From a virus (Duplodnaviria > Caudoviricetes), in the IMG/VR virus record IMGVR_UViG_3300046786_000638, positions 1 to 37,319 of that record: a stretch of DNA of 37,319 bases; one strand, 5' to 3'. The notes below the pieces were generated by a model. The model was given only the letters and a program-made list of their open reading frames with translations, had not been told where the DNA came from and did no database searches. Positions within the stretch are counted from its first letter, which is position 1. Each line of letters starts with the position of its first letter. This document shows, in pieces, positions 1 through 37,319 of this stretch. A program made the position numbers and the translations under genes.

Positions 1-124
1 CCACTGAACTGTTCCCCCACGCCACCACTGAACTGTTCCCCCGCGCCTCCACTGAACTGTTCTCCCACGCCACCACTGAACTGTTCCCCCACGCCTCCAC
101 TGAACTGTTCTCCCGCGCCTCCAC
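1..124 (-). repeat. 24-bp coding tandem repeat, 5 units
   Basis: Minus-strand unit GTG G(T/A)G GCG (T/C)GG G(G/A)G AAC AGT TCA, read directly. Confidence 0.97.
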
Positions 125-253
125 TTGTAGGTAATACTGTTTGTCTACAACTATTCTTTTCCAGTAAGTGCCTCCTTCGATTTGGATCTGTACCGCATCT
201 TTTACATCTACCTTATTTAAATCTTCTTGTGTTTTAACTACTATTGTTTTCAT
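1..253 (-). CDS. N-terminal part of the octapeptide-repeat protein (continues at 37319..36622)
   Basis: ATG at 253. Reads MKTIVVKTQEDLNK...LQVEARENSSVEAWGNSS and is open to the window edge. Same repeat as ORF 36622-37314. Confidence 0.85.
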   Translation of the reverse strand, partial: MKTIVVKTQEDLNKVDVKDAVQIQIEGGTYWKRIVVDKQYYLQVEARENSSVEAWGNSSVVAWENSSVEARGNSSVVAWGNSSV

Positions 254-254
254 A

Positions 255-476
255 CTAATCTGTTTTCTTTACTAATGTAATAACAATCCTGTCTGAATGT
301 ACAGAGTACTCGACCATACGCGCGACGTTTATACCAACCTGAGCAATAATCCCATCAAGGGCAATATCCAAGTCGGTATGTGCCCTTTTCTGGTACTCCT
401 CTGCTACCCTTTTCACTTCGTTCACGACTGCCACTTCTATCGCTTTTTCTACACCTTCTACAAATGTTTGTGCCAT
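255..476 (-). CDS. Hypothetical protein
   Basis: 73-aa ORF tightly packed between the exonuclease and the repeat-protein gene. Confidence 0.75.
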   Translation of the reverse strand: MAQTFVEGVEKAIEVAVVNEVKRVAEEYQKRAHTDLDIALDGIIAQVGINVARMVEYSVHSDRIVITLVKKTD

Positions 477-480
477 ACGT

Positions 481-1089
481 TTAGAAAGCCAACTCCGCTA
501 CTAATCTATTCACCTCACTCAGCACCTCGACCTGGTACTGCTTGTACAACTCTATATCTTCAAGCAAGTCTTCCCTGTAAAAAGTGAGGAAAAACATAGG
601 CTTTGCTGTTACTCGTGGATCGTAGAATACGAAGTCCAGTCGCTCACACTTTGGGTTCACGATAAAATACTGCAACTTCTGAAACTCGTACTCGCTCGGT
701 ATCTGCTTCTCAAAGTACGCTTGCAGGTACTTCGGAGTGGATAGACACTTCACCTCTGCCATACGCTTGCTGTCCTTGCTCAGTCCGTCCGGTGAAACTG
801 CCATTTCAGGGTTCTCGTCAGAGATACAGAATAGTCCTCTTCGGAACGTAACGCCTTCCTCTTTCTCAAACAGCGAAAGCGCCTCGTCTTCCAAACGGTG
901 TCCTCTGTCCATAGGATTTTCGTCCCCTGCTTCAAGTGCAATGTTGTCCGCTACAAGCTCATAGAACCCCAACTTGCGACCTGTACCACGCTTCACTACG
1001 ATATCCCCAAGTTTGCTACCAGTGATTTTGCCTCGTCGTGCTTCGAGCCACTCCGGCGTATTCTGTTCTAAGTTCTCAATTATTTTCAT
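481..1089 (-). CDS. YqaJ/lambda-exonuclease-like recombination nuclease
   Basis: QNTPEWLEARRGKITGS, MDRGHRLEDEA, SPDG, EVKC and Q-x-Q motifs. Confidence 0.92.
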   Translation of the reverse strand: MKIIENLEQNTPEWLEARRGKITGSKLGDIVVKRGTGRKLGFYELVADNIALEAGDENPMDRGHRLEDEALSLFEKEEGVTFRRGLFCISDENPEMAVSPDGLSKDSKRMAEVKCLSTPKYLQAYFEKQIPSEYEFQKLQYFIVNPKCERLDFVFYDPRVTAKPMFFLTFYREDLLEDIELYKQYQVEVLSEVNRLVAELAF

Positions 1090-1092
1090 ATG

Positions 1093-1773
1093 TTAGTTTA
1101 AGTCTAGTGGTAGTAATGATGGGTCAACTTCTCCTTCTTCAACTTTGACGTCCTTCTTCGTTGGTGCTTTCTTTTTAATGCCAGACGGAGCAGTTGTCGG
1201 CTCTTGCACTGCTACCTTCTCTGGTGCCACTGGGACGTTAGTGAGTCGCTTGTATGTCGCATTCTTCGTTGCAATAACATCTGCGTCTGCAAGCATTCCA
1301 CACGCGAGAAACTTCTCCTTCAACTCGTCTACTGTTTTGCACGCTTCAAGCATCTTCACGATTGCGTTCACCCCCTCCTTTTTCTTCTCTTGAAAACTGT
1401 GGAACTCCTCCATTTCTTCTGACGAAGCAATTTCTCCACCTGCCAAATAACCAAGAAACGCTAGTGCTCGTCCCACGGCTAGTGTCTCCTGTTTTTCAAA
1501 CCCTTTGTCATTTGAAACGGTGCCCATAGAGTTGCCTGTTGCGCGAGCAGAGTTCTGGTCATTCAGATCCTTAATAATAGTGGCTTTGAAAAACATTTGT
1601 CCTCCGTCGAGCAACGTAGGAACTGTCTCGATTGAACCGTTTGGGTTTTCTTCACGGAAGATTTTGATACGGTCAGCAACCTTTGCGTAGTCAATGTCAA
1701 GAACTTTCTTTTCACCTGTTCTCTTGTCGGTATACGTTTTTTGGATGCGCGTAGTCTTTGTCCTTTTTTCCAT
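1093..1773 (-). CDS. Putative single-strand annealing protein (Rad52/Sak/Erf-like)
   Basis: YAKVADRIKIF and FEKQETLAVGRALAFLG motifs. Lies next to the exonuclease. Has a disordered C-terminal tail. ATG at 1773 chosen as start. Confidence 0.55.
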   Translation of the reverse strand: MEKRTKTTRIQKTYTDKRTGEKKVLDIDYAKVADRIKIFREENPNGSIETVPTLLDGGQMFFKATIIKDLNDQNSARATGNSMGTVSNDKGFEKQETLAVGRALAFLGYLAGGEIASSEEMEEFHSFQEKKKEGVNAIVKMLEACKTVDELKEKFLACGMLADADVIATKNATYKRLTNVPVAPEKVAVQEPTTAPSGIKKKAPTKKDVKVEEGEVDPSLLPLDLN

Positions 1774-1775
1774 AC

Positions 1776-1889
1776 TTATTCTTCTGCACACCCTAGTTGA
1801 ATGTTCGACCTTTGTGCAACTCTCGTCGCCTGTTTTGCAAAGTAGTTGTTCTTTGCTGTACTGATCTTAAACTCACTTTTTTTCTGCAT
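1776..1889 (-). CDS. Small hypothetical protein (37 aa)
   Basis: MQKKSEFKISTAKNNYFAKQATRVAQRSNIQLGCAEE. First ORF after the leftward promoter. Its stop is 2 nt from the next ATG. Confidence 0.5.
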   Translation of the reverse strand: MQKKSEFKISTAKNNYFAKQATRVAQRSNIQLGCAEE

Positions 1890-1919
1890 ACTTTTGTATA
1901 ATTACTTGGTAATATACTC

Positions 1920-1947
1920 AGACTATCACCTGTGGAAATGTTTGCAA
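1920..1947 (-). promoter_or_regulatory. Leftward early promoter
   Basis: TTGCAA-N16-TAGTCT with extended TG. DnaA-box-like ATTTCCACA in the spacer. Confidence 0.55.
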
Positions 1948-2070
1948 GGCGTATATACAAAATAGCTGTTGATAAGTAAAAAATACCCTTGTTTTGCTGA
2001 TGTTATTTTAGTGTTGTGTGGTAGTCTTAAAACCGTGCACCAGAGTCTTGGAAACAAGAACAATTCAAAC

Positions 2071-2112
2071 AGTAAAACAGCTACCCGTTTCGTGGTAGCT
2101 GTTTTACTTTTT
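2071..2112 (+). terminator. Hairpin or intrinsic terminator
   Basis: Perfect 15-bp inverted repeat AGTAAAACAGCTACC (2071-2085) / GGTAGCTGTTTTACT (2094-2108), followed by Ts. Confidence 0.7.
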
Positions 2113-2145
2113 CCACATGACACGAACACAAAGCGTGTGTATACT
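2109..2145 (+). promoter_or_regulatory. Sigma70-like promoter with adjacent DnaA-box-like site
   Basis: TTTTCCACA 2109-2117, then ATGACA-N17-TATACT. Confidence 0.55.
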
Positions 2146-2201
2146 ACTCATGAGGTACGTTGGGTGGTGTGTAGATCAGAAGTACCTGGAACTATAAAAC
2201 A

Positions 2202-2324
2202 ATGAAAGGAAACGAAAAAGACTGTATATGTCAAAAGTCACAAGGAACTCACACAAAGAAATGTGATTCTTATAGACTGTCTCAGTTCTTCTTGAAATGT
2301 GCTGGAACTTTGTATCTTAAATAG
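2202..2324 (+). CDS. Possible small Zn-binding protein (40 aa)
   Basis: MKGNEKDCICQKSQGTHTKKCDSY..., with a CxC-x6-H-x3-C pattern. Confidence 0.35.
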   Translation: MKGNEKDCICQKSQGTHTKKCDSYRLSQFFLKCAGTLYLK

Positions 2325-2450
2325 GAATGGCGGAGAGTAACGCAACGTAATGAAGGGTGACTATACGAGTTAGATTTCGGTGCGACTCCGAACTAGAGCT
2401 AGGGCTATTCTCGGCAATTCCCTTCTTCCTATTTAAGATAGAGAGTTTCA
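2303..2450 (+). ncRNA. Putative structured RNA with tRNA-like elements
   Basis: 25-bp closing stem 2303-2327/2426-2450 (15-bp perfect core, two G-U pairs, one mismatch). Internal T-arm-like TTCGG-TGCGACT-CCGAA. Confidence 0.55.
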
Positions 2451-2472
2451 AACTTTGTTTGTTGTAATGCGT

Positions 2473-2519
2473 TTATCCACATGACCCATCTTGGCTTGGT
2501 GTTTGCAACATTGTATACT
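2473..2519 (+). promoter_or_regulatory. Promoter of the replication operon, preceded by a consensus DnaA box
   Basis: TTATCCACA 2473-2481. TTGGCT(2491)-N17-TATACT(2514). Confidence 0.6.
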
Positions 2520-2526
2520 TTCCTAT

Positions 2527-2616
2527 AGGCTATACAGTCTACCTTGGACTTCTTTATCTGTTGCTCGCTTCCAAGGGGGCGACAGGTGAAGAAGAAATAA
2601 AAAAACTGCGTAGCTT
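2527..2616 (+). ncRNA. Structured 5' leader of the replication gene
   Basis: 18-bp stem 2549-2566/2577-2594 with 4 G-U pairs. Outer stem 2527-2538/2605-2616. Confidence 0.55.
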
Positions 2617-2642
2617 TTAATAATCACTTAAAAGTTGTTTTT

Positions 2643-3353
2643 ATGAGCGTATCACGCATGATTGATTCTCGTTTTTGGTCGGATAGTTTTGTGGTGGATA
2701 AACTAAATCCTCTTGACAGGTATCTGTTTCTGTATTTTATTACAAACGAAAGAACAAACCTTTCCGGTGTGTATGAAGTACCACTACGAACGATCTCAAA
2801 TGAGACTGGAATAGAAAAAGAGGAAATAGTGAGAATGATGGAAAGATTGAGAGGAAAAGTGGAGTATAAAGACGGGTGGGTGTGTTTGGTGAACTTTACA
2901 AAACATCAGAACATGAAGAACGGTTCTATCGTAAAAGGTATAGAAAACAAGCTAAATGAGCTTCCTGAGTCGATAAAACTATGGGTTTCTGAACTCAGAA
3001 ATACACACCACTCGTATACCACTGGTATACCACTCGTACACGAGCCGTATACGTCTCCCGACAAAGGAATTGAATTAAAAGGAATTAAAAGGAAAGGAAA
3101 GGAAGAGAATACAGCACCAACAAAAACAGCAGAGGATTCCTTTTTTTCAACTCTTGAAGATAATCTCGTACCGACAGCGGGACTACCACTCGAAGAAGTG
3201 AGGAAGTTCCACCGGTACTGGGGTGAGAAAAACAGGAAAGGAAAAATGAAGTGGGAGTTGCAAAAAACATTTGAACTCACCAGACGTATGGCAACGTGGA
3301 GAGAGCGAGCGTTTGGAATTACTAACCAACAAGAAGAAACTATACACCTGTAA
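2643..3353 (+). CDS. Phage replication initiator (N-terminal wHTH, replisome-organiser type)
   Basis: RMIDSRFWSD...LDRYLFLYFITN...SGVYE N-terminus, internal iterons, K/E-rich linker. Confidence 0.8.
   Translation: MSVSRMIDSRFWSDSFVVDKLNPLDRYLFLYFITNERTNLSGVYEVPLRTISNETGIEKEEIVRMMERLRGKVEYKDGWVCLVNFTKHQNMKNGSIVKGIENKLNELPESIKLWVSELRNTHHSYTTGIPLVHEPYTSPDKGIELKGIKRKGKEENTAPTKTAEDSFFSTLEDNLVPTAGLPLEEVRKFHRYWGEKNRKGKMKWELQKTFELTRRMATWRERAFGITNQQEETIHL
3007..3108 (+). repeat. Iterons plus A-rich tract: putative replication origin
   Basis: 11-bp units ACCACTCGTAT, ACCACTGGTAT, ACCACTCGTAC, ACGAGCCGTAT (3007-3050), followed by a purine-rich tract containing AAAGGAATT repeats. Confidence 0.7.
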
Positions 3354-3357
3354 CAAC

Positions 3358-3930
3358 ATGTCAAAACTTTATCTCAAAGGGGTGCAAAAACCCATCACCA
3401 TTACAACTTCACAAGCTAGAAACTTAAACCTGCTGTACGAAAACAGTTTGATATCACCGAAAAAGAGCATCAACCTGGACGGACTTCGTTTCAACAAGGA
3501 GGATATTAAATACATCATCGAAAACGACGTGGAGGACAACATGAGCGAAAGGTCGGACGCAAAGAAAGTAGAAAACGATGGTTACTACAACGACGTGAAT
3601 ACTGCTTTCACCAAGGAAGTAGCAAGACTTTGTGATCTTTCTGTCGAAGAAAAGTCCAACGACACGAGACTGTACCAGTTGGCCTGGGCAGGATTCTCAA
3701 TGTCACCTGTTGCACCAGAGTTTTTGGAAGAAGTGAAGACGAGACAGCGAACTTTCTTTGAAGCTCACCCAACATACCCATACGCGTCGATTTCGGTAGT
3801 CGACTTGCTTCCAAAAGAGAAGTCAGAACAGGACTCGGTGCGTGAGTTTTCTCCGGCGTTTGTTTCTAGTAAAATAAACTCGATAGTAGCTGAGGCATAC
3901 AGGACAGCGAAGTTCATTGGAAAAATATGA
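3358..3930 (+). CDS. Hypothetical protein in the helicase-loader position
   Basis: ATG 4 nt after the initiator stop. No NTPase motif seen. Confidence 0.7.
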   Translation: MSKLYLKGVQKPITITTSQARNLNLLYENSLISPKKSINLDGLRFNKEDIKYIIENDVEDNMSERSDAKKVENDGYYNDVNTAFTKEVARLCDLSVEEKSNDTRLYQLAWAGFSMSPVAPEFLEEVKTRQRTFFEAHPTYPYASISVVDLLPKEKSEQDSVREFSPAFVSSKINSIVAEAYRTAKFIGKI

Positions 3931-4304
3931 TTAAAATCGTCCTTGCTGGAATGGCGCCAGCCAAGAAAAACTCAAAAAGATGGATTCAGAGGGGTGGACT
4001 GAGGTTCCTAGTACCCTCAGAAAGGCATGAAACGTGGCATGGTGGGGCTTTTGTAGAAGTTTTGAGGCAGACTAAGGGTGTACGTCAAAAGATGCCCTTA
4101 AATGTCCAAAAAATCGAAATGACGTTTTACTGCGCTGACAAGAGGCGGAGAGACAGCACGAACTGTGCGGAGAGTATCATGGACTTGTTGGTGGATGTGG
4201 GGGTGATCAAGGACGACAACATGATCGAAGTACCAGAACTGAGACTTGTGTACGGAGGGGTGGTAAAGGAAAACGCTAGAACGGAAATCATTATTTATCT
4301 ATGA
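3927..4304 (+). CDS. rusA: RusA-family Holliday junction resolvase
   Basis: PAKKNS and DKRRRDSTNCAESIMDLL...GVIKDDN motifs. Confidence 0.85.
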   Translation: MIKIVLAGMAPAKKNSKRWIQRGGLRFLVPSERHETWHGGAFVEVLRQTKGVRQKMPLNVQKIEMTFYCADKRRRDSTNCAESIMDLLVDVGVIKDDNMIEVPELRLVYGGVVKENARTEIIIYL

Positions 4305-4959
4305 AACTAATCTTGCAACTTTGCGCTGACACAGGAAGTGATACAAAACCGTACCGAGACGCAGGGTACGATGTTATTCTTGTCGGGAAAGAAATCGGAG
4401 TAGAAAACTATCACCCTCCAAAAAACGTATACGGTATAATTGCTAACCCAGTATGTACGGAGTTCTCGACAGCAAGGAGTGACGGAAAAGCAAGAAACCC
4501 AGAAGAGGGTATGAAACTTGTGAACGAGTGTTTGAGAATTATAGATGAGTGTGACGACTCTCTAAAGTTTTGGGTAATAGAGAAAACCCTGCTCGTGGAG
4601 TACTAAAAGACTTTTTGGGGCCTCCTCAGTTTCAATACCAACCGTGGGAGTACGGAAGTCCGTGGACTAAACATACCGCTCTGTGGGGAAAGTTCAACAC
4701 ACCTCCTAAGTTGTTCCAAAAGTGGGAAGACGTACCTAAAATACCAGAGCTTTATACACGACCTGGAAGGGGAAAGCCATCACTCGCTTTTATGCACGCA
4801 AAAGCACACATGAAGTTTATTCGAGAGTTTGACTGTTTCGCAGAGGAAATACTTAAAAAACCATCAAGAGACAAAAAGAACGGAGGAGGTGCAGACATGG
4901 AGTTTCGATCACTAAACTCTCAGAAGTTTGCCAAGGCTTTTTTTGAAGCCAATCGGTGA
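4301..4959 (+). pseudogene. DNA cytosine-5 methyltransferase, frameshifted at ~4580
   Basis: Motif I-like ILQLCADTGS and motif IV NPVCTEFS are present. Motif VI FWVIENP is split between frames (4301-4606 and 4570-4959). Confidence 0.8.
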
Positions 4960-5063
4960 GTGTTAGAAACTTTTATAAGTTTCACTCCACAGACACCGCT
5001 ATCCACAGGGACAAAACAATGAAAAATGTTAAAATTAAATTGTACCAATTTAAATAACAAAGC

Positions 5064-5516
5064 ATGATAAAAATAAAGTTTTTCCTACCTGACGAAAGCG
5101 ACGACGCAAACCATTTTCTTGAACAGAACGGAAACGCAAATGGTGTGATCGCATATACCACAAACGGTATCTATGTCACGTATGAAGACGGGGTGTTTAC
5201 TGACGGGATGAAGAAGACCGTGCTTTTTAATAAGATGATCGACGCACAGAAGAAGAAGACCATTGTGGAAGCGGACTATAACCGTGACGCAAAGGATTAC
5301 AGCGTGTTTTCACAGGAGGTGGTTGACTTGAAAGAGAAGATCGCAAACTGTAGTGACCCTGCTGAGGCAAAGAAGTTGAAAGGGGATCTTAAAACGTCTG
5401 AGGATGCTGCACAAAACGCAAGTAACCAAATGCTTCTTCAGCTTGGAACGATGAGAGTGTACGACAAGGAGATTGACGGATGTAAACTTGTGCTAGAGGC
5501 AATGAACCATGCTTAG
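5064..5516 (+). CDS. Hypothetical coiled-coil protein
   Basis: 150-aa ORF after an AT-rich promoter-like region with two DnaA-box-like motifs. Confidence 0.75.
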   Translation: MIKIKFFLPDESDDANHFLEQNGNANGVIAYTTNGIYVTYEDGVFTDGMKKTVLFNKMIDAQKKKTIVEADYNRDAKDYSVFSQEVVDLKEKIANCSDPAEAKKLKGDLKTSEDAAQNASNQMLLQLGTMRVYDKEIDGCKLVLEAMNHA

Positions 5517-5913
5517 GATAGACATAGCGACAATTCCAACTGAAAGTCAGCGCTATAAAACGCTTGGAGACTACTATGCAAAATACTCAGGAGGACTTAT
5601 TTTTGATGTAGTTGCAGTTTCAGACATGGGGAATCGTTACTACGAGTTTCTTATTGCTCTACACGAAGTGGTAGAAATGTGTCTTTGTCAGAAACGAGGA
5701 ATCAAAGAAGAAGACATTACTGCTTTTGATGTAGCTTTTGATAAAGATGGGGAGCCAGGAGACGACCCACGTGCTCCGTACTTCAAAGAACATCAGTTTG
5801 CCACCACATTGGAGAAAATGATGTGTGCTGAGCTTGGTATAGATTGGGACGTTTATAATCAGTTTTGTGACCAGTTTTTCAAGTCTACGTATGACAATAG
5901 TAAAGTCGCTTAA
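5509..5913 (+). CDS. Hypothetical protein, possible metal-dependent hydrolase
   Basis: IALHEVVE (HExxE) and downstream EHQFA. Also QRYxTxGDY and PGDDP motifs. Confidence 0.6.
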   Translation: MLRIDIATIPTESQRYKTLGDYYAKYSGGLIFDVVAVSDMGNRYYEFLIALHEVVEMCLCQKRGIKEEDITAFDVAFDKDGEPGDDPRAPYFKEHQFATTLEKMMCAELGIDWDVYNQFCDQFFKSTYDNSKVA

Positions 5914-5914
5914 A

Positions 5915-6055
5915 ATGCCTGATCACGGGCATCCACACAGAGTACACAGGAAAAAGAGAAAGACCGTGGATAGAAGTAAACTTGACCGGAGAAAGAGAAT
6001 AGAAAGGAAGAAGAAGTTGGAGGAGATAAAATTAAAAGAACTATCACAATTATAG
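5915..6055 (+). CDS. Small highly basic protein
   Basis: MPDHGHPHRVHRKKRK..., with ATG just after the upstream stop. Confidence 0.55.
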   Translation: MPDHGHPHRVHRKKRKTVDRSKLDRRKRIERKKKLEEIKLKELSQL

Positions 6056-6066
6056 GACTTTATAAC

Positions 6067-6246
6067 ATGAAAATTAAAATACTTTCGCCAGAAGACCAAA
6101 GAAACTATAGACGAAGAAAGAACATGGAGAAGCACATGCGTATAGCAAGAGCAACCACTGGTGCTGTGAGAGAGAAGCATTTACAGAAAGCAAAGGGGTT
6201 GCTCGATAAGTACAAGTCACTAGATGAAAAAGCAACTGTCTCCTAG
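6067..6246 (+). CDS. Small basic hypothetical protein (59 aa)
   Basis: MKIKILSPEDQRNYRRRKNMEKHMR..., translated by hand. Fills a gap in the operon. Confidence 0.55.
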   Translation: MKIKILSPEDQRNYRRRKNMEKHMRIARATTGAVREKHLQKAKGLLDKYKSLDEKATVS

Positions 6247-6571
6247 CACTGTAAAACACAACAAGTGGAAGGAAAGAAACAGGGAAAAGTACCTTGAGTA
6301 CAAAAGGAATTGGACAAGAGCGTACAGGGGATCTAAGTTGCCAGTGAATTGGGACATACTCCTCACGTGTGAAGGGGAGCGAAAAAGAAAAAGTGTACTC
6401 AAGGTGCCGTCTAGTGAGAGGGTAAAACTCACGAAGTACAAACCAGTAGCTCCAATAGTGGACGGTAAAGTGAGATGTGCTAGGTGCGAGTGTGTGTTGA
6501 AAGAAGGTGAAGTAGTACATTGTGGGTATTGCATACGCAAACAAAAAAGTCATGGAAATAGTACCAACTAA
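6224..6571 (+). CDS. Basic protein with C-terminal Zn finger
   Basis: CARC...CGYC. Confidence 0.6.
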   Translation: MKKQLSPSTVKHNKWKERNREKYLEYKRNWTRAYRGSKLPVNWDILLTCEGERKRKSVLKVPSSERVKLTKYKPVAPIVDGKVRCARCECVLKEGEVVHCGYCIRKQKSHGNSTN

Positions 6572-6935
6572 AAAGACAACAAAGAAGCGTTCTGACAACG
6601 CTAGACAAGTGGCAAGAAAAGTGTCGGAAAATATCGGAACGGGAAAGAAGGTAGATTTGGGGGAAATAATAAGGAAACAAGGGTATTCCGATAAGACTTC
6701 ACAGACACCGCAGAGAGTCACTGAAACTAAATCGTATCAGGAGGAAATAGCCCCTATTGTTGCAAAAATGATGCAACAGCGTGAAAGGATGATGGAGGCT
6801 ATTGCTAATAAGAATTTGGATAAAAACAGTCTTCGTGATTTGGTGGATGGTATAGACAAGCTCACCAAGAACGTGCAACTTTTATCAGGTAAAGACACCT
6901 CAAAGAACAACGTGGTGTTTGGGTGGGAAGAATAA
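6552..6935 (+). CDS. terS: Putative terminase small subunit
   Basis: Directly upstream of TerL. IIRKQGYSDKTS resembles the TerS AGYS motif. Confidence 0.6.
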   Translation: MEIVPTKKTTKKRSDNARQVARKVSENIGTGKKVDLGEIIRKQGYSDKTSQTPQRVTETKSYQEEIAPIVAKMMQQRERMMEAIANKNLDKNSLRDLVDGIDKLTKNVQLLSGKDTSKNNVVFGWEE

Positions 6936-6938
6936 AAA

Positions 6939-8360
6939 ATGCCACCAACGATTAAACGAATACCCTACAAGCCTCGCAAGTGGTCGTGGTTGCTTCACAA
7001 CACCTTGAAACGGTGGATTGTGATCGTCATACACCGCCGAGGAGGAAAGACGACAGCCGTCCTCAACCATCTTCAAAGAGATTGCCTACGAAATGCACAC
7101 GCACAGTATGCTTTCGTTGCTGTAACATACAAGCAAGCAAAGCGAGTAGCGTGGAAGATGTTGAAGACTATCGCTGAACCTACTGGAGCCGTACCGAACG
7201 AAGCAGATCTAACAATGACCTACCAGAATGGGTCTATTTTGTATCTACTAGGTTCTGAAAACGTGGACGCGCTTCGTGGTATGAGTCTGTGGGGTGGTGG
7301 GCAAGACGAGGCTTCACAGCAACCGTCTGAACTGTTTTCTTCCGTCATTTCAAAGTGTTTGGCAGATCACCTCGGCTACTGGATATTTCTAGGAACACCA
7401 AAAGGAAAAAACGAGTTCTACAGAACGTATCAGAACGGGTTAGAGCACCCAGACGACTGGCAAGTGGTGTTCCGAACCATTGACGACACTCTCGCAGAGG
7501 AAGAAGGAGAAACGATAGACAACTTGCGCGTCGCTCTCGAAGACGATAGGAAACTTGTAGAACAGGGGCAGATGACACAAGAGGAGTTCGATCAGGAGTG
7601 GTACTGCTCGTTTGACGCTGCGATTAAGGGTGCATACTACGCAAAGCAGATCAGCAAAGCACGAAAAGAAGGCAGAATAGGGAAGTGGCCTGTGGACAGA
7701 AGTGTGCCAGTCTACACCGTTTCTGACCTCGGTGTTGGTACACAGTTTGCTACTGGGTTTTTCCAGGTGGTTGGTAAAGAGATTCACCTTGTAGACGTTT
7801 GGGAAGGAAGCGAAAAAGACGGACTGCCTGAGTGGAAAGAGATGATAACAAAAAAGGGGTACAAGTACGGAAAGCATTTCGCTCCACACGACATACGTCA
7901 AACCGAGTTTACAACTGGAAAGACAAGAATTGATACAGCAAAATCACTCGGTATAAACTTTGAGATAGTACACAGTATGTCTGTAGACGACGGAATAGAC
8001 GCAGGGCGACTTGCTTTTGACCGTCTTTGGATAAATGAGGCAACGTGTAGCTACTTTGTGGATGCAATATCGCAGTACTGCCAAGAGTGGGACGAGGCGC
8101 GTGGGATGTTTGTGCCTAAACCGTACAAGAACTGGACGTCTCACATGGCAGATATGTGGCGTTATGCTGCTATCGAGGAGAAAAATATGTCCGTGTCTGA
8201 GTATGACGACTACGAACAGCCTGAGTACGAAGCACCAGGAGACGCTGAGATTTTAATACCGAAAAAGAAAGAAAAGAACGAAATGGAAGGGAAGCTACAC
8301 AGAGCGGAAGTAGACTTTTACGAGCAACCAGACTACCAAAAGCCTGGGTTTGATGAATAG
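6939..8360 (+). CDS. terL: Terminase large subunit
   Basis: Walker A HRRGGKT, Walker B-like QDEA, GTPKG, nuclease SDLG and SHMADMWRY. Confidence 0.95.
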   Translation: MPPTIKRIPYKPRKWSWLLHNTLKRWIVIVIHRRGGKTTAVLNHLQRDCLRNAHAQYAFVAVTYKQAKRVAWKMLKTIAEPTGAVPNEADLTMTYQNGSILYLLGSENVDALRGMSLWGGGQDEASQQPSELFSSVISKCLADHLGYWIFLGTPKGKNEFYRTYQNGLEHPDDWQVVFRTIDDTLAEEEGETIDNLRVALEDDRKLVEQGQMTQEEFDQEWYCSFDAAIKGAYYAKQISKARKEGRIGKWPVDRSVPVYTVSDLGVGTQFATGFFQVVGKEIHLVDVWEGSEKDGLPEWKEMITKKGYKYGKHFAPHDIRQTEFTTGKTRIDTAKSLGINFEIVHSMSVDDGIDAGRLAFDRLWINEATCSYFVDAISQYCQEWDEARGMFVPKPYKNWTSHMADMWRYAAIEEKNMSVSEYDDYEQPEYEAPGDAEILIPKKKEKNEMEGKLHRAEVDFYEQPDYQKPGFDE

Positions 8361-8363
8361 TCC

Positions 8364-8828
8364 ATGTCTAACATTATCGTCATTTGCAACAACCAAAAGT
8401 GCCGAGTCGGAAGGTACGAAGTGCAACCGGGCAGAACACCAACGTCAAACACTTCGATACTCGACTATGTTATTTGCCCTCACTGCAACGTCCCTAGAAA
8501 CCCTAAGTTGTGGATAGGGCGTAACGTGGCACAGATGTGCAAGGAGTGTCACAGACCTTTTACTAAAAAGTACAGAGCAAGGTTTGGAATGTGCAACATG
8601 TGCTACACACGGTGGTATAGATTACAAAAAAAGAAGCAGTGTTATGATGCGAACAATGGCAAAAACTTCGACAGTAGTTTCCAAGGAGCTACGAGAAAAA
8701 CTAACGAAGATAGCAGTGAAGCAACTGGAAACGTCCAGCGACTACAAGAAGCCACGCATGGAGGTGATACAGAAGTACCTGCGTTTCTACAACAACCAAG
8801 TACCGAAGAAACTGCGACAACTGTTTAA
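8364..8828 (+). CDS. Multi-Cys Zn-finger protein, 3' part overlapping the portal gene
   Basis: CNNQKC, CPHC, CKEC, CNMC. Confidence 0.6.
   Translation: MSNIIVICNNQKCRVGRYEVQPGRTPTSNTSILDYVICPHCNVPRNPKLWIGRNVAQMCKECHRPFTKKYRARFGMCNMCYTRWYRLQKKKQCYDANNGKNFDSSFQGATRKTNEDSSEATGNVQRLQEATHGGDTEVPAFLQQPSTEETATTV
8622..8658 (+). promoter_or_regulatory. Leaderless promoter of portal
   Basis: TTACAA-N15-TATGAT-N7-ATG. Confidence 0.55.
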
Positions 8829-10647
8829 CATCCCTGTCCCTGCGTTTTCTGGCATGATCGACACGATGCTGTCTGACTTCGACGAGCCTATTACGCTTAT
8901 TTTTAAGCCACAAGACCCGTCAGACTACTTTAAAAGCAAGAAAGTAACCGCAGCGTGGGAAATAGAGAGAAACAGCACACGAGCAGGTGCAAAGTGGGAC
9001 GAAAAAGTGCGATGGGATAAGAAAAACGCCGTATTTTCAGGGCGTGGAATCATTCGCTACGACACACAGAGCGACCCACAGTACTCAAGCAACTTTCGTG
9101 CAGTAAACTACAAGTATTTTCACTGTCAGCCACTTGGAGGAGGACACCTTGAAAACCACTTGTTCGCAGGGGAAGAAAACGTGTTTCGTACAAAAGCAGA
9201 CCTCATCAAAGGAGTGGAGGAGGGTATTTACGACGCAGACGCAGTGGCAACGCTTGTAGACAAAGCAACTGATAGCCAGTACGAAGCACAGATGAGTACA
9301 GCTTTGCGAGAGAAGTTTGCTCAGTTCCAGGCACTCAAACTAGATCCAAGCGCGTACAACTACACCGGAGAAACACAGTACAACCTTGCTGAGTGGGGCC
9401 TAACATACGAAGGAGTCAGATACTACTTGGTGTTTGACCCGTGGACACAAACAGGTATTCGTTGTGAGGTGCTCAAAGATGTGTATTCGTCTGGCTACTG
9501 GCCTTGGATGTCATGGGCAACGCACGAAGACGACGAGAACTTCTGGTCAAAGTCGTATGCAGACGACGTGTACCCTGTCGCGGACAGCATCATGACGATG
9601 GCAAACCAAGAGCTTACGAACCGAGAGAAGCGAAACTTCGGAGCACGAGCGTATGACATGGAAATGTTCCCAGACGTTTCAAAGCTCGACTCCGCGCAGT
9701 ACCGACCAGACCAGCTCGTTCCGGCAGACACAAAGGGCGGAACACGAAGAATAGCCGAAGGTGTGTATCGTTTCGACACACCGGAGCTACAGGGGACTAT
9801 CAACCTCATCAACTGGCTAGATGGGTACTCCACCAAGCAAATTGGCGTTGGAGACGGTACATCTCAAGCGCACAGTAACAAACCTTCTGTTATCTTTGCA
9901 CAGCAACAGAAGATGGCAAAGCGCCTTTCATACAAGTCGTCTCCTTTCAGTGAGTGCTACGCAGAAATAGGTATTCGCTTCGTGCAGGGGTTGAAAGACC
10001 ACATGCCAGCGTCTATGGCAGTGAAAATGCTTGGACAGAACGGTATAGAGTGGGACGAAATCACTCGTATTGACCTCAATACCAAGAGAGACTTCGACAT
10101 TGAGGTGGTTTCTGGTAACGCAAAGAGTAACGAGGACAAACTCAAGAAAGACGCACGAGTGGCTGCCATTACGCAGATCCTTGGCAACGAAGGGCTTATG
10201 AAAGAAGTAAATCCAAAGGTGGTTGTCGAGACAATCTTGAAGGACATCGGAAACTACGACGACGAGCAGATTAAAAACATCATGGACACATCAGACTACG
10301 GAAACAAGGAGTCTACAGCAAAAGCATCTGAGTCAATTCAGATACTCCTCACAGACAAGGAGCCAGAAATATACTACGGGGCAAACACAAAGTTCATGCA
10401 GATTATCCTTGACTACGCGGTAGACAACAGATCTTCTCTTGGACAAGAAAAGTTTGTAAAGTTCAACGAGTACGTGGCAAAACACGCTCAAATTGCACAG
10501 GAAAACATGATGCGTAACGCAAAAATCTCTACTGTAGCACAAAAAGGTCAAACTCCACCACCTGCTCCAACAGCGCCAACTCCTGCCCCTGGGTCTTCTC
10601 CTATTCCTTCTCCTGGAACCGGAGCAAATAACATAATGGTTGCGTAA
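8656..10647 (+). CDS. Portal protein (P22-like)
   Basis: 663 aa, after TerL, helical, DFDIEV motif, Pro-rich tail. Confidence 0.85.
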   Translation: MAKTSTVVSKELREKLTKIAVKQLETSSDYKKPRMEVIQKYLRFYNNQVPKKLRQLFNIPVPAFSGMIDTMLSDFDEPITLIFKPQDPSDYFKSKKVTAAWEIERNSTRAGAKWDEKVRWDKKNAVFSGRGIIRYDTQSDPQYSSNFRAVNYKYFHCQPLGGGHLENHLFAGEENVFRTKADLIKGVEEGIYDADAVATLVDKATDSQYEAQMSTALREKFAQFQALKLDPSAYNYTGETQYNLAEWGLTYEGVRYYLVFDPWTQTGIRCEVLKDVYSSGYWPWMSWATHEDDENFWSKSYADDVYPVADSIMTMANQELTNREKRNFGARAYDMEMFPDVSKLDSAQYRPDQLVPADTKGGTRRIAEGVYRFDTPELQGTINLINWLDGYSTKQIGVGDGTSQAHSNKPSVIFAQQQKMAKRLSYKSSPFSECYAEIGIRFVQGLKDHMPASMAVKMLGQNGIEWDEITRIDLNTKRDFDIEVVSGNAKSNEDKLKKDARVAAITQILGNEGLMKEVNPKVVVETILKDIGNYDDEQIKNIMDTSDYGNKESTAKASESIQILLTDKEPEIYYGANTKFMQIILDYAVDNRSSLGQEKFVKFNEYVAKHAQIAQENMMRNAKISTVAQKGQTPPPAPTAPTPAPGSSPIPSPGTGANNIMVA

Positions 10648-10648
10648 T

Positions 10649-11008
10649 ATGCCCCCAGAAATACAACGAGCGCTTGAAAAACTGAAAAACCACCCTGATA
10701 TTCGTGACGACGAGCATCAGCGTGCCATAGTGTCCGAAATGGAGCGAGACTTGGACGACTTACGCATATCTAAGGAGTTCGCAAACAGTGAAGTGGTGAA
10801 GAAGCAGATTGCCATGTTTTTGGGCAAAATTGACTCAATAAACGTGCGTTTGATGACTGAGCGCGCAATGACACAAGAAGAACGCGCAAAACTTTTCAAC
10901 GACAAAGATATGCTGTCGGTGTACATCAGGATGAACTCTTTGGAAGAAATTGAAGCAAAAGAAGAGTCATTGAAGGAAGAAATACTGCGAGAAGCAGAAG
11001 GTTTGTAG
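10649..11008 (+). CDS. Small head-morphogenesis-region protein
   Basis: Helical ORF between portal and scaffold. Confidence 0.7.
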   Translation: MPPEIQRALEKLKNHPDIRDDEHQRAIVSEMERDLDDLRISKEFANSEVVKKQIAMFLGKIDSINVRLMTERAMTQEERAKLFNDKDMLSVYIRMNSLEEIEAKEESLKEEILREAEGL

Positions 11009-11017
11009 TGGAACGTG

Positions 11018-11053
11018 TTACAAAAAAACAACACTTGCTACCATAATCACATG
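11018..11053 (+). promoter_or_regulatory. Leaderless promoter
   Basis: TTACAA-N15-TACCAT-N6-ATG. Confidence 0.55.
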
Positions 11054-11260
11054 GAAGACAAATACAAAGGTTCGAGAATAGTCATCAGGTCGCCTAAGTC
11101 AAGGTTTGTACCTGGTGCGTCTGATGACAAACCAAGATCACTTCCAAAAAAGGCACCTGTAAAGTTTGCCCCAAAGAAGGATGCAACGGCAGGGATGGAC
11201 GACATTGTTCCAACCCCGTCACCAAACACTTATTCGAGAATCCCTAAAGGGAAGAAATAA
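11051..11260 (+). CDS. Small basic hypothetical protein
   Basis: MEDKYKGSRIV..., ATG at the predicted transcript start. Confidence 0.6.
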   Translation: MEDKYKGSRIVIRSPKSRFVPGASDDKPRSLPKKAPVKFAPKKDATAGMDDIVPTPSPNTYSRIPKGKK

Positions 11261-11270
11261 TTTTATATTT

Positions 11271-11672
11271 ATGGCAAAAGCAAAACCAGCAGTAGTGGAA
11301 GAAGAAGTAGTAGAAAGCCCAGTAGTTGAAGAAGCTACTGTCGCGGAAGAAACACCTGTTGTTGAAGAAACAGCAACAGAAGAAGTAACAACTAAGAAGG
11401 GAAAGAAGGTTGTATACCCAGAAATAATCACTTTTGAGCTACACCACCCAGTAATGGAGTTTGACCAAGACCCAGAAATTGATCATCCACTCAAGAAAGA
11501 CATCATCGACACACTTCACAAGAAGAAAGATGAAAATGGTGACGTTGTAATGCAAACACGCTCGTTCAGCGCTAATGTACACGGTGAAAACTATGTAGAA
11601 ATCGCTCGTGAGTTCCTTGCAACAAACAGTGGTGCAAAGCAGGTTATTAAAAGTCACAACTTCCCACTTTAA
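11271..11672 (+). CDS. Hypothetical protein with acidic PVVEE repeats
   Basis: MAKAKPAVVEEEVVESPVVEE... Confidence 0.75.
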   Translation: MAKAKPAVVEEEVVESPVVEEATVAEETPVVEETATEEVTTKKGKKVVYPEIITFELHHPVMEFDQDPEIDHPLKKDIIDTLHKKKDENGDVVMQTRSFSANVHGENYVEIAREFLATNSGAKQVIKSHNFPL

Positions 11673-11760
11673 GTAGGAAATTGTGTGGTGAGTATAGTTT
11701 TGTGTCATCTATAAACACTATTTGCGGAATAGTCCCCGCACGTATAAATAAGACAAAACA

Positions 11761-12648
11761 ATGACCCCAGATGAAAAACTTATTGCCGATATGGCAAAAG
11801 AAGCAGAGTCCCTAGGTATTGATCTCCCGAAGGACAAAGCTGAGGAACAAGAGGAAACCACACCTGAAACTCCTAAAAAAGAAGAAAAAGTGGACGAGGA
11901 AGAACCAAAAGGCGACGAAAAAGAAGATGAACCTGAGTCACCAAAAAGTGACGACGAAGAAGAGTCTGAAAAAGAAGAGTCTAAGGAGAAACCTCACAAA
12001 TCCAAAGTAGTACCCTACGAGTCTCACAGAGCACTCAAGCAAAAGTACAACGAAATGAAGCAGAAGTTGGCAGAAGCTACAACCCAAAAGGAAGTAGACT
12101 CCATCACTGACGAAATCGAGGCTATTGCGAAAGAAGCGAACGCAGACCCGAAGGTTATCCAAAAAATTGTAGACCTAGCACGGAAAGGAAAAGAGTCAAA
12201 GGTGGAGGAAGGTGAAGAACCTGACGAAGAAGCCGATGATGAGGACGACACAGACACACAGGTAGTCATTGACCCAAAAGCCGAAGCTGAATACTTCGAC
12301 AAAGAGTGGTCGGAAGTCCTACCAAGTCTCAAAGAAAAGTACCCTGACGCAAGTGAATCTCAGCTCAAAGAAGCCAAGAAACTCATTGATAAGGATTCGC
12401 ACACTCTCGCAAATAAGGACAAGGAAATCGACTATGTAGTGTGGAAAAACACTAAGGCACTCGATACTCTCCTTGCTTCCCCAAAAAAGAGAGGACTAGA
12501 GGCAAGAACACCGGGAGCTATACGACAGGAACAGAACGGAACAATCAAGTCTTTTGATGAAATGTCTGGTGACGACATTCGTAAACTAGACGCTAGTCTG
12601 AAAGAAATTGAAATGTCCGAAAGTTCAATGAAACTACACAAAAGATAG
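11761..12648 (+). CDS. Capsid scaffolding protein
   Basis: Very acidic and disordered, VPYE...coiled coil, upstream of the capsid gene. Confidence 0.8.
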   Translation: MTPDEKLIADMAKEAESLGIDLPKDKAEEQEETTPETPKKEEKVDEEEPKGDEKEDEPESPKSDDEEESEKEESKEKPHKSKVVPYESHRALKQKYNEMKQKLAEATTQKEVDSITDEIEAIAKEANADPKVIQKIVDLARKGKESKVEEGEEPDEEADDEDDTDTQVVIDPKAEAEYFDKEWSEVLPSLKEKYPDASESQLKEAKKLIDKDSHTLANKDKEIDYVVWKNTKALDTLLASPKKRGLEARTPGAIRQEQNGTIKSFDEMSGDDIRKLDASLKEIEMSESSMKLHKR

Positions 12649-12663
12649 AACTACTATAATCTT

Positions 12664-13164
12664 ATGTCTGCAAAAAAAGGTTCTGTGCCTTGGAATAAAG
12701 GTAAAAAACTAACAACAGAGCATAAGAGAGCACTGAGTGTTTCACACATAGGAAAGAAGCCGTGGCTTGGTAAAAAACATACCAAAGAATCAAAAGAAAA
12801 GAACTCATTATCTAACAAGGGTCGTATTGCTTGGAATCGTACATACTCTGACCCAGCAGAATCAAAAAGGTTCAGAAGTTGGTGCAAGAATAAGAGAAAC
12901 CGAACAAAGAGACTTCTTGTTAGAGACGGAAAATCTCACACTTTTGCAGAATGGGAACTATTAAAAAAACAGTATGGTAACACCTGTCCTTGCTGTATGA
13001 AAAGTGAGCCGGTTATTAAGCTAACCAAAGACCACATCATACCAATAATTAAGGGTGGTACTGACTGCATAGAAAATATACAACCATTATGCCAACCGTG
13101 TAATTCTATGAAACACACAAAAATTATTAAGTTTAATATAATTCCCTACAAAACGAAGAAGTAA
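12664..13164 (+). CDS. HNH homing endonuclease with NUMOD3-like repeats
   Basis: PWNKGKK and GKKHTKESKEK. CPCC...DHIIP...GG...NIQPLCQPCNSMK. Confidence 0.92.
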   Translation: MSAKKGSVPWNKGKKLTTEHKRALSVSHIGKKPWLGKKHTKESKEKNSLSNKGRIAWNRTYSDPAESKRFRSWCKNKRNRTKRLLVRDGKSHTFAEWELLKKQYGNTCPCCMKSEPVIKLTKDHIIPIIKGGTDCIENIQPLCQPCNSMKHTKIIKFNIIPYKTKK

Positions 13165-13188
13165 CATTCGAGTAAAGTAGGCATAACC

Positions 13189-14487
13189 GTGGCAGCATCC
13201 CCAAACACAATGGATTTGCAGGAAGTGTGGAGTTTGGAGTACCAAATCACGCACTACAAGCAACCTGTCTACCGTGCTTTCGCTGAGTTCTCTCTTGAGG
13301 CAAAGCTTAAGAAAGGTCAGACTGTTCACCGCACATACGCTTCCGACTTCGTTGTAAACGATCTCGGTGGTGACGGTGCATACTCAACACAAGCTGTTTC
13401 TGACACTGATGAAACACTCACTGTCTCAACAAAGAAGGAAGTTTCTTTCTACCTCACTGATGTAGAAGAACTCCAGGCACAGCTCCCTGTTCGTATCAAG
13501 TACGCACGAAAGGCAATGAACCGCCTTTTCCTACAGATTGACGGTGACGTTCTTTCTGCAGCGTACCAAGCAGCAGGTTCTACTATTGATGATGGTTCTA
13601 TTGGAGGTACAACTGGAAACAGCATTGTAGCGACAGTAGCAAATGTTCAAAACATCTTCATCAACGCTTTGCAAGCTCTACAGCTTCAAAACATCATCTT
13701 CGATCCAGCGGCTCAGTTCACTGGCGAAGTAAAGCAGGATCGTATATCTACGATGCCAATTGCAGTCGTTTCACCACAGCTTTACGGAGTTCTTTTGAAC
13801 TACGTTGGCGGTAAAAACTCTGCGTTTGGAGATCGTGTAGCAATGAACGGCCACCTTGGTCAGTTCATGGGGTTCAACTTGTTCTCAAGTAACAACTCAC
13901 CATACTCTGCACAGCTCCAAATCCCTACAAACCCTACTGATGGTGACACAATCGCTATCAACGGTGTAACACTTACATTCAAGACAACAGTGGACGCAGG
14001 TGTTACTGCAGGACAGGTGAAGATTGCCTCAACAGCAGCCCTCACAGCTACAAACCTCGCAGCGTTCTTGAACGCTCCTGGAACAACAGTAGCAGACTCT
14101 ACAAACGCAGGTTACAACGCTGTTTCTACAGCAAACCAGGCTCTTTTGAAGAACTTGGTTGCCTCAGTTGCAAGCTCTACAAACATCAACATTAAGATGG
14201 CCGGACGTGGTTCGGTTGTCGTATCGTCAGTGTTTACATCAGCAAACAACTCATGGCCTGTAACACTACAGACACAGCACCTCATCTTCGGTGTGAATAA
14301 CAGCATTTCTATTGTTATTCAGAAAACTCCGAACATGATCATCAACCCTGTCTCTGGCAAGGTTGGAAAGGATATCGTTACGTGGACACTCTACGGTATC
14401 AAGGTGTTCAAGGATCAGGTTCCTATGCTTGTTGACGTACAAATCAACACAAACGGATTTACAAGTCCAGCAAACATCTTCTACTAA
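13189..14487 (+). CDS. Major capsid protein (P22 gp5-like) with inserted domain
   Basis: After scaffold. KKGQTVH, GQFMGFNLFSSNN and terminal LYGIKVF motifs. GTG start. Confidence 0.88.
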   Translation: MAASPNTMDLQEVWSLEYQITHYKQPVYRAFAEFSLEAKLKKGQTVHRTYASDFVVNDLGGDGAYSTQAVSDTDETLTVSTKKEVSFYLTDVEELQAQLPVRIKYARKAMNRLFLQIDGDVLSAAYQAAGSTIDDGSIGGTTGNSIVATVANVQNIFINALQALQLQNIIFDPAAQFTGEVKQDRISTMPIAVVSPQLYGVLLNYVGGKNSAFGDRVAMNGHLGQFMGFNLFSSNNSPYSAQLQIPTNPTDGDTIAINGVTLTFKTTVDAGVTAGQVKIASTAALTATNLAAFLNAPGTTVADSTNAGYNAVSTANQALLKNLVASVASSTNINIKMAGRGSVVVSSVFTSANNSWPVTLQTQHLIFGVNNSISIVIQKTPNMIINPVSGKVGKDIVTWTLYGIKVFKDQVPMLVDVQINTNGFTSPANIFY

Positions 14488-14505
14488 TCCACTCATCTAC
14501 CCTCT

Positions 14506-15162
14506 ATGAAAACTTCATCAAAGATTATCTTGGGAGTTATAGGAGCGGTACTAGTAGCTATCGGTCTTGTAACATTCAACAGTTCACACTCAGTAAACCT
14601 TGGGGGGACAGTCGAAAACTTCCCGTCATGGTTTAACAACGGCCTTAGAGTTGGAAGGGGAACCGGAGCAGGTTACTTCGTCGGAGGAAACTCTGGTGAT
14701 ACAACATTTGGAATTGCTACCACCACAAATGGTACAAACCCAATCTTCTCTCTTTCTTCAACCGGTGCGCTTACCGTAAAGGGAGCGTTTACTCAGGGTG
14801 GAGGTGTTGGAACAGTTGCCACAACGTCAACAACGTACACACTCGCTTCAACCGACTTCGATACTGAAAACATCGTCTCGGTTACGCCAGGTGGAGCATC
14901 ACTCACGCTTACTCTTCCAGCTTCATCTACGTTCCCACTTGGAACAACAGTAGGAAGTGAACGAGAGATATTCGTGGTCAATGCTACTACTACATCTGGA
15001 ATTAACATTACGATGGCGACTACAACAGGAGTATTCCTACGCACGTCATCGTCAACAGCTATCATCCAGTCTGATACAGCAGGAGCAAAGGGTGCAGTCC
15101 TTCGCGCAGTTCGCAAGGCAAACTCTGACATCTTGGTGTACATGACATCGTTCAACAACTAG
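14506..15162 (+). CDS. Thr/Ser-rich protein with N-terminal signal or anchor (decoration-protein position)
   Basis: MKTSSKIILGVIGAVLVAIGLV, beta-rich body, five A-[ST]3 motifs. Confidence 0.75.
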   Translation: MKTSSKIILGVIGAVLVAIGLVTFNSSHSVNLGGTVENFPSWFNNGLRVGRGTGAGYFVGGNSGDTTFGIATTTNGTNPIFSLSSTGALTVKGAFTQGGGVGTVATTSTTYTLASTDFDTENIVSVTPGGASLTLTLPASSTFPLGTTVGSEREIFVVNATTTSGINITMATTTGVFLRTSSSTAIIQSDTAGAKGAVLRAVRKANSDILVYMTSFNN

Positions 15163-15208
15163 TGTCTACTCTATACCCCACGTGTGTGGGGTATAGGACT
15201 AGGTACTA
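15160..15208 (+). terminator. Long hairpin after the capsid genes (terminator or mRNA-stabilising stem)
   Basis: CTATACCCCAC-GTGT-GTGGGGTATAG (15171-15196) with an extended lower stem. No U tract. Confidence 0.6.
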
Positions 15209-15230
15209 AATACCTAAAATCATTCTTATT

Positions 15231-15626
15231 ATGACACCACTAAAAAAAGCACTACTCGCACTAACAGCTATATATCTAGCGATTTTCAGTTTCTACGCGT
15301 TTACACATCAGCAAAGCGTAAATCCTTCTCTTGGCGAAGGTTCAACTATCAACAACTACTACGGCATTCCAACAAACGCAAGTAGCACAATCGGTACAAC
15401 GTCTGCACTTATCAGTGCTACAAGCACTGCCAGAACTTACTACATGGTCACAAACAAGACAGGTGGTACGCTCACCGTCAGCGTTGGTGTTCCTGCGGTT
15501 ACAAACAAGGGAGTTGTTCTCGCTGATGGAGCAAGCTGGACAATGAACACAAGCAAGATTTTTACTGCCGCAATTTACGGTATTTCTACAGCAACAGGTT
15601 CAGTCTCAATACTAGAAGCAAAGTAG
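15231..15626 (+). CDS. Thr/Ser-rich protein with N-terminal signal or anchor
   Basis: MTPLKKALLALTAIYLAIFSFYAF, with a beta-sandwich-like C-terminus. Confidence 0.75.
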   Translation: MTPLKKALLALTAIYLAIFSFYAFTHQQSVNPSLGEGSTINNYYGIPTNASSTIGTTSALISATSTARTYYMVTNKTGGTLTVSVGVPAVTNKGVVLADGASWTMNTSKIFTAAIYGISTATGSVSILEAK

Positions 15627-15627
15627 C

Positions 15628-16518
15628 ATGTACCCTATTCTACCTGGACAATCATTTACGATAGTACGACAACTAGGACTTCCTGGTGATACTGCGACGT
15701 ATTATGTACAGGCAGTAGTAAAAAACTCTGTTACTGGTGCTGTTATTGCTACTGTAAACCTCTCAGGGAACTCAGCACAGCGGTATACTGGCACATTTCA
15801 AGCACCTGCTGATAAAACAGGGCTTGGTACCAATATTGACATCACCACGTCTGTGTACACAGACAGTGGGTATACAACTCCTTCACAGCTCTACTCGATA
15901 GAAAACACCACATACGTAGTGCGAGATACCTCAAGGTGGGGTAACGGTGGAGGAGGACTCGGTGGTGGATCTACCTCATACAGCCCTGATGTAGACTACG
16001 AAAAAATAAGAAAAATGATTTTGGAAGCTGTAGCGTCGATTGTTTTCCCAGTGTTCCCAGAGATGCCAGAGCACAAGGAGACTGACTTATCAGGTGTTAT
16101 GTCAAAGATTGAGTCACTTGAGAGCGCAATACAAGGCAAGGACTTGTCTCCAATTCACGAAAAAGTATCTGCTCTGCATACGTTTGTTCAAGAAAAACTT
16201 GAGCAAATAGTTGAAACGATACACAGCAAGCCAGAGTTCAAAGAAACAGACTTGTCACCTATTCTTGATGCAGTGGAAGACTACTTTGAAGACCACAAAG
16301 AAATGCTTAAAGGTAGCGTTTCTTCTCTACGTGAAGACCTCATGTCGAAGCTAGAGGACTTGGACAACCTCGACACGTCGCTTGAGGAGTTGCTTACAAA
16401 GACACAGGAACACCTTAAACGAAAGAGGGTTAGACTATCTGAAACAAAAGAGGCACAAGCAGAACCAGAGAAGGACATTTTTGAAATTATTAGGAGCATT
16501 TACCCAAAGAAAAAGTAG
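15628..16518 (+). CDS. Hypothetical structural-region protein
   Basis: Beta-rich N-domain, Gly linker, helical C-terminus with repeated (ET)DLSP/G. Confidence 0.75.
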   Translation: MYPILPGQSFTIVRQLGLPGDTATYYVQAVVKNSVTGAVIATVNLSGNSAQRYTGTFQAPADKTGLGTNIDITTSVYTDSGYTTPSQLYSIENTTYVVRDTSRWGNGGGGLGGGSTSYSPDVDYEKIRKMILEAVASIVFPVFPEMPEHKETDLSGVMSKIESLESAIQGKDLSPIHEKVSALHTFVQEKLEQIVETIHSKPEFKETDLSPILDAVEDYFEDHKEMLKGSVSSLREDLMSKLEDLDNLDTSLEELLTKTQEHLKRKRVRLSETKEAQAEPEKDIFEIIRSIYPKKK

Positions 16519-16521
16519 ATC

Positions 16522-19005
16522 ATGAAAACACTAGCACACAAAATAATATACATACTGCTTGGAGCAACTATAGTGACGAGTCTGGCGTACGCAGACACAG
16601 TTTCTCCTCTCCCTTTCCTTTCTCGTGTTTCTTCTGGTGACACGAACCCAAACTACCTTTTTTCAAAGTTGGTTGCTGGCACTGGCATAACACTTACAAA
16701 AAATAACCCGGGAGCAAACGAAACCATCACTATTGCTGGTTCTGGATTCGCTACAGGTACAAACATGTGGGGTGGAAGCCTTGCTGGCAGTATTTACAAC
16801 TTAAACTCAGGCAATGTCGGTATCGGAACCACTACTCCAGCCGGGTCTCTTCACGTAGCTGGAACTTCAGGAGCTATTTTCGGAACAGCAACAGGAACTG
16901 TAGGGACTCTTTCTCTAACCTCATCAGCACAAGGTTCTCCTGTGAGTGGTCGATTAGCTTTTGGTACAGATGGAACTGGTTGGCAATTTAGAATTGCTCA
17001 GAATAATCAAGGGGTTATTTCAGATCTGATGACTTTTGTAACTGGGGGTAATATAGGTATTGGGACGAGTACGCCAGTTTCTAAGCTTCAAGTTGTGGGT
17101 GGAGATATAGCGCTTGATACCAACAGATACCTTTTCGCTCCTGGGAGCGGAACTCTCAATATAGGTGACTCATCGGATAACATCAATATTGCTAATGGTT
17201 CAATTTACGCGACACCAAATGGAGGAAATGTGGGAATCGGTACATCAACACCAGCAACTAAGCTTCATGTTCTTTCTTCTGGTCAAGAAGTTGCCCGATT
17301 TGAATCATCAGATACTCCATATATTTCTTTTGTTGCACCAGGAGCTGTGACAAGCGGTATAATCGGAAGTGATTATGCAGTTTCAGGTGGTATTAACGCA
17401 AATACCGACTTAGGTTTTAGAACAGCTGGAAATATGATTTTCCATACTAATGGCTCACCAGAACGAATGAGAATCACCTCAGCTGGAAACGTGGGAATCG
17501 GGACGACGAGTCCACAAGCAAAACTCGCTGTGTCAGGTAGTGATGCAACTGTTGCGATAGATAATAATGGTGGTAGCGCAAGCTTCCTCCGCATGTTCAA
17601 TAACGGTACACAGAGATTTGTTATCGATGCAAGAAGTACTGCTACTGCTCTTAGTTCGCCGACTTCACCGATGACATTCAATACTGCATCAACAGAAAGA
17701 ATGCGTATCGACAACGCAGGAAACGTTGGTATCGGAACCACGACACCTACTGCAAAATTAAGTGTTACAGGCAATGGAACAGGTAGTATTCTTATGGGGG
17801 ATGCGACTATCAGCAATCATGCTTCTATCTCTCTTAATGGAACGCTTAGCAATCCTAGCTATAACTTCAGTAGTAGTGTCTCGGATACAAATCTTTATAT
17901 CAATAGGCCAACTGGATCAGGTATACAGTTCCGAGAAAACAATGGCACACCGCAAATGATTATTGCAACAGGTGGCAACGTCGGTATTGGAACCACAACA
18001 CCAATCTCTCTCTTCCACATAAGCGGCACAACAGCAGCAACAGCAACACTTGAAACAACAACAGCAAACAAAACAGCAAGTCTCACATTTAGAGCAAATG
18101 CTACGGGTAACAGTGTGGACTTGGGTACAATGGACTTCTACAACGCCGCATCAGGTATAAACGCTACTGTGTCTCAAATCGCTGGATTCCAAGGCTCATC
18201 TGCAAGTGATGGAGCGCTTCGCTTCTCTACACGAAGTGGTTCTGGTTTGGTGGAAGCTGTAAGAATAAACAATGTGGGAAACACAGGGTTTGGAACAACA
18301 TCTCCTCTCTACAGAATTGACACCTACAACACAGACGGATCTTCACTTGCACGATTTAAAGACACCGACAGCACCTATGCAGGAGTGGTGATCTCAGGTG
18401 ATACAAATGGTGGATACGTTGGAAACACAGACATCGGAACAGGTGTGGGCGAGTCCATCTACTTCCAGAATAGTCTAAACGCAATGCGTTTCTATACGCT
18501 TGGTACAGAGAGATTCCGTATATCGTCAAATGGAAACGTCGGTATTGGTACGACAAGCCCGATAACAACACTTGATGTGAACGGAACGATCACACAAGCA
18601 ACGGTAAAATCCTGTTCTCTTGGCCTTACGACCGACGCATCAGGCAGTATCACTGGATGTGTCGTTTCTGATAAGAGTGTAAAGAAAAACATCAAACCTC
18701 TCACTAAGTCCATCGACACGTTGATGAAACTAAAAGCTGTCACTTACAAGTGGAAAGATACAACCAAAGACAACCAGGTACACAGTGGGTTTATCGCTCA
18801 AGAGGTGGCAAAAGTGCTACCAGAGGCGGTAGTATCTGCTGGGGAAAAACTAAAAGGTGTTGATCCAAACGCTGTTATCGCCCTTGTTGTGAAGTCCGTG
18901 CAAGACCTTGTGATAAGGGTTGCAGGATTAGAGGAGAGGTTAGATGAACAACAAGAGGAAATAGACGAACTTCGTGCGTTACTCATTAAAAATAACATTA
19001 AGTAA
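16522..19005 (+). CDS. Tail fibre or spike with C-terminal peptidase S74 chaperone and N-terminal signal peptide
   Basis: 8 GN(V/I/T)G(I/F)GT(T/S)xP repeats. SDKSVKKNI...GFIAQEV S74 domain plus coiled coil. N-terminus MKTLAHKIIYILLGATIVTSLAYA. Confidence 0.88.
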   Translation: MKTLAHKIIYILLGATIVTSLAYADTVSPLPFLSRVSSGDTNPNYLFSKLVAGTGITLTKNNPGANETITIAGSGFATGTNMWGGSLAGSIYNLNSGNVGIGTTTPAGSLHVAGTSGAIFGTATGTVGTLSLTSSAQGSPVSGRLAFGTDGTGWQFRIAQNNQGVISDLMTFVTGGNIGIGTSTPVSKLQVVGGDIALDTNRYLFAPGSGTLNIGDSSDNINIANGSIYATPNGGNVGIGTSTPATKLHVLSSGQEVARFESSDTPYISFVAPGAVTSGIIGSDYAVSGGINANTDLGFRTAGNMIFHTNGSPERMRITSAGNVGIGTTSPQAKLAVSGSDATVAIDNNGGSASFLRMFNNGTQRFVIDARSTATALSSPTSPMTFNTASTERMRIDNAGNVGIGTTTPTAKLSVTGNGTGSILMGDATISNHASISLNGTLSNPSYNFSSSVSDTNLYINRPTGSGIQFRENNGTPQMIIATGGNVGIGTTTPISLFHISGTTAATATLETTTANKTASLTFRANATGNSVDLGTMDFYNAASGINATVSQIAGFQGSSASDGALRFSTRSGSGLVEAVRINNVGNTGFGTTSPLYRIDTYNTDGSSLARFKDTDSTYAGVVISGDTNGGYVGNTDIGTGVGESIYFQNSLNAMRFYTLGTERFRISSNGNVGIGTTSPITTLDVNGTITQATVKSCSLGLTTDASGSITGCVVSDKSVKKNIKPLTKSIDTLMKLKAVTYKWKDTTKDNQVHSGFIAQEVAKVLPEAVVSAGEKLKGVDPNAVIALVVKSVQDLVIRVAGLEERLDEQQEEIDELRALLIKNNIK

Positions 19006-19006
19006 T

Positions 19007-19561
19007 ATGGAAACAACAACAGAGGAAGCAATCGCAATAATCGCACAACTAAAAGCACAGGTGGACGCACAGGTGGACGCACAGAAAAAAGTATCAGACG
19101 CGCATCAAATCATCCTCGATAGACTAAACGGGATCAGAGAAACACCTGCGGCAGATTACGTCGTGCTACAAGAAGCACTTACAAAGAAAGAACAAGAAGT
19201 TGCAACACTTGCGGCATCTCTTAACGAGAAAGAGGTATTGATCCAAACAAAGGACGCGACACTAAGTGAAAAAGACGCAGAACTAGCATCACTCACGGTA
19301 GCGGTTACAGAGAAAGATGAACAAATTAACCTACTTTCAACAGAAAAAGAATCAGTAGTTGCTCAACTTTCTACCGTTGAAGCTGATCTCGCCGCTAAAG
19401 AAGCACAACTAGTAGAGAAAGACGCACAGATAGCTTCAAAAGAAGCAGAACTAAGCGAGAAAGATACTCAAATCGCCACACTCTCGTCTGAAAAGGTTGC
19501 GCTACAAGAAGAAGTAGCAAAGAAGGTAGAGGTTGCAACTGTGGAAGAAGTTGTACCGTAG
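19007..19561 (+). CDS. Long coiled-coil protein
   Basis: Heptad repeats of the EKDAELA type. Confidence 0.8.
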   Translation: METTTEEAIAIIAQLKAQVDAQVDAQKKVSDAHQIILDRLNGIRETPAADYVVLQEALTKKEQEVATLAASLNEKEVLIQTKDATLSEKDAELASLTVAVTEKDEQINLLSTEKESVVAQLSTVEADLAAKEAQLVEKDAQIASKEAELSEKDTQIATLSSEKVALQEEVAKKVEVATVEEVVP

Positions 19562-19570
19562 TACATATAT

Positions 19571-19837
19571 ATGACCTTGCTCGACGAACACATAAAAGAA
19601 GATCAAGAGAGATACGAGACTATGCAAAAAATACTTTTTGGAGACGAAAACTCAGGTGAGCTAGGAATGACGCAGAAAGTTGACGCGATGTACGAAATAC
19701 TTGTTAGTGCAAAAACACTCATCAGTATACTTGACAGCTTCGGAAAGATGACAAAGTGGATCGTAGGTATAGGACTAGCTTTTGCGTTGTTTAAGGGTTG
19801 GCTTGTTTCACTTATTCACTACTTACTCATCAGGTAA
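19571..19837 (+). CDS. Holin-like small membrane protein
   Basis: Helical N-terminus plus one C-terminal hydrophobic helix. Confidence 0.5.
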   Translation: MTLLDEHIKEDQERYETMQKILFGDENSGELGMTQKVDAMYEILVSAKTLISILDSFGKMTKWIVGIGLAFALFKGWLVSLIHYLLIR

Positions 19838-19838
19838 C

Positions 19839-20762
19839 ATGAACACAGAAGATATACCAAGAAAAACAGTAGTTGAAGGACTTTTACCACTTCCAGTAGA
19901 CTCAAGAGACTTTCAACATTCTCAGGTTTTTGGTGCGTCAAACTTTCGTGCTGATATTGACTTCGATGTTTCAAGTGTGAGCAAGATAAAAAACCAGTTT
20001 GACACAGACTGTTGTGCTGGGTTTTCTACAAGTGAAGTGAACGAAGACATACAAGGAGTGGTATTTTGCCCTTGGTACCAGTTTGCAAAGATAAAACAAG
20101 TGACAGGAGACTACAAGGCGTATGGAGCAGACCTCCGCAGTGCTTGTAAAGCGCTTGTGAACTATGGATCTCTACCAGTCGAAAAGTCTCCTTACTTCCA
20201 CGACCCGAACAAACCACAGTCAAAAGACAGAGACTTTATCGCAAACTGGACAAACTGGCCACAGTCACTCGACATAACAGCAGGGCTTTACAAGTGCGGT
20301 TCGTTCTTTGCTGTCGACGGGTCAGGTGACTACTTCGACAACATTCGGTCTACTCTGTGGCAGAACAAAGATCAGCATGTACCAGTAGAGTTTGGTGTTA
20401 TGTGGAGAAACGAGTGGACATATGTTTCTAATGGAGTAATACCGGAAGCAAACTACGACACACCATCTGGTAGCGGACACGCACTCAAGATTGTTGGGCA
20501 GAAGGTGATAAATGGAGTTCCTTACCTCAAGGTGCAAAACTCGTGGGGAACAGACTACGGAGACATGGGGTATTACTATTTCCCTCGTAGTGTTATAAAT
20601 AAAGAAGTAAAGATGTTCGGAGCATTTACACTCAAAGACATGGACGCTCAGACGGCAAAAACCTACATTGCCTACAATTTGACAACACAGGACGGTCTAA
20701 TTGGTGCAATCGTAAAAATAATCATGTCGCTCTATAACGACTTTAAAATACTACTCTCATGA
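19839..20762 (+). CDS. Papain-like (C1) cysteine peptidase
   Basis: KNQFDTDCCAGFS, GHA, QNSWGTDYGDMGY. Confidence 0.9.
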   Translation: MNTEDIPRKTVVEGLLPLPVDSRDFQHSQVFGASNFRADIDFDVSSVSKIKNQFDTDCCAGFSTSEVNEDIQGVVFCPWYQFAKIKQVTGDYKAYGADLRSACKALVNYGSLPVEKSPYFHDPNKPQSKDRDFIANWTNWPQSLDITAGLYKCGSFFAVDGSGDYFDNIRSTLWQNKDQHVPVEFGVMWRNEWTYVSNGVIPEANYDTPSGSGHALKIVGQKVINGVPYLKVQNSWGTDYGDMGYYYFPRSVINKEVKMFGAFTLKDMDAQTAKTYIAYNLTTQDGLIGAIVKIIMSLYNDFKILLS

Positions 20763-21475
20763 CAACATACACAGGCGCACAACTATATTCACTTCTAACA
20801 TTCCTACTCGGTGGAGAGCAAATCGACGAGGATTCGTTCTACCAACTACTTGACATTTGTCGTGGAAACAGAGAAATGATGCGCCCTTGGTGTGTTTTGA
20901 AGAAGGTTGACACAACACAAACGATGTCACCAAGCGACACGTTCAGAACAGCAAAGACACTCCCAGAAGATTTCCGTCGAACACTTGACCAAAATACGAT
21001 GCAACCTTACGATCCAACAGCAGGAACTACAGGTGACGTATACGACTACTACGCAGAAGTACCATTTGAAGAACAACTCAATTATAAGGATGCCAACGCT
21101 TTCTTCATCGACTACGCAAACAACTTGTTCTACGTGTGTGGTACATGCTCAAAGCAACTCACTATCTACTTTTTCTACATAGCAGACTACGGGCCAATAA
21201 CAAGTTCAACATCTTGGCTCAAGTTCCCTGGACTTTTTGCCCCAATTCTCGCTTTCGATGTAGCGGTTATGTACAAGGGTGGTGTTGACTATGACGCCAT
21301 CAATGCTCGCATGGCAGAATACAACGGTATGGACGCAAAGAAGATAGAGCAAGCAATGGAAAAGTGGGACAACCAGCTTGCTTTGTCACAAAGAAGGGGT
21401 ATCAACTACTCTGACAGCACGAGTCGTGGCTACAGAAGTGGTGCTATTGACGTGTACGGAAACCTAGACAACTAA
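20759..21475 (+). CDS. Head-to-tail adaptor (tail tubular A-like)
   Basis: Size, TLPEDF motif, position before the gp10-like gene. Confidence 0.65.
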   Translation: MTTYTGAQLYSLLTFLLGGEQIDEDSFYQLLDICRGNREMMRPWCVLKKVDTTQTMSPSDTFRTAKTLPEDFRRTLDQNTMQPYDPTAGTTGDVYDYYAEVPFEEQLNYKDANAFFIDYANNLFYVCGTCSKQLTIYFFYIADYGPITSSTSWLKFPGLFAPILAFDVAVMYKGGVDYDAINARMAEYNGMDAKKIEQAMEKWDNQLALSQRRGINYSDSTSRGYRSGAIDVYGNLDN

Positions 21476-21479
21476 CAAA

Positions 21480-23789
21480 ATGGCAAGAATTAGAGGAAAA
21501 AAATCAGCCACAGCAGACATCCAGGAGTACATTATTGACGTGTGGGGAGGTTTAAATACCGCTGTAAAGAACATTCGAGAACTTGAAGCAGGGTACGCCT
21601 CAAGATCAGTAAACTGGATGACTGGGTGGGATCCTATCAAGAAGAAAGCTGACCGCATAGAACTTCGACGTGGTTCAACAAACCTTGGAATTACAGATCA
21701 AGGTGCTGGCAAAGTGACAGGTCTTGGTGTTGGAACAAAGTACGACGGTACAGAAGTGCCTTTTTTCTCATACGCTCGTAAACTTATGTACTGGGACAGT
21801 GTTACACAAGACTACGCAGAAATAAGTAGCAACATACTCCCTGCTACAGCAAGTGGAGAGGATGTAGACTTCCACCCATATACGAACCTTGCTGGTGCTT
21901 TTATCTACGCGTGTTCACCAAACTCTGACTTTTACAAAATACCTGTCGCAAACCCAGGAAGTGCGGTAGCTCAAAGTGCGTCGCAACGAGGAAGGTTCAA
22001 CATTTACAAAAACGCTTCATATTTGTGGCAGAAAATACCGTCTTCATCAGTGTCCACCACAGCGTTGCGAGACAATACCGGTCTTTCTCGTTCCTACATA
22101 GACGCAAACCTCCTCACACACTATACGTCCATTGGAAACGACTACATGAGCCTACCTGGAAAGCCGTCTGGTGTGGTGAGTTTGACGGGAGGTAACATAG
22201 CAGACGGAACGTACTACTACGTCGTAACAGCTTTTGGCCCGTCAGGAGTAGAAACTACAAAAAGTGTAGAAAGTGACGCCATTGTTGTGGCTGGTGGAGG
22301 AGGAAATGCAAAAATAACACTAACATGGACAGCCCCAGCAGGAGCGAATGGGTACAATGTGTTCCGAACTACAGTGTCAGGTACGTACACAACACCTGCG
22401 CTCGTGTCTGCGTCTATTCTTGGTACTTTGACCGTTCCAACACTTGTTGACACGCTTGCTTCACCAACGACAGGAGCACCTGCCGGAACTACAACACAGC
22501 CACTCATCCCTGCTATCGGAACTGGTGACGGTAGTACCAAGACATTCAGTGGCACACTTTCAAATATAAGCGGTGCTTTTACTGCTTTTATAGTAAACAT
22601 CACGGACGGGATAGAAAACTTCACAGACACTAAAAACGGAACATTCCAAGGCTCTCTTAGTGGTACAGGTACGATAAACTACGCAACTGGTGCGTACTCT
22701 GTGACGTTTAATACTGCCCCGGCTAGTGGAGTGCCTATAACCGCAAGCTACTACAGAGAGGACGCAACCGTTGGAGGAATACTCGACTACACATACTCAG
22801 CAACGCGTACTATTGGACAAGGTGAATACTATCCACAGTTTGACGGATCAGGAATACTGCAAAACACACTCCCGTATGCAGGACAGACATACCAGTTTCA
22901 CAACCGGTCTGTGTGGAGCCTTCTTCTTTCTCAAGGGGATCTCACAAACACAAACAACCCGTTTCGAGACACTATGGGAATACCGTATCACCGAGCAGCG
23001 TTTGCTGACGCGGACGGTATTTCTTTCCTCGACAACACAAACCCGGCACAACCAAGAGTAAAACTGCTATCTATACCTGCCACAAGCACAACAACGCTAC
23101 CTTCTGACCTTTCAGATGTGCTTGACCTTTCTCCATATACACTCACATCTGCTGTTGTGTACAGGTGGGGAGACTACCGAATTGTGTCTTTACAAGGGAC
23201 AAAAACGTACAACGATACCACTTTTGTACAAAATGTGAATAGTAAATACTGGGATCAGCTCGACTATCGTATAACGTGTTGCGCTGAGTACAACGGCACA
23301 CTCCTTGGAGGAGACTCAATCTCTAACAATGTGTACGTCTTGTTCTCAGGTTTTGACGATGACGGGCAGGTTATCTCAAACGTATGGGAAAGTGGAGAAA
23401 TGGACTTGACGCTAGACGGCCAGAAGAAAGTAAAACGTATGGTGATAGAGGGACTTATACAACCAAATCAGTCGTTTGACATAAACCTTGGCTACGACGG
23501 AGGAACACCTGTGAACGTGTTTACGGTTCAAGGAGATGGTGTGTATGTGTCAAAAGGTACACCAACAACAGTTGGAAACTACACACTTGGAAGCAAGGTT
23601 GTTGGTAGTACAGATCAAGTATCTGCGTACCCATACCGTGTGGACTTTCTTATTGCCACAGACAAGTTCGAGTTTATAAAAGTACAGCTAGTCGCGCAGG
23701 GAATAGGGTATGTTTCAGTGAACCGTATGGTGTTCAAAGACATACGAAACAAAGGACATCATCTTATACCAACTCAAACAGTTGGGTAG
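21480..23789 (+). CDS. Tail tubular/stabilisation protein (P22 gp10-like) with inserted Ig/FN3-like domains
   Basis: WGGLNT and RRG N-terminal motifs. YYYVVTA...TLTWTAPAGANGYNVFR insertion. Confidence 0.75.
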   Translation: MARIRGKKSATADIQEYIIDVWGGLNTAVKNIRELEAGYASRSVNWMTGWDPIKKKADRIELRRGSTNLGITDQGAGKVTGLGVGTKYDGTEVPFFSYARKLMYWDSVTQDYAEISSNILPATASGEDVDFHPYTNLAGAFIYACSPNSDFYKIPVANPGSAVAQSASQRGRFNIYKNASYLWQKIPSSSVSTTALRDNTGLSRSYIDANLLTHYTSIGNDYMSLPGKPSGVVSLTGGNIADGTYYYVVTAFGPSGVETTKSVESDAIVVAGGGGNAKITLTWTAPAGANGYNVFRTTVSGTYTTPALVSASILGTLTVPTLVDTLASPTTGAPAGTTTQPLIPAIGTGDGSTKTFSGTLSNISGAFTAFIVNITDGIENFTDTKNGTFQGSLSGTGTINYATGAYSVTFNTAPASGVPITASYYREDATVGGILDYTYSATRTIGQGEYYPQFDGSGILQNTLPYAGQTYQFHNRSVWSLLLSQGDLTNTNNPFRDTMGIPYHRAAFADADGISFLDNTNPAQPRVKLLSIPATSTTTLPSDLSDVLDLSPYTLTSAVVYRWGDYRIVSLQGTKTYNDTTFVQNVNSKYWDQLDYRITCCAEYNGTLLGGDSISNNVYVLFSGFDDDGQVISNVWESGEMDLTLDGQKKVKRMVIEGLIQPNQSFDINLGYDGGTPVNVFTVQGDGVYVSKGTPTTVGNYTLGSKVVGSTDQVSAYPYRVDFLIATDKFEFIKVQLVAQGIGYVSVNRMVFKDIRNKGHHLIPTQTVG

Positions 23790-23790
23790 A

Positions 23791-23826
23791 TTACAAAAAG
23801 ACAACAAATTATACAATACATCCATG
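23791..23826 (+). promoter_or_regulatory. Leaderless promoter
   Basis: TTACAA-N15-TACAAT-N6-ATG. Confidence 0.55.
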
Positions 23827-25224
23827 TTACATACTCTTCTCACAAAAATAGGAATGTCTATAGCAGGTATGGGTCTTATGATTGGTGGCTTGCTTGGAGC
23901 ACCAGGAGTAGACCTTCTGACGCAGAACCTTGGGTCTACTGTTCCACAACTTCCTGCAAACTTTGAAACATCGCTCGCTTCCCCTATTCTGTCTACTGAC
24001 ACGTCAATGACACTCGTTTCTGGTACACTTGCAGACGGAACAACACTTTCAGGGTATACCTGTTTCGTTGTTGACTCAGGTCTTTCAAACAGTGAGTTTA
24101 TCTGTGGAACTGCGTCAAGTACGTCTGTTACATCACTTGTGCGTGGTATAAACCCAACATCAGGCACAACCACGGTATCTGCACTACAGTTCTCACACCG
24201 ACGAGGGGCTGACGTAAAAGTTTCTGACTACCCAGCAATCGGAGTCATGAGAAACATACTTGCCGGAGTGGATGGTTTCCCTGGTGCTGTGCGTTACGAC
24301 ACCGGAGTTGCTACCACTACCATCATCCTAGACGGAAGAAACCTCGTAAACTACTCACTTCTACAAAGCACTGCTTTCTCTGGTGCTGTCCCTGCTTCTA
24401 CTACAACGCTTGGACTGGTAAAAATGAGTACTGATCCTTCGTCTGCTTCAAGCCCGATCGCCGTAGGTACCAACGACGTTCGTCTAACAGGAAAGTCGGG
24501 TACAGTGCTTTCTTCCACAAATCCACCAATTGACCTTGCGTATACTGCCACAACGTCAACAGCAAACAGAGTAGTAACAGCATCATCTACTGGACTTATT
24601 GACAACAGTTTTATCGACTCTGGTACTACAGCAAGCAAAATAGTAAAACTTGACGCGTCTGCAAAACTTCCTGCGGTGGACGGATCACAGCTCACGAACC
24701 TTCCTGGTTCTGGTCTTATATATTCAACTAGTACAGCGACAACAGTTGCTAGTTCTGCGTCAGAAACAAACTTTGCATCTACTACCATACCAGCAAATAC
24801 AATCTCCACGGCTGGATCTGTACTTCGTCTAAGGGCACACATTTCTGCTTTTGCTATTTCAGGAACTTCAAATAGTGCTACTTTCAGGTTTAAGTACGGC
24901 GGAACAACACTTGCAACGAATACTTTTTCAACAAACGCTTCTAACGGTGCAGGAACTGGGTACTCAGGTACTATAGAGTTCGTTATCATTGCAACAAGCA
25001 CCGCGGCACAAAAAGGAGTAGCAGTAACACAAGTAGCAATAGGAACTTTTGGTAACAACGCTGGATCTCTTAGTGGTGCTTCTGCTTCTACCCAAACGGG
25101 TACAGCAAACGGAACTGTAGATGCGACAGCAGCACAAAGTCTTGTGTGTACAGTGCAGTTCAGTAACAGCGGAGCAAACGATAACGTAACAATACAGGAT
25201 ATTGTTGTAGAAAAAATAAAGTAA
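23824..25224 (+). CDS. Tail fibre- or needle-like Thr/Ser-rich protein with hydrophobic N-terminus
   Basis: MLHTLLTKIGMSIAGMGLMIGGLLG. Fibre motifs ASTTTLGLVKM and KLPAVDGSQLTNL. Confidence 0.7.
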   Translation: MLHTLLTKIGMSIAGMGLMIGGLLGAPGVDLLTQNLGSTVPQLPANFETSLASPILSTDTSMTLVSGTLADGTTLSGYTCFVVDSGLSNSEFICGTASSTSVTSLVRGINPTSGTTTVSALQFSHRRGADVKVSDYPAIGVMRNILAGVDGFPGAVRYDTGVATTTIILDGRNLVNYSLLQSTAFSGAVPASTTTLGLVKMSTDPSSASSPIAVGTNDVRLTGKSGTVLSSTNPPIDLAYTATTSTANRVVTASSTGLIDNSFIDSGTTASKIVKLDASAKLPAVDGSQLTNLPGSGLIYSTSTATTVASSASETNFASTTIPANTISTAGSVLRLRAHISAFAISGTSNSATFRFKYGGTTLATNTFSTNASNGAGTGYSGTIEFVIIATSTAAQKGVAVTQVAIGTFGNNAGSLSGASASTQTGTANGTVDATAAQSLVCTVQFSNSGANDNVTIQDIVVEKIK

Positions 25225-25225
25225 C

Positions 25226-27427
25226 ATGGCAACTACTGACAACACAAAAACACCAACGTCAACTACAGTACCGTATACCGGGTACACTTCGTCGTCTCTT
25301 CCTGCAACTGTTACCACAACACCAGTAGTAACACCTGCGCCTGTAGTTCCAACAACGCCAACAACACCTACACCAGGCGCTACACCATCACCAGATGGCT
25401 ACTATGCACGTTCTACTCCTGGTGCTGACGCTGCAACTTCGTACCTTGGAACATTCAAGCCACCAGTATCAGAGGACGAGGCTTTCAATAAGTACAGAAA
25501 AGAAACTCAGGCGCTTATCGACACCATCAATCAGTCATACGACAGACAAGTGGCTCAAACTATTAAGGATAACGAGGCAAACGCTGTTGGAGCAGGAACA
25601 GAAGCGGCAATAGCAGGAGGAAACGCTGGCGCGAGCGCTGCTCGTATGCGTGGAGAAGCTGACCCAAAAATAGCATCAATCGAAACACAACGACGTGCTG
25701 ACATAGAAAAAGTGAACCAGGGTATTATTTCAAGCGCAGAACAGTACGCGAAGCAGTCAAAAATAGATGCTCGACAGTCTGCCGGTGACGTACTTGATGT
25801 TGGTGACAAGTTGAAGAACGATGCAACAAACTCTATAAAAACACTTGCGTCTGCTCACACTGACTGGGAAAACTACAAGCAAAGTAATCCACAGGCGTAC
25901 CAGGCGCTCGTCACTTCTCTTGGTGGAGACTCAAACATAGCAGATGCTATATATGCAAACTCTATTCCAAAACAAGACGTACTACAGCAGTACATCAATG
26001 GAAGCAAGGTGATACAAGTAACACAAGACCCTGTAACACGCAAAGTTTCAACACAAAGCTACGATATTGGAGTAGATCTACCAAAGAATTGGCAGCAGCA
26101 GAAAATCGGTACAAACTCTGTACTTTTCTACGATCCAAACACGTTCAACCCAAACGACCCGTCTACATTCAAGATGTTTGCAACCGACCCACTCACGGGT
26201 ATGCCTGTTGTCACAAGCGGAACACAAGCATCAACAAGCACTACACCAGGAGGTATGGACATTGTAACAGCAACAAGTACAGCAATGGGTATACCTGAAA
26301 CAGATCTCGGAGTCCCAACTTCACAAGCCGTAGATCAGTATGGTCTTGGTAACATTGTCGCTGGACTTATAGCACAAGAGGGTGGATCTCCAAAAGGAGT
26401 AGAAAACAACCCAGGGAACATAAAGTTCGTAGGGCTTCCTGGACAAGTAGATAGTGGCGTAAAAGCTACTGACGGAGGAACATTTGCTTCGTATGCAACA
26501 AAGGAAGACGGCATTCGTGCAGTTGGTGAGCTTGTTGTGAAAGCAGGAGACAAGCCACTACAGGACTTTATCGCTTCGTACAAAGGTGTCAGTCCTGACG
26601 CAATAAAACTTGAGTCTCCAAAGTCAGGTAGTATTCTTAGTGCGACTGGTATTTCTACACCAGTATTCAACTATCTCACAGGAGGAACAGCAACAATGTC
26701 ACGCATGTCTGCCGCGCAGAGAAACCAAATAATGAACCAAGCAACTGAGTTCCTTAATAAGAACGGTATCGACATTTCTACGTTCCAGTCTCAATATAAG
26801 GCGTACAACGACGTACTTTCTGCAAACATTCAGCGAGCAAACAAAACAAAGATCATGGAGAGTGAACTTATTGGTACGATAGACAACCTGAAAGGTGTTG
26901 TAAAAGACGCTGATCTTGGTAGTGTGAGTGCTGCAAACGTGGCAAAAGTCCTCTTAGGAGAACAGGTAAACGACCCACTCGCCACACAGTACGCTTTCCA
27001 CTTTCAGCAACTACAGAATGAGCTTGCCGGGTACTTTGCAGCGTCTCAAGGTAAAAACAGCCCTGACGTAATAGACAACAAAGACGCCGCTGACGCTATA
27101 GCGAAAGGTATGGCAACCGGTTCACTTGACGGGCTTAGGACTTCAATAGAAAACTCTACGTCAAAAATGGGTAGTGTTCTCCAAAAGAGTGTTGACAGTT
27201 CTCGTAAAGACGTCTGGGATCTATTCGGTGTAGGAGACAAGTACCAAACACAGTTTGACAAAGACAGTAGTCAGGTAAACAAAGTTCTTTCTTCAAAGGG
27301 AATAAACTACAACGACTTCGTATCAAAAGCACCAACGGGAAGCATACCAGTAATTAAAAAAGACACAGGTGAAGTCGGGTATATACCCGTAGAAGAGTAC
27401 GTTGCTTCAATATACACAAGAATCTAA
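25226..27427 (+). CDS. Internal virion/DNA ejection protein with putative muralytic domain
   Basis: Helical Ala/Gln-rich. IAQEGG...NNPGNIK...FASYATKEDG motif. Confidence 0.65.
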   Translation: MATTDNTKTPTSTTVPYTGYTSSSLPATVTTTPVVTPAPVVPTTPTTPTPGATPSPDGYYARSTPGADAATSYLGTFKPPVSEDEAFNKYRKETQALIDTINQSYDRQVAQTIKDNEANAVGAGTEAAIAGGNAGASAARMRGEADPKIASIETQRRADIEKVNQGIISSAEQYAKQSKIDARQSAGDVLDVGDKLKNDATNSIKTLASAHTDWENYKQSNPQAYQALVTSLGGDSNIADAIYANSIPKQDVLQQYINGSKVIQVTQDPVTRKVSTQSYDIGVDLPKNWQQQKIGTNSVLFYDPNTFNPNDPSTFKMFATDPLTGMPVVTSGTQASTSTTPGGMDIVTATSTAMGIPETDLGVPTSQAVDQYGLGNIVAGLIAQEGGSPKGVENNPGNIKFVGLPGQVDSGVKATDGGTFASYATKEDGIRAVGELVVKAGDKPLQDFIASYKGVSPDAIKLESPKSGSILSATGISTPVFNYLTGGTATMSRMSAAQRNQIMNQATEFLNKNGIDISTFQSQYKAYNDVLSANIQRANKTKIMESELIGTIDNLKGVVKDADLGSVSAANVAKVLLGEQVNDPLATQYAFHFQQLQNELAGYFAASQGKNSPDVIDNKDAADAIAKGMATGSLDGLRTSIENSTSKMGSVLQKSVDSSRKDVWDLFGVGDKYQTQFDKDSSQVNKVLSSKGINYNDFVSKAPTGSIPVIKKDTGEVGYIPVEEYVASIYTRI

Positions 27428-27429
27428 CC

Positions 27430-29100
27430 ATGCCATTTACTCCCTACTCACCAACGACATCGCCTCTAGGGGGAACACAGGCAACTCCTCCACAAACTCC
27501 TCCAAAAAGCGGTGGTTTTATGCCTGTCACAGCAGAGTCTCTCGCTAGTATGCAAACAGCTCCAAAAGCACCACTTGGACAACCAAAGGAAGACGTTGGT
27601 CTTTTCAAAGGAATAGCACAAGACGCAACAAAAACACTCATAACAAAGCCCGTCGTTAGAACAGCACAACTTGCCACAACAATAGCAGAGCCGTTTCTTT
27701 CTCCACAAAGTCAGGAGAAGGCACGTACCTTTTCTACGTCTGAGCAGTCAGTAGACTACCCAGGTATAGGGAAAGTAACAGTAGAAGCACCTGGTTCTAC
27801 TGGTTCAGAAGTAACCAAAGACGCAATTTCTTCTGCGCTTGGTGCAGCAAGCTACCTTGCGCCGTACGGAAAAATTGCAGGAGGAGTAGAAAAAGTGATA
27901 ACAGGAGCGCTCGGAAAGTATGTCGCACCAGCGGTTTCTAAAGTTTTGAGTAGGTCTGTAGCAACAGGACTAGGAGGTTACGCAACGGATGTAAAGTCAA
28001 ATATAGAGGAAGGGAAAACAGGGAAAGATGTACTTAAACCTGGTGTTGGTACGGCTGTCGGCGTTACTTTGCCACTAATAAAACCAGCAGTGAAAGGTAT
28101 TGGAACAGTTGCAAAAGAAACACTTGGACTTTCTACCGGTACCGGCGCTGGTGTAATAGGAAAAACGTGGGACGCAGTGATGTCAGGTGGAGAAAAACTA
28201 AAGTCTTTTAAAGAGGGACTTGGAACAGAAGCGGATGCTATTGTATCAGAAGCAAGGGACGCGCTCGGTACAGTAATAGACAATAGAAACATCGCATATG
28301 AGAAGCAACTACAGAGAGTCAAAGGAGTAAAGGGAACATATGACATCGCGCCCGTAAAAGACAAGTTCAGTGCAATGCTAGACAAGTTTGGTGTTTCTAC
28401 AAACTCAAAAACAGGAGAACTTGACTTTTCTCGTTCACCTGGTCTTGGAAGGTACGAAAAAGATCTCAAAAACATGATGAACATGATAAACGACTGGGGT
28501 ACTAAAAAGGGTGACAGAACTATTGTTGGTATCGACAAACTAAAGCAAACAATCGACGACTTCCGCATAGGTTCTACTGACTCTAAAAAGTTTGATGCTT
28601 TCGTTACTGCACTGCGTGACACTGCGAAGAAAATACCTGGTGACAACCCAGAGTACATGAAGCTACTGAAAGACTACGAAACATCTACTGGACAAATTAA
28701 AGAGATACAAAAAGCTCTTTCGTTGGGAGACAAAGCAAGCGTAGATACTGCTTTCAGAAAACTAACATCCTCGCTTCGTACAAACAACGAGTTCAGACTA
28801 CAGATGATCAAAGAGCTTGATGACGCTTCTGATGGTTTCCTCTCTTCAAAAATAGCAGGTCAGCAGATGGGCGAGATACTACCGAGAGGGCTTGCACGAC
28901 AAATCGAAGGAATCGGTGGACTTGCAGCAGGTGGAGCTGGTGCTGCAACGCTTGGGCTTGGTGTACTAAAGTTTATTCCTGCAGCGCTTTTTGCTTCCCC
29001 TAAAGCTGTTCAAATGATGATGCGAGCAATAGGAATACCGTCAAAACTAGTTGGCGAGCTTTTCAACGCGATAGAGGAAGAAGCTATCTACAGAAAGTAG
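27430..29100 (+). CDS. DNA ejection/transfer protein
   Basis: Gly/Ala-rich hydrophobic segments, last large gene of the virion module. Confidence 0.65.
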   Translation: MPFTPYSPTTSPLGGTQATPPQTPPKSGGFMPVTAESLASMQTAPKAPLGQPKEDVGLFKGIAQDATKTLITKPVVRTAQLATTIAEPFLSPQSQEKARTFSTSEQSVDYPGIGKVTVEAPGSTGSEVTKDAISSALGAASYLAPYGKIAGGVEKVITGALGKYVAPAVSKVLSRSVATGLGGYATDVKSNIEEGKTGKDVLKPGVGTAVGVTLPLIKPAVKGIGTVAKETLGLSTGTGAGVIGKTWDAVMSGGEKLKSFKEGLGTEADAIVSEARDALGTVIDNRNIAYEKQLQRVKGVKGTYDIAPVKDKFSAMLDKFGVSTNSKTGELDFSRSPGLGRYEKDLKNMMNMINDWGTKKGDRTIVGIDKLKQTIDDFRIGSTDSKKFDAFVTALRDTAKKIPGDNPEYMKLLKDYETSTGQIKEIQKALSLGDKASVDTAFRKLTSSLRTNNEFRLQMIKELDDASDGFLSSKIAGQQMGEILPRGLARQIEGIGGLAAGGAGAATLGLGVLKFIPAALFASPKAVQMMMRAIGIPSKLVGELFNAIEEEAIYRK

Positions 29101-29103
29101 ATA

Positions 29104-29175
29104 CTAGCAGGTGTCTTTGTTGGCTATATACAACCAAACAAACATATTTGCAAGAACCCAAAGCATTGCTGTCAT
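29104..29175 (-). CDS. Putative 23-aa membrane peptide
   Basis: MTAMLWVLANMFVWLYIANKDTC, with its own TTGCAA-N16-TAGTGT promoter (29184-29211). Confidence 0.4.
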   Translation of the reverse strand: MTAMLWVLANMFVWLYIANKDTC

Positions 29176-29219
29176 ATACCGTCACACTAACACATATTTA
29201 AAACTTTGCAACGTCTAGA

Positions 29220-29256
29220 TTACAAAACCTGTGGATAGCATACAATGGTACAAATG
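29220..29256 (+). promoter_or_regulatory. Leaderless promoter with DnaA-box-like spacer
   Basis: TTACAA-N15-TACAAT-N7-ATG. TGTGGATAG at 29230-29238. Confidence 0.55.
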
Positions 29257-30660
29257 GCACTCTTCGGTAATATAAAAATGAATAACCCGGAAGCAAATGG
29301 TATGAAGTACCTCTTTATCTCTTTTGGTGGGGAATCTTTACCTATCGCATACAAGCTCGTACAAGAGGGCAAAACAGTGGTATACGGCATGATAGACGAC
29401 AGCAAGGACACTCTCACTGAGAACGAACTAGACGGCTACAACCCCGAAAGACCGGAAGACAAGAAGTACCGACTTAGACTTTACGACGGTTTACTAGAAA
29501 AAAACACAGCGGATCAAGTGGTTGTGTGGGCAAAATCAGTCAAAAACCCATCAGAGTGGTTCGTTTTCTCTGACATCAACAACACATTCAAGTACATGGA
29601 CAAACTGCGTGCTATGGGCTTCGTAGGCCTTATGCCGACAGAAGAAGAACGAACAATGGAAGCAGATCGCAACAAGGCAAAGGAGTTCGTAAAAAAACAC
29701 TACAAAGACCTCGACGTTGCAGAAGTGCAGGAGTACAGCAAAGTGGAAGACGCTGTTGATTTTTTGGAGGAAACTGAGGACACGTGGGTACTTAAAGCGC
29801 TTGGCGAACGAGGAAAAACAATAGTGCCGCAGACTCATGACGTAGAGTTTGCAAAGACAGCACTCATTGATGTGCTCACTGAAAAGAAAAAAGACTACGA
29901 AAGTGAAGGGTTCATACTTGAAAAGCGTATACACCCTGTTAGAGAAGTGACACCGGAAGCTGTGTTTTGGGACGGAAAACTCGTATTTACTACCGTTGAC
30001 ATAGAAAATAAGCCGGCATTTGACGGAAACCTTGGGTGTCAAACTGGTTGCTCTCAGTGTATTGTGTTTGAAACAGACAAAAAAGCAAAGATAAACGACA
30101 TCGCTTTCCCGCCTGTCGTGTATGAGATGGCAAAAAAGCACAAAGGGATGTTCGTGTGGGACGCGTCTATCTACCTCGATGAGAAAGACAACATGTACTT
30201 CGGAGAGTTTTGTGCAAACCGTGTTGGTTGGGACAGTATTTTCGCTGAAATTGTAATGAGTGACTCCGTTAGTTCATTTTTCGAGGGAATAGTGAACCAA
30301 GAAAGTCCATTTATTCACAAGTACGGATCTACTGTGAGAGTGTTCAACATACTACCAAATGGAAAACTTATGGAAGACGGCCTGATACAGTGGAAAGACT
30401 GGGTTGAAGATTACGTTTTTGTGTACGACATGTACAAAAAAGGAGACACGTTTGTGACAACTGGTGCAACGTGGGACACCGCTATCATAACAGGGTGTGG
30501 AGACACCGCGGAAGAAGCGATAGACGAAGCATATGAAAACTGTGAGTTCTTCAACTTTGAAGCTGACATGCACAGAACAAAACGCGACTTTCTAGCAACA
30601 GACTACGAAAACGCAATCATGGACAGACACTCACATTTATTAAAGTCTAGCCTACTATAA
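29254..30660 (+). CDS. PurD (GARS)-like ATP-grasp ligase, divergent
   Basis: EADRNKAKEF, WVLKALG, FILEKRI, ENKPAFDGNLGCQTG and GEFCANRVGW parallel PurD motifs. Start codon uncertain. Confidence 0.75.
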   Translation: MALFGNIKMNNPEANGMKYLFISFGGESLPIAYKLVQEGKTVVYGMIDDSKDTLTENELDGYNPERPEDKKYRLRLYDGLLEKNTADQVVVWAKSVKNPSEWFVFSDINNTFKYMDKLRAMGFVGLMPTEEERTMEADRNKAKEFVKKHYKDLDVAEVQEYSKVEDAVDFLEETEDTWVLKALGERGKTIVPQTHDVEFAKTALIDVLTEKKKDYESEGFILEKRIHPVREVTPEAVFWDGKLVFTTVDIENKPAFDGNLGCQTGCSQCIVFETDKKAKINDIAFPPVVYEMAKKHKGMFVWDASIYLDEKDNMYFGEFCANRVGWDSIFAEIVMSDSVSSFFEGIVNQESPFIHKYGSTVRVFNILPNGKLMEDGLIQWKDWVEDYVFVYDMYKKGDTFVTTGATWDTAIITGCGDTAEEAIDEAYENCEFFNFEADMHRTKRDFLATDYENAIMDRHSHLLKSSLL

Positions 30661-30662
30661 CC

Positions 30663-31307
30663 ATGAACAACCCAAAGTATCTAGTGATCCACCATAGTGA
30701 CTCACTCACAAGCCCGTCAAACCGCCAGTTTGACACCATAAATCGACTACACGGAGCACCACCAAACAACTTCCCAAAAAGCTCTCTTGGGTATACGTGC
30801 GGGTACCACTACTTGATCGAGGTAAACGGTCAACTTATTCAAGCGCGAGCTGACACCGACATCGGAGCGCACACACTTATGCACAATTCGGACAGTCTTG
30901 GTATATGTGTTACAGGGAACTTTGACCAACAAATGCCTACCGACGCACAACTGAAAACTCTCAAAGAGCTTCTGATCCAAAAGAAAGCTCAGTATTCTAT
31001 TCCTACATCAAACATCGTGTGTCACCGATACTTCGCAACTACGAGCCTACAAAGTGGAAAGTTCGTACCAAATACAACCAAATGGAAGACGTGGGACAAC
31101 TGTATGCCGTACAAAAGCTGTCCTGGTTCTAACCTCGCTGACAACTTCGGAGCACTCCTCGTCGCTCCGCCACCACAAGTGGTGAGTGTGGAGGACGTGA
31201 ATACAACTATCAGTATTCTCGACAGGATTATACTTTTACTTAAAAACTATCTTGCTCAGCGTAAAGCTCTTGGTGCACCACTACACGAGAGAAACGAAGC
31301 ACAATAA
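30663..31307 (+). CDS. N-acetylmuramoyl-L-alanine amidase endolysin (Amidase_2 type)
   Basis: LVIHHS, GYHYLI, GAHT, SLGIC, HR, KSCPG. Confidence 0.92.
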   Translation: MNNPKYLVIHHSDSLTSPSNRQFDTINRLHGAPPNNFPKSSLGYTCGYHYLIEVNGQLIQARADTDIGAHTLMHNSDSLGICVTGNFDQQMPTDAQLKTLKELLIQKKAQYSIPTSNIVCHRYFATTSLQSGKFVPNTTKWKTWDNCMPYKSCPGSNLADNFGALLVAPPPQVVSVEDVNTTISILDRIILLLKNYLAQRKALGAPLHERNEAQ

Positions 31308-31311
31308 CATC

Positions 31312-31545
31312 ATGGATACAACAAAACTTAAACTACACATTGTATCGTTTGCACACACATTCCTTGCAGTTTTTATCCCTATTTTCATCGTCAACTTGAA
31401 CTCTTTTGACTTCACAACAATTTCAAAAGAAAGCCTCATAGCTTTTGGCGTTGCAACGATGCGCGCAACTGTAAAAGCACTATGGAACATGCTTGCTGAG
31501 AAGTACGCACCATCTCTTTCAAGCGCTCCAAAGAACAACTACTAG
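31312..31545 (+). CDS. Putative holin
   Basis: 77 aa with two hydrophobic helices, directly after the endolysin. Confidence 0.6.
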   Translation: MDTTKLKLHIVSFAHTFLAVFIPIFIVNLNSFDFTTISKESLIAFGVATMRATVKALWNMLAEKYAPSLSSAPKNNY

Positions 31546-31608
31546 GAAAGTGGATAACATGTGGATAGCTTGGTATCTTTTCACAGTACCACTTGCTACC
31601 ATAAGGTA

Positions 31609-32034
31609 ATGGACTACAAAAAACTTCTCATACTTGTTCTGTGCTACATACTTATGTACCGCACGGAAACGGCGCACGCTGTTACACAAGAACCTGTTAC
31701 AGTGAACGACATACAGATCAAAATATCTGCCTATGCTTTTATTTACGGCATAGATGTCGACGTTTTCTCCACCGTTTTGTCTTGCGAAAACCCATCCCAC
31801 GACCCAAAACTGCAAAGTGAGATGAAGTACACAAGAGATCACCCTGAGTGGGGAGTAAAAAAAGGAGACAGAGAACTTTCTTATGGACTGAGTCAAATAC
31901 ACCTACCGACAGACAAAAGTGTTACCTACGAAGAAGCAACTGACGTAGACTTCTCACTTCGTTATATGGCAAGCGAACTTTCAAAAGGGCACGGCTCTCG
32001 ATGGAGCTGTTACAACCTACATTACAAAGTGTGA
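31609..32034 (+). CDS. Exported lytic transglycosylase (SLT-like)
   Basis: Signal-like KKLLILVLCYILMY...AHA. LSCEN catalytic Glu, SYGLSQI, terminal WSC. Leaderless TACCAT-N6-ATG. Confidence 0.75.
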   Translation: MDYKKLLILVLCYILMYRTETAHAVTQEPVTVNDIQIKISAYAFIYGIDVDVFSTVLSCENPSHDPKLQSEMKYTRDHPEWGVKKGDRELSYGLSQIHLPTDKSVTYEEATDVDFSLRYMASELSKGHGSRWSCYNLHYKV

Positions 32035-32124
32035 TGTAGGAGTATATTTAAAACGTAACGCGGTCAGATAAGTTGTCCGTAAAGCCGGGCCACCGCGGCC
32101 AGTTCTTTGAACGGAGGATCTATG
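32022..32124 (+). promoter_or_regulatory. Promoter and leader of the GC-rich cassette
   Basis: TTACAA-N15-TATATT (32022-32048), GC hairpin 32084-32100, boxA-like GTTCTTTGAAC, GGAGG at 32113. Confidence 0.5.
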
Positions 32125-32244
32125 TACGTCTGTCACCGGTGTGCAAAAAGCATCCTTCCTTCTGAGCTTGTCTTCCAACAAGAGAACGGAGTGAGGATGT
32201 CGTACCACATCTACTGTCTTGGTCTGAAAAGGGCAAGTCAGTGA
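32122..32244 (+). CDS. 40-aa Zn-finger microprotein
   Basis: MYVCHRC...YHIYC, GGAGG SD, GTGA overlap with the next ORF. Confidence 0.6.
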   Translation: MYVCHRCAKSILPSELVFQQENGVRMSYHIYCLGLKRASQ

Positions 32245-32534
32245 AAAGGCTGATGAACCCAGTCATACCAGACTACCGCCCAAAAGCGGAGCGAAAGGTG
32301 GAGGAAGTAACACTTCCACCGCGAACCTGCCTCGTCTGCAACAAGACGACACAGGGCTATGGCGTTTGGCAACACGGCTACACATGCAGTCGGAAGTGCG
32401 AAACAGTCCAGGAATCGAAACCGAGAGACTTTGGAGAGCCAGATGAAAAACTTTCTCTACTATGTGGCAGCAGTGACACTGCTGTTCACGATGTCGCTCC
32501 CGTCGAAGGCGGGGACGAAGGACGAACTGCGTGA
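32241..32534 (+). CDS. Zn-finger protein (treble-clef-like)
   Basis: CLVC...YTCSRKC. Confidence 0.55.
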   Translation: MKRLMNPVIPDYRPKAERKVEEVTLPPRTCLVCNKTTQGYGVWQHGYTCSRKCETVQESKPRDFGEPDEKLSLLCGSSDTAVHDVAPVEGGDEGRTA

Positions 32535-32775
32535 ACTGCTCGACGGAAAGCAGATCGTCTACGACGGCGTGTGCTGGTTCGACGCCAAGAACGTGATCAC
32601 GTTCAAGCAGGAGAGCAAGAAGAGCGTCAAGCGCTGTGTCGTCGGCATGGAACTGCCCGACCAGTCCAAGCACTACATCCTGCTGATCAACAAGAACGGC
32701 GCAACCGAGTTGCTGGTGTACGACGAGAAGACCAAGCAACAGAAACTTCTCTGGTGGAACGGCCATGAGGCATGA
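32443..32775 (+). CDS. Small secreted protein, GC-rich codon usage
   Basis: GGAG SD, signal peptide MKNFLYYVAAVTLLFTMSLPSKA, two Cys. Confidence 0.75.
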   Translation: MKNFLYYVAAVTLLFTMSLPSKAGTKDELRELLDGKQIVYDGVCWFDAKNVITFKQESKKSVKRCVVGMELPDQSKHYILLINKNGATELLVYDEKTKQQKLLWWNGHEA

Positions 32776-32789
32776 CCGTCACGAGAAGG

Positions 32790-32818
32790 AAAAACTACAC
32801 GAACTTCGTGTAGTTTTT
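32790..32818. terminator. Bidirectional terminator between the convergent arms
   Basis: AAAAACTACACGAA-C-TTCGTGTAGTTTTT. Confidence 0.85.
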
Positions 32819-33269
32819 AATTTTTCAAGTACCACTCCATCATTTCGCTGTGTGAGCACCAGAGGTAGACGTCGCTTTTTTGACCCTCTGTTTTGTAGCA
32901 GTACTCGTATACGTGAGTTTTACTAACGACGGACTTGTTTCGATACGACTTGTAGAGTATACGAGCTTGACCAACACGGTTCCTGAGTATTCCGAGGTTG
33001 AACCTCTTTATGTCTTTTTTAAAGTTGGTGTTTTTTGACATCTTCCCAAGAAGCGGGTAGTGATCTATAACACCGTTTTCTACCAACCAAAACACACACT
33101 TCTCCTGTCCTAGTCTTGTTGGTACAAAGTACCCGTGACACTTTGGATGAGCACAGTCGCAAGGAATAGGATCTATAGCAAGTTTAAACTCAGGCTCCTG
33201 GTTTTCGTGAAAAACAACGTCGTTTCCTTTGTTGTTTATTATAGCAAGCGCTCGTCCTCTCTTTTTCAT
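32817..33269 (-). CDS. Hypothetical protein with its own leaderless promoter
   Basis: TACACT-N6-ATG on the minus strand. DnaA-box-like motif at 33309-33317. Confidence 0.65.
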   Translation of the reverse strand: MKKRGRALAIINNKGNDVVFHENQEPEFKLAIDPIPCDCAHPKCHGYFVPTRLGQEKCVFWLVENGVIDHYPLLGKMSKNTNFKKDIKRFNLGILRNRVGQARILYKSYRNKSVVSKTHVYEYCYKTEGQKSDVYLWCSHSEMMEWYLKN

Positions 33270-33369
33270 CTGTACAGTGTATATCTTAAACGTGTTTTTA
33301 AAACACCACTATCCACATGTGAGACACCGTTTACCCTCTAATGTCTTTTCTTGCATGGTGTGTGGGGGT

Positions 33370-33588
33370 CTATTTACAGCTGTTAAAAAACTCTGTGATT
33401 TCTTTTAATGGTTCTATATGTCCCATGTATATTCTTCTCCATTTATAATTACCTAACCAGGTTTTATATTGTTCTTCAACTTCTACAATGTTAGAACCAA
33501 AGTATTTGGTAACCCTATAGTAGTCTATTATCCACTTAAACTCATAACTTTTTTTCATATTTCTAGTCTTTGTAGTATTTTCATACAT
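33370..33588 (-). CDS. Hypothetical protein
   Basis: AT-rich ORF in the early arm, start uncertain. Confidence 0.55.
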   Translation of the reverse strand: MYENTTKTRNMKKSYEFKWIIDYYRVTKYFGSNIVEVEEQYKTWLGNYKWRRIYMGHIEPLKEITEFFNSCK

Positions 33589-33710
33589 CTACTTCTTAAG
33601 GGCTTCTAAGACTTTCACTGGGTCGTAAGGCCCCCAACTGTACTGTCCCATCCTTTCCACTACGTCAGTGAGTGCTTCTGCATACCCCTCTGTGTACCCT
33701 ATCTTGTACC

Positions 33711-34157
33711 TTATATCAGACAGTTGATATCAGACAGTTGACCTTTTCTGTATGCTTTCTCCTCTGCTTTACGAATCTCATCTTTGATAAAGTCTACCCA
33801 ATCAGAATACTGAATAAACGTATTACAGTACATTTCTGATACTTTCGTTTCCAACTCTTCTGGTTGTTCAACTGGTTTACAATTTTCACAAGAAAATCCT
33901 TTATGGGTATGGTTTCTAGTACATTCTGTTGTACACGTCGTTTCTGCACAATTACAATATTCTTGCTGTGGAAGAGACTTTGCGAAGTGATACGCACAGA
34001 GTTTTTCTCCAAAGCAACTTCTACACTCTTCTGGTTGTGTGGAAGGTCTACAGATAGGGTCTTGCCACTTGCATTTTGTACAAATGTACTCTGGTACTCG
34101 AAACTCTTGATTTCCACACTCTGGGCACTGTTGTGCTAGTTGTCTTTTTTCTGTCAT
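33711..34157 (-). CDS. Cys-rich hypothetical protein
   Basis: Multiple CxxC motifs. Confidence 0.6.
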   Translation of the reverse strand: MTEKRQLAQQCPECGNQEFRVPEYICTKCKWQDPICRPSTQPEECRSCFGEKLCAYHFAKSLPQQEYCNCAETTCTTECTRNHTHKGFSCENCKPVEQPEELETKVSEMYCNTFIQYSDWVDFIKDEIRKAEEKAYRKGQLSDINCLI

Positions 34158-34166
34158 ATTAGTTTG

Positions 34167-34265
34167 TTAGTAGTAAAAGACGTACTTACCAAGCATTGTT
34201 ACCGACACCACTGTAAATACTATGTAGATTAGTATTGCAACTTTTAACCAAAAGTCAGTTTTCAT
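34167..34265 (-). CDS. 32-aa membrane peptide
   Basis: MKTDFWLKVAILIYIVFTVVSVTMLGKYVFYY, fills a gap in the operon. Confidence 0.5.
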   Translation of the reverse strand: MKTDFWLKVAILIYIVFTVVSVTMLGKYVFYY

Positions 34266-34611
34266 ATGTTGTGTTTGGTTGGTTTGTTAGTAGTTTCTTG
34301 CACTTTTCTATCTGCTCTTGAAGATAGATGATGTCTTTACTAATGATTTGGTATTTACCGTTTTCTACTCCGTTGTACATGTCATCGGTTGGTAGTTCTA
34401 TTTTCATCATCCCCTTCTTCCTTGCCAGCTCTGCCTCAAGCAGTGAGATTTGAGAGGAGATGAGGATTGGATAAATTGCATTATGCACAACTCCTATTTC
34501 ATCAACACCACTCACTGTTTCTTCTCTTAGGTTTAATTCTTTTGCAAGTTTTGGTAGTGTTTCTTGCTTAAAAGATTCCGCACTCTCCTGTGCGATTTTA
34601 CTTAGTGACAT
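34255..34611 (-). CDS. Hypothetical protein
   Basis: ORF packing in the early arm. Confidence 0.65.
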   Translation of the reverse strand: MSLSKIAQESAESFKQETLPKLAKELNLREETVSGVDEIGVVHNAIYPILISSQISLLEAELARKKGMMKIELPTDDMYNGVENGKYQIISKDIIYLQEQIEKCKKLLTNQPNTTYEN

Positions 34612-34790
34612 GGTTGTTGTGATTGTAGTGCTGATTTAATTGTTTCGACTATTTTCCTCATTCTTTTACCTTCCCAGTTTTCAGTACTGGTAGTTTCTCT
34701 TTTGTAGAGCCGTGCGTATTCGTCACACAACCTCTCCACGTCTATTTCCTCTGACCTGCTTTGGTGATCAATTTCGTTTCTTGTTCTCAT
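34602..34790 (-). CDS. Hypothetical protein
   Basis: ORF packing in the early arm. Confidence 0.55.
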   Translation of the reverse strand: MRTRNEIDHQSRSEEIDVERLCDEYARLYKRETTSTENWEGKRMRKIVETIKSALQSQQPCH

Positions 34791-34804
34791 ACGATTTGTC
34801 GTGG

Positions 34805-35167
34805 TTAGTTGTTTAAAAGTTCCTTAAAGTATGACTCGATATCTTGGCCTTCCTGGATGTGGTCGATGAGGCGGTGCTGTTGGTATTTCCAAGTTTCCTC
34901 AGACATTTCCTGGTACTGTTGACCGTACTGGCTGTCAACGTAGTCTTCTTTTACGTACTTTTCCGTGTAGGTTCTTTTACTCCACCCCAACCCACGCCCT
35001 AACGCTTGCCAAAATAGTGTATCGAGAAGGAACGTTTCTACTGGAAAGTCTATGACTTCTCCTCGTGCTTCAAACGCCGCTACTGGCCTGTACCAGCTTT
35101 GTACTTGCTTAAAGTCATACCCATTCTCTACCGCTGTCTTGATTGCTTTGTTTGTGTATGTTGACAT
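34805..35167 (-). CDS. Hypothetical protein
   Basis: 120-aa ORF with LLDTLFWQALGRGLGW segment. Confidence 0.7.
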   Translation of the reverse strand: MSTYTNKAIKTAVENGYDFKQVQSWYRPVAAFEARGEVIDFPVETFLLDTLFWQALGRGLGWSKRTYTEKYVKEDYVDSQYGQQYQEMSEETWKYQQHRLIDHIQEGQDIESYFKELLNN

Positions 35168-35169
35168 GG

Positions 35170-35325
35170 TTATAGTATATTTACCTGATAATCTCCGTGC
35201 ATACAGAGGACAAGAAACGCTACAGTCAAGATCACCAGAACTGCTACCTGTACCGCGTGTATCTTTCTTTCTACTGATACTGACTTTGTATAATCTCCTA
35301 GTTGTTTGCGTGTTATGTTGTTCAT
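35170..35325 (-). CDS. 51-aa membrane protein
   Basis: MNNITRKQLG...VQVAVLVILTVAFLVLC, ATGA overlap with the upstream gene. Confidence 0.55.
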   Translation of the reverse strand: MNNITRKQLGDYTKSVSVERKIHAVQVAVLVILTVAFLVLCMHGDYQVNIL

Positions 35326-35687
35326 TCTCTGCTGTTTAAAAACTTTGTAATTTCCTCCATATTTTCAACACGGAGTCGGTACACTGATAACCTCCCTATT
35401 TTCCTATCTTCTACCAGTTCTGGGAAGTGTATAGCGAGATCTGATGCTCGTGCCGGAGCGCGGTGAGAGAGAAAGTCTCCTTTACTGTTCACTCGACCAA
35501 CAAACTCGTACGACCACCACCAAATCTTCTCTATACGGTTTGTCTTCCTATAGAGGTACTCGTCGTACATCACTTGAACCACCTTTTGAACACCAGTGTG
35601 ATCTGACTTCGTTCTTTTTCTTGACTCGTACAAGTCTCTCATCTCCTCAAACTGTTTTTCAGAAACAGCATCATTTGTTTTTTTCAT
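35322..35687 (-). CDS. Hypothetical protein, possibly winged-helix DNA-binding
   Basis: RAPARASDL...GRLSVYRL. Confidence 0.6.
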   Translation of the reverse strand: MKKTNDAVSEKQFEEMRDLYESRKRTKSDHTGVQKVVQVMYDEYLYRKTNRIEKIWWWSYEFVGRVNSKGDFLSHRAPARASDLAIHFPELVEDRKIGRLSVYRLRVENMEEITKFLNSRE

Positions 35688-36207
35688 GATTAAGCTCAGC
35701 TAGTTTTTTAATGGCAACGTCTTTGAGTCTTTGAAGCGGTGGGTACAGCACGTTTATTTCCAGTTGACTGTCTACCCACTGTTTGTACGGCTCTGGCTCA
35801 GGAAACTCATACCCGTTTTGCATAAACCAGTCCAGTATTCTATCCAAAAACTGTCGGAACTCTTCTTTGTTACAGTCGGCGGTGCTTTTTGACCCTTGCA
35901 CCAACTTTCCGTGAATGTCGTAGTAGTAATACGGCAAAAACTCCTCTTTTAAACACGCACGCGCCATCTCTGCGTCCATAACCGTCCAACGCCCATTTCT
36001 GCCCTGTACGAAGTGCTGTAGCGCAAAATAAGGAACTACCGCACCCTCGAAGAAACGACGCACCTGTGTGGCAATCTGCTCGTCTGGTGTTATTTTGAGT
36101 CGCATACCGTCGTTTTCCTTGAGGAACTTGTCCCACATGCCCTTGTGGTAGTCGGATGAAAACTGAATGCCTCCGTTTTTGACCTGTACGTTGAATACGT
36201 TTTTCAT
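35671..36207 (-). CDS. NinB/Orf-like recombination protein
   Basis: QVRRFFEG and KSTADCNKEEFRQFLDRI motifs. Confidence 0.6.
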   Translation of the reverse strand: MKNVFNVQVKNGGIQFSSDYHKGMWDKFLKENDGMRLKITPDEQIATQVRRFFEGAVVPYFALQHFVQGRNGRWTVMDAEMARACLKEEFLPYYYYDIHGKLVQGSKSTADCNKEEFRQFLDRILDWFMQNGYEFPEPEPYKQWVDSQLEINVLYPPLQRLKDVAIKKLAELNHEKNK

Positions 36208-36446
36208 ACTAGTCTCTCCTTAAAGATAGTTCCGTCTTTTATACCCCTGTACTTTTCACAGTGATGACAAGGAATAGGTGTGTTGTAGTCGTCTCCTGCG
36301 CTCACTTCTCCTGTGTTTTTACACTCGAAACACATACGGTTAGGGTTGAGAAAACAGGTAGGCTCGTGCCTTTCCATAAAACTCTTTGTGGATCTCTTGC
36401 TACAGAAGTCGCACTTGTAGCGCTTCATTGTTCGTACTTCTATCAT
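36204..36446 (-). CDS. Zn-finger protein
   Basis: YKCDFC...HEPTC...CFEC...CHHC. Confidence 0.65.
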   Translation of the reverse strand: MIEVRTMKRYKCDFCSKRSTKSFMERHEPTCFLNPNRMCFECKNTGEVSAGDDYNTPIPCHHCEKYRGIKDGTIFKERLV

Positions 36447-36451
36447 GGTGT

Positions 36452-36619
36452 TTACCTGTTTACTGTACTTCTCACTTTCTTGCACCCAAAACAGACTTGA
36501 GTGAGTGCGTCGTGAAAAGTTGAGTAAATTGCTTGCTGCGTGTGCTTTCCCTCACAGTTTTGTATGTGAGTCCTAACGTCTTCCATTTTTGGTATATATT
36601 CGTAGTCAAAGTTCGTCAT
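36452..36619 (-). CDS. Small hypothetical protein (55 aa)
   Basis: MTNFDYEYIPKMEDV...VCFGCKK, fills a gap in the operon. Confidence 0.55.
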   Translation of the reverse strand: MTNFDYEYIPKMEDVRTHIQNCEGKHTQQAIYSTFHDALTQVCFGCKKVRSTVNR

Positions 36620-36621
36620 GT

Positions 36622-37319
36622 TTATTGTGTTAGTTTGTTACCTTTTTTGTCGCACTCATACAGCACTGTTCCTTTTTCAAATGCAATTTTGTGTGGGTAC
36701 TGAGGGTTTTCCCAAGCATACATGTCTTTCGGATTTACCGATATTGCAATATACTTGTCGTCACTTGTTTTCCTAAACTCATCACAGAAGTAGGTACGTG
36801 AACACGCATGAAACTTTCCTTCTCCGCACTCCTCTTTTTCTGGGTTGTAGTCGTGATGTTGCATCTTTTTACCTATACTCCAAAGTGTCTCGTTTTTGCT
36901 ACCTTCTTGGGTCTTAAAGTCAGATGAAACTCTTTTGTAAACAATCACTTCTTTTTCTTTCTCGATTCCCTCTTTTTCGAGCCATCCATTTACGCCAGGT
37001 TTATATTTCGGAACTATCACGGTCGCCGTTTTAGCTTTCTTTATGATTTTACCTTTGGCGAGTTCCCAACACACTGAAAACGCAAAAAGTGCCACAGTTG
37101 CATAGTCCGAACTTAGGCGGACAGCACTGTTCCCCCACGCCTCCACTGAACTGTTCTCCCGCGCCACCACTGAACTGTTCCCCCACGCCACCACTGAACT
37201 GTTCCCCCGCGCCACCACTGAACTGTTCTCCCGCGCCACCACTGAACTGTTCCCCCACGCCACCACTGAACTGTTCCCCCACGCCACCACTGAACTGTTC
37301 CCCCGCGCCACCACTGAAC
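36622..37319 (-). CDS. C-terminal part of the octapeptide-repeat protein with globular C-domain (possibly DUF7666-like)
   Basis: V(V/E)A(W/R)(G/E)NSS repeats followed by a VYKRV...ECGEGKFHAC...KI domain. Confidence 0.85.
   Translation of the reverse strand, partial: SVVARGNSSVVAWGNSSVVAWGNSSVVARENSSVVARGNSSVVAWGNSSVVARENSSVEAWGNSAVRLSSDYATVALFAFSVCWELAKGKIIKKAKTATVIVPKYKPGVNGWLEKEGIEKEKEVIVYKRVSSDFKTQEGSKNETLWSIGKKMQHHDYNPEKEECGEGKFHACSRTYFCDEFRKTSDDKYIAISVNPKDMYAWENPQYPHKIAFEKGTVLYECDKKGNKLTQ
37126..37319 (-). repeat. 24-bp coding tandem repeat, 8 units
   Basis: Same unit as at 1-124. Confidence 0.97.

Follow-up and report, generated by a model that had tools for sequence, protein, structure and literature searches.

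Gene organization of the late region

The window, meaning the whole 37,319-nucleotide stretch of viral DNA analyzed here, carries a late region whose genes from the major capsid gene to a tail fiber gene are listed in Table 1. Four of its genes, referred to as A to D, encode N termini in which basic residues precede a hydrophobic stretch; an earlier note on this DNA had singled them out, and its coordinates and residues proved correct. The hairpin between A and B is a terminator-like or processing stem, and our argument is independent of it. The 296-aa protein was discarded as an obligatory partner of the leader-bearing proteins, being absent from one related locus (L062) that retains the leaders. 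Neither the adaptor nor the nozzle gene has a Pfam or PHROG match, and their order is conserved in related loci. Shine-Dalgarno motifs occur at 1 of the 32 window genes.

Table 1. Late-region genes and features of the window
Feature	Position	Strand	Evidence or remark
Major capsid protein	13189..14487	+	PHROG 267 major head, E 2.8e-16; no leader
Protein A: leader, short attachment segment, trimeric-spike-type knob	14506..15162	+	Pa223 spike match
Protein A leader	aa 1-33, to 14604	+	Ends LG
Perfect hairpin between A and B	15169..15198	+	-26.4 kcal/mol, z -3.9 for 15160-15232
Protein B: leader, ~95-aa domain	15231..15626	+	Structure match, relatives
Protein B leader	aa 1-35, to 15335	+	Ends LG
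296-aa leaderless protein	15628..16518	+	Common next to A/B
Protein C: long fiber, C-terminal S74 chaperone	16522..19005	+	PF13884 at residues 716-770, E 5e-17 (Pfam); PHROG tail fiber, E 9e-44
Protein C AxA signal peptide	aa 1-24, to 16593	+	AYA site
Holin-like gene and papain-family C1 peptidase	19571..20762 (peptidase 19839-20762)	+	PF00112, E 1.6e-10
Probable tail adaptor and nozzle, both leaderless	20759..23789	+	Names inferred from order and size
Protein D: leader, tail-anchoring-type N-domain, fiber repeat, lectin-like tip	23824..25224	+	
Protein D leader	aa 1-37, to 23934	+	Ends LG

Leaders were called by a purpose-made hydropathy rule. Across the 24 late-region genes scanned, the best 15-residue hydropathy within the first 45 residues was 2.96, 2.28, 2.22, and 1.72 for the four genes, and only two others exceeded 1.4, the holin-like gene at 31312 (2.33) and a 141-aa gene at 31609 (1.69). 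All four leaders have a basic n-region followed by a hydrophobic h-region, as is typical of Sec/signal peptidase I substrates, with no basic residues directly after the hydrophobic stretch; read by eye, none has the marks of lipoprotein, Tat, or type IV prepilin leaders (a lipobox Cys, a twin Arg, or Gly-Phe...Glu before the h-region). The linker ends in LG at 14506, 15231, and 23824, as previously noticed, and 16522 has an AYA site instead. Small residues at -3/-1 near the h-region are found in C (AYA) and in 16 of 96 D forms. The LG sites lack this pattern, with N or P often at -3 and a linker of 6 to 66 residues, and protein A has a possible earlier S-H-S site. In structure models, the A, B, and D leaders form helices of 21 to 23 residues. 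Taken in the window alone, LG is not significantly enriched (4/5 leader proteins versus 2.2 after shuffling, p ~0.09), a count that includes one probably spurious minus-strand ORF.

Leaders of this kind would go untranslated if start sites were mis-called and the true starts lay downstream, a possibility that the earlier note had named. However, no in-frame start codon is present at the mature start in any of the four window genes. Of 33 D genes, 7 do have an alternative start-type codon no more than 4 codons away from the mature start and 26 have none, and the hydrophobic character is maintained in ~200 divergent proteins. For D, the start is taken at the ATG at 23824, inside an ORF whose first start codon is TTG 23782, and the closest relatives begin at the matching position. 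We regard mis-calling as largely refuted and give it almost no weight.

Conservation of leaders and of the LG site

The relatives belong to a large family of uncultured short-tailed phages. No match to A or D was found among cultured phages, a PDB sequence search yielded nothing beyond weak composition matches, at E 0.06 or above, and single-protein scans of viral contigs, as well as searches of genome contigs with A, found little or nothing. In sampled Patescibacteria, D or A was present in 1/401, 1/401, and 1/301. Prophage relatives lie in two Patescibacteria contigs, G032:C2 (22-bp flanking repeat) and G034:C9 (14-bp repeat only). Others sit in one Syntrophales and one Acidobacteria contig, where repeats of 17 and 26 bp lie at tRNA-Leu and tmRNA, so that a host range confined to Patescibacteria was rejected. 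The window itself offers no direct host link.

The leaders proved to be conserved in syntenic phages: they are present in 34 of 35 relatives of A (spike) and 95 of 104 relatives of D (tail fiber). Among 143 relatives of B, 69 bear a leader, 39 are short leaderless forms, and 35 were set aside. Leaders are confined to the appendage proteins, and none of the 49 major capsid protein matches in related loci has one. The suggestion that LG is a shared processing site is likewise supported, by enrichment within families and by a fixed register in D. LG is present in 29 of 34 leaders in the A family (19.4 +/- 2.7 after shuffling) and 56 of 69 in the B family (31.7 +/- 3.6), and with one member per family the count is only 26.8 of 61 versus 20.5 +/- 3.2. 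A host-wide LG signal was rejected, since exported proteins of hosts show no enrichment, neither in five host sets nor in two further Patescibacteria samples (26/122 versus 25.4 and 12/47 versus 13.1). If a host protease made the cut, an LG trace could be expected in such proteins, a point against the explanation proposed below.

Predicted folds and the predicted mature start of the tail fiber

Residues 96 to 218 of A match residues 196 to 293 of the capsid spike 9ny6_C of Pseudomonas phage Pa223 (Foldseek E 2.2e-5; structural alignment Z 11.0, rmsd 2.6, 98 aligned), and A has the C-terminal knob of Pa223 gp52-type trimeric capsid spikes. With its gene adjoining the capsid gene, A is predicted to be a capsid-spike-type virion part. 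Both A and Pa223 gp52 (PDB 9ny6) join a matching knob to an N-terminal attachment segment, whereas A lacks the long triple beta-helix and has a leader ending in LG; gp52 is modeled from residue 2 with no leader, according to the available text of its description (bioRxiv 10.1101/2025.06.11.659172). Residues 41 to 131 of B match proteins of 107 to 110 aa in an Atlas structure search (TM 0.63/0.76), and its ~95-aa domain also occurs leaderless in other phages; B is likely a capsid decoration protein or a spike base. Relatives of C, a family unrelated to D, swap AxA and [LVIF]G ahead of the same N-terminal motif.

Residues 41 to 183 of D match residues 4 to 119 of the GP4 portal-tail chain 8jov_1 (Z 10.2, rmsd 4.6, 107 aligned), and its tip matches TNF-like lectins (Z 9.5). 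Like a podovirus core tail fiber, D has the N-terminal domain of a tail-bound chain and a gene adjoining the nozzle; in D-selected loci, this slot lies between nozzle and ejection-type genes. By fold, D is predicted to be a GP4-type portal-tail chain and hence a virion part. The Ralstonia phage GP4 chain (PDB 8jov chain 1, known here as a chain and not as a named GP4 gene) starts without a leader, unlike D, and is in register with the predicted mature start of D: residue 41 of D aligns with residue 4 of the chain, so that residue 38, directly after LG, corresponds to residue 1. At this fixed register, 96 non-redundant anchored D sequences have 63 [LVIF]G sites, 16 AxA-like sites, 4 leaderless starts with Met alone, and 13 other forms. 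Of 88 sequences, 56 have Gly at -1 and 76 have Pro at +4. The fixed start and its alignment with GP4 residue 1 point to LG as a cut site, and we consider cleavage of the leader there quite likely. A comparable case may be gp41, a fiber of Pseudomonas podophage A1002 that in the particle lacks its N-terminal ~30 residues, a loss proposed to reflect proteolysis (PMC13730344). The accessible part of that report calls gp41 similar to the GP4 fiber gp80 and mentions no signal peptide or transmembrane segment; we liken it to D by description only (PMC13730344).

Leaders left uncut would act as anchors if the virion contained lipid, as the earlier note had considered, or left the cell in a membrane coat, and the A, B, and D leaders have the length that a membrane-spanning segment needs. 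The same proteins, however, occur with a cleavable AxA site or leaderless at the same register, no capsid match has a leader, and the window encodes ordinary lysis genes (amidase and holin-like; Pfam, PHROG), which makes a lipid-containing particle highly improbable.

In some D forms an AxA site is followed by a later LG, and in P0136 a LysM domain lies between them, suggesting that LG is cut on the exported side. Of 95 leader forms, 81 have a Cys80/Cys94 pair, which 4 distant leaderless forms lack. These features bear on a different reading, in which the leader would park the proteins at the inner membrane face, where a cytoplasmic protease would cut LG and assembly would proceed at the membrane. 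Such a process would not require parts to meet across a membrane, hydrophobic-Gly cut sites resemble those of viral maturation proteases, and small HExxH proteins are encoded near packaging genes in several relatives. Against it, the basic residues ahead of the hydrophobic stretch in all four proteins favor a C terminus outside, AxA signals substitute for LG at the same register, a LysM domain lies within one linker, and the Cys pair accompanies the leader. We judge inner-face assembly quite unlikely.

In one relative (L084), which nests among leader-bearing relatives in a quick nozzle tree (support 96), the same slot behind the nozzle is filled by a leaderless D. Leaderless orthologues show that neither the fold nor the slot depends on export and that some lineages can do without the route. 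Alternatively, the exported proteins might never join the particle and could serve the infected or lysogenic cell as surface-bound adhesins, decoys, or exclusion factors. A Patescibacteria chromosome (L214) encodes a cellular fiber with an A-type knob behind a signal, suggesting that A-type parts can serve cell surfaces, and many LG leaders, having no clear signal-peptidase site, could remain anchors. Bdellovibrio exports MAT fibers of an S74 subgroup that are signal-peptide-bearing, S74-chaperoned, and trimeric, like C (PMC10769870). These are cellular adhesins and not phage late-operon genes, however, and no LG site is described for them in the available text (PMC10769870). Here, D sits in the core slot with a tail-chain fold, a leaderless orthologue takes the same place, the genes are co-directional in a late operon, and a particle without these proteins would have no identified fiber. 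A role confined to the cell surface is therefore unlikely.

A motif enriched in leader-bearing proteins

The motif A-[ST]-[ST]-T occurs 407 times in leader-bearing proteins versus 49.8 expected (~8-fold) and 72 times in others versus 42.6 expected. Within D, the counts are 329 versus 44.3 with a leader and 2 versus 2.6 without. Some enrichment persists in B forms without a leader (16 versus 1.8), with 7 of the 16 motifs coming from three probably truncated records. The enrichment is no artefact of the fiber repeat (400 versus 53.0 once the repeat is excluded), and the N-glycosylation sequon shows none (767 versus 796 expected). In the window, A has 4 motifs, B has 2, D has 6, and C has none. 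Both this enrichment in leader-bearing phage proteins and the leaderless orthologues had escaped the earlier note, and the enrichment is new here.

Some Patescibacteria carry the motif in their exported proteins, making it a candidate glycosylation signal; its enrichment in exported over cytoplasmic proteins is as in bacterial O-glycosylation substrates. It is not a general Patescibacteria trait (5 versus 8.6 expected in 20 genomes), and two motif-bearing prophages sit in hosts without the motif in small sampled protein sets. PMT-family matches, found in 12 of 14 genomes, occur in motif-positive and motif-negative ones alike, so that co-occurrence is uninformative. O-glycosylation at A-[ST]-[ST]-T is a tentative proposal, with a chance well below even.

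Protease candidates

A variant of the export reading assigns LG cleavage to the phage's own papain-like peptidase. Its catalytic Cys-His-Asn motifs are intact, papain-family enzymes favor a hydrophobic P2 residue, and its gene lies within the virion operon. By family alignment, however, only 11 of the 21 near-complete relatives encode it, as do 15 of the 39 records (an earlier Pfam count of 3 in 30 records was insensitive). It was rejected as a general LG protease; records without it keep LG leaders, L059 and L064 among them. The gene follows holin-like genes and moves with the lysis cassette, and in L051 a peptidoglycan-binding protein takes its slot. The peptidase is more likely a lysis enzyme than a leader protease, and a phage-encoded papain-like LG protease is very unlikely. 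Small HExxH-like proteins (10 rows only) were rejected for their scattered distribution. Neither of these two protease types, the ones screened for, accompanies the cut site in every record.

A proposed extracytoplasmic stage in appendage assembly

The textbook view has tailed phages assembling wholly in the cytoplasm. We propose that in this family the head and tail core are built there, while spike A, decoration-type B, and fibers C and D would cross the membrane, likely by the host Sec route, with C-terminal domains placed outside, as the distribution of basic residues around the hydrophobic stretch suggests. AxA forms would be freed by signal peptidase I; in LG forms the tether, or a pro-piece as long as 66 residues, would persist until a second protease, probably of host origin, cleaves behind Gly. 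The cut would expose an N-terminal attachment segment, and the appendages may attach once lysis breaches the membrane, completing assembly outside the cytoplasm. Export of the leader-bearing proteins is very probable, and their joining to the virion, judged from fold and gene position only, is probable; the full explanation, in which outer appendages are exported, clipped at AxA or [LVIF]-G, and then attached to the particle, has a somewhat better than even chance of being correct. The most likely reason for export would be modifications available only outside: a predicted disulfide for D and, possibly, O-glycans on A-[ST]-[ST]-T. A fuller version, with export, disulfide formation, O-glycosylation at the motif, release by an [LVIF]-Gly protease, outside assembly, and a coat of host-type sugars, is rather doubtful as a whole.

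We found no description of such a route for tailed phages. Coat proteins pVIII and pIII of filamentous phages carry signal peptides when synthesized and wait at the membrane until assembly, and the particles are extruded through it; the phage studied here differs in encoding terminase, capsid, tail, and lysis proteins. Siphoviruses of Porphyromonas gingivalis also have genes with predicted signal peptides, major capsid proteins included; in the text available to us, the capsid leaders are ascribed to prohead protease and others to outer-membrane modification (PMC10367356). In contrast, the capsid here is leaderless and the appendages bear the leaders.

The proposed route predicts mature N termini at Gly34 of A, Glu36 of B, Asp25 of C, and Ser38 of D, a Cys80-Cys94 bond in D, and 12 candidate glycosylation sites. 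It would account for the signal peptides seen on receptor-binding and decoration genes. The results point to a putative Gly-specific protease and, in Patescibacteria, a group with little-known surface biology, to a possible signal for protein glycosylation. If glycosylation and outside assembly both hold, the route would parallel that of the surface glycoproteins of animal viruses, using a sequon shared with some Patescibacteria, and both the sequon and the protease would be previously undescribed. If the appendages are exported and processed as proposed, they would add an extracytoplasmic stage to tailed-phage assembly.

Leaders of the appendage proteins

The N-termini that the earlier note quoted for genes A, B, C and D, basic residues followed by a hydrophobic stretch, were confirmed. 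These four top the N-terminal hydropathy ranking of the 24 late window genes together with the holin-like gene, and no start codon lies at their predicted mature starts, against the downstream true starts that the note had considered. Leaders were called from the best 15-residue Kyte-Doolittle mean within the first 45-50 residues (>= 1.6-1.7). The leader is a family-wide trait confined to appendage proteins, and the observation is real, conserved and unusual. It is present in 34 of 35 database relatives of A (A itself included), 95 of 104 relatives of D and 69 of 143 relatives of B, of which 39 are short and leaderless and 35, longer or unclear, were set aside. None of 49 capsid matches in related loci carries it, and in protein clustering of these loci no leader was called in the portal, scaffold and ejection-type clusters; in the adaptor cluster it was 1 of 44. 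One gene order recurs with variations among loci selected by A (30), viral loci selected by D (38) and genome loci (13): capsid, A, B, homologue of the leaderless 296-aa gene after B, adaptor, nozzle and D. Conservation of the signal in syntenic phages, a check proposed in the note, is supported.

Some relatives do without leaders. Locus L084 lacks A, B and the 296-aa homologue, and its D, in the usual slot, is leaderless; the locus sits inside leader-bearing relatives in a quick nozzle tree (support 96). L046, L076 and L081 have leaderless genes at the place of A or B. Predicted export is dispensable in some lineages.

Phage type and folds

The window record has an estimated completeness of 99%. 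Portal, scaffold, adaptor, nozzle and ejection-type genes gave no informative family match and are named by inference from gene order and size; since no window gene matched a tape measure or sheath, we read the phage as a podovirus.

Features of the window, related prophages and host genomes
Feature	Position	Remark
Leader-bearing gene A	14506	
Leader-bearing gene B	15231	
S74 fibre (C)	16522	family match
Leader-bearing gene D	23824	
Terminase large subunit	6939	family match
Major capsid protein	13189	family match
Papain-family (C1) peptidase	19839	family match
ATP-grasp protein, PurD-like	29245-30660	family match; directly before amidase; present too in L050, L058, L062
Amidase	30663	family match
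DNA methyltransferase (PHROG 757)	4301-4959	split across two overlapping ORFs: frameshift or sequencing error
Small HExxE zincin-like protein	5509-5913	near packaging genes
NUMOD3-HNH endonuclease	12664-13164	inserted between scaffold and capsid genes
Strong stem-loop	15160-15208	between A and B; z -3.9
141-aa gene	31609-32034	after holin-like gene; carries an AxA-type signal itself; could be a lysis enzyme that is secreted
ORF off record end	36622-37319 (-)	tandem 8-residue repeats; weak match to RIIB-like PHROGs
Family prophage, Syntrophales contig	G033:C2 ~115,213-156,318	17 bp direct repeat at tRNA-Leu
Family prophage, Acidobacteria contig	G031:C83 ~46,867-87,677	26 bp direct repeat at tmRNA
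Flanking direct repeat, Patescibacteria	G032	22 bp
Flanking direct repeat, Patescibacteria	G034	14 bp, weak
ILG paralogues (G032)	L088:13146-14279; L090:83-613 and 632-1351; L115:16354-19075; L121:773-1834	cellular proteins
Chromosomal Patescibacteria protein (G669:C2)	L214:592-1995	signal peptide and A-type knob; neighbours non-phage-looking (short locus)

The four products look like virion parts. In the fold comparison that the earlier note proposed, residues 96-218 of A match the C-terminal knob of the Pseudomonas phage Pa223 capsid spike, the mature part of B matches Atlas proteins of ~100 residues, and residues 41-183 of D match one chain in the portal-tail complex of Ralstonia phage GP4 (Z 10.2, rmsd 4.6, 107 aligned), with a tip matching TNF-like lectins, in a model of middling overall quality (pLDDT 67.7). 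Tail-fibre repeats from cultured phages match one D relative that has no leader.

A probable fixed processing boundary

The LG ending of the leaders, which the note took for a possible shared processing site, very likely marks a predicted processing boundary. We anchored 96 non-redundant D relatives of 104 on the conserved N-domain (1 unanchored, 7 near-duplicates dropped). Just before the mature start, 63 of 96 have [LVIF]G (register tolerance -3 to +2), 16 have an AxA-like site near the hydrophobic stretch, 4 have Met plus one residue and 13 have other sequence, often Gly-ending; by the structural alignment, residue 38 of window D falls at residue 1 of the GP4 chain. In several D forms an AxA site is followed further on by LG, and the C family, judged by eye, shows the same AxA/[LVIF]G swap. 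LG exceeds shuffles in A (29/34 vs 19.4 +/- 2.7), B (56/69 vs 31.7 +/- 3.6, about 4 of the 56 perhaps being the domain's own VG) and pooled phage loci (98/173 vs 63.4 +/- 5.6), and more weakly with one member per family (26.8/61 vs 20.5 +/- 3.2).

Signal peptidase I has a well-established cleavage specificity, and the frequent Asn, Ser or Pro at P3 of the LG site, together with linkers of 6-66 residues ahead of LG in D relatives (two truncated records left out), argues against its cutting there. The phage C1 peptidase has intact catalytic motifs; as a general LG protease it was rejected, being found in only 11 of 21 near-complete relatives' records, encoded after holin-like genes and replaced in L051 by a peptidoglycan-binding protein. 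By exclusion, a host protease would probably cut the LG forms. Sampled host sets showed no LG enrichment in exported proteins; in G032, a group of paralogues combines an AxA signal with a conserved pro-piece that ends in ILG, and these may be natural substrates of that protease. Small HExxH zincin-like proteins lie near terminase or portal in L004, L005, L009, L012, L014 and L053. In one D relative (P0136) a LysM domain lies between signal and LG, which suggests wall tethering prior to release.

Possible signs of a compartment outside the cytoplasm

Two further features may be signs of such a compartment. Cys80 and Cys94 of D lie on neighbouring strands in the predicted model; 81 of 95 leader-bearing forms have both residues and 13 lack them. 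The pair is absent from 4 distant leaderless forms and retained in the leaderless D of L084. The motif A-[ST]-[ST]-T was counted 407 times (49.8 expected) in 173 leader proteins and 72 times (42.6) in 683 non-leader proteins; without the fibre repeat the count is 400 vs 53.0, with 39 of 61 families exceeding expectation and 11 falling short of it. Leader-bearing D forms (n = 95) hold 329 vs 44.3 and 5 leaderless ones 2 vs 2.6; B holds 92 vs 5.5 with leader and 16 vs 1.8 without; the window holds 12 vs 1.5, with zero in C.

Ser/Thr-rich exported proteins are O-glycosylated in many bacteria. Motif counts in G032 are 23 vs 5.4 in exported host proteins and 14 vs 1.3 in the prophage; in G034 they are 1 vs 5.0 and 0 vs 1.0. 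Twenty samples (2-20 kb) inferred to belong to G034's class gave 19 vs 3.5 in exported proteins, from 5 genomes, and 3 vs 4.8 in non-exported ones; in 20 other Patescibacteria the count was 5 vs 8.6. Prophages in the Syntrophales and Acidobacteria contigs are motif-rich (10 vs 0.7 and 9 vs 1.0), whereas 15 and 8 sampled host proteins lack it, which counts against a simple phage-host match. Because the host pattern is mixed, we only hypothesize that the motif is an O-glycosylation signal. A Pfam search of the window matched no glycosyltransferase; according to PMC11256854, mycobacteriophage virions can be glycosylated by phage glycosyltransferases.

Host and proposed assembly

A five-base Shine-Dalgarno motif precedes 1 of 32 window genes, a rarity that resembles the flanks of the Patescibacteria prophages (6/64 and 1/64) and differs from the Syntrophales flank (33/103). 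Relatives are embedded among host genes in two Patescibacteria contigs, one Syntrophales and one Vicinamibacterales; by the quick nozzle tree, none of those in G031-G034 is close to the window. A patescibacterial host is plausible, perhaps even probable. The G033 and G031 prophages have GC below their flanks, few Shine-Dalgarno sites and A-[ST]-[ST]-T, which would mean either that the host range is very wide or that these are Patescibacteria phages able to integrate in larger cells.

We propose that head, adaptor and nozzle would assemble in the cytoplasm, while A, B, C and D would likely be exported with their domains outside. Signal peptidase I would free the AxA forms and a second protease the LG forms. 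Once lysis removes the barrier, the N-termini released in this way would attach to particles. In T4 and P22, fibres and spikes attach late and spontaneously.

A literature search, thin on subscription journals, found no account of exported, processed appendages in a tailed phage or of the A-[ST]-[ST]-T motif. A patescibacterial phage paper mentions signal peptides for host proteins (PMC13059738), the A1002 fibre in the particle lacks ~30 N-terminal residues (PMC13730344) and Pa223's capsid spike has been described (bioRxiv 10.1101/2025.06.11.659172); related work includes PMC10367356, PMC5723332, PMC10769870 and 10.64898/2026.02.16.706137. The novelty lies in the register of the predicted LG cut, which stays fixed, and in the link between export and the A-[ST]-[ST]-T motif; the best overall explanation, in our view a modestly probable one, is that appendages of this family are exported, clipped and joined to the particle outside the cytoplasm.

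Follow-up and report, generated by a model that had tools for sequence, protein, structure and literature searches.

A cassette of three small genes that carries strong Shine–Dalgarno (SD) sequences within an otherwise SD-less phage genome exists and is not a recent one-off capture. In each phage that carries it, the cassette is almost certainly one unit of promoter, leader, small genes and terminator, with cargo that can be swapped around a zinc-finger marker gene. The analysis started from a 37.3-kb tailed-phage genome (the window, meaning the whole stretch of DNA analysed; CheckV completeness 99%), which encodes a terminase, an HK97-type capsid protein, an amidase and a YqaJ recombinase. 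No integrase was found among the 23 window proteins scanned.

Layout of the cassette in the window

An earlier note on this DNA, made from the letters alone, had described three open reading frames (ORFs), a GTGA translational coupling and two SD sites (GGAGG at 32113 and GGAG at 32433), and recomputing these positions gave the same values (Table 1). ORF1 and ORF2 meet in the GTGA overlap, and the tail of ORF2 overlaps ORF3 by 92 nt. The hairpin at 32790-32818 gave z-scores of −4.0 and −3.3, with 0 of 200 shuffles as good. No other 720-nt stretch of the genome is as rich in GC as 32061-32780 (0.54 versus 0.44 for the genome), in agreement with the GC-rich character claimed for it.

Table 1. 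Features of the cassette and its immediate surroundings, in window coordinates
Feature	Position	Strand	Remarks
Promoter TTACAA-N15-TATATT, sigma70-type, phage's own class	32022..32048	+	predicted start site near 32055
tRNA-top-half-like leader	32059..32101	+	predicted RNase P substrate and 5′ stabiliser
Leader stem P1	32059-32064 with 32092-32097	+	homologue-supported fold
Leader hairpin P2, 8-nt loop	32075-32078 with 32087-32090	+	homologue-supported fold
Leader 3′ end GCCA	32098-32101	+	
boxA-like tract	32102..32112	+	directly 3′ of the RCCA end
SD GGAGG of ORF1	32113..32117	+	duplex energy −9.5 kcal/mol, strongest among 52 starts
ORF1, 40-aa CxxC...HxxC peptide	32122..32244	+	swappable first slot
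ORF2, 97-aa CxxC-YGxW-TCSxxCE zinc finger	32241..32534	+	marker gene of the cassette family
SD GGAG of ORF3	32433..32436	+	same place in L029, L031 and G008
ORF3, 110-aa predicted secreted protein	32443..32775	+	hydrophobic N terminus, GC3 0.83
13-bp hairpin, T runs on both strands	32790..32818	+	predicted bidirectional terminator
Convergent leaderless gene	32817-33269	-	shares the terminator hairpin

An assembly chimera or a chance outlier in composition could produce a stretch that stands out from its genome in this way, an explanation that we regard as extremely improbable. One 18.6-kb contig covers 29000-36000 with flat depth and no joints, so that the chimera which the earlier note had raised against its own reading was not seen, although the run from which this contig comes is possibly the window's own source. 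Two other studies yielded identical short contigs of the cassette and of the backbone; none of these independent contigs bridges either junction. Against a chimera also stands the presence of the same architecture in 15 other records.

The cassette recurs in unrelated phages

The ORF2-type zinc-finger cassette was found in 16 phage records; the 15 analysed, fully or in the stretch available, all have SD-less backbones. These 15 phages share 0–9 genes pairwise, and no match to the window terminase occurs in G007-G009. G018, one of the cassette records, is classed as a provirus. A metagenome scan returned 4 loci from two other phages, in which promoter, structured leader, small ORF, zinc-finger ORF2, ORF3 and hairpin follow one another in the same order as in the window.

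IMG/VR was scanned with the leader, with the ORF2 motif and with a second cargo family, and these scans supplied the further records. The leader scan returned 2 true loci among 41 matches. The zinc-finger scan returned 13 true cassette loci among 17 matches, all in SD-less phages; L097, L101 and L105 were dropped as antisense chance matches and L107 as having the same sequence as L093. L094, a distant relative in an SD-using phage, was dropped and kept as a control. The second-cargo scan, which was independent, gave 5 true loci among 15 matches, all beside a zinc finger in SD-less flanks, and the other 10 were dropped as unrelated. Near-copies were removed (L030 of L029, L032 of L031).

The cargo is swapped around the zinc finger: G007 and G009 have different proteins with signal peptides in their last or middle slot, and in L029, L031, G007 and G008 the first slot is held by an 80-aa family instead of ORF1. 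The cassettes often adjoin lysis genes.

No donor was detected. The 50,697 INPHARED phage records and the 72,556 PLSDB plasmids held no match, and a scan of 185,579 GTDB genomes with exact patterns, which have limited reach, gave one spurious 11-residue match of 14 candidates; copies in ordinary elements, a finding that the earlier note had named as fatal to its proposal, were thus not seen in these searches. Scanning IMG/VR with exact ORF3 patterns gave no match, even though a family member is present in G008, a case that illustrates the shortfall of such patterns. The exact 16-mer of boxA-like tract plus SD had 10 matches in IMG/VR, all without cassette context. No match to the leader covariance model (R1, see below) or to an ORF2 profile came up in 11 and 101 genomes, respectively, around a non-CPR centre, a result that is uninformative on CPR.

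SD use and codon bias separate the cassette from the backbones

SD use was compared by one rule for all genes, namely GGAG or GAGG upstream of the first ATG of the frame. Backbone genes of at least 120 aa were counted, and the zinc-finger genes were chosen by protein motif and not by their SD. By this rule, 13 of 15 zinc-finger genes have an SD at their first start, compared with 15 of 412 backbone genes (Fisher p = 2e-15); for G014, the true start of the zinc-finger gene may lie elsewhere than at the first ATG of its frame. Applied to two control phages, the same caller was positive for 22 of 36 and 10 of 31 genes. The SD counts of other cargo genes are circular, these genes having been listed by their SD, and were left out as evidence.

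The window's backbone genes mostly begin after A-rich, SD-less sequence. GGAG or GAGG precedes 3 of its 49 backbone starts, about as often as expected by chance (5.6% of random 12-nt windows), and one of the three is AAGGAG before the gene at 35671-36207(-). The claim that the cassette holds the only clear SD sites was thus too strong, and the window's own ORF2 is without a clear SD. The opposite concern, that SD sites might be common elsewhere in the genome, was dispelled by these same backbone counts in the window and in the 15 phages.

The G/C-ending codons noted earlier are strong in ORF3, with a GC3 of 0.83 versus 0.40 pooled over the 49 backbone genes (range 0.23–0.55; binomial p = 2.5e-19), and do not extend to ORF1 (0.55) and ORF2 (0.51), which lie merely at the top of the backbone range. 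Across the 15 phages, cassette GC3 is 0.44–0.70 and backbone GC3 0.20–0.62 (r = 0.19); the cassette is higher in 13, and in 2 it is no GC3-richer than its own backbone. The zinc-finger gene is less biased (0.28–0.60 across phages), and the secreted genes of G009, G007, G008, L031 and the window reach 0.70–0.83.

Four ORF3 homologues with 45–69% protein identity differ pairwise at 102 of 170 conserved fourfold sites, in pairs that are not independent, and the changes comprise 31 G–C swaps versus 3 A–T swaps. The four genes keep a GC3 of 0.63–0.83 in backbones of 0.27–0.41. Because the silent sites have largely been replaced and GC3 is still high, the bias of ORF3 is maintained.

These observations bear on whether the cassettes are ordinary morons, repeatedly taken from GC-rich, SD-using donors, with SD and GC3 as unworn relics. 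Their own promoter and terminator and their GC contrast fit the definition of a moron in the available text of PMC3594210, and their cargo is swapped between phages. Moreover, the window's terminase relatives G001-G005 are without cassette genes; these are distant (G001 and G003 share 7–9 genes with it) and four are incomplete, G001 being the complete one. The genomic context was seen for a minority of the 73 ORF3 clusters, which leaves this explanation further room. However, the donor searches gave no match among phages and plasmids and only the spurious one in GTDB, the true IMG/VR matches all lie in SD-less phages, leader and gene order are conserved, and silent sites have mostly been replaced while the bias stays. 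We consider an origin as unworn relics quite unlikely. The earlier note's suggestion of a recent moron is unsupported on the same grounds: the cassette recurs in 16 records with unrelated backbones and no donor found, and SD and high GC3 persist at 45–69% identity with 102 of 170 fourfold sites changed.

The phages probably infect Patescibacteria

The backbones carry a leaderless signature, with a −10 hexamer ending exactly 6 nt before the ATG in 29 of 584 backbone genes. A Bacteroidota host was rejected, as the Bacteroidota-type promoter motif occurs in 9 of 584 upstream regions and is not enriched, versus the clear sigma70 −10 peak. The window terminase has at best 35–38% identity to those of cultured phages. 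Because the backbones are SD-less and partly leaderless, with sigma70-type promoters and no enrichment of the Bacteroidota motif, the cassette phages likely infect Patescibacteria (CPR). According to the accessible part of PMC9297842, an anti-SD motif is detected in 48% of Parcubacteria 16S genes, and cultured Patescibacteria are described in the accessible part of PMC13059738 as growing on other bacteria.

A predicted promoter of the phage's own class precedes the cassette

The pattern TTACAA-N15-TAYAWT, which was derived from these very three sites, occurs at 23791, 29220 and 32022 (0.06 expected), and 0 of 100 shuffles reach three. This agrees with the earlier claim that the cassette uses the phage's own promoter type. 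At 23791, the −10 lies six nt before an ATG, which makes the gene leaderless. Because the cassette promoter and the leaderless phage promoters belong to one class, transcription would take place in the phage's own host, and it is probable that the polymerase of the phage-infected cell transcribes the cassette.

The promoter also bears on an alternative in which the phage DNA enters or passes through an SD-using partner as well, the cassette being the unit expressed there while the rest of the phage genome works in the CPR cell only. A standard bacterium could read the sigma70-type promoter, the boxA-like tract, the SD and the intrinsic terminator alike. The usual promoter spacing is 17, however, longer than the 15–16 nt of the cassette, and this spacing and the type of −10 are those of the phage's own leaderless promoters. 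We judge such DNA entry quite unlikely.

The leader resembles the top half of a tRNA

Nine leaders share a fold in which a 6-bp stem (P1) encloses a 7–16-nt linker and a 4–6-bp hairpin (P2). The module is 42–48 nt long, and its 3′ strand measures 11–12 nt from loop to discriminator. With the nine put in register by hand, anchored on the boxA-like tract, P1 is 6/6 paired and P2 fully paired in all of them; the 3′ end reads RCC in 9/9 and RCCA in 6/9. An independent MAFFT alignment paired 54 of 54 P1 cells, compared with 31–59% in slid controls, five of the nine leaders being close kin. Both sides are altered at 4 of the 6 P1 pairs. In 7 of 9 leaders a −10 hexamer lies 9–10 nt upstream of the stem, a distance from which the transcript would start 2–4 nt before it.

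Hairpins that consist of an acceptor stem and T arm with a 3′ RCCA are RNase P substrates, the enzyme measuring about 12 bp (available text of PMC11143913). By its shape, the tRNA-like module is predicted to be such a substrate and to be cleaved. At its 5′ end the transcript would thus have a module that resembles the top half of a tRNA and terminates in RCC(A), with the boxA-like tract next; RNase P would cut the module, or the module would shield the 5′ end.

The leader had been read in the earlier note as a GC hairpin followed by boxA, in the boxB–boxA order of rRNA antitermination leaders. That hairpin was a single-sequence minimum-free-energy fold that is not unusual (z = −0.12), and the homologues back a different one; a tRNA-like module with a boxA-like tract behind it has taken the place of the boxB–boxA reading. 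The T-rich tract, which we take to resemble boxA, lies no more than 95 nt from the first start examined in 10 of 15 cassettes, and it is this recurrence at the same position that gives it weight, since GTTCTTTGAA with at most one mismatch is at chance level in the window (7 sites versus 5.9 expected).

A tRNA gene as the identity of the leader was rejected, as ARAGORN calls no tRNA at any leader and the anticodon arm is missing. Rfam gave no gathering-level match on the window, nor on three leaders or non-coding stretches. The G017 leader has a canonical-looking T loop, and it touches the Rfam tmRNA model in the T arm only (E = 4.3). A covariance model of the module (R1) recovers its 9 training leaders and 0 in the other 6 cassettes. 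Three of the six cassettes without the tRNA-like leader still carry the boxA-like tract; the leader of G012 was assessed only incompletely, because the first small ORF there had been overlooked. A weak out-of-sample copy of the leader lies upstream of the L135 cassette, with the same spacing and an ACCA end.

Small proteins of the cassette

Neither Pfam nor PHROGs holds a family for ORF1-3 or their homologues. ORF1 has only weak Pfam matches to LIM and zf_UBZ (E = 0.023). The ORF2 family has four invariant Cys in a 14-member alignment; the model (pLDDT 73.5) gave weak treble-clef matches to TRASH, eL24 and YacG (Z of 2.2–3.1 over 36–55 residues), and no sequence relative in the PDB fell below E 2.4.

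The ORF3 family comprises 73 clusters at 50% identity, and a hydrophobic N-terminal stretch is present in 74 of 75 aligned members. The model (pLDDT 85.5) shows a signal-like helix and a small beta-sheet domain with conserved Cys44/Cys65. The best fold match is Ugi-2 (Z 6.1, rmsd 3.8, 74 aligned), within the range of common arrangements. Foldseek found nothing under E 0.001 in PDB or BFVD, and Ivy was a weak match (E = 0.15). Look-alikes of ORF3 in the ESM Atlas scored at most 0.84 and are at the level of leads only.

Where the cassette may be translated

Together, the SD sequences, the independent codon bias and a secreted product suggest a translator unlike that of the backbone. Because about half of Parcubacteria are without a detectable anti-SD and cultured Patescibacteria grow on other bacteria, we tentatively favour, as a whole chain that is still short of an even bet, the explanation that the SD-led, partly GC-rich cassette genes are translated in the larger bacterium parasitised by the CPR cell. 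After transcription in the CPR cell, the cassette RNA or the phage DNA would reach a partner cell with SD-reading ribosomes. These would make small cytoplasmic zinc fingers and an envelope-bound signal-peptide protein, and the proteins might then adjust the partner, for instance by keeping out rival phages or releasing nucleotides; such an effect would make sense for a phage whose CPR cell, and hence the phage itself, depends on the partner.

The form of this explanation closest to what the earlier note had imagined is a cross-cell effector, an mRNA made by the epibiont, tagged at the 5′ end with a tRNA mimic, and passed to and translated in the partner. We know of no route for the passage of mRNA between bacteria, and a literature search gave no relevant paper on it. 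We regard this form as rather unlikely. The cross-cell proposal as such came through the tests of chimera, ordinary copies and SD frequency with added support; the transfer and the CPR host are parts of it that we infer.

Alternatively, the CPR cell's own ribosomes could read the cassette, the SD marking a special, separately regulated class of genes in an otherwise leaderless and coupled system. The tRNA-like leader and the boxA-like tract would stabilise and antiterminate the RNA there, and ORF3 would act on the surface of the CPR cell, perhaps in superinfection exclusion. This explanation needs no transfer between cells, and the promoter, being of the phage's own class, suits it. The anti-SD is retained in about half of Parcubacteria, so a CPR ribosome may read SDs, which counts against translation in a partner (PMC9297842, accessible part). 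Rare functional SDs are known in SD-less Bacteroidia, as at rpsU (PMC7797042, PMC9976891, accessible parts), and the moron that was studied first codes for an exclusion protein of the membrane, according to the available text of PMC3594210. Translation in the CPR cell leaves unexplained, however, why cassettes keep a GC3 of 0.44–0.70 with backbones of 0.20–0.62 in the same cell and tRNA pool, and why the secreted genes of G009, G007, G008, L031 and the window have a GC3 of 0.70–0.83. We take it as a serious possibility, close behind translation in the partner, although a doubtful one.

Translation in a partner cell also has to accommodate some further observations. The GC enrichment is uneven, the window ORF2 lacks a clear SD, and only 9 of 15 cassettes have the tRNA-like leader. 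G019, an SD-using 100-kb phage, holds a distant relative of the zinc finger (E = 8e-7).

The cassette bears on how CPR bacteria act on their supporting cells. As a compact, conserved, phage-borne unit with a marker gene, a definable leader RNA and initiation signals of foreign style, it allows the question of which cell's ribosomes read its genes to be put to the test with a construct of 750 nt. If the cross-cell reading is true, a phage would express genes in its host's host and reprogramme it, and the codon use of the cassette would point to unknown partners of uncultured CPR lineages. Even if the genes are read in the same cell, the cassette yields a leader motif of tRNA-like shape that is not yet catalogued, marks phages whose hosts are SD-less, and brings with it several protein families that await characterisation.

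Relation to known systems

Searches of the open literature turned up no description of cassettes led by SDs, or of leaders resembling tRNA, in phages of CPR, and the accessible portions of PMC13059738, PMC10746230, PMC12911398 and PMC10783764 contain no passage on such cassettes. The anatomy is that of a moron; new are a single conserved family across unrelated phages, without a detected donor, and an uncatalogued leader. As in morons of the HK97 gene 15 type (PMC3594210, available text, here and below), the unit is self-contained, with its own predicted promoter and terminator and a deviant GC content, and it occurs in some phages but is missing from relatives, which for the cassette are distant and mostly incomplete. 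Unlike those morons, one cassette family spans unrelated phages, with a marker gene and a structured leader, and it uses an initiation signal shunned by the rest of the genome, with no donor detected.

The leader shares with minimal RNase P substrates, as presented in the available text of PMC11143913, a 6-bp stem stacked on a 4-6-bp hairpin with an RCC(A) end, 11-12 nt from loop to discriminator and a predicted 2-4-nt 5′ leader. It differs from a plain hairpin substrate by its internal 7-16-nt linker, and further by the missing anticodon arm, the mostly non-canonical loops and its linkage to an mRNA. The order of its parts has a further parallel.

The boxA of rRNA antitermination follows a tRNA gene in many 16S–23S spacers, and the T-rich tract of the cassette likewise stands directly behind a tRNA-like module. 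Unlike rRNA boxA, it leads protein-coding genes, and the structure upstream is no simple boxB hairpin.

A few strong SDs in an otherwise SD-less genome are also found in Bacteroidia, at rpsU (PMC7797042, PMC9976891, accessible parts). In contrast to the Bacteroidia described there, the SD-led genes are phage cargo with distinct codon use, and the cassette phages have sigma70-like promoters and leaderless backbone genes.

SD-led genes beyond the cassette

Genes led by Shine–Dalgarno (SD) sites were also found outside the cassette (see the table below). Locus L031 holds a second SD-led operon, which is oriented divergently to the cassette and has GC3 of 0.43-0.59. The placement of its nucleotide-handling genes under partner-style signals would fit the idea that SD-led genes are translated in a larger partner bacterium on which the inferred CPR host lives. 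In the cassette-free terminase relative G001, one strongly SD-led gene (106 aa, GC3 0.65) lies directly 3′ of a holin-like gene, with a hairpin downstream; Pfam gives no family for its protein.

Coordinates and annotation of features in the window and in related phages
Feature	Location	Strand	Annotation
Second SD-led operon	L031 3259-5252	-	
390-aa protein	L031 operon	-	phosphoesterase-like by eye; no Pfam match
dATP/dGTP diphosphohydrolase N-terminal domain	L031 operon	-	PF18909, E 2e-25
Small membrane protein	L031 operon	-	
SD-led gene of G001	L076 4606-4926	-	
tRNA-like module	L135 4082-4127	+	outside model's training set; model E only 0.44
Stretch without long ORFs, ~900 nt	L135 4140-5050	+	3′ of tRNA-like module
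Stable fold	L135 4809-5037		229 nt, z -3.0
tmRNA gene	L108 7908-8216 (G017)	+	ARAGORN
Putative GroEL/GroES-like genes	L088 1182-2998; L090 2732-4815 (G008, G009)		named by eye
Repeat-bearing gene	window 36622-37319 and 1-125	-	
ATP-grasp protein	window 29245-30660	+	GARS domain matches weak (PF01071, E 6e-6)
Two overlapping frames	window 4301-4606; 4570-4959	+	
Cys-rich ORF	window 8364-8828	+	
HNH/NUMOD3 endonuclease	window 12664-13164	+	

A sixteenth cassette phage and recurrent cargo

L135 represents the sixteenth phage with the cassette. Its tRNA-like module is preceded at a distance of 9 nt by a TATAAT hexamer and terminates in ACCA. The ORF-poor stretch contains a boxA-like tract and the stable fold, for which neither Rfam nor ARAGORN gives a call, and the SD-led genes follow it.

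Beyond ORF2 and ORF3, a family of 60-80-aa proteins is repeatedly carried as cassette cargo, in some cases as tandem copies; its members are rich in aromatic residues in their central part and carry the motif IPxYVxEY near the C-terminus. A 73-aa HNH-like protein is a further cargo, present in L093 and L103. The recurrent-cargo loci comprise L092, L096, L102/L143, L103/L144, L106/L145, L108/L147 and L135. Among cassette phages, G017 has a predicted tmRNA gene that lies ~1.7 kb away from its cassette leader and is encoded on the other strand, and G008 and G009 carry the putative chaperonin-like genes.

Genome ends and other genes of the window

Because a gene bearing a 24-nt tandem repeat (8-residue unit) crosses both ends of the record, the window genome is circular, and the break point of the record falls within that repeat. 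The ATP-grasp gene has its own TTACAA-N15 promoter upstream and an amidase immediately downstream. The two overlapping frames read like a single protein split by a frameshift. The Cys-rich ORF overlaps the start of the portal gene, and the endonuclease is flanked by a scaffold-like gene on one side and the capsid gene on the other.
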